64,000 nucleotides of DNA from the human T2T-CHM13v2.0 reference genome, Homo sapiens, in assembly GCF_009914755.1 (NCBI RefSeq), contig NC_060931.1. The stretch is one strand, 5' to 3'. The translations under genes were made by a program, and so were the position numbers. The notes below the pieces were generated by a model. The model ran no database searches, had not been told where the DNA came from, and saw nothing but the letters and a program-made list of their open reading frames with translations. This document shows positions 1-64,000 of the stretch, in pieces (position 1 is the first letter of the stretch; each line of letters starts with the position of its first letter).

Positions 1-99
1 CTGAGCCCGTAAGTTTTACTCCATCAGTTAAGAAATGAAGTGACAGGTAACAACTGACAAAAACAAGCACTTTAGACACACAGTATTTTACTATTTGCA

Positions 100-340
100 G
101 GTAATACAGCTAAGCACCTGAGCCCTGGAGAACGACTGCCTGTATTCAAAACTCAGCTTTTTGACCTGCTACCTGTGACTGTAAGAGCACTATGCCTAAG
201 AATATATGTTTTCTGCACTGTTTGATGGAAATGATGATAGATTGTATGCTACAGTTGTAAACTTTTATACAAGATATTGTCGGTGAAAGTGTTTCTGGAC
301 TGCATGGAGCATAACACTAACAATTACTATTATTATTAGA
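100..340 (+). mobile_element. MIR fragment
   Basis: Degenerate MIR-like core (gccctggag...gactgcctg.attcaaa.ctcagct...ctgtgac) with a tattattatta tail. Confidence 0.5.
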
Positions 341-387
341 CTAGGTAATGTGGGAATAGTCTTTCAGATTAACTCAATACAAAATTA

Positions 388-738
<351 letters not shown>

Positions 739-3088
739 TCAATTAAAATTGATTCCCAAAACAAAAAATAAAGCAAATAAACTCACTATTGCACATAAAG
801 ACCCTCTGAAATGTCAGGGTCTCTTAGTAAGTCATAAATGACTTAACTAACTTGCATGTTTCATAAATGCGATAAACAAATCAACAAAACTCTTTAGAAT
901 GTACTTTTGAAACACTTAAGCTTTAAGAACTTTATTTTCATTTAATTCGAACAACCAATAGAGCTGGCTGCTCTTGAGTTAGGATGTCAAGTCACAGGAC
1001 CTACAAGGATTTCTCTTGGGCCTGGTCCTCTGGATTTGAATATCACCATTATTTCTCTACAACCAGTTTCTCCCAAAGTAGCCACATGCCTAAAAAATTC
1101 TATTTCTGCCAAATCATGGAATGCAACAAACTGAACTAATCTTTTAATGCTAACTCAACAGGTGTAAAGTGCTTTCAAACTAAAGTTTACTGCATTCTTG
1201 GATGCAGAAAAACATTAAAAATTTTAAAGTTATTTTCCAAAGTTTTGGAAGTATGCCTACTAAGCACAGGAAAACGAATGGGATGGAGGGGAGCAGGTTT
1301 GAAGGGGAAACAAGAAAAGCCCATGGCGAAAGGGAGAATTATTTAGTCTTTTTTAGGAAACCTTTTATCTGAGTAGTCTTTGGCCTGGAAGATACTTTTT
1401 CCATGAAATCCACAGAGGCCGAACAAAAAGCTCCACTTTCCAGCACTAAAAGTGGACAGAAGAGCAGGCAGTGAAACAGTTATCCTAAAATGCAACTCTT
1501 GTTTGAGGCTCCTGTGCTCCCAAATTACCCAAATAATAAGCACCACAAGGAACTGTCTGTATTTGAATACCAGAGTATCTTGTTGGCACAGTTGATAGAA
1601 AATCTTCAAATACTTATATTATATTTATTGATGGAAAACACTGTAATAAAGATGGCATCTATGAAATAGAAAGGTGAAAGAAACAATTCAGTCACTAAAA
1701 ATACCTCATCGTGGAAAAACCTTATCTAACTAAAAAATTATCAAATACTTATTATATAATTTTAAATTACAGAAGTGTTTATAAATCAAAATCAATTTCT
1801 CAACTTTAATAAGGAGAACAAAAAATCAGAGATACTAATTTACAAGTGGATCTCACAAGTGTAGCCTACGAAAAATAAGTCATTATAATTAGAATTATAT
1901 TTCTGCTTTTTATTTTGTTTGTAGTTATGGCAATTAAACTATACAAAGATATTATTTTCCAAATGATCTCTCTACAGAATTTTTTTTAGTACAAGATATT
2001 GGAAGTCAACACAAAAGGCTCCTCTTTCTTTTGTCTCTAAATCCTCCATAGTTGTTAACTTCCCAAAAGGCTCCGATGTCAACACAAAGTAAGTATTTTA
2101 TAAAATATGTGTAGATAGGAGTCAAGGGATGTGCTATCATTTCATCTAATTTTAGAATATCTCTAATATCCTTCAAAACAAGGACATTGCACCTGGTTAG
2201 AATCTTTTAAAAAAGAGACTTTGAAAGATATTCCTAATAAGGTGTGCATAAATTATTAAAATGTTTTCTCTGATCTCTTTTCTACAACAGAATTTCGTCT
2301 TGGGAAAAAAATCAATAACTCCATCTTTATTTTGTGTAGTATTCCTCCTTACTCAGCACCTTTGTAGTTCTTACATTTCTTCTGGTTTAGCTGCTTTGAT
2401 AATTGTTTCCTAATACAAAGCCGAAAATGTAAGATGTGTAAAAGAAATCACTACTTGACATCAACGACATTACAGAATTGTGTAATATTTAACTCAAAAT
2501 TTTATTTATTTACTTTTACTCAATATTTATCTTATAAGATAATTTTAAATTCATATATTTTATATCTATTATTTCATAACTTTTTTCTAAAAATCTACTT
2601 ACCTCATTTACAGTGTTCAAGGACTATATAGAAAGTTTAGAAATCTTATTAGCAATAATCAAGCCACATTTTCAAAATTTTATTCCAACCTTAGCTCTAG
2701 AATGCATGATACAGTTAAGTGAGGATTATATTGATGGCTTGGGCTCTCATTTGAGGATCTGAGGACTACGTTCAACAAATACTAAAAGAATAGCTCTACA
2801 AGCCCATCTCATTCATCAGTCAAGTTCATAGCATGATATACAGAGCTTTCTGGCAAACTGACAATATAACTTTTCCCCTCAAAAAAAGTAGATATAAAAT
2901 ATACATTAAAATGTATACTTCCATTTATCCTTCTTCCTGATATTATTTAAGAAAGTTGGGTAATATATAATAGAATTTACAGTACTTGAATTTCATATAC
3001 TTTGGAAGAATGTGTCAAGTTAGAAATAATAGATCCATAGTGATAGCATATGCAAATAATTTCCTTTTTTTATTTCTATATATGAGGT

Positions 3089-3166
3089 AACCTGTAATAG
3101 ATTATTTTCCAGTTTAATGTAATGACCAACCTGCATTAGATTATTTTCCAGTTTAATGTAATGACC
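3089..3166. repeat. 39-bp tandem duplication
   Basis: aacctgtaatagattattttccagtttaatgtaatgacc followed by aacctgcattagattattttccagtttaatgtaatgacc (2 mismatches). Confidence 0.92.
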
Positions 3167-3521
3167 AAGACTAGAATTCTCCAAAATTCAGAACTGGTTA
3201 ATAAACAATATATTAAGAAGCCAAATAAATCATTTTATTTTTAAGAGATAAACCTTAACCCTTGGTGACAGGTACTTCATAATAACTGAGTTTGCAATTA
3301 TAAAATCTTCTGTATATTATCCTACAGGAATTCCTACAGGAATTTCAAGTATTTTTTTAGTCTTTAAAATCTTATAACTTCTTCAAAGATTTGAGAAAGA
3401 GAAAAACCACTTTTGATCCCCAAATGTAATGAGAAATAAAAACTAATTTAGTTTCTGACATTCAAAATAGAATTTTGTTGGAAAACCATTCCATACTCAT
3501 GGATTAGAAGAATCCATTGTC

Positions 3522-3857
<336 letters not shown>

Positions 3858-5099
3858 GAATCAATGTCATAAAAATGGCCATATGCCCTAAGCAATCTAA
3901 AGAATCAAGACTATTTCTATGAAACTACCAATGTTGTTTTTTACAAAATTAGAAAAAAAAAACTATTCTAAAATTCATATAGAGCCAAAAAAGTGTCCCA
4001 ATAGCAAAAGCAATCTTAGGCAAAAAGAATAAAGCCTGAGGCATTACATTACCCAACTTCATACTATATTATAAGGCTACAGTAACTAAACATCATAGTA
4101 GTCATTCAAAAACACACACACAGACCAATGGAACAGAATAGAGAACCCAAAAATAAAGCCACACACCTACAGCCATCTGATCTTTGTCAAAGTCAACAAA
4201 AATTAGCAATGGGAAAAGGACTCCCTATTCAATAAATGGTCCTTGGATAACTGGCTAGCCATAGGCAGAAGAATGAAACTGTACCCCTACTTTTCACCAT
4301 ATGCAAAAATTAACTTAAGATGGATTAAAGATTTAAATGTAAGACCTCAAACTTTAAAAATCCTAGGAAAAAACCCTAGGAAGTACCTTTCTGGACATGG
4401 GCCTTGGCAAAGAACTTATGACTAAGTTCTCAAAAGCAGTTGCAAAAAACCTAAAAATTAACAAGTTCAACCTCATTAAAGAGTTTCTCCACAGCAAAAT
4501 AAACTATCAATAGAGTAAACAGACAACCTACAGAATGGGAGAAAATATTCACAAACTACGCATCTGAAAAAGGTCTAATATCCAGAATCTATAAGGAACT
4601 TAAATATTTCAACGAGAAAAAACAACCCCATTGAAAAGTGGGCAAAAGACATGAACAGATGCCTCTCAAAAGATGACATACAAATGGCCAACAAACATGA
4701 GAAAATGCTCAACATCACTAATCATCAAAGAAACGCAAATCAAAACCACAATGAGGTATCATCTTACACCAGTCCGAATCACTATTATTAAAAAGTCAAA
4801 AAACAACAGATGTCACTGACGCTGTGGGGAAAAGGGAACATTTATACACTGTTGGTGGGAATGTAAATTAAATCAGTCACTATGAAAAGCAGTTTGGAGA
4901 TTTCTCAAAGAACTGAAAAAAGAACTATCATTCAACCTAGCAATCCCATTATGGGTATATACCCAGGGAAAATAAATTATTCTACCAAAAACACACATGT
5001 ACTGGTACGTTCATCCCAGCAGTATTCACAGTAGCAAAGACATGGAATCAGCCATGGTGCCCATCAACAGTAGATTGGATAAAGAAAATGTAGTATACC

Positions 5100-5580
5100 T
5101 GAAACTGGTCCAATTGTCCCACAGAACTGATCTTTATGGTTTCTTTTGAATAAATATAGAAATTGACCCTCCCAGTCTTAAAACTTCAGAAAGTTTACAA
5201 CTGTCTTATCTGAGTTCCTTTCTCAGGAAACCATCAGGCCTCCCAGATGGTATCAAGGAACTGAAACTTACCAGATTACCACATCTGGAAAATGAGATTC
5301 CAAACCCCTACCCATCATGATTGCTTAACTGATCATCAGCTTCCTGTTGACCAACTCATCTTCCTTATTCCTCCCTAATTCCTGTATTCCTACATGTAGC
5401 TATATTTCTTCCCTGCTATATAAACCCAATTTTAATCAGTCAGAGAGATGGATTTGAGACTGATCTTCCATCTCCTCAGCTGGAGCACCCTATAAAGCCC
5501 TCTTGCCTAGCAATACTCATTGTTTCAGTGATTGGCTTTTTGTGCAGGATGTAGACTAAACCCCTGGCATTTCAGTAATA
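5100..5580 (+). mobile_element. ERV1 solo LTR (MER66-like) inserted in the L1 3' region
   Basis: tgaaactggtccaattgtcccacagaactga...gcatttcagtaata; internal TATATAA at ~5417; L1 sequence resumes on both sides. Confidence 0.75.
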
Positions 5581-6595
5581 CATATACACCATGCAGCACT
5601 ATGAAGCCATAAAAAAGACTAAAACGTGTCCTTGGCAGCAACATGGATGCAAACGGAGGCCATTATCCTAAACAAATTAATGCAGAAACAGAAAACCAAA
5701 TACTGCATGTTCTCGCTTATAAGGGCAAGCTAAACATTGGGTACCCACAGACATAAAGATGGGAACAATAGACACTAGGGACTACTGAAGGGGGAAGGAA
5801 GGAAGAGGGTAAGGGTTGAAAAACTACCTATTGGGTACTATACTCACTATCTGGGTGACAATATCATCCATACCTCAAACCTCAGCATCATGCGATGTAC
5901 CTTTGTAACAAACCTGCACATGTACTCCTTGAGAATCTAAAATAAAAGTTGAGATTTTTTTTAAAAAAAATAGAATTTCAGGTTCTTCAGCAACACAAAT
6001 GGTTGAAAAGCAAGGGAAAATAGAGTGACTAGTTTGCTAAATCACTTTACATTGGCTTTCTTTACGTATCAAAAGACAAACTGAGGTCCTCTTCTGCACA
6101 CAATTAGATTGAAAGTAAAAGGGCAGAAAATAATATATTCTACAAGCAGCAACCAAAAGAAAGGTGGTGTGGCTGTACTACTATCAAACAAAGAAGAACT
6201 TGAAACATAAACGTCTTACCAGAGACAAGAGGGACACTTTATAATGATAAAAGGGTCAATCCGTGAGGAAGATAAAGCAATTGTAAACATAACTGAACCT
6301 AATAACAGAGCACTGAAATATGTGAAGCAAAATGCAGCAGAAACGCAGGGAAAAAATACACATTTTAACAATAATATTTGGAATCTTTAATATCCCACTT
6401 TCAATATCAATTTTAAAAACAGGCAGCATAATATAAATTAGAACAACAATATAAACCAACTTGACCTAGCAGACATCTATAAACACTATTCCTAAAAATA
6501 TCAGAATATAAATTTTCCCCAAGTGCACATGGAATATTCGCCAAAATAGACAATCCGCTAGACAATAAAACAAGCCTTGATAAATTTAAACAGAA

Positions 6596-6737
6596 AGCTG
6601 GGCATGGTGGTATGTTCCTATAAACCCAGCTACTAGGGAGGTTGACGTGGGAGAATTGCTTCAGCCCAGGAGTTCAAATCCAGCCTAGGCAACATAGTAA
6701 GATCCTATTTCTAAAAATAAAATAACATAAAATAAAA
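6596..6737 (+). mobile_element. FLAM (monomeric Alu)
   Basis: Single ~130-bp Alu left-type monomer with an A-rich tail. Confidence 0.8.
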
Positions 6738-8219
6738 ATTGAAATTCAAAAAGATGAAATTCATATAAAGTATGTTCTGTGATTACAATGGAATGAAATT
6801 AGAACTCAATAACAATGAAATTTAAAAAACTTTACAAATATGTGGAAATTAAACAACCGAAATAATCACTGAGTCAAAGAATAAATGAAAAAGAAAATTA
6901 GAAAATACTTGAAGAAATGTTAAAATGAAGACACAATATAGTAAAATGTATGGAAGGCTGCTAAAGTAATTCTTAGAGGGACACGTATAGACAGGAATAT
7001 GCCTATAGTATAGGAGAAAAAGATGAACATCAAGTTAACCTTGCACCTTAAGACACTGTAAAAATAAGAGCATTCTAAACCTAAAAGAAGCAGAAGGAAG
7101 GAAATTTTAAAGATTGGATATAAAATTGATGGAACTGAGTATAGAAAAACAATAGAGAAAAATCAGTGAAACCAAAAGCTGGTTCTTTGAAAGAATCAAC
7201 AAAACTGACGGACCTCTAACTAGATTTATGGAGAAAAGAAGAGAGAAGATTCAAATGACAAGAAGCAGGAATGAAATAGGGGACACTACTGAAAACCTTA
7301 TTAAGGAATACTATGACTGCTATATGCCAATAATTATAGATAACTTAGATGAGATTGACAAATTTCTAAAAAGACAGGAGCTGCAAAACCAACTCAAGAA
7401 GAAAAATACAATCCAAATAGATTTATAACAAGTAAAAATATCAAATCAGTCAAAAAACTACCCACAAAGAAAAGACCTGGCCCAGATGGCATCAATGCTA
7501 AATTCTACCAAACATTTCAAAAAGAATTACCACCAATTTGTCTCAAACACTTTCAAAAAATAGAAGAAGATGGAACACTTTCCACTCATTGTACGAGCCC
7601 GGTATTATAGCCCATTATCCTGGCTACCCCGACAGGAAAGCCAGAAATATATATAACAAGAAAAGCTGACTATAAACCAATACATCTCTGGAATATGAGT
7701 GAAAAAATTTTCAGCAAACAGAATCCAGGAACATAAAGCATACATATAGAAAAATTATGACCAAGTGAGATTTATTCCAGGAAAACAAGGTTGGTTTAAT
7801 AACTAAAATCGAATTACTATAATAAACCACATAGATAGCATAAAAGCTGAAATCCACATGTTCATCTCAACAGACACAGGGAAAGCATTTTTAAAAATCC
7901 AACACCTTTTCATGATAAAAACACTCAACAAACTAGGAATAGAAGGAAGTTTCCTCAACTTGATAAAGGATATATACGAAAATCCCATAGCTTACATTTT
8001 ATGTGATGAAGAAAGACTAGATGCTTTCCTATAAAATCAGGAATAAGACAAGTATGTCTACTCTCACCTTTTCAATGCCACATTGTACTTTAGAATAGCT
8101 AATTCTACCCAGGGGGATTAACCAAAATAAATAAATAAAAGATATCCAGATTGGAAAGGAATAAGTAATACCATCTCCATATAGAAAATTCTAAGGAATC
8201 AACTAAAAAAACTAAAGTA

Positions 8220-8261
8220 TAGTAGCCCCTCAGTATCCACAGGGGATTATTTCCACGACCC
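8220..8261. mobile_element. MER2/Tigger-type terminal fragment
   Basis: agtagcccctcagtatccacaggggattatttccacgaccc resembles a MER2 end, preceded by TA. Confidence 0.55.
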
Positions 8262-10429
8262 ACAGAATGGGAGAAAATAATTGCAAATCACATATCCAAT
8301 AAGAAAATTATATCTGGAATATGCAAATAACTTATACAACTCAATAAGAAAAAGGCCAAGTACTCATTTTTTAAAATGGCAAGATCTGAGTATTTCTCTG
8401 AAGAGAATAAGCAAATTTCTCATAAGGGCATTAAAATGCTTGACATCATTAGCCATTAGGAAAATGACAATCAAACTACAATGAAATACCACTTCACAAC
8501 CACGAGGATAGGTAGAATCCAAATCTCAGTTAATAAAAAGTGTTGATGGAAACATGAAGAAGTTAGAAGCTTTACACACTGTTGCAGAAATACAAAACAG
8601 CACAGCCACTTTGGAAAACATCCTGGCTGTTCCTTAAGTAGTTAATCACAGAGTTACCCTATGACCCGGTATTTCCACTCCTAGGCATATATCTCGGAGA
8701 AATGAAAACATACATCCAAACAAAACTTGTACCTCGGTGCTTTATAGCAACATTATTTATAATAGTCAAAAGGTGGAAACAACTCAAATGTTCATCAACA
8801 AATGAATGTACATACAAAATATAGTATATCCACACAATGGAACATTATTCTATCTTAAAAAGGAATGAAATACTGGTACATGCTACAAGATGAATGAACC
8901 TTGATAATACTGTGCTAGATGAAGTAAGCCAGTCACAAAAGACAACCTATTATATGATTCAGTTTACATAAAATATCCAGAATAGGCAAATGCAATGAGA
9001 CAGAAAGTAGATTAGTAATTCCTTATCGCTGGGGAGAAAGGGAGGGTGATAGCCGGCATGCGGCATGATAGCCCAGGGTATAGTATTTCTTTCTGATTGA
9101 TAAATATGTTCTAAAATTGACTGTGGTCATCGCTGCATATACCTGTAAATATACTCTGAATATACACATATCTGTGAAAATGAAAAACCATAGAGTCGCA
9201 CACTTTGAGTGATTTGTATGGTATATGAACATCTTAATAAAGCTATTTGAAAAAAAGAAGTCTCAATAAATGCATTTTCCATTTACCTCGTCTTCTAGTT
9301 TTACTCCATTAAACATAAAGAACTTGACAATGTTACCAATGTTATGAACTTAAAACCTGGTAATGGGTAATATTTGTCTTCAGCAGAGAGATTACAAAGC
9401 TATTATATAGAGGCAAAAAAGGGTTATGCGGTCTATAGTAAACATGAAATCATCTTCCTTTATAAACATTGGTCATTTTTTTCCTGGAAATATTTATGTA
9501 ACTGTAATGAACAGATACATGTTATTACATGTATTTTTTAAAGTTATTCATAAAGATTTAGTAACGCTGTAAGCAAACCAAAGAAGGACCAGAAAAAATA
9601 TCATTGCAGAAAATAATAAATTTGATTTTAGTATTTTATTTTTAAGTTTTGTATAGGATAGTGTTTGTATTCCCCTTATACAAAGCAAACTTACATCAGT
9701 AAAATGAGTTAAGATCAAAAAATGATAAGACAAAACTATACCCTGGACTGCTATAAATGTTGTACATAATGTTTTTTCAAGCTGCAGATGGTTGAACACA
9801 GATCAGACTTTTTCTGAAAAACGTAAGGAAACTTGCAATATAAGAACAAGTCACCTTTCATTAATATTCCTATCTGTATGAACACAAAAAACAAGCAAAA
9901 AGGGCTAATGAAAGTAGTTTTGGTTTAACTTCACTGTATTTTAAACTAAATGTTCTTTGTCATGGATTAAAGAAGTAGGAGGGGAGTATTCGCTCCACAG
10001 AGATCTCTTTTACAGTGCCAAAACTGATTCTAACATATATATACAAAAACCATAATACAGTATAATACGGATATACAAAACTTAACTTGGTGATTTATTG
10101 TAGGGATAAAATGTTCACCAATGAATTATTTCTGAGGGTCCGGTTGGAGGTGGAATTCGTGCAGTATGGAATTCAACTCTGTTCTGAGAATTCAGGTCCA
10201 CTTGCGGCTAGCATACCTTGCAGATCCGGCGAAAGTTTCTTACAGTAAATTACAATGACCTCAAAGAGCAGGATAACAGCAGGAAACAACCAAAAACAGA
10301 ACCAAGGGTCGTAGAGTAAGAGGAGGCAACAACCGCATGTGCGCAAAAGAAAAGTGTAGAGTTTTCAAGCTGGAAATTGACCTTTTCAAAGACAGCAGAG
10401 GGACAGAGAGGAGGCGGGTGAGGAACAAA

Positions 10430-11160
10430 CATCGCTTGCTGCCTTAAAACGCACAGGGACGCTCCCCAAGTCGTCCAAAAAGTCTAGCCTAGTCCCTCTA
10501 CCGCCCACGCGGCGCCACTGCGCGCCCACCCCCGCGCGCCCTACCTCGCTTACCTTCCCCCCAGGCCAGGAACATCAGCGCGATCACCAGCACGCAGGCT
10601 CCGCCAGGCATCGCTGCTTCCGCAGGTGGGGCGAAAGGCGTCGCAGAGCCCGGGCCGCGGGTGCCAGGAGGATGGGGCCACAGCAGCCCCTCGGGCCTCC
10701 TTTCTTGGATTTTCTCAGTCTGTTGCTGCTTGGAACAGGGAAGCTCCGCGTCCTCGTTCTGGGGTGCACCCAGTCCTTTCGTGGGATAGAGCCTTCGCGT
10801 AATCCGTCTGCGACTCCTCCCTTCCCATTTTGGCTGCTGGCTGACCTGAAAGCCACGCCCAACCTGTCCCCATAGCCCAGCGTGTACCGGCAGTGGCTCC
10901 GCCGCCTTGGATGTCACCGTGCAGTCGCACAGCCAGGAGTCAAGCTACAGGGATGTGGCTCTCCGCCCGCTGCGTCTTGCTGTTCTAACAGAGGCTGTAT
11001 GAAAACTTGGTAATCCTAGAAACTGCTCAGATGGACCTCGCATAAAAGAAGCCTCACAAGGTTACGTTGGAAGGGGAAGTTTCCCATGATTGTATCTGCA
11101 GACGGATTCCTAACTGCGTAATGGGCGCTACTGGTTTGCACCCCAACGCGAAGGCGCTGA
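10430..11160. promoter_or_regulatory. VWDE: CpG island / VWDE promoter and 5'UTR
   Basis: The only GC- and CpG-dense non-repeat stretch in an AT-rich window; surrounds exon 1 and contains GC boxes (ccgccc 10501, 10963). Confidence 0.88.
10554..10611 (-). CDS. VWDE: VWDE coding part of exon 1 (signal peptide MPGGACVLVIALMFLAWGE)
   Basis: gcgATGc at 10611, hydrophobic signal peptide, donor GAAG|gtaagc after 10554; joins in frame to exon 2. Confidence 0.97.
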
Positions 11161-11451
11161 AAATGCTCCTGTCACCTTAGATCTCAGTGATGAACGACAG
11201 GAGGAGGAAGTAGACACTAACGTTGCAACAGTAGATGCCTTTTCTTCTGCCTCTGTGACAGGTTTTCAGAAGTGGAAAGGACTGCATTTAGACACTAGCC
11301 AAACCATGAGGTTTGTCACCTGTATTTGCCAGTGATTCCCAGAGCTCTTACAGTTGTCCCAGGACGCTTTAGCACATGGCCACACGACTCCCAAGGTTGA
11401 CCTGGGAGTTATTAGAAGATCAGAGGGCTCTAATGTCTTCCCCCAACCTCG

Positions 11452-11621
11452 TTTTTGTTTTGTTTTGTTTTGTTCGAGACAAGGTCTCACTCTGTCACCC
11501 AGGCTGGAGTGCAGTGGCACAGTCACAGCTCGCTGGAGCCTTGAACTCCTGGCGTCAAGCGATCTTCCCCCTCAGTCTCCCAAAATGCTGGGATTACAGG
11601 CGTGAGCCACCGTGCCAGGTC
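11452..11621 (-). mobile_element. Monomeric Alu (FAM/FRAM-like)
   Basis: (ttttg)n tail then a ~150-bp single Alu monomer. Confidence 0.82.
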
Positions 11622-12648
11622 TAAGGTCTTCAGAAGTGTGGTTGCCTCTGCAGAGGAACAGGGTCCTTTTTTCAACTGATTCTACATCTTTTTATGTCTG
11701 AAAATGAAACCTCACTGTCCTAGTTTTTCCCTGGCTGTCTCATTCCTTGAGTCTCCCATCCATCACCTTGCACTTGGTTCTCACAGAGCCTTTACCTGAA
11801 GAGGATAGTTTGGGGGTCCAAGTGGGCACCAAGGTTCCACCCACAAATTTGGAGGTTCAAGGTTGGCCTAGGCATGGTGGTGGAAACAGGAGGTGTCCAA
11901 ATGCATAAACAAGTATTTTTTTAATTTCATATAATTCTTTATTTTTAATTTGAAAGGTAAATTACCATTTAAAATTTTAAAGCTTATCATCTCCATAGTA
12001 CAAATATTAACCCATATTGGAAATAATTTCTTTTTGGTACACAATACTTGTGTGTAGCCATCTTTCAAATGCAGCAAGGGCACCCAATTTTCTGGATTAA
12101 AAATAAAATATTACTTTTTGGTGGACGGTAGACAGGTGATTTTTATCTTAAGGCTTAAGTATGGAAGGGCAATATAATGTAGGCACAATGAAAACCCAGA
12201 GATTTCTTAGTGTACAGTTAAGTCTTTTGTTTCCGCTTAAAAAATTCTAATAAAACAGACAAGAAATTAAATGTCAGTTTTCTCAATCTATTTGTGAAAT
12301 CACCAGGAACAAAGTAATTTGATGTGAATCAAATCATAGCAGGACTTTTGTGAATTTATTTTCTAGCAGTATCTATACAAATGTAGTAAACTTTTATACT
12401 TTCTTGGAGGACAACATTACTTATCTGACTTCCATCAAAATACAATTTCAGGTATCGTGGGCCTTATTTTTTTCTTCAGTTTTTGATTGTTTATGAGTTT
12501 ATGAGTTTACAATAAACTTGTGCCAAAACCCAACTTCCCTCCATGTGACTAAAGATGGAAAAAACTAAAAGCAACTTAAGAATTTTTTTTCAAGTCTCAG
12601 TAACCTGGCTTGGATCTGCAAGAATGTATCAATTAAATGCTGGTTATA

Positions 12649-12942
<294 letters not shown>

Positions 12943-13329
12943 TTAGTTATAGAACTGTATGGAAAACAAAAAGTAATGAAAATGTTTTAATCTATGTCTC
13001 GTGAAGTTAATCAAAAATTGGTATAAGATTCTTTTTTATATTTTTGAACATTAAAAACAATGGATGCATGGTACCCCGCAATATAGAGACTGACAGCACT
13101 TGTAAAATGCAGTAAATATCACTGAGACAAATAATAAGAATGTCAGAGGGAAGAAGAAATGAAGCCAAGTGCTAATAAGTACAATATAGCTTAAATTAAA
13201 AGATTAACAGGAGAAAATTTTCAAATGATAATTTTCTAGGAAAAGGAGATAACTCAGTTTTTGTCAGGTTAATTTACAAAGTGATGGGCTTGAGTGAAAA
13301 AAAATACCAAATTCAAGGGGCAGAAAAAC

Positions 13330-13600
13330 CCAGTGATTAAGTCCACAAATCCTAGGTTAAAAACACCTGGGCTGTAATTCTAGATCTGCTACCTATTTAT
13401 CAGAAGTGTAACCTTGAACAGCACACTCAACTCCTCTTAACCTCATTTTTCTGTACAATAGAAATGACAATAATAGTACCCCATAGACTTAAAGAATCAA
13501 AAGTGTATGTGCATGCCTGTGTGTGGCTGGGAGCGTGGAAGAGCATCTGGAGAAAGAGCACTCAGAATAGCATTTGGTCCAAAGTAGCTATTATGGTCGA
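13330..13600 (+). mobile_element. MIR
   Basis: acctgggctgtaattctagatctgctacc...tgtaaccttgaaca...cctcatttttctg.acaatagaaatgacaataatagtacc. Confidence 0.65.
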
Positions 13601-13890
13601 ATGTAACAGTTTACTGTTATTAGAACTAGGGTAATATTCTACATAATTATACTTTCTCTTATGTCTTATTATATAAAGGTGCATCATTTCTTGGCACTAC
13701 TCTATTACAGTGTCTGCACAGTTTGGAGTAACCTTCCTGGAAAATACATATTTATGTAACATATGAATTCCTCATCCCATGTTTTACTAAATGAGTGAGC
13801 CCTTTTCCAGAAATGTAAAATTGATAGGATTGCTTCTGGGGTTTACTTGAGCTGAACACAAGTACACTCAGAAGCAGAGGCTAAAACATA

Positions 13891-14472
13891 CAGCAGGTCC
13901 TTGGTCATTTTGTTTAACGTTATTTTGTTATAACACTGATGGAAAAAATCGATTTCCAGCAGAGGCCAATGTCTATGTGGAATTGGCACGTTCTTTCCAT
14001 GTCTATGTGGGTCTTCTCTGGGTACTCCCGTTTCCCTCCACTTCTCAACTCTCTGTGTGTTGGGTGAATTGGCATGTCTACATAGGCCCTGCTTGAGTGA
14101 TTGTGGTTGGGTATGTGAGCGCGCCCTGCGGTAGGATGGTTTCCTGAAGAGAGCTGGTTTACACCTCATGCCCTGAGCTCCTGGTGTAGGATCTGGCCAC
14201 CTGTGATCCTGAACTGGAGTAAGGAGGTAAATAATTATCTTGTTTTCATTAATCTTTACTCAATGTATGTATAGTTTATTTTACTGTTTAATATTAGAAG
14301 TATTTTGGTCTTTTTTTAGAAGTTGGTGATGTTTTTGTGACCAGAAATATGGTATAGTAATTTAACTCATGTTGATATCAATTTGTCTGTAGTAAAACTG
14401 GTTTCATTACATGTTGTTTCACTTTACATCGCAGTTTTCAATAACCTATGGACACCGTTGAGGACTCATTGA
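13891..14472. mobile_element. MER82 (TcMar-Tigger non-autonomous DNA transposon)
   Basis: ta|cagcaggtcc start; characteristic ggcacgttctttccatgtctatgtgggtcttctctgggtactcc core; ends gaggactca. Confidence 0.82.
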
Positions 14473-14752
14473 ATGTGGCTATAAGTGTGGTCAAGTAATG
14501 AAAACTGATCAGCTGAGGGAGGAAAAAGACAAAAGTGGATGACCAAAATGAAGGTGAGGTGAGAAACAACATGTGAGAATAGAGAAACAGAGAAAAGCAC
14601 TCATACACGTCCACACGTGCACACACACACAAAAAGACAGAGAGGAAGAGAGACAGACAGACAGTGACAGAAAGAGAGATATGCTAATTCCTGATGGCTT
14701 TCCACTCAACAGCTCCAGAATCTTTCGAGGACTGCCTATGTTTCCTGTTTTG

Positions 14753-15193
14753 GATTAGGAAAATGTGGCACATATACACCATGGAATACTACACAGCCAT
14801 AAAAAATGATGAGTTCATGTCCTTTGTAGGGACATGGATGAAACTGGAAACCATCATTCTCAGCGAACTATCGCAAGGACAAAAAACCAAACACCGCATG
14901 TTCTCACTCATAGGTGGGAACCGAACAATGAGAACACATGGACACAGGAAGGGGAACATCACACTCCGGGGACTGTTGTGGGGTGGGGGTAGGGGGGAGG
15001 GATAGCCTTAGGAGATATACCTAATGCTAATGATGAGTTAATGGGTGCAGCACACCAACATGGCACATGTATACATATGTAACAAACCTGCACATTGTGC
15101 ACATGTACCCTAAAACTTAAAGTATAATAATAATAAAATGTAAAAAATTAATTAATTAATTAAAAAATAAACAACAAATTTAAAAAAAAAAAA
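14753..15193 (+). mobile_element. Short 3' end of a primate L1 (L1PA4/5-like)
   Basis: KMWHIYTMEYYTAIKNDEFMSFVGTWMKLETIILS, G-rich 3'UTR and A-rich tail. Confidence 0.92.
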
Positions 15194-16079
15194 GAGATAC
15201 CCCCAATACACTGCCTATAAATTAAGGTTAAGTGACTTTGAATTTGTTTTGCTGTTGTTGTTTATAAACAAAAGAATATTGTCTAAAACCTGTTTGAAAA
15301 TATAAACTGTATAAATTATTAAATATTTGGTTGTGCTTATGCATTTGCCAGAAGAAACAGAAAAATGCACTTGAGATTTGTATTGAAACCTTACAGTGGT
15401 TTGTTTAGGAGGAAATGGACTCATCATTTGACCACATAGAAGCTATCCAATCAAAAAGTTTCAGGGAAAAGTATGGTGTGTTCATTGCAGAATGAAAGAA
15501 AATCAGCAGTTAAGCTGATTTTGTTATGACAAGCTCAATATGTTTCACAAGAAGATTATTCAGTGCTAGAAAGTCTAGAATACCATTGGCTTTTCCTTCC
15601 AACTAGCCAGATGACCACCTATAAATGATTAATAACTTCATTGTAGACAGTTATAGAGATTGTAACTGAAAATAGCTACAGAAAAGACAAAGATTCAGTG
15701 GTACTGAAGCCCAATAAGTAATATTTGCCAAATATACCCCATCTCTAATTCTCATTCATAGGCTGAACTTCCTGTCTTATAGTTTCTTTCCTTTTTCTGC
15801 ATTTAAAAGTTCCTTCTTTTTAAAAGTGTTGAAAATGAATGAGAAAAAGCTGGATAGGAATGAAGAGAGAACCAATTTTGTTTCATTAAACATAGTAATA
15901 AAGAAAAACAGTTGATAGTTGAAAAGAGAATGCCCTAAAATCTGCATTACAAAAATGTTTTACCTGTGATATATCTGCTTCATACTGATCAAGAATTAGG
16001 GGGGAAAAATGTAATTTTTAAAGGAAAGGAATTAAAGCAAATCACTTATTTAGTTGTTCCTAGAAAGCCCCTTTAAACC

Positions 16080-16900
16080 TGGTTCCTCTTTTACTCTTCC
16101 CTGTTTTGGAAAATGGCACTATTGAGTATCCCTCGTCACCAACTAGGAAAAAGGCATGAGGCTCCTCCCTTCTCTCTCATTCATGACTCCTCCTTTGTAT
16201 TCAATCCATGAATAAGGAGTCCAAAGAAATCTCACACTCACCTGTTGTTCTGTGTCTTCTCTGCCACTCTGCTGGTCAAGCCTCCCCCATGACTTACGTG
16301 GATCACTGCAGAAAATACCACATTTTTTCTCTGAGCTTCACTCAGGCCCCATTCAATCTACATCTCTGCCATATAATACCGGCATGAGCTTTCAAACTGT
16401 AAATCACACCATGTCCCTGCCCTAAAACCTTTCACTGGCCTCCCATAGATAATGGGTAAAAATACCAGAGGACTGTTACCTGCAACAGCTAGCCCCTGCC
16501 TACCTGTTCAAACTCAAATACATTGCTTTTCTCCCACTCCCACTCTCCCTCCTCAGCTCTCATATGTGCTATACTTCAACTCACTAGCCTTGTGAACGTT
16601 CCTAAAAGTTCCTAAAAGAAGGCAACCATTGCCCCTGGAAGGACTGATTGTTTATCCTACAGGTCTCAGCTGAATTTCGCCTCCTGAACACCCTGTTTAA
16701 ATTGGCTCCTTACCCCAGGTCATTCTCTAGCGTTACACTATTTGTTTCCATTTTAGAACTTAAACTAAATATTTAATCTGTATCCTTGCTTATTGTCTGT
16801 TTTTTTTTGTTTTTGTTTTTGTTTTCTTACTAGAATATAAGGTCTATACAGATAGTGGTCATGGTTCTTTTACTCACCTCGCAGTATCCGTGACATGAAC
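16080..16900 (-). mobile_element. L2 fragments
   Basis: Typical antisense L2 motifs (ctctgccactctgctggtcaagcc; aaatcacaccatgtccctgccctaaaacctttcactggcctccca; actagaatataagg). Confidence 0.62.
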
Positions 16901-18558
16901 GAATCTAAGATTAGTATTTTTAAGGATAGAGTTCTAACAATGTCCATATTAAAAGAAGAAATGAAACTCTGACTCTAATTTTACTGTACTTTAAATTAAA
17001 TATCAATTCAACAGAAACACGCCAATTGACTTGGTTAGAAAATTAGTATTCAGGATACATTTACTATCTTAGATGGTGGTTCTTAGTCCTTCAAACACTA
17101 TGTTAGATTCTGATTGCCATTTTAACTAATTACCACAAATTTTGTAGCTTCAAACAACACAATTTTTTACTTGTTTATTTTATCATATTACCTTATATAT
17201 CTGGAAGTCAGAAGTATGAAATGGGTTTCTTTTTTCTTTACTTTGTTGATTATTTGTCGTTTATTTTGTTTTATTATTTCCTACTTTTATTTTTTCTCAG
17301 CATTGAGGTATAATTGATGAATAAAAATTGTTTATGCTGTTTGTTTGACTACCATCTCCCCATTTGTACATGATATTTCTATAAACATGTACATTGTGAA
17401 ATGATTACAGAATCAAGTTAATTAACATATGTATCACCTCACATAGTGAACCTTTGTGTGTGGTGGGAACACTTAAGATCTACTTTCTTAGCAAATTTTA
17501 AGTATACAGTATAGTATGTTAGTATATTAACTATAGTCACCATGCTCCCCAGAATTTATTCATCCTGTGTAACTGAAACTTTGTACCCTTTGACTAATAG
17601 CACCCATTTCCTCCACCCCAACAACCCCTAGCAACCATTATTCTACACTCTGCTTCTGAGTTTAACTGATGTTTTCAGATTCCACATATAAGTGAGATCA
17701 TGCAATATATTTTTTTCTCTGCCTGGCTTATTTCACTTAGCATAATGTCTTCTGGGTTCATTCATGTTGTCACAAATAATAGGATTTCCTTCTTTGTTAA
17801 GGCTGAAAAATATTTCACTGTATATATATGTATATACACATCATATTTTTAAAATTTATTCTTGTGTTGATGGACACAGGTTAATTCCGTATCTTCACTA
17901 TTTTGAATAATGCTGCAATTAACAGGGGAGTAAATATCTCTTTAAGATACTGATTTCATTTCTTTTGGTTATATAACCAGTAGTGAGATTGCTGGATCAT
18001 GTGGTAGGTCTATTTTTAATTTTTTGAGGAACCTCCATGCTGTTTTTTATAATGGCTGTACCAATTTAAATTCCAACCAATAGTATACAAGGGCTTTCTT
18101 TTCTCTGCATTCTTGCCAACACGTTTTATGTTTTGTCTTTTTGATGATAGCCTTTCTAACTGATGTGAGGTGAAATCTCTTTGTGAATTGGATTTGCCTT
18201 TCCCTGATGATTAGTTGATGTTGGGCATTTTTTCATATATATATTGGCCATTTGGATGTCATCTTTTGAGAAATGTCTATCCAGATCCTTTGCCCATTTT
18301 TTAATTGGGTTATTTCTTCTATTGCTATTGAGTTCCTTATGTTTAATATATTTTAGATACTAACCCCTTATCAGATGAGTGGTTTGCAAATATTTTCTCT
18401 CATTTTTTCAGGTTGATTCTTTGCCGATTGTTTCCTTTGCTGTACAGAAGCTTTTTAGTTCAATGTAATCTTATTTGTCTATTTTTGCTTTTTATGCCTT
18501 GCAAAAATGAACAAATTACTTTTTGAAGTCATAGGCAAAAAATTATTGCTCAGACCAA

Positions 18559-19250
<692 letters not shown>

Positions 19251-21429
19251 CTTTTCCTCTATATTTTGTTCTAGTAGTTTAAGGTCTTAAATCTTTAATT
19301 CATTTTGAGTTGATTTTGTGTATAGTGTGAGATAAGGGTCCAATTTTATTCTTCTTCATGTGGATATTCAGTTTTCCCAAGATCGTTTATTAAGGTACTA
19401 TACCTTCCCATTGTGTGTTCTTGAGACCTTTGTCAAAGATGAAGTGACTGTAAATGGTGGATTTATTTCTGGGCTGTCTATTCTGTTCCAATGGTCTATA
19501 TGTCTGTTTCTATGCTAATACCATACTGTTTTGAATACTATAGCTTTATAATGTATTTTGAAGGTAAGCAGTGTGATGCTTCCAGCTTTGTTCCTCTTGC
19601 TCAAGATTCCTTTGGCTATTGGGAGTTTTTTGTGGTTCCACATAAATTTTAGAATTGCTTTTTTTCTATTTCTGTGAAAGATACCATTGGAATTTTGATA
19701 AGGATTGCATTGAATCTGTAGATTGCTTTGGGTATTATGAATATTTTTTAAATATTAATTTTTCTAATTCATGAACATGGTATATCTTCACATTTATTTC
19801 TATCTTCTTTAATTTCTTTCATCAATATTTTATAGTTCTAAGCATATAAGTATTTCACATCCTTGACTAAATTTATTTCTAAGTATTTTATTTTTTGATG
19901 CTATTGTAAATGGGATTTTTAAAAAATTTTTTCATACTTTATTGGTGTATAGAAACACAACTGATTTTTGTTTGTTAATTTTATATCTTGCAATTTTATG
20001 GAATTCATTTATTAGTTCTAACAGTTTTTTAGTAGAGGCTTTAGGTTTTTTATATAAAATGTGTCATCTGCAAACAGATAATTTTACTTATTTTTTATTT
20101 GGATGCACTTTATTTCTTTTTCTTAATTGTTTTGGCTATCAATACATATTGAATATAAATGATTGAAGTCAATTTCACTGGGCTAAAATCAAGGTGTTAA
20201 CATGCCTGCATTTCTTCGGAAGGCTCCCGGGAACAAATTCCTTTCTTTGCCTGTTCCAGCTTCTAGAGGCCTCCTGCTTTCCTTGGTTCATAACTCCTTC
20301 CTTCATCTTTAAAACCAGCTACATAGTATCGTCTCTCCTCCCTGACCTCTGTTTTATTCCTTAAATCACTCTTGGACTCTGATCCTCCTTTTTCTCTCTT
20401 ATAAGGAAACTTGGGTTTATACTGTGCTTATCTGGATAATCCAGGATAATCTTCCCGTCTCAAATTCTTAACTTAGTCACATCAGCAAAGTTCCTTTACC
20501 ATGTAAAATAACGTATTCACAAACTCCTGGGATTTACACCTTGACATATTGGGGGCTAGGAGGTTGTTATTTGGTCTACCACAGCTGGGATTTCAAAACC
20601 TCAGCTATCTACCACAAACACATTAATGTACTAGTATTTAGCTAGCTCAAAAAGTAGAAACATAAATTTTATTTATCAGGAAAAAAATTAATAGAAACCT
20701 TTAATGCATTGTTTTCACACCAGCAAAATAAGAGAATTGTACTATATAATTGCAATAGGCTCTTTTTACTATAAAATTGGAGTATTTGAATGTGGAAAAA
20801 TAAACCCAATGATACCAAATGTTTTGCAGAAGACTAAGAAATTACTTTTCAGATGTTTTGTTTTTGACATTTTTATTTAATAAAAGCAATTTTTAAATGG
20901 CTCTCTTAATAAAGAAATTAACTTATTTCAACTTAATATTTTCCACATTGTGATTTTAAAATGAGATTGGAATACTAAAGTTCCTTTGAATGTAGATGGA
21001 AAAGATGTATATTTCCCTTTCAACAGCCATCTCTATGTACATTAGAAAGTAACACTGTTTGCATCTGAAGTATACATTAGAAAATGCCTTTGAAATCAAA
21101 GTTTCTGGCTAGTGTCATGGCTTTATTTGAATGTTATTTACTCTTCTACAAGCCTTAAATAAAACATTGTAGCAGGTGGTAAAGCTATGTGACATTTCTG
21201 TTTTGTTTATATGATTTATGTATTCATCACTTTCTAAATCACAAAGCATTATGAATCTCATAATTATAACTTGTAATATAATGGATAGTTTGCAACTAGA
21301 AATGGATAGTTATAGTTACAAAACAATCTCATAAATATAAGCATATTTAATTTTGTCCTGCTGACCCAAAAATCCACCCTAATTCAATTTGAAATGAGCC
21401 AGATATTTTAGAATATACAACCTCATTTT

Positions 21430-22300
21430 TTTAAAGTTCTGTTGAGATGTAGTTTACATAAAATAAAATTTACCCGTTTTTGGTGTATTACTCGATGAAT
21501 TTTAGTATACTTACAGAGCTGACCACACATGACCACAATTTAATTTTAGAACATTTTTGGCTGGGCCTGGTGGCTCATACCTGTAATCATAGCGCTTTGG
21601 GAGACAGAGGTGGGCAGATCACTTGAGCCCAAGAGTTCGAGATCAGCCTGGGCAACAAGACAAAACTCTGCTTCTACAAAAAATACAAAAATTAGCCGGG
21701 CATGGTGCCATGTGCCTGTAGTCCCAGCTACTTGGGAGGCTGAGGTTGGAGGATCATCTGAAACTGGGAGGTCGAGGTTGCAGCGGGCCCAAATTGTGCC
21801 ACTGCACTCCAGCCCAGGCAACAAAGCAAAAGCCTGTCTCAAATGAAAAAAAAAAAAAAGGAACATTTTCAGCACTAAAAATAAACCTCATGCCAACTTG
21901 TAATTATTCCCCATTCCACCCTCCAATCCTACGCAACAAATAATCTTTCTCTATATATTGGCCTCTTTTTTGGACATTCCATATAGATGGAATCATACAT
22001 GTTCTTTTGTGTCTGGCTTCTTTCACTTTTTGAGATTGTCTGTGTTATAGATTTATCAGTGCTTTATTTCTTTTTATTGGTAAGTAATATTTTGCTGTAT
22101 GGTTAGATCACATTTTGTTCATTCATTAGTTAATGAAAATATTGAGTTCTTTCTACTTTTTGGTCATTATGAATAATGCTGATATAAACATTTAAATGTA
22201 AGTCTTTGTGTGAACCTATATGGTTATTATTTTGGGTAGATTTCTAGAAGTGAAGTGACTGTGTCATCTGAAAAATCTTTCCTTAATTGTTTAAGAAACT
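21430..22300 (-). mobile_element. L1ME/MC 3' end
   Basis: gttgagatgtagtttacataaaataaaatttaccc...ttggacattccatatagatggaatcatac. Confidence 0.7.
21559..21859 (+). mobile_element. AluJ
   Basis: cttgagcccaagagttcgaga, gggaggtcgaggttgca; TSD gaacatttt. Confidence 0.92.
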
Positions 22301-22303
22301 TCC

Positions 22304-22804
<501 letters not shown>

Positions 22805-23000
22805 TTAAGTATTTTTTAAAAAACTGATTACCTCAAAAATATCAATGCACTCCATTTGATGTTTTTTGTTTTCTTTGTTTTTTTTTAATTGTTTGATTGA
22901 TACATAATAGATGGACGTATTTGGAGTACATATGATATTTTGACATGTCACATAACGCATAGTAATCAAATCAGGGAAACTGGGGTATCCATTACCTTAA

Positions 23001-23306
<306 letters not shown>

Positions 23307-24210
23307 TAATCAACCCCTCTTTATTCACTCCCCTGCTCTACCATTCTCAGCCTCTGGTAACCACCAAAATATCCTCTACCTTCATGAGATCCACTTTCTT
23401 AGCTCTCCCGTATTAGTGAGAACATACGATAGTTGTCTTTATGTTATTTCATTTAACATAATGACCTCCAGTTCCATCCATGTTGCTGCAAGTGACAAGA
23501 TTTTATTCTTTTCCTGGCTGAATAGTACTCCATAATGTATATATACCATATTTTCTTTATCTATTCATCCAGTAATGGGTACTTTAGGTTGATTCCAAAT
23601 ATTGGCTATTGTGAATTTTTGGCTACAATAAACCTGAGAATAAAAATATATCTTCAAAATATAAATTTCCTTTCTTTGGCATGTATATCCAGTAGTGGGC
23701 TTGCTGAATCATATGGAAGTTCTGTTTTTAGCTTTTTGAGGAGTTTGTATCCTGTTTTCCATAGTGGTTGTACTAATTTACATTGCCACCAACAGTATAT
23801 GAGTTCTCCTTTTCTCTCCATTCTTGCCAGTATTTATTATTCTTTGTCTCTTTGATAATAGCCATTCTTACTGGGGTGAGATGATATCTAATTTTTTTAA
23901 ATTTACATTTCTCTGATGATTAGTGTTGTTGAGCATTTTTTCATATTCCTGTGGGCCATCTGTATGTCTTCTTTTGAGAAATGTCTACTTAGGGTTTTTT
24001 TTGTGCCCATTTTTTAATCAGACTTTGGTATTTTTTTGCTGTTTAGTTCCTTATATTTTCTGGTTATTAATCTTTAGTCAGATAGATAGTTTGCAAATAT
24101 TTTCTCTCATTCTGTAGGTTTTCTCTTCACTTTATTGTTTCCTTTGCTATGCCGAAGATTTTTAGCTTGATGCGATCAAGCATTTTTTCTATTTTTCTAT
24201 TTTTCCTATA

Positions 24211-24326
24211 TTGCCTGGGCTTTTGAGGTCTTATTTGTATTTTTCTCTTTCCTCAGCTTGCCTGGGCTTTTGAGGTCTTATTTGTATTTTTCTCTTTCCT
24301 CAGCTTGCCTGGACTTTTGAGGTCTT
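24211..24326. repeat. 47-bp tandem repeat, ~2.5 copies
   Basis: ttgcctgggcttttgaggtcttatttgtatttttctctttcctcagc twice exactly, plus a partial third copy. Confidence 0.93.
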
Positions 24327-25509
24327 CCTTAAAAAATATTTACCCAGAGCATTGTCCTTGAGTATTTTATCAATGTTTTCTGCTAGCAGTTTTATAGTTT
24401 CAAGTCTTAGATTTAAGTAGTTAATCCATTTGATTTCAGTTTTGTATATGGTAGGAGATAAAGGTCTGGTTTCATTCTTCTGCATATGGCTATCCAGTTT
24501 TGCTAACACCATTTATTGAAGAGGTTGTCCTCTCCCCAATGTATGCTCTTGGCACCTTTGTCAAAAATGAGTGGAATGTAATGTAAATGTATGGATATTT
24601 TTCTGGGTTCTCTATTCTGTTTCATGGGTCTATGTATCTGTTTTAATGCCAGTATCATGCTGTTTTGGTTACTATAGCTTTGTAGTATCTTTTGAAGTCA
24701 GGTAATGTGACGCCTCCCACTTTGTTCTTTATGTTCAAGATTGCTTTGGCTATCTGGTGTCTTTTGTGGTTCCATTTGATATTACATGAAATAAAGTTAA
24801 GTGAAATATCTTAAAGATTTCTGTTTGCGTAAAATTTGAATGACATATCTTGAAGTTAATCTCTAATATATTCTAAAACTCTTATAAATATTGCACCTGA
24901 ATATCTTGCCAAAATTGCTGATATTTCTATTTTTCTACATGAATGATTTGCCTATTAGCAACCCTTTCAGACTTCTCATACTGCTTATAACACTAAATGG
25001 AAAACCAAAGGCTTTAGTGTGTTTAATTAAATTCCTGGATTTCCTAATATTTAGTGCATATATGTGAATTCTCATTAGATGAAAAAAAATTACTGGACTG
25101 GCAAACCTGAATTCAAGATTGGGATCTAGTACTTTAAAAACTAGATAACTTCAGGCAAGTTATTTAACAACTCATAAAATTTATTTCTTGATTAGTAAAG
25201 TAAGGCTCATAATCAATTAATACCAAAATAGAGAAGTGTTCAAGATTATCTAATTGATGGCCATACTCACCTCTGTAACATAATATTTTGAATCTAATAT
25301 TGTGAATCTGTTGACCCCACATGATGCACAGGAAGGCATTTGGCATTGAGATTCTACCCAATGAAAGGCTTTAAGACAGATGCTGATTCTCTGAACCCAA
25401 TATATCCTCACATTTGGAGAATGTGAAATCTCAACATGAAAAGTTACCTTCCAGGACCCCATTGCTAGGAGGGCTACTGCACTATACTGAAGAGACTGAA
25501 CAATGTGAG

Positions 25510-25780
25510 GAAGTTCAGTGCAGTGGTTACAATCACAAGTCCTGAAATCAGACTTTTGTTTTGACAGCTGGCTCTGTCACTTTTCACCCAGTTAACTCTG
25601 GGCAAGATACTTGATTTACATTTGACTTCTTTATTTATGTCTAAAATAGTTAATAACAGTGCTTGTCTAATAAATGTATGTTGTGGATTAAACCCAACAA
25701 CACACATGAAGTTGTAGCATGTACAGCATGAGGAACTTGTCCAATAAATGGCTGAAGCTTTTGTTATTGTTATTATCTAT
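25510..25780 (+). mobile_element. MIR (part of duplicated block A)
   Basis: agtgcagtggtta...ctggctctgtcact...ctctgggcaagatactt. Confidence 0.72.
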
Positions 25781-26524
25781 CATGTACCTATCAATGAAAA
25801 CCCATTAACTCAGTATATATTTTCATTGTAGCCCCAAGAAAATGAAATTATAAGAAATGTTCAGGAAACTTAGAGATGGCATATGGCCTTTACGAATTCT
25901 CTCTCTTTCTCACTCTCTCTTCTCTCTCTCACTCTCACTGTCATTCTCTGGTTTTTTGTTTTTTGTTTTCTCTCTCTCTGTCTCTGTTTCCCTCTCTCCT
26001 GTTTTCTCCTGCTCACCTCTTATAATTTAGCCAATACATCACCTTTAGCAAACTATCCTGAACACAAAGCCTGGGTAAAAGCCCCCCTCCTATCATATGC
26101 TCTTATGACTCCCTACCTTTTTACATTGATGCCCAAGTGTAAATGTGACATTAAGCATGATATGAAAGCTATTAATATCTGAAAAATGAAAATATACTGG
26201 TACCTATCATTGGTGTGGTGTAAACATTAAATAAAATTATAAATATATGCAACATATATTTATGTATAATACTTAGCATAATGTCTGTCAAATACTGAAT
26301 GGTTAACAGAGATACTTTCTGTATATTTCTGTATTATTTACAGGCACAGTGACTGAAATATCCTGTTCAGTTGTTTGTGACAGAGCAAATATACCAACTA
26401 GAAATATGAGATCTAAATGGTCGTAATCACCATGCTAGTCATCACTTAGCCCTAGCAAGTCTAAATACTTAGTTCCAAACTGAGCCAGAACCATTGATCT
26501 ATGGGTACTGCCCAACTTTTTCTC

Positions 26525-26740
26525 TATGTTTGGCAAACTTTTTCTCCAAAGGACCAGATAGTAAATATTTTAAGCTCTGTAGACACTATAGTCTCTGTTG
26601 GGACTATTTTACTCTGTCATTGTACAGGAAACACAGTCATAGCCAATATATAAATGACTGGGTATGGCTGTTACAATAAAACTATTCTCAAAAACAGACA
26701 GCAGTCAATTTTACCTGTGAGCCATAGTTTGCAGATCCTG
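26525..26740. mobile_element. MER58A-like hAT element (part of duplicated block A)
   Basis: ttggcaaactttttctccaaaggaccagatagtaaatatttt...gccatagtttgcaga. Confidence 0.8.
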
Positions 26741-27089
26741 CATGGATCCCTGAAAGATTACTTGTATTATTATCTACTTGCCTTCCATAGCAAATTTTCT
26801 TCCTTAATTTCCAAATACATGATTTTTTTAAATTGAAACTCATTTCAAACCTACCTTAATATTGCATTTTCTAATCTGCCTAATAAAAATACAAAAAAAA
26901 ATCTGTATCTGAATCCAAGTTACCTATTTTAGAGCTGGAAAAGTCATCTAGATTAATTTTAAGATTAGGAATAATCTATGTAAAGAAAAGTGTATGTATC
27001 AAAGGCTTTGCCAGCTCTGCAGAAACAAGTTTGAGAAATGGCTGGAGGGTAGGATGGATATCTAGATGTCCACAGAGGCAAGTTAGGGG

Positions 27090-27405
27090 ACAAATGTGTG
27101 TCAATGGTTTGGTGCAAGGCAGCTGGGAGAGGTGGGGATTATGGCATGAAGAATGCATTGGCCATATAAAGGGAACAGCTGCTACCACCCGCTGATTGTT
27201 GTACTGACAGAATTTGAGTCTATTTTGCCAGATAATCTTTTTTTAATAAAAGCCAAAACATTTTTTTCTTTTTGAATTTTAATGTTTTACATTTGTGAAA
27301 AACTCCAATTGTGAAATTTGGCAATTAGTTCAAAACAAAGAAAAAAGAAATGTTCAGACCTAAGAAGCAACTCTAGGGAGCAGCTGCCAATTAGCAACCT
27401 CTGCT
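27090..27405. mobile_element. MER102-like hAT fragment
   Basis: ataaagggaacagctgctacc...gattgttg...ttgccagat...ttggcaattagttcaaa. Confidence 0.5.
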
Positions 27406-27461
27406 CAAGATCAAAGTCCTCATTTTATTGGTAAGAGATGAAAGAACAGAAATTGTCATTT

Positions 27462-28094
<633 letters not shown>

Positions 28095-28199
28095 AGAAAT
28101 TGTCATTTCTTGAGTAAGGCTGCCATTTGATCTCTGACCCCATTGTCGAAATGCACTTTCACTAGCACATCGTCTTCGATTTTGGAAGAAAACTGGGCT

Positions 28200-28425
28200 A
28201 ATTACGTAGCAATTATGGGTGCTGACTTTGTGTTGGGCAGACCGCGTCTGGAAATGTCAGCTCTGGACCCTGTTATGTCTCAGCTTCCTCACTTGTAACA
28301 TAAGAGAAATGAATGCAAACCTCATAGGGCAGTGGTCAGGATTAAATGGAATAATGAATGAAAAGCACTTAGCCCAGTTCCTGGCATACGGTAATCACCT
28401 GATAAATAGAGCTATTATTAAATTT
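28200..28425 (+). mobile_element. MIR (3' part shared with duplicated block B)
   Basis: ctcagcttcctcacttgtaacataag...ggattaaatg...aaagcacttagcccagttcctggcata. Confidence 0.75.
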
Positions 28426-30759
28426 TAGTTTGGAATTAAAATGTTGATATGAGGTAGGGAGAAAAATGCAGGTCTAATTAGCTTCAATGGGTAAGTGTGA
28501 CCATGCACATGTATGTATTGTGTCTTTCTGAGTCTATAGAATAAATATCTCCAAAAATTTTCACATAAATCAGAACTGTTTCTAAAATTTTTTAGCTTGC
28601 AATTAAGAAAAAAATAACAATATGAGTTTCTGTAGAAGTGTCCAAGGATGAGATTGTAGCTCTCCATGTGAAATCAAATCATATAGGAGTGCCTATCTGC
28701 CAGGTGAGCATGAAACATTTTGTATCTCAGTTTCACCTTTAATATTCTGACACAACCTGGATGAGGAAGAAACTATAACTCAAAATAAGCACAGAGACAA
28801 ACATAATTTACTATAAAATGAAACCAAACAAAATTGTCATGTTGAGGAAACATGCAGGTTCTTGTAAATTGTCATGTTGAGCAACAGCTTTAATGATAGA
28901 CTTCGAATAAAATGAAGCCTTTGTAAAGACCTCTTTCTTCTCCTTTAACTACCAAAGAAGATTCCTAGTCTTGCACTAGGGAACTGAGTTTCCTGTTCAT
29001 TATATTTTCAGAACCACAAATTGTTTCTATTGAATAATAGTTTCAACTCCAGGCTGTCATGGAAAAGCCTATGTCACTAACACACTATAATAAAAGGATT
29101 TTGTAGATGATAGAGGATATTATCTGAATTAAATGAACAAAGGTTTCAAAAGAATATAAATTATTATGTTCAGATTTCATTTCTTAAAATCAAATGTATA
29201 GCACACTATATAGAGGCAGGATATGAACAAGAAGATTCCTGGGAGTACTAGCAGGAAAAAAATCTTTTTAATAGTTCTCTTTAAACCCCAATTCCAAACA
29301 GTGATCAGTTCTTATAAATCAGTATGACCTATTGCTAATGATAATCTCTAAAAGCAATAGAGTAGGTGCCAAATTGGACACACAGTTAAATTTTTACCTC
29401 CCTTAATTGCATTAAAATTTCAAATAAATTGAAATATTAATATTTTTATATTTTGTTTACTTATACAGGCCATGATTTGTTCAGTACTGTAACTGAGACA
29501 GAGATGATAATGCATGAGTCACTTAAAAATAGTGAGAAAGCTGTGTTAGTCAAAGTTCTTGCAGGAAACAAACACTGTGATATTATAAGTAGAAAGGGAT
29601 TTAATAGAAGGATTGAATGATCATGAAGTTATTGCAAGGGCTGAGAAACATAATGTAATCTGGGTCCCAGGCATTTCAGAGCAGAAAGATCTGACCTGAT
29701 ATGAGAGCTACTACCTCTGCCCTTGTCAGGAATGTGATGAAATTCTCAATGCCCCTGCAGACAGACACTCACACAGCTCTCAGTGGCTATAACATTGGTG
29801 AATGGAAAATGGAACAGAATCTGGCCACCACCCTTACTAAAATACCCCTAGACATACATGAAACTGAAGACGGGGCACTGGAATGGAGCACTGCTACAGA
29901 AAACCTACTTTTCCATAGTCTTTTCTGTATGGACACATAAGAAGATGAGCATGGCTTCACATGTGCCTCTCAAATTCCACATGAGTAAGTCAAATGGTGG
30001 GAATCCAATTTGCACCTGGAATACTACCTAGAGCAGGTAGTAGACGCAAAGCATTTCATTGTTTTAGCAGCTGTGGTACACGAGAGGAGAATAGCAGGAA
30101 GTTGGAATGAAAGCTGAATGCCATCTGACAATATCCAAGACAAAGTTAAGGAGCCAGCTAATCCCCTGAACAAAATATTAGCCATACCCAGTAATCCTTC
30201 TGTGGCCCCCACCTTATTTCATTTGTCTCTTTGTTCCTTCTGCTAATTAATCCTTTTTTCCCCAGCAATGTTCTTTGTGTCCTCAGTAACCCCATACTAT
30301 AACTGAGCTCATTTACCCTCAAACTCTTCATTGAATCCTTACTCTACGCTCTTGTCTTGTCTCTGTATGGCCACACTGCTTATGAGGAAAGCACTCAGCG
30401 TTGCAGTTTTAAGGAAAGCATTTGTTAGACCAAATTTGAAAAGTTACAGTGTCAGCATTCTCTTGAATTTTCAATGTCTCTCTTATTAAATTTTCCCTTT
30501 AAAATATCCTGATTCCCAACTCTGATGATCATGAGAACTAAACACACTTTTTACCCCCTCTCATTACTGACTTTCTGCCTACTTACATTTGTTGAGGACT
30601 TCAGCATCTGGACCACAGGTTTCTGTCCTTGAACCTGAAATATCTCTGAGTTATTTACATAGATTGTGAAAGAGATTTTTATATTGCTGAATTCATCGTC
30701 TTTTCATTCTCCAACTTTAGTGACTCACCACTACTCTATTTCAACACATTCCAATATCA

Positions 30760-32950
30760 AATTTCTTCTTGATGAGTTGACATTTTAATCAATTCATAAT
30801 ATCTTTCTTTGTAGCTTGTAACGTATTTTTGTTTTATAACCATTTTGTCTGATAGTGATACGGCTCCGTTGTCTGGGGAAACACCCAGGGTCCTTGGTTT
30901 CACACCAAGAAAATTAGCAATATGGACACACGTGGAGTGCATTAAGGAGCAGAAAGTTTAATAGGCAAGAGAGAAGAGAACAGCTCCCCTGTACAGAGGG
31001 ATGAGGGTTCCGAATAGAATAACCCTGCCTGCCAGCAGAAAGCTGGCGGTCATACTGGGAGGCGCGAGAAGGTGGTGTCTGATTTGCATAGGGCCCAGGG
31101 GATTGATTTGACCAAGTGTGTGATTCATGTAGCCAGCAAAAAAACTGGCCCACCCACCCTAACCTTTTAATATGTAAATGTGGCTACCTGGCTGGTCGCC
31201 ATGATACCCATACACGTGGCCTCTGCTTGGCTGGCCACCATGATGTCCGCACCCTTGATAACAAAGAAAAAGTAGCCGAACCACCATATTGGGTGAACCT
31301 GGCTCTTAGCCACCTGCATTTACATATGCAAGCCTGTGGCTTGCATATCAATGCTTGCAAGTCTGTTTTTCCAGGTTGCTTTCTGTTAGGAAAGAAGTGT
31401 TTTTGGGGCTGATATTTTTATTAAGAGAAAAAGCCTTACCGAGGACTTTTTACCCTTTCTAGCTGCCTAAAATAATTTCTTAATATTCCTGTAATAATAG
31501 TATAACCATTCCAGATCTCTTTTGGTTAATAATTGCATGAAACATCTTTTTAACATCCTTTCACTTTCAACCTATTTGTTTCTTTGAATGTAAAAATGAG
31601 TCACGTGTAGATAGCATATAGTTACCTCCATTTTAAAATTCACTCCATCAATCTCTGCTTTTAATAAGAGAGTTTAATCTTTTTACATTTAAAGTAATTA
31701 CTGATCAGGAGAAACTTTCTTCTGATATTTTGCTATTTGTTTTCTATTTATTTAATATACTAAATTCCCCCATTACCACCTACTTGTTGTATGTAACTGG
31801 TTTTTTTTAGCATACTGTTGTGACTTTCTTGTTAATTTTCTATATATTTTGAAATTATTTTCTTAGTGACTACCCTGGAAATTACAATTAAATTCCTAAA
31901 CTTATAAAAATCTATACTTAATTAAGACCAAGTTTCAATAGTACACAAAATTCTGCCTCTATACAGTCCATTTCTCCTCTTTTATGTAGTTGTTACAATT
32001 ACACCTATATAGATTTCTGCCAATTTGCAAATGTATAATTATTATTTTAAGCATTTTAAAACATACAAAAAGAAACATACAAACCAAAATTACAAAACAT
32101 TATCTTTGGTATTTATCTATATAGTTACCTTTACTAGTGTTTTTTATTTCTTCATGTTGCTTTTTTACTGTCTAGTATTCTTTCATTTCCACCCAAAGGA
32201 CTCCCTTTAGCGTTTTTTATAGGGTAAGTCTACTACTGACATACTCCAACTTTTGTTTACTTGGCAATGACTGAATTTTCCATCATTTTTGAAAGGTATT
32301 TTCCCAGATGTAGGATTAATGGTTAAATTTTTTTTTCTTTCAGCACTTTGAATAAGTATTCCATTGCCACTGCCTATGGCCTCCATAATTTCTGCTGACA
32401 AATTGGCTATTAACCTTGTTGAGGATCCCTTGTACATGATGAATTGCCTCTGCCTTGCTGCTTTCAAGATTCCTTATCTGTGACTTTGGGCAATTTAACT
32501 ACAATATGTTATAGTATAGATCTCTGTGTTCATCCTTCTTGGAGTTCATTGAGCCTCTTGGATGTATATATTTGTATCTTTCATCAAATTTGGAAAGTTT
32601 GGCCAATATTTTTTCTAACCTTATTTTTGCCTCTTTCTTTCTCTCCTCTCTTTCTGATACTCCCATCATTTGTATGTTGGTGCATTCAATGATATCCCAA
32701 AAGTATCTTAGGCTCAACAGTTTTTCTTCATTTTTTAATCTGTTTCTAATACTATATAATTTTAATTTACCTATCTTCATGTCTACTGATTATTTGTTAT
32801 TCCTACTGAAATCTGTAATTCAAACTCTGTAGTGAATTTTTTTTATTTCAGTTATTTTATTCTCATCCCAGAATATCTCTTTGGTCCTTCTTCAGAAATT
32901 TTGGTCTCCTTATTAACAATCTCATTTTCTTCATAAATTATTTTTCCAAT
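30760..32950 (-). mobile_element. Old L1M ORF1/inter-ORF region (continues as 5'UTR at ~39410-40560)
   Basis: ORF1-like translations MKAARQRQFIMYKGSSTRLIANLSAEIMEA and LRYFWDIIECTNIQMMGVSE. Confidence 0.75.
30856..31496 (-). mobile_element. ERV1 solo LTR (LTR9-like)
   Basis: tgatac...gtaata with 4-bp TSD ATAG (30852-55/31497-500); tttaataggcaagagag and tgatttgcatagggccca motifs. Confidence 0.8.
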
Positions 32951-32958
32951 TTCTTTTT

Positions 32959-39393
<6,435 letters not shown>

Positions 39394-42244
39394 CCAATTT
39401 CTTTTTATATGGTTTTCTTTAACAATTTTAGCATATTTAAGACAGTTTTATTTAAAGTTTTTGTCAAGTAAGTCCAATGTCTGTGCTTCATCAGGGATAG
39501 AAATCAGATTCTTTCTAATTTCTCCAATTAATGGGCCATATTTTCTTATTTCTTTGTATTCTTTATAAATTTTTGTTGAAAACTAGACATTTTGAATATT
39601 ACAATGTGTTAACTATAGAAATCAGGTTCTTTCTATTCCTCATGTTGGATCTGTAGTTTTCTGAGAGTTGTGATTATTTATCCAGTGACTTATCTGTACT
39701 GTTTTTGTATGGTTTATATTCTTTGTTATGTATGGTTTCAGGAATCTCTGTTCTTTTTGCCTGTGGTTAACTAGTGTTTTTAAGAGATTTTCCTGAAGTC
39801 CTGGGGAAAAAAAAGAAGAAGAAGGACAAAACAAGATAAAAGAAAGAAAAAATAATAAGGAAAAAAATTCTTCCAGGCTTTATAGATTGGCTCTGTGTTG
39901 GGGCAATGCTTCAATGGTTGGCCAGGCCTTCACAATGCTTCCTTATATTTCACTTCTTGCTTGCTCTGAGACTAAATTTCAGCCAGAGGTGAAGGTCTTC
40001 TCGGGTCTCTTCTGAGCATCCTTTTTCCCTGGGAATGTATGTGGCTTTACAGACTCCACAGTATACTGGCACTTTTCAATGCCCTAATTTTCCCCAAATA
40101 ACTCTTTCCACATTTTTCCCCCAGGCTTTTAGAGTCTCTATTATTTGTGTCAACTGAACTCTCTCACCCCAGATGGCATGAAGTTTTTTCATTTGATTTA
40201 TAATGTTATTGAGGAATGTACTCTGCTCAGCCATTTTTCTGCCCTAAGAGACTTCTGAGTTGCACAAAACAAAGGTGAATACCTTGAGTCTGTCCTCCAG
40301 GAAGCTACACGACAGGACAAAACTACCAAACAAAGTAATAATATTTATGTTTAAGAGTAAGTTCTACTACTCTGCCCTTTCTGGAACCAGGAACCAGGGT
40401 CTTTTATTGAGAATGCAGGCTGCTGGCTTCAAAACTGTCATTGAGTCGGGGTAGGTGGGAGGCAAGGGCAAGTAAAAATAATGCAAGGCTTTTGTGCTTT
40501 TTTTAAGTTGGCTTTTTCTAGAATCAGCATTTGCTAGGTTGCTGTAAAACAAGAAACCATATGTTTTAATACATTTTTTTAAAGAGTTCTGTGACACAGT
40601 TATAATAACTAAAAGGGCAACTGTTTCCTTAGTTTCTCCTAATTTTCCTTTACCTAAACTTTGTCTTTACATTATCGTATGTTCCATTCACTCTCAAATG
40701 TACCTATTGTTCTTACCCACCAGCTCATACATAAGTATCTCCTCCAGTCCTGATCTTTTTCCTGAGCTTCATATTCATACCATCAACAAATGAACCCAAA
40801 ATGACCAAGATTCAACTCATAGCATACCACCTGTAATCTACACATCTGGCCATTGTCTGGATTGTGTCTAAGCTTTAGCCTCCACTCCTAATACTTCCTG
40901 CTTTGTACATCCGCATAATGAAAACTAAACTTTACTCTTGTCTCAATACATTTGTTTTTATTTCATCATGCTGAAATTTTATCTGTTTATCTCATCCAAT
41001 ATACTATAAGCCATTCATATGTGATTACCCAGTACCTAACTCAATATTCAATATTGATAATAAATATTGATGAACTGTATTAACTAATGAAAATTGTAAT
41101 ACTCCAGTCATATCCATAGGTGGCAGTAAGCTCCTAAAATTATGAGGAAAGTGGTCTGTGTCTAAACATAATTAATCACAGAAGTTAAAATGTTAAAATG
41201 ACCTGGTTTAACTTATATTTTGGTCTTTTCATGCATACCAACTGCATAAGCTTTCACTTTTCAGAAATATTAAGCAAGGAGAAGAGAATACAATCTATTA
41301 AACTAGGAGCTCTTTGAAATGTTTTTCTACCTTAATTGCTCAGTTTTCAGACTCACCTATGACACTTCCTCACTCCTTTCAGCCTTCTCATTTGAGTATA
41401 AACTCAGTGCCAATTTTATCTAGAAGAAACTGATATGAAGAGTTTTCAGCCAACATTTAAAGCAAAATACAAGTTCAGTTTAAATAATTTGAATTTCTAT
41501 TTTTCCTAATTCTTTGGATATTCTATAACAAGTGTACAAAGCAATATGAGATTTTTAAAGATGATCTTGTTTTGATAATGAACAAGTTATTTTAATATAA
41601 ATTCAGCAGTTTCCTCTGGAATCCATTTTGCTACAATACTACAAGTATGCCTATATAGATATACCCTGTAAGTAACAACTAGTTTATAAAATGAAATGTC
41701 ACATCACCAAATTATCTGAGACCGTATTTTTCCACTTATCAAATAACAATAAGACATCCATATTCCATCTGGGTTTACTAATTTATCAAGGCCTACTGAA
41801 AATTCCTATTTCTGAAAAAAATCTTCCTATGTACTTTAAAATTAATATTCTCTGGACTTCAAAATTATTTTCCAAACAATGGGCTTTGTTATCTACTCAC
41901 AGATACATTCTGGGATTAGTGTATGAGTTGCAGATGATTTTCCTCATAAAAGATTTTATATGTAGCCTCTGGATCTGGCTTCTATATATTTGTTTGGTAG
42001 TTCCTGAGCAAATCTGTGAAGTTGGTTTAATATATTTTTGGTATCTTAACTCTTTATCTTGACAAGGGACACTCTGCCTACCCCATATGTTTTATTCAAT
42101 CATGCTATATCGCTTTTCCTTAAGTATACCTTAATTTCTAAGAAGTTATTTATTATACCACTAATGTATCATATCATAATAAAGAATAATTTAAAATCAA
42201 TAACAAAAATGAACACAAGATTTCTATGGCTCTTATTTCCCATA

Positions 42245-42923
<679 letters not shown>

Positions 42924-43229
42924 CCGGGTAACCAATTATTGCCACAAGATATAATTTACCTTCTATTCTCAGATGCTGATTTACCAAGGGAGGTGATCAC
43001 ACTTCCCAAAACACTCTCTTGTCACCTTAGGCCTCAGGGAAGAAAGATAGGAGGAGGAAATACATATTAATGTTGCAACAATAGGATCTCTTTTCCTCTG
43101 CCTCTATGACAGGTTTCAGAAATGGAAGACAGAGGACACTTTATACAAACACATGTGGTTAATAATGGTCTATATACTGGTGATTGCAAAATCTTGTTCA
43201 GTGCTAACCACTACCCTGAGTCAAGACCT

Positions 43230-44075
43230 ATAGATCCAAATGCTCATTGAGCAGCTGCCTCGTAAACCTCAGGAAACCAATGTGTTCCCTCAGGACTTCT
43301 ATACCATTCACACACCCACTTCAACATTTCTCTTCATGATCTCCTGTTTCAGAAATCATTCCTTTATTTCCACTGAAACAGAAGCCTGGAAGACATCTTT
43401 GACCCTCTCTACTTCATCCCTGTAGCCATTCAGCTTTTAAAACGTGTCCTTTTCCCTAATATCACTGCAGTCTATTCACTTTTTTGCCTTCTCTGACAAT
43501 ACATTATCGTATATGACTATTGCATCTCACCAGGCTGATGAGGACACTAACTCGCCTTCTTCTCTTTATTTGTGCTCTCTCACCTCTTTAAGCTCTTTCA
43601 GTGGCTCCACAGGTAACCTACAGGAGTCTACAGCGTTAGCTACTCTTTAACCTTATTTCTCTTTAAGTCTCCTACTCCAATACAACCCTCCAGTCACAGT
43701 AAACAACTTGAGATTATGGACACTGACCAATCCCTCTTGTACTTCCTCACAATATTGGATCTCTGGTCTCAAGTATTTCTCTTCTTCACCTTTACCTGGC
43801 TTTCTCCTATCTAAGCTTAAGCCTCAGCTGTAACACCTTATTCTCCTTAGAATTTTCTTAACCTACTAAGAAGGATTCTCACAGCAACTGTCCTTAACAT
43901 TCTCACAGCTCTTTTACCCACTGCATTAAAAATCCCCCTTTTCCTGTCTAATCCACCGAACTGTGAGGTCTGTGAAGATGACTGTTTCTGAGTCAACGTT
44001 ATCCTCAGGGTTGGCTGAATGCCTGAGACACCATTGATACTCAACACAAACTTGCCTGATTTAATTGAATCTAGC
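43230..44075 (-). mobile_element. L2 remnant (duplicated; paralog at 49850-50750)
   Basis: Antisense L2-like motifs; aligns with 49850-50750 (accattcacacacc; cactgcat.aaaat.cccc). Confidence 0.6.
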
Positions 44076-45152
44076 AAAACTATGAATTTTACTTATGTGG
44101 AATGACAGGTCCGTGTCCTCAGCGGACAAAATTATTCAGCAGATTCAAAAGGGAGCTAGGAATAAAGTCCAGGCCAGAGCTCCAGCAGTCAGAGCTGCCT
44201 GTGTGGCACCAGCTGCGAGACCTGGCTTCAGATGCATGAGGGCGCCAAACTGCCTGCTAAAAAGCGGAACTGCTTTGTCCTCTCAGTTAAATTGTTCCCT
44301 TCAAATACTTACTAAACAAAGAGAAAATCTAGTTAATACATATGATCTTTCCAAATTGGCTCTAATTGCCTCTAGGCACTGTTAGGCATAGAAAATTTTC
44401 TATAGTTAAATGCATTTTCAAGAGTCTGGTTGTTTCAAGTCACGGTGTAGTTTATTCCAGACTACACTTTCTCATCATTGCACTATTTCAGTAATACCAC
44501 CTGGTCATGTAAAATCTCAATTATGGTTTCAGTAGTAGTGGAAAAATTAATTCTATTAAAATGCTTAGATGATCTAATTCTGAAGGGTTCAGTTAGAGCT
44601 TAAGTATACATGAATATATGAAGAAGAGTTGAAGTAAATATGAAGGTATGATATTTTGTGGGAATAAAACAACATTTTAAAGTCACTTTCCTATAATAAT
44701 CTATAAAATTTGTGCTAATTAAATCTTAATAAGTTTGCTATGATGTGGGTGGGGAGTACTGAACATGCCAGATTGTTAAATATATCAAAAATATGAAAGA
44801 AATATTTCAAAATAATGGAGGGTAGCTATTCCCATGAGCTTATAAATCATATTAGAAAGCAATAATTACTTTAAAATTAGGTGTAAATAGCCTTAAATAC
44901 ATAGGGGAATTTGGAAAGCAAGAAATAAAACTTCTCGAATAATTGGAAACATGAGTTATCTCATAAACTATATTGGGATAAATGGCTAAACATTTGAGAA
45001 GGAAATAATGCTGAATTTCTAATTTATTTCTTACACAAAACAGAGCAAGATCAAAACCTCAAATACAAAAAAGTAAAATAATAAAAATAACACAAAGAAA
45101 TTTTTTTAATTGTTAGATTCAGAAGATCTTTCCAAGTCAAAAATTAAGCCCG

Positions 45153-45463
45153 AGCCAGGCACGGTTGGTCACACATATAATCCCAAAACTTTGGGAGGTT
45201 GAGGTGGGAGGCTTGCTTGAGGCCAAGAGTTCCAAGACTAGCCAAGGCAACACAGTGAAACCTCATCTCCTCAAAAATCAAAACAAAACAAAAAATTAGC
45301 CAAGTGTGATGGTGCACACCTGTAGTTCCAGCTGTTTAGGAGGGTGAGGTAAATATTCCAGGCTTGAGCCTGGAAGTTGAGGCTGCAGTGAGCTGAGACT
45401 GTGCCACTGCACTTTAACCTGGACATCAAAGTGAGACCCTGTCTAAAAAATAAAGAAATAAAA
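45153..45463 (+). mobile_element. AluJ
   Basis: ttgcttgaggccaagagtt, gaggctgcagtgagct, A-rich tail. Confidence 0.88.
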
Positions 45464-45679
45464 TGAAGTCCAAAGTCCAAAAGAGAATATTGTCACAGTG
45501 CAAAATTTGGAAACATTTAAATATCAAACAACATCATAAATAATATTACAAAGGTCAGAAAGAAAAAACAAAATAAGAAACAAACGCTTGCAAAATGTCT
45601 ATTCCCCAAAATTCACCTATGAATTTAGAGCTAATCTAATAAAAATACTAGTAAGTTCAACTGAGGATGTATTTATAGT

Positions 45680-47660
45680 TTATTTTTTTGTTTGTTATTT
45701 GTGTGTGTGTTGTGTATTATTTTACCTCAATGCCAATCAGTATTGAGGTAAAAATGAAGTTACTTTAATAGATGGCTTATTGCAATTCATAGCATATAGA
45801 AACTGTTTCTAATGTTTTAGATGTCTCCACCTGGTCATGTAAAACTTCAATTATGGTTTAAACAGTAGTGGGTCAGTTAATTAAATTAAAATACAATACT
45901 TACATGATTTAATTTTAATAAGTTCCCGGAATTGATATTATATATTTAAAAATTAGATTAAAGCTATCTATATTTTGGAAACTATTTTAGGAATTAAAAT
46001 AATATAAAATTTCAAATGTACCATCAAGTAACATATTCAACTAAAAGACATGAGTCAGAATTATTTTAAAGAGAGAAAACACATCGGATGTCCTGTTCTA
46101 CCTGTGGATGTTCAGGGGTTTGCTGCTTTAAACCTAAATCAAACCTGCACATCTCCCTGCTTCCCTGAGCCCTCACAGCTCACCCCTCCTACTGCCTTGG
46201 GGTTTTGAGGATGCAGGGGATGCCCTGACCCTCTAGGGCCACTGCCCTGGGCTGCATACAGAAGAGTAGGCTCTAAGAGGTCACCTGCAAAAAGCTGGAT
46301 TTCAGACTCTAACTCAGCCATTTTTGCTTATTATGATCATTTGACTTTCTTAGATCATTGAGCTTTCTCTCAGTTGACAGAGTTGCCAAGCAACTCTCTT
46401 GAGCTATTTTTTCAACCTTGATGAAGGAAATGATGTTTTCCAATTGTTTCTCTAAGTCTTTGGCCATCATTCTGTAGAAGTCAATGTTTAGATATTTGCA
46501 TATACCTCGGGACGTTTCTATTTCTAAGCAGTTAATTCCCTTCTCTATTGATTTTCTGCAAAGTTGCATTTCATGTTCTTGATGTAGTTCAAGCAGTGTC
46601 TGGTGCTTTAGCTAAAGCTTTTGAATCTAGCTTTCAAACTGTGTATTGTCAACACTGTGTTTACTCTGCTTAGAGAGTTTTGACTTGAACTACAAGTGCT
46701 TCCTACATTTGATTTTATTCACATAACCTTTTAAATATTCTTTTTTTTGTCTCAAGTTTTTTTAAAAGGAAATATTTAACAGTATTGATGAGTTTCTTCC
46801 TGTTGGCTTGAGACTGATACTCTTGGTCTTCATTTTCTGACGTACTGTTTTAGTCTGGTTCCTTTTGTCTCATTCATATAATCTTCTCTTCACACTTTAG
46901 CACAGTTTAGACAGAGATTTTAACTAGCTCTACTTATCATTTACAACCTGTTCTCTTATGTGCTAAAGTTTGCAAGCATTTCTTTCTGCTCCTTCAGTTC
47001 TTACACTCTTTCTTGTCATTCACATGCAGGGAACAAGCACCTTTAGGCTTTCCTATAACTGTACATTTTTATCAAAGTTATTAGTTATGTCCTTCTGATG
47101 TTGTTCTGCATACAGGCTTCGGAGATGCATATATTGTTGGCCTCAATCACGGAACTGGTAGAATTCTGATGTCTCTTTGAGTGACTATATCTGTCCTTGA
47201 AAATGAGCCATCATCACTCTATTAAATGACATTTTAGAGGCCTTTCCCGCTTGTTCTTTGTCAAGGTCTACTGTATCTTCCAGTGAAAATGTGGACCTGG
47301 TTCACATCTTTATTAAGTGCTGACAAACACAAAATTTCAAAAGTTCAGAGGACTAGTCTCCATTGCAGGTGACTTGAGGGCTTCAAAGGCATGTATATTC
47401 GGTGTAATCTTTAAACCGACATGATTGTATTCTTCAACTTGGGCAGAAAATCTTTTAGCTAGCTCGCATTCCTTCAATGTACATCAGCAATATACTATAA
47501 AAACAACCAAAGTTGCACATACCAAGATTTTCAAGGGAAGATTAATCCAGACAACATCATCAGAACACTGCAGATGCTCCAGGACTAGCCAGGAGGACAT
47601 TTTTCTGGTGATGGCAGGTTCTCCATGGCTCTGTGTGGACACTGCAGCTCTGCCTCTGAC
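45680..47660 (-). pseudogene. Ancient processed pseudogene of cTAGE5/MIA2 (CTAGE family)
   Basis: Colinear and intronless with cTAGE5 as recalled: gccATGG at 47626; EPAITRKMSSWLVLEHLQ~EPGATPQPYLGLLLEELR; TM LPLKILVCATLVVF~FPWELVICAAVVGF; DNTQFES*IQKL*LKHQTLLELHQEHEMQLCRK~[63 protein letters not shown]~YRKRAKDLEEELE..ERNLNDLRKENAHNRQK; PEHPQVEQD~TEHPEPQQE; 3'UTR similarity and A-rich tail remnant at 45680-45720; several stops and frameshifts. Confidence 0.9.
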
Positions 47661-50600
47661 CAACAACTGGTGAACCATAACTGCCTGTCTGGAATATTGT
47701 TAGCGTTCTACCTCAAACCAAGCCAAGTACCTGGCATCAGCACCAACCATCAGTGGAGTTGAAATTAAAAAGAAGCTTGTGTTATAAACTAGTGCTCATG
47801 AATTTTGGTCCAGTTACTGCCAAAATAGAAAGGGTTATTATTTGTATAGTACATTGTGTGGATGGAAAGAGCTGAATACCGCTAGAACAGATTAAACAGA
47901 TTAGCCCGTGAGCTGTGACCAGAGGCTACACCTGATCCTACAGAACCCAAGAGATCCAGTCAGCACCATGTCACAACCCATGCTCCATACATGAGCTTTT
48001 CAAGATATAATTGTAGGGCAGACTGCAGTAGTGGATTCATGTGCCCATGTCCCTGGGTAAGGCTCTTTCTTCTCTGGATTTTGAAAGTTCCTTCTACAAG
48101 ATGTAGATGCCTCATCCATCCTGTTTACTAAGATCATAGCAATTTCCCTCCTCTGGGAGGAATCACCTTCCTTCCTTTGTGTTTTGCCAGACACTGAGGA
48201 ATGAAAGCCTTCAGCAAAAGTATTACCTTGCTTGGGTTTCAATTGTAAGAATTTGGGAGAAATCAGCCAGACCTGAAATGTCTTCACATTTCATGGATTT
48301 CCAGTGTTGCCAACTTGTCTCAGTACAATCCAGCAGTTCAGAGTGCGGGAGACTCTATTACGTGTGACCTAGTGACTCAAGATCCTTCCATCATTTGAAT
48401 CTATCATCTTCAGCAATGGCTGTGTGAATCTCAGAGTGACCTGGGGATAGTTTCCGAACCACCTAGCCATCTTCAGATTTGGGGCTGCATTTGGGGAGGG
48501 AGCAATTTTATTTTCTTTCTTTCAGTCACAGTCCCCAGTCCCTTTTGGCCTACACTTGAGACTTTGCTATAAACAACTCCATTCACTTTTTTGCCACGAA
48601 CAACTCCATTCTGCTTTTTCCTTGGAAAGAAAAGGGCTCTTCTTTTGTTTTTCTTCTTTTGTTTGTAATACACTTTATATTTTAAATCCATAACTATTTT
48701 AAAAAATTAAAAAACAAAAACTTTGTTCAGGCCAAAGAAACACCACTATAAGACAACTGCCAATCAGCAACTTCTGCTGAAGAGGTTCTAGATGAGGGAA
48801 TGGAGGATCAGAAATCTTCATGACTTCAGTAAGTCTGGCATAGTTTCTGTGACCTCAGTGTCCAAATGATAGTTCAATAATACAGCGATTTCTGATTTGA
48901 GATGTCTGATCTGATTGTGCAGAAATTAAGAGCTTAGACTTGATGGCTGGGAGGACCTTTCCAGAGTCTTAGTTGTAGGTCCCAATGTGTCTTTGCTCCC
49001 TTATTTCTAACATAAGGGTATAAATATATATGTCTTAGGGTTATGGTGAGGGTGAAATGGGATAGCGAATGAAAACCACTATCCCCATTCCTGCATGTAG
49101 TAATCACTTGATAAATTGAGCTATTACTAAATTTTAGATAGGAATGAAAATTTAAATGTGAGCTAGTGGGAAAAGAAAGTACAGGCCTAATCAGCTTCAT
49201 TGGATAAGCATGACTAGGCACTGCATGCTTTTCTCCATGGGCCTAAAGAAGAAACCTCTCCAGTTTTATAGCATGAATCAGAAATATGTGCTTCGGCATT
49301 ATTTTGCAATAAATACAAATAAACAAACAAGCCCATGGATTTACATAGATCTTTCAAAAGAGGGGTGGAATAAGACTGTAGCTCTTGTTAACAACATTGT
49401 TAACACTGAACATCCAAGTGCACAAGTCATACAGGAGAGTGTCTTTGTCAGTTGACAAGTGAAACATTACACATCTCGGTTCATCCAGAAAGTTTGATGT
49501 TTGCCTCATGTAGTAGAAACTGCAGAGGTGGGCTCCCCATAGATGAAGCCTGACAAGGATTAGTTGGAAGGGACAGTGCCCCTATCATCCCTGCCCACAC
49601 ATCCTTAACTGTCTTATCTCCAGTGCTTGATTGTCCATGAAAATGACCGTGATTCTCAGAAGGTGTTCCTGCTACCTTCGGTCTCAGTGAGAAAGGTGGG
49701 AGGGAGAAGACTTTAATGTTGCAACAGCAGCATCCTTCTTTCTCTGCAGCATTCACAGGATTTTAGAAATGAAAGGAGCAACTTGACTCTATCCAACTTG
49801 TGTAATCAGTCACCACTTATATGATGATGTTTCCAGAGCTCTCAGCTCAAACCTCTCTCCTAACTTCATACTTGTAGATTGAAATTCTTATTGAAGAGCT
49901 GCCCCCTGGTCTCTCAGACCACAATATGTCCAACCCTGGGCATATGTCCAACCCTGCACCATTCACACACCTGCTTGAAAAACTTCCCTTCATAATTTTC
50001 TATTGCAGGAATAATTCCCTCATTTCTCTTAAACTGGAAACCTTCAAGTCATCCTTGCCTCTTTTCATTGCAGCTCTCACTGTCTGGCAGTCCCCAAAAC
50101 CTCTGTGCTCCCTTAACATCATTCAATTCCATTCATTTTCTTCCCTTCTGATACTGCATGGTTAGGCCACCATAGCCTCTCATCTAGTTTACAAACAGTC
50201 TAAATTATTTTCTTGCTTTTGCCCACATTCCTGTTGAAAAGCTGCTAATTCATCCCCATTGCCCTTTGCATAAGCCCCATGCCCAAAAACTACAAGACTC
50301 TTCAGAGTGGTCCCATCTCCATTTTTGTCATTTTTTCCCACAAGAATATACCACTTTTCCCACACTCAACAACTTTCAGTTATCTAATCTGGTCAAGCTC
50401 TTCCTCATATTTTTATATAGTGCTTCCCAGGCCAGAAGGCTTTCTGTTCCTTACCTTTTACCTGACTATCACCTACTCAGGCTTAACTCTCGGCTGACAT
50501 ATTAGTTTTTCCAGTGTTTTCTTGACCCACCAACAAGGACTCCCATAGCACCATATACCTAACATTTTCAGCTCTTACCTCTAACGACTGCATGAAAATT

Positions 50601-50960
50601 CCCCATTTCCCCGTGTCTTTACTCCACTGAATAATGAGAGGTCCTTGAAGATAAAGATTATGTTTAGTCAAGATGTTATTCCCAGGGAATGGCTCAGTAA
50701 CTGAGTCATTGATGACCCTAAAAAAAAAATTGGTCTGATAAAGTTGAATCTGCTAAAACTCTGAATTGTGTTGATAAGGAATACAAAGGTGTGAATGGAT
50801 ACAGTTATTCAGTAGGTTGTAGTGGAGTTAGAAATAAGGCCCATGATTGGTCCTAGTAGATAGAGTTGCTTCTGCAACCCCCTAAGCTGAGAGACCAAGC
50901 TTAAAAACTCAGCCACTTTGTTCTCCAATTTTTTCTCTCAAATGTTTAAAACAAACAAGA

Positions 50961-51117
50961 GTTGGTAGTGATGAATACATTTATGAAATAGATTTTGGTC
51001 ATGGTTTCACAAATGTATACATACCTCCAAATTAATCAAGTCATATACATTTTTTTAAAATCCAGCTTTTTGCCTGCTAATCATAAGTCATACATCAACA
51101 AAATGGCTTTGAAAAAG
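50961..51117 (+). mobile_element. L1M 3'-end fragment
   Basis: gattttggtcatggtttcacaaatgtatacatacctccaaattaatcaagt. Confidence 0.65.
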
Positions 51118-51849
51118 GAGAAAAGCTAAGTTGATATACAGTTATTGCCAAATGGCTCTATCAATTAAAAAATAATAATTAAACAAGTTCCAAGAATTTG
51201 TCTATTGTTTTTCAACTCACACTACAATCTATTGCATATTAAACTTGCTTAGCAGGACACAACTCAGTGGTATTATGTCTATACTACAGAATATCAGATG
51301 CTAAAAAGGTACTATAGACCATCCACCTTAATCCATTCACTTGACAGTTTAGAGAATTGTGATTCATTCATACTTCTTTCTGTAACTACAATGTATTGCA
51401 CTGTGAGGTCAAATGTATCAGATGTCCTCATACTGCTGTTTCTTTGTTTATCCTATTTCTTCTTCCTAAGATACCTTTCCCAGGATTTCTTACTGACAAG
51501 ACCATTTAATGAAACAACAGAAATAAATCCAGTGTTGAAGAAGTTATAAATTCCATGCCAAAAGAAGTGGTCTCCACAGAGTCACATTCATTGCTCTCTA
51601 TGCCCCCTTATTGTTGGACCCATTAATCTTCATTCATGCTTGCACGGTGATTGCCAAGCTGTATTTTAATAAACTTTAACATGACTCTCTCCAACATAAA
51701 AAATGATTTATTTCTTGCAAATATATAAAAGTAATACTGACAGCTTGTGTTCAAAAAGAAATACTGTTGAACAGACAGTCCTAGAGCTACAAAGCAAATA
51801 TGGCACTTTTATAAGTATTAATCTCAGTTGCACTCTGCTAAGTAAAACT

Positions 51850-52140
51850 AGATAGACTTAAATGGCTACGTGCTGTTTGATTCTATTTCTGTGTCACTGT
51901 TGCGATGGCAATACTATCGGGTCAGAGAACAGATGATTAGTTGCCAGAAGCTGGGAGTAGGAGATATGTTGAGTCCAAATGGGCAAAGAGGGACATTTTG
52001 GGGTAATATATGTGTATCTTTTTTGCACAGTTAAGTACACACTGTTTATGTTTATGAACACTCTCAGAACTGTATACCAAGAGGATATATTTATTGTATG
52101 AAAATTATTGTATGTTAAAAGAAAAAAACAAAAATAAATA
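51850..52140 (+). mobile_element. L1ME 3'-end fragment
   Basis: gagaacagatgattagttgccag...gggcaaagagggacattttgggg...ctcagaactgtatac, A-rich end. Confidence 0.65.
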
Positions 52141-52711
52141 GACAGCAGCCACATTGATGATTCATACCCATAAACCAGAATCTTACTTCTGCTTAAACTA
52201 TCCAGCCCTGCAAGGGTGAGGGCATTGGAGAAATTTGCTACCAATACTCTTTCTTTTGACTATGTTGCTGTAACAGAGAGATCTCTGTGGACTCAAATAG
52301 GCATTGTATAATTCTGCTTTACTTCTAGTTATGTACGTAGGTAATAATCTATGACATGAAAAGGTTTATGTAAAAAAATCTAACTCACAAATAACTTTAT
52401 TCTTAAATCTCAGACTATAAAAAATATATCCCAAATCTCTAGAGATATAGACTAAATAAATGGTAAATTCTGAGATAACACATAACTCTAAAATTTGAGA
52501 CACTCACAGAATTAAGTAAAATTAGAGAGGAGCAACTGAAATGTCAGTATGTTATTTACCATCTGAAATAGCGAAGTGAGAAATGTAGTACCATGCTTTT
52601 ATTTCTAATGAGTCTACAAAAGAACAGAAATAGGGGAGGACACTAAAAAAAGAAATATATTGCTACTATAATAAAATAATATAAAAATGTGAATATTCTA
52701 TAAATATATCT

Positions 52712-52743
52712 GTGTGTGTGTGTGTGTGTGTGCAGGTGTGTGT
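52712..52743. repeat. (TG)n microsatellite
   Basis: tgtgtg run of ~10 units plus an interrupted extension. Confidence 0.9.
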
Positions 52744-53479
52744 TTGACATAGGAGTTTGTGGAACACAGAAGAGTGCTTGGTTTTTGTGGACATGTTGCT
52801 TTAGTATTTTCTAGGTGCTGAGAACTCTATTTAGTGACCAGCCTTCGTCAGGGTGTGGGGCTCTGCTCTTCTTGTCTTGCTCATCATGGATGTGTATATC
52901 CCCTAAGTCTAGGCAGAAATACAATATCACCTTTGAGTAATGTATCCAGTGCCCCACTTGCTGCTACTTTATAGTCATGTGGGGCACTGGATACATTACT
53001 ATAAGGTGATATTATTATGTTTCTGTCTAGACTTACCCTACATTCACTCTTTAAAACACTCTGACCATATATCTATCTTTTTCTTCCTCTTTAATTCTAA
53101 AGGAATCTGCTTCAGGTATGCCCATGTGTCTTTGGGTTTGTGTCAGGTGACAGACAAAGGGGGATTTACTGTTCTCATCATCTTTCTCTCAAAAGTATTT
53201 TTATTTGCCCTCCAATTTTTCTGTCTCATCCAGGATTTAAAATTTCCAAAGTAAAGAGCCAGAATATACTTTAAAAAAGTCTGTTCTCATTCTTTTAATA
53301 GCCATTTTATCAGGGATTATACAAACAGCCTAAAGAAAGGAAAGATAGGGAGAAAAGAAAACAAAAATAGACTAGATTATCAAAATATTGTATTTTTAGA
53401 ATTATGACAAAATGTCTAAAAACAAGCCTAAAAATAAATGTATGGTACATGAAGAAAATTCTAATGAATATAGAAAAGT

Positions 53480-53929
53480 CTTAATATAATTTTTTATTTG
53501 TATTTATTATAATATAAAATAATATAAATAATATATAATTATATAATAAATAAGTAATTATTTGTTTATTCAATACATATATTTGAATATTATAATATTC
53601 TATATTATATTATGTTACAATACATATTTTTGAATATTATAATATTCCATATTATACTATAATATATTACAATACATATTTGAATATTTCAACAAATATA
53701 TAAACATATCCATTTGAACAATATATAAATATATTACATATTGTGTATCACATATTATGTATTATTATAATATATTATATTATGTATTATATTATATTAT
53801 GTATTATGATGTATAATATATAACATATAATTATAATTATGATATGTATTATAATATATAAAATATGCAAATGTGTATTATAAATATAAATACATGCACA
53901 TGTAAATATAAATGCATGTACAAAAATAA

Positions 53930-53930
<1 letters not shown>
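53480..53930. repeat. AT-rich low-complexity degenerate (TA/TATAA)n tract
   Basis: Almost pure A/T with imperfect ~45-bp internal repeats (atacatatttgaatattataatattc). Confidence 0.85.
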
Positions 53931-60416
<6,486 letters not shown>

Positions 60417-60559
60417 CCTTAGGTACATTCAAGGAACTTAAAGAATAGAGAATAGATATACTTTTAGACATGTTACATAGTATTAAGATATGCACTTATT
60501 TAATATTTATTTTCTTTGGATACATATCTAGAATTATTGGGTCCAAGGTATGCCCTTAT

Positions 60560-61040
60560 TTTTAGAACACATGCTTAGAATAATTATAGATATACAGATA
60601 CATTGTAAAGTTAAGACAAAGTAGTCCTGTACACCCCACACCCAGTTTCCTCTATTATTAGTGTCTTACATTAGTATGGTGCATATGCCCCAATTTATAA
60701 ACCAATATTGACACATTATTATGAACAATAGTAGATATATTGTTCATATTTTATTTGTTATAATCTATAATGTCCTTTGTCTGTTAGAAGATTCTATCTG
60801 GGTTACCACATTATATTTACATTACATTTTTTCTTCATGTCTCCTTAAGCTTCTCTTAGCTGTGATAGTTTCTCAGCTTTTTTTTCCCTTGTTTTGTTTT
60901 TATTTTTGTTTTGAAGACTCTACCAGTTTTGTCGCGTACTGGTCAGGTATTTTTTAGAATATCTCTCAGTTGGGATTTATTTGATGGTTTTCTCATGATT
61001 AGATTGGAATCATGGGTTTGGGAGAAAAAGATTCCATAGG
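60560..61040 (-). mobile_element. L1MC/MD 3'-end fragment
   Basis: cacccagtttcctctattattagtgtcttacattagtatggt; tactggtcaggtattttttagaatatctctcagttggg. Confidence 0.65.
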
Positions 61041-61042
61041 CA

Positions 61043-61084
61043 CAGCTTGGGCGACAGAGAGAGACTCTGTCTCAAAAAAAAAAA
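61043..61084 (+). mobile_element. Severely truncated Alu 3' end
   Basis: cagcttgggcgacagagagagactctgtctc(a)n flanked by tccatag repeats. Confidence 0.75.
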
Positions 61085-61515
61085 TCCATAGACAAAGAGA
61101 AACAGATGCTTTATTGTACTTAAGTAAAGTCCTGGAAGTTGTGATATTTTTGGCATTAGGATATTAAATTTTATGCATATATATATATATAAGGTATCAT
61201 ATAAAGAAGAAAGAACACATTATCAGTTTCAATCAACTTTGAATCAAATTTGGAATCTTATACTTTACAACCTGGATAATTTTGGACATGTTATTAATAG
61301 TTCACAACCTTTTCTTCTGGATTTTTGAAATAAGGCTCATAGTCCAATGACTATCTAGCTAGAGAGGCTTTCAAGATTCTCTAATTTATTGCCACATTCA
61401 CTTTGTGACATCCCAATTGTTTTAAACCCATTGACACTGGTTGCATCTGATTGGACCAGGAATCCTCAACTGGTTCATGTGAAGAGACCTGGCACCACAA
61501 TTCTGCCCCATGGCA

Positions 61516-61711
61516 TGTATTAGTCAGCTCAGGCTGCCATAGCAATATGCCATCACCTGGGTGGCTTAAGCAACAAAAACATATGTTCTCCCAGTTCTGG
61601 AGGCTAGAAGTTCAAGATCAAGGCGCTGACATGGTTGGGTTCTTTGCAAGGCTCTCTTTCTGACTTCCAGAAGGCCACTTTCTTCTATGTCCTCATATGG
61701 CAGAGATTCAT

Positions 61712-61745
<34 letters not shown>

Positions 61746-61922
61746 CCTCCCTCTCTCTCCCTTCCTCTTCTTATGAGGCCTGTTCTGTCAGCTTAGGGTC
61801 CCACCCTTATTTCACTCACCTAACCTTAATTACCTGCTAAAGACTCTACTTCAGGTATAGTAACACTGGGGGTTAGGGCTTCAACTTATGAATTTTGGAG
61901 GAACACAGTTCAGTTCATAGCA
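61516..61922 (-). mobile_element. MLT1A-like solo LTR
   Basis: tgtattagtcagctcaggctgccatagc...ttctggaggctagaagttcaagatcaagg...cagttcatagca. Confidence 0.88.
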
Positions 61923-62084
61923 GGCAGTTCCAAGACAGATTCTGATTCTCTAAACCCATTACCTCCTCACCTTTGAATTATTTGAATTCAAAAAATGAAA
62001 AGTCAGCTGATTGAGGGATTAGTTTCAGCCAGGTCACTATTGCACTGAGAGCTACAGCATTATACTAAAGAAGAAACAATATGA

Positions 62085-62355
62085 GGCAGTTCTGTGCAGT
62101 GGTTAAGGCCACTTAACCTGGATTCAAAACGACTTGTTTTGAAAATTGGCTCTGCCACTTACCAACTAGGTAATTCTGGGCAAGTTACTTAACTTGTCTT
62201 TGCCTCTCTATTTCTGTAAAATAGGGATAATAATAGTATTGCCTCATAATGTTATTGTGTGGATGAAATAGACAACATATGTGCAGCTTTAGCAAACCTG
62301 GCATGTAAAATGTGCTCAATAAAGAGTTGAGGCTTTTGTTATTGTTAGTATTGTT
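62085..62355 (+). mobile_element. MIR (part of duplicated block A')
   Basis: tgtgcagtggttaag...ggctctgccacttacc...ctgggcaagttacttaac. Confidence 0.8.
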
Positions 62356-63034
62356 ATTCCTCACGTGGTCTATCAATGGACTCTCATTAACCGAGCAAAT
62401 TCATTTAGTGCAGCCAGAAATGAATTACACATTACTCTGTGAAATGGTCATGGAGTAAAAAACTGCCTATGGCCTTTGTATACCACCCTTTCTCTTGTTT
62501 TTTGTTTTTTGTTTTTCTGGTTAACTCTTCTTCACCCACTAAGAGTTATCTAATATATCACATCTAGCAAACTTACCTGTCCTCAATGGCTTCCATGGCT
62601 TCCTAATTTCAGTATTAAGAACTGAGGCTCTTGACATTGTTTGTGTTAGTTTTAACGTGACTTTAAGCATGTTACACAAAGTATCCAAGCACCAATTTCT
62701 CCTTCAGAAAATGGGAATAATACACAATTGTCTGTCACTGAGGCAGTATAAAATTTAAATAAATAATGTACATACAATAATGAGCATGATGCCTAGTGAG
62801 TACTCAATAATTAACAGAGATTCTTAGATTAGATACTAATCTTGCTGTGTCATTATTACCTGCACAATGATTGAAATATTCTATTCATTTGTTTGTGACA
62901 CAGTAAATATGTGAATTAGAATATAAGATCTAAGATGGCAAACTACATCATCTTAGCCAAGGATCTCTAAATCTTAACTTCCCCAATTGAGCTAGAAGCA
63001 TTTTGCTCTATAGGTTCTGCCTAGCTTTTGCTCT

Positions 63035-63250
63035 AGGCTTGTCATTTTTTTCTATAAATGGTCACACAGTAAACATTTTTGGTGTTACTAGCCAGTCTTT
63101 TGCACAGAATATTTCTCTCTGCAATGTGAAGCCAAAGCAGCTATAGGCAATCTGTGACCAAATGGGTACAGCTGTGTTCCAATACAACCTTATTTACATA
63201 CATAGAACACTGTTGTATTTGGCATGCCAGCCATAGTTTGCTGACAGATT
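63035..63250. mobile_element. MER58A-like hAT element (part of duplicated block A')
   Basis: ttttttctataaatggtcacacagtaaacatttt...gctgtgttccaatacaac...gccatagtttgctgac. Confidence 0.72.
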
Positions 63251-63911
63251 CCTTGCAGATTACACTATAATTATCTATGACTGTTTTCCCTCATTTTCAA
63301 CTATATGATCTTATTTTTCACTATGTTGAAACTCCTGCCACATCTCTATTTTAGAACTTCTGTGTGTTCTAATCTGTACAATAATAAACCAGAGTAATAT
63401 AATATTCCAATTATAACTGAATGAAAAATGAGTTTTTGTTAGAACTGGAGATACCTTCTCAGTGATTTTGAAGATTTTTTAATATAAAAAAATTCCAAGA
63501 AAAGTGGGTCTCCTCATTTTGGTGAAGATGGAATGAGAGTCCTGGAGCCCCACCCCCAGATTCTGGGACAGCTGCCAACTGGCAATCATACCCAGTAAGT
63601 AGGGCTGACTTAGCCCAAGAAGGTATTTCCCGGTTAAAAAAAACAGGCAATTATGTGAAACTAATAGAGCTTAGAATCTTTGAAGAATCTGATGGTGCAT
63701 TGCCCTTGCCTACACTTCTCTGGCCTGGCAGTCCTCATAGTTTATTTCCTACATGTAGTTGTGTCATTTTGTCAGTAAAGCAGCACTTGGCACCATTAAA
63801 ACCAAAATGTTAAATTTATTTTATACCAGATATAATGTTAATTTTGTACATAAAACTCTACTTTGCAAACTGAGATTCAATAGTAACATCCTATTCAAAA
63901 AAACATGCTTT

Positions 63912-64000
63912 GGCTGGGCGCGGTGCCTCACGCCTATAATCCCAACATTTTCGGAAGCCCAGGCAGATGGATCACCTGAGGCCAGGAGTTCAAGACCAGC
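63912..64000 (+). mobile_element. Alu 5' part (runs off the window)
   Basis: ggctgggcgcggtgcctcacgcctataatccc...gagttcaagaccagc. Confidence 0.92.

What the first reader, a model, noticed from the sequence alone, without database searches (positions are those of the whole stretch)
11015..11355. VWDE promoter-proximal flank has two paralogs 32 and 38 kb away (block C)
11017 tagaaactgctcagatggacctcgcataaaagaagcctcacaaggttacgttggaagggga aligns with 49514 tagaaactgcagaggtgggctccccatagatgaagcctgacaaggattagttggaagggac. The core gtcaccttag..tcag.ga..ggaggagga..taa(c/t)gttgcaaca..pyrimidines..acagg.tt.agaa.tg recurs at 11171, 43021 and 49671. Only the VWDE-adjacent copy has kept its CpGs. Inference: the distal copies could be dead promoters or shadow enhancers of VWDE.
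Basis: partly seen in the sequence, partly recalled or inferred. Interest (0 to 1): 0.7.

Follow-up and report, generated by a model that had tools for sequence, protein, structure and literature searches.

The report
Ancient duplication relic beside VWDE
A 330-base stretch just upstream of the human VWDE gene has two much-decayed copies 32 and 38 kb away; they belong to a patchwork of very old local duplications and are likely inert leftovers rather than spare promoters or enhancers.

Summary
The paralogy is real. C1 (11017-11350) aligns with C3 (49514-49844) at 67% and with C2 (about 43010-43202) at 77%; no fourth copy was found. Block C is about 270 bp of locus-specific DNA joined to the 5' end of a truncated LINE (L2 by recall). 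All three copies share that junction, so the DNA was duplicated after the LINE inserted. C2 and C3 stay colinear for about 1.55 kb, and blocks A, B and E are also duplicated at about 70%. Together they form a broken tandem array of four partial units, likely about 100 million years old. The distal copies hold no trace of the VWDE CpG island, start site or exon 1, so 'dead promoters' is unsupported. Between C2 and C3 the unique part is no better kept than the LINE and flank (65.9% vs 64.5%, p=0.74). One loose end remains: the C1-C2 core is 84% identical, striking within that pair but not across the array (P 0.07-0.21). CpG excess in C1 (10 vs 2 vs 0) fits its place on the VWDE CpG-island edge. 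Chromatin and cross-species data were unavailable. Verdict: an ordinary, likely neutral relic, with about 10% chance that C2 is a retained cis-element.

The parts
11017..11289 (+). C1, locus-specific part of block C (left part 11017-11165, core 11166-11277), on the edge of the VWDE CpG island
11290..11350 (+). C1 stub of the shared truncated LINE; no homology found beyond about 11354
   Evidence: stub aligns to C2 and C3, 0 of 2000 shuffles as good in each; right flank no better than shuffles; alignment with off-locus LINE copies
42949..43137 (+). C2, locus-specific part (core 43016-43127); left end lies 24 bp from an LTR-like insertion
43138..44040 (+). Truncated LINE in unit 2. Tool support covers 43169-43433; the L2 name and the 3' boundary are recalled
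44041..44499 (+). Block F, flank right of the LINE, shared with unit 3
49514..49783 (+). C3, locus-specific part (core 49667-49775); starts 33 bp after block B' ends
49784..50730 (+). Truncated LINE in unit 3. Tool support covers 49792-50056; 3' boundary recalled
50731..51275 (+). Block F', flank shared with unit 2
27267..28732 (+). Block B (carries later L1-like and Alu inserts), paralogue of 48638-49481
   Evidence: 70% over 787 columns
48638..49481 (+). Block B', directly left of C3
25000..26966 (+). Block A, paralogue of 61097-63476
   Evidence: 1268/1811, K2P 0.39
61097..63476 (+). Block A', with an LTR-like insert at about 61517-61922 that A lacks
40629..41389 (+). Block E, paralogue of 65003-65802 just beyond the window (L004); holds exon 2 of LOC105375155
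   Evidence: 70% over 678 columns
42246..42925 (+). Dispersed LTR-like element with an Alu inside (MaLR type, recalled), next to the truncated left end of C2
   Evidence: 67-78% matches over about 360 bp in 7 other held loci
10400..11200 (.). VWDE CpG island and its edge (CpG observed/expected 0.66-0.89 in 200-bp steps)

Best explanation
Block C is one piece of a broken array of old local direct duplications upstream of VWDE, and its two distal copies are likely neutral leftovers. Shown: each copy is about 270 bp (190 bp in C2) of locus-specific DNA joined at the same point to a truncated reverse-transcriptase-bearing LINE; C2 and C3 are colinear across unique DNA, LINE and right flank; blocks A, B and E are duplicated at a similar depth. 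Inferred order: the LINE inserted; a multi-kb unit (roughly A-B-E-C-LINE-F) was duplicated in tandem several times, probably by unequal crossing-over, about 85-115 million years ago; deletions and later LTR, L1, Alu and CTAGE-retrocopy insertions then broke the units. C1 is CpG-rich because it lies on the edge of the VWDE CpG island, which is expected to be unmethylated in the germ line (inferred), while the distal copies lost CpGs like ordinary methylated DNA. The high C1-C2 core identity is taken as chance variation or an old conversion tract.
For: Shared LINE junction. LINE is dispersed: 8 off-locus matches vs 0 for the reversed control; RVT_1 E=0.003 for the best of those; a seed-free profile of them hits C3 (E=0.011) and C2 (E=0.053). 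C2-C3 colinear over 42949-44499 / 49599-51275. K2P 0.38-0.53 in A, B and the C2-C3 segments. C2-C3 unique part 65.9% vs LINE plus flank 64.5%, Fisher p=0.74. C3 private changes equally frequent in core and flanks, 21/107 vs 27/134. No promoter, exon or intron paralogue. No coding signature in C and no significant Pfam, PDB or Rfam match. A' carries an LTR-like insert absent from A whose dispersed relatives are only 69-75% identical to it, so the duplication is older than that insertion.
Against: The C1-C2 core is 93/111 identical (K2P 0.19, CI 0.10-0.30), unmatched in 5000 permutations of that pair; private changes in the core are low for C1 (6/107 vs 21/134, p=0.014) and C2 (8/107 vs 33/134, p=0.0005), though the core was picked for this very similarity. 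C1-C3 and C2-C3 core distances (0.36, 0.33) sit a little below the background, which fits constraint on C1 and C2 slightly better than conversion (P 0.02-0.35 by assumed background). Paralogue comparison cannot see constraint well; no orthologue or chromatin data were available. The neutral yardstick assumes the LINE is unconstrained.
Confidence: 0.7

Rival explanations
1. The 110-bp core is a duplicated cis-regulatory element kept under selection in C1 and C2 and lost in C3; C2 would act as a distal or shadow enhancer of VWDE.
For: 84% C1-C2 core against 45% on the left and 65% on the right; within-pair permutation 0 of 5000. C1 and C2 both keep a TGACA word on each strand around a central TGTTGCAACA-type palindrome; C3 keeps only one TGACA (reading these as MEIS/TGIF-type and C/EBP-type sites is recalled). 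Promoter-to-distal transitions after duplication are documented (10.64898/2025.12.03.692127, section 15), and duplication signatures occur in 33.9% of mouse shadow sets (PMC13345019 abstract).
Against: Across the array a 111-column window this good arises with P 0.07 at the pooled identity, 0.21 at 70%, 0.56 at 72%, and 0.08-0.18 under block resampling; block E reaches 83% and B 81%. The hub annotation has no element at 43k or 49.6k, and its enhancer 10616-11181 covers only 16 bp of the core.
Confidence: 0.1
2. The array is what remains of a lost tandem gene family, and block C carries a decayed exon or splice acceptor (branch-like TAAC/TAAT, pyrimidine tract, CAG-G in all three copies).
For: Four partial units are typical of gene clusters (general knowledge). 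Acceptor-like anatomy in all copies. An AG..GT-flanked 56-nt stretch in block A (about 26342-26397, minus) has 7 synonymous vs 4 other codon differences from A' over 21 codons. Block E holds an annotated lncRNA exon.
Against: No frame is kept across the three C copies: indels of 1, 2, 4 and 5 nt and stops in every frame. No stop-free synonymous excess in C. 0 of 22 translated stretches reach a Pfam cut-off; 0 PDB matches at E<=10; a six-frame genome search returns only the three copies as credible hits. The block A signal is one of many blocks times six frames. No annotated transcript uses the C acceptor.
Confidence: 0.12
3. The unique part of C is itself an unrecognised old low-copy repeat that inserted three times independently.
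For: The genome-wide pattern tests are weak: a same-style pattern from a MIR-like element gave only 4 off-locus matches. The core has imperfect inverted ends.
Against: Shared LINE junction and shared flanks. Three patterns hit only the known copies; a looser fourth gave 7 off-locus matches, 0 of 7 extending past the seed. Folding z from +0.60 to -1.60 in 6 strands. A repeat origin before the duplication would still fit the best explanation.
Confidence: 0.04
4. The distal copies are dead VWDE promoters left by partial 5' gene duplication.
For: C1 lies 257 bp from the start site. Both distal copies are truncated on the promoter side (C2 at an LTR-like insert, C3 at the B' junction), so a promoter could have been deleted. 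Block E has a minus-strand exon with a donor about 1 kb from C2 once the LTR is discounted.
Against: No homology of the promoter, exon 1, nearby intron 1 or exon 2 to any distal unit. The DNA left of C2 and C3 is AT-rich blocks E and B.
Confidence: 0.04

Closest known systems
Regulatory-element families made by segmental duplication (Weaver and Lowe, 10.64898/2025.12.03.692127; abstract, section 15 and passages read)
   Same: A promoter-proximal noncoding stretch with paralogues made by duplication. The paper reports 2648 clusters with a single open element and many closed homologues, the pattern expected here.
   Different: The examples I read are recent duplications with chromatin, STARR-seq and CRISPRi evidence. 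Here identity is 65-70%, the core promoter is not in the duplicated part, and no activity is known. VWDE does not occur in the main text; supplements not seen.
Shadow enhancers of duplication origin (PMC13345019, abstract and one methods section; 10.1101/703314, abstract)
   Same: Homologous noncoding sequences tens of kb apart near one gene.
   Different: Shadow enhancers are defined by activity on the same gene with overlapping expression; neither is shown here.
Segmental duplications in the usual sense (at least 1 kb, at least 90% identity; definition recalled)
   Same: Local, direct, kb-scale duplicated blocks with mosaic structure.
   Different: Far older and more diverged (65-70%), so below the usual catalogues.
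L2 (LINE-2) fragments (PMC6433296, passages: active about 100-300 million years ago, about 500,000 fragments)
   Same: The right end of block C and the tails of C2 and C3 match a dispersed RT-bearing LINE.
   Different: The three copies here descend from one insertion by duplication; the left 270 bp are not matched by the LINE profile.
Promoter/enhancer repurposing in mammals (PMC6172195, abstract only)
   Same: Offers a route by which promoter-flank DNA could act distally.
   Different: Concerns orthologous elements with measured activity turnover, not decayed paralogues.

Membership tests
Old local (tandem) duplication | Colinear, same-strand homology running across repeat and unique DNA | tested here: met
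   C2-C3 42949-44499 / 49599-51275; blocks A, B, E
Old local (tandem) duplication | Shared insertion junction inherited by the copies | tested here: met
   LINE start at about 11290, 43138 and 49784
Segmental duplication, strict sense (recalled definition) | At least 90% identity | tested here: not met
   65-70% over whole blocks
Shadow enhancer | Enhancer activity of each copy | not testable with these tools
   No chromatin or reporter data; hub annotation lists elements only at 10048-11181 and 11494-11683
Shadow enhancer | Same target gene and overlapping expression pattern | not testable with these tools
   Needs contact maps and CRISPRi
Shadow enhancer | Sequence constraint above neutral background (supporting, not defining) | tested here: inconclusive
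   C3 none (p=0.74; 21/107 vs 27/134); C2 borderline, array-wide P 0.07-0.21; paralogues only
Duplicated (dead) promoter | Copy includes start site, CpG island or first exon | tested here: not met
Dispersed repeat (unique part of C) | Further copies elsewhere in the genome | tested here: inconclusive
   None found, but power is low for old families (control); no Dfam available
L2 LINE (tail of C) | Dispersed copies with a reverse-transcriptase motif | tested here: met
   8 vs 0 matches; RVT_1 E=0.003, below the curated cut-off, for L030 and E=0.063 for L036; 0 Pfam hits for L033 and for the 2 window stretches, of which the C2 one was read out of the motif's frame; profile hits
L2 LINE (tail of C) | Match to an L2 subfamily consensus rather than another CR1-group LINE | not testable with these tools
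   The name L2 and the 3' end are recalled; no repeat library held
Pseudogene exon | Kept frame, synonymous excess or protein homology | tested here: not met
Structured RNA | Fold beyond shuffles or Rfam match | tested here: not met
   z +0.60 to -1.60; 0 matches at gathering score; none of 8 weak matches overlaps C2 or C3

The most novel reading that the evidence does not exclude
The 110-bp core at 43016-43127 is a cis-element duplicated from the VWDE promoter flank about 100 million years ago and still held by selection with its parent, a shadow enhancer of a regeneration-linked gene whose origin can be read from a shared LINE junction, with a decayed third copy as a built-in control.
Probability: 0.1. 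Interest if true: 0.55.

Novelty: new member of a known kind. Interest (0 to 1): 0.22.

Why it matters
As a neutral relic it matters little: it records a tandem array upstream of VWDE that is too old for standard duplication catalogues, and I found no description of it in 9 literature searches. If C2 proved constrained and active, three copies of one element (promoter-adjacent, distal kept, distal decayed) would be a neat natural test of how duplication makes redundant enhancers, at a gene required for appendage regeneration in axolotl (PMC7390686, title, abstract start and passages). If other mammals carry genes in these units, the array would mark a gene family lost in humans.

Tried and rejected
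Sliding nhmmer self-scan timed out; replaced by masked BLASTN and HOXD70 scans. A five-copy 'block D' (13.3k, 25.5k, 28.3k, 49.0k, 62.1k) is a dispersed MIR-like element (name recalled), not a unit of the array. Genome DNA search with C1 returned only itself and missed the known paralogues, so it says nothing. Two early genome patterns were mis-built and did not match even the known copies; discarded. Apparent open frame in C1 (11114-11332): no significant family or structure match; a look-alike search in the protein atlas was not available. Two weak protein hits at C7:77.12 Mb have no DNA homology; a third on C17 (E 6.5) was not checked. Hairpin or MITE reading of the core: not significant. 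LINE identity from local DNA alone failed; the two off-locus hits of the tail pattern did not extend convincingly. The idea that the LINE extends left through the core was not supported: the seed-free upstream profile from 6 of the 8 copies had no hit at E<=5, but it covered only 70 bp upstream. No left part of C was found left of the LTR near C2 or right of block B at 28.8-30k. A profile search of the whole genome and earlier scan notes were not available.

Full report
Observation. BLASTN finds 11017-11302 vs 49514-49796, 11166-11277 vs 43016-43127 and 43024-43128 vs 49674-49775. With HOXD70 scoring C1-C3 is 216/324 identical with score 9286, against a maximum of 1930 in 30 shuffles; C1-C2 is 142/185 over 11160-11354. 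Profiles of the block find exactly three copies in the window and none in 200 kb of flanks, 80 kb on the VWDE side and 120 kb beyond (best E 0.23). C2 lacks the left 85 bp, and C3's core is looser than the quoted consensus.

CpGs. C1 has 10, C3 has 2 and C2 has 0 (p=0.039 for C1 vs C3). Eight of the ten lie left of the core. Five of the nine that face a C3 dinucleotide face TG or CA, which fits decay of ancestral CpGs or gain in C1; the other four look like gains. CpG observed/expected stays at 0.66-0.89 from 10400 to 11200, so C1 sits on the edge of the VWDE island. That position is a sufficient explanation (inference; methylation not measured).

Anatomy. The right end of the block is the start of a LINE. 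A pattern from the three copies, its letters chosen with the L2 motif in mind, has 8 matches elsewhere in the genome and 0 for the reversed control. All 8 translate to an HLYA(D/G)(D/V)-type motif. The best has RVT_1 at E=0.003, below the curated cut-off; of the 5 stretches scanned, 2 had an RVT_1 hit, and neither window stretch did. A profile of those 8 loci without the seed hits C3 at 49843-49913 (E=0.011) and C2 at 43196-43257 (E=0.053); the seed-free upstream profile hits nothing. The name L2 and its 3' boundary are recalled. The stub in C1 (11290-11350) aligns to both other copies, with 0 of 2000 shuffles as good. All three therefore share one junction between about 270 bp of locus-specific DNA and the LINE.

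The array. C2 and C3 are colinear over 42949-44499 / 49599-51275, through unique DNA, LINE and right flank. Block A (25000-26966 / 61097-63476), block B (27267-28732 / 48638-49481) and block E (40629-41389 / 65003-65802) are also direct duplicates at about 70%. B' ends 33 bp before C3 begins, and C2 begins 24 bp after an LTR-like element, so both distal copies are cut on the left by later events (inference). The simplest reading is a unit of roughly A-B-E-C-LINE-F, present in four broken copies. K2P distances are 0.39 (A), 0.38 (right part of B) and 0.45-0.53 (C2-C3 segments). At a neutral rate near 2.2e-9 per site per year (recalled) that is about 85-115 million years. Two internal checks agree: the duplication postdates a LINE of a kind active about 100-300 million years ago (PMC6433296, passages), and block A's predates an LTR-like insert whose relatives are 69-75% identical to it.

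Dispersed repeat? Three genome-wide patterns from the unique part match only known copies: 2 of 2 (C2, C3; C1 has a 1-nt deletion), 2 of 2 (C1, C3) and 2 of 2 (C1, C2). A looser one gave 10 matches, 7 off-locus, against 0 for the control; 0 of 7 extend beyond the seed, and 3 of them belong to one unrelated younger repeat. Power is low: a same-style pattern from a MIR-like element gave only 4 off-locus matches. An old low-copy family is thus not excluded, but the shared junction and flanks make three independent insertions unlikely.

Dead promoters? The block starts 257 bp upstream of the annotated start. Profiles of 10540-11016, 9900-10540 and exon 2 find only themselves in the window and flanks (best other hit E 0.15), and C1's flanks align to the distal flanks no better than shuffles. 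Not supported.

Constraint? For C2-C3 the unique part is 65.9% identical and the LINE plus flank 64.5% (Fisher p=0.74); 8% of tail windows match the core's 74%. No 50-column island in the 6 main alignments beats permutation below p=0.05 (0.05-0.75); with 111 columns E and the C2-C3 tail give p=0.04 and 0.047. The result against my reading is the C1-C2 core: 93/111, K2P 0.19, with 0 of 5000 within-pair permutations as good, and few private changes in C1 (6/107) and C2 (8/107) but not C3 (21/107). The core was chosen for this similarity, and array-wide the chance is 0.07 at pooled identity, 0.21 at 70%, 0.56 at 72% and 0.08-0.18 by block resampling. Chance, an old conversion tract and real constraint all remain open; orthologues decide.

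Coding or RNA? Every frame of every copy has stops, and indels are not multiples of three. No stop-free synonymous excess was found in C. None of 22 translated stretches reaches a Pfam cut-off, the PDB gives 0 matches, and a six-frame genome search ranks C1, C3 and C2 first with the other 3 of 6 matches at E 0.74-6.5, two of them checked and without DNA homology. Folding z-scores are not significant and Rfam has no match at gathering score.

Literature. Nine searches, read mostly as listings of titles and abstract starts, showed no description of this array or of a VWDE distal enhancer; subscription papers and bioRxiv supplements were not searchable. Weaver and Lowe show promoter-to-distal transitions after duplication, and also report 2648 clusters with one open element and many closed homologues. 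PMC13345019 defines shadow enhancers by shared target and overlapping expression. Cattle keep the order TMEM106B, VWDE, SCIN, with unnamed LOC entries between TMEM106B and SCIN that I could not identify (PMC8113768, passages).

Verdict. Real paralogy of an ordinary kind: an old local duplication relic, likely neutral in the distal copies (0.70). A retained element at C2 (0.10) and a lost gene family (0.12) are the live alternatives. Interest 0.22.

Noticed in passing
window 41088-41160 and L004:1569-1641: An 86%-identical stretch in block E holds CCATAGGTGGCAG at 41114 in both copies, a CTCF-like word (recalled). A duplicated boundary site between C1 and C2 would bear on any enhancer model. 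The best 111-column window in E has permutation p=0.04.
   Followed up: partly
window about 26342-26397 and 62860-62915, minus strand: A 56-nt AG..GT-flanked stretch in block A; over the 21-codon ungapped block it has 7 synonymous vs 4 other differences from A'. Possible decayed exon; no homologue in 200 kb of flanks.
   Followed up: partly
window 27381, 48754, 63569: A short CA(G/A)CTGCCAA word recurs in three units, suggesting that unit 4 once held the start of block B; the alignments are too short to be significant.
   Followed up: partly
window 46100-48560, minus strand: The CTAGE-like pseudogene seems to run beyond the annotated 46312-47304: a hydrophobic stretch near 47500-47560 resembles the family's membrane anchor (recalled), and about 1 kb of unassigned sequence lies upstream, right against block B'.
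   Followed up: partly
window 40297-50707, minus strand: LOC105375155 starts inside the 3' part of C3's LINE tail, antisense to it, and its second exon lies in block E; its first intron spans C3, B', the pseudogene and C2.
   Followed up: no
window 44497-44590 and 45827-45925: A short direct duplicate at about 80% identity, 1.3 kb apart, at the right end of unit 2; origin unexplained.
   Followed up: no
window 11388-11410: A near-perfect 23-bp inverted repeat just right of where C1's homology ends, followed by a short Alu-type insert with a 12-bp target duplication.
   Followed up: no
window 40629-41060: The left part of block E gives a weak match to the same LINE profile (E 0.11 in the window; E 0.0025 for its partner in L004), so it is probably a second LINE fragment older than the duplication.
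   Followed up: partly
L041 (G000:C7:77116800-77121200): An inverted duplicate of about 1.4 kb at 84% overall identity with arms 1.6 kb apart; unrelated to block C.
   Followed up: no
window 10400-10760 (VWDE exon 1 island): In Pallas's cat the VWDE first exon carries an allele-specific methylated region (PMC10071556, passages), so the island may not always be unmethylated.
   Followed up: no
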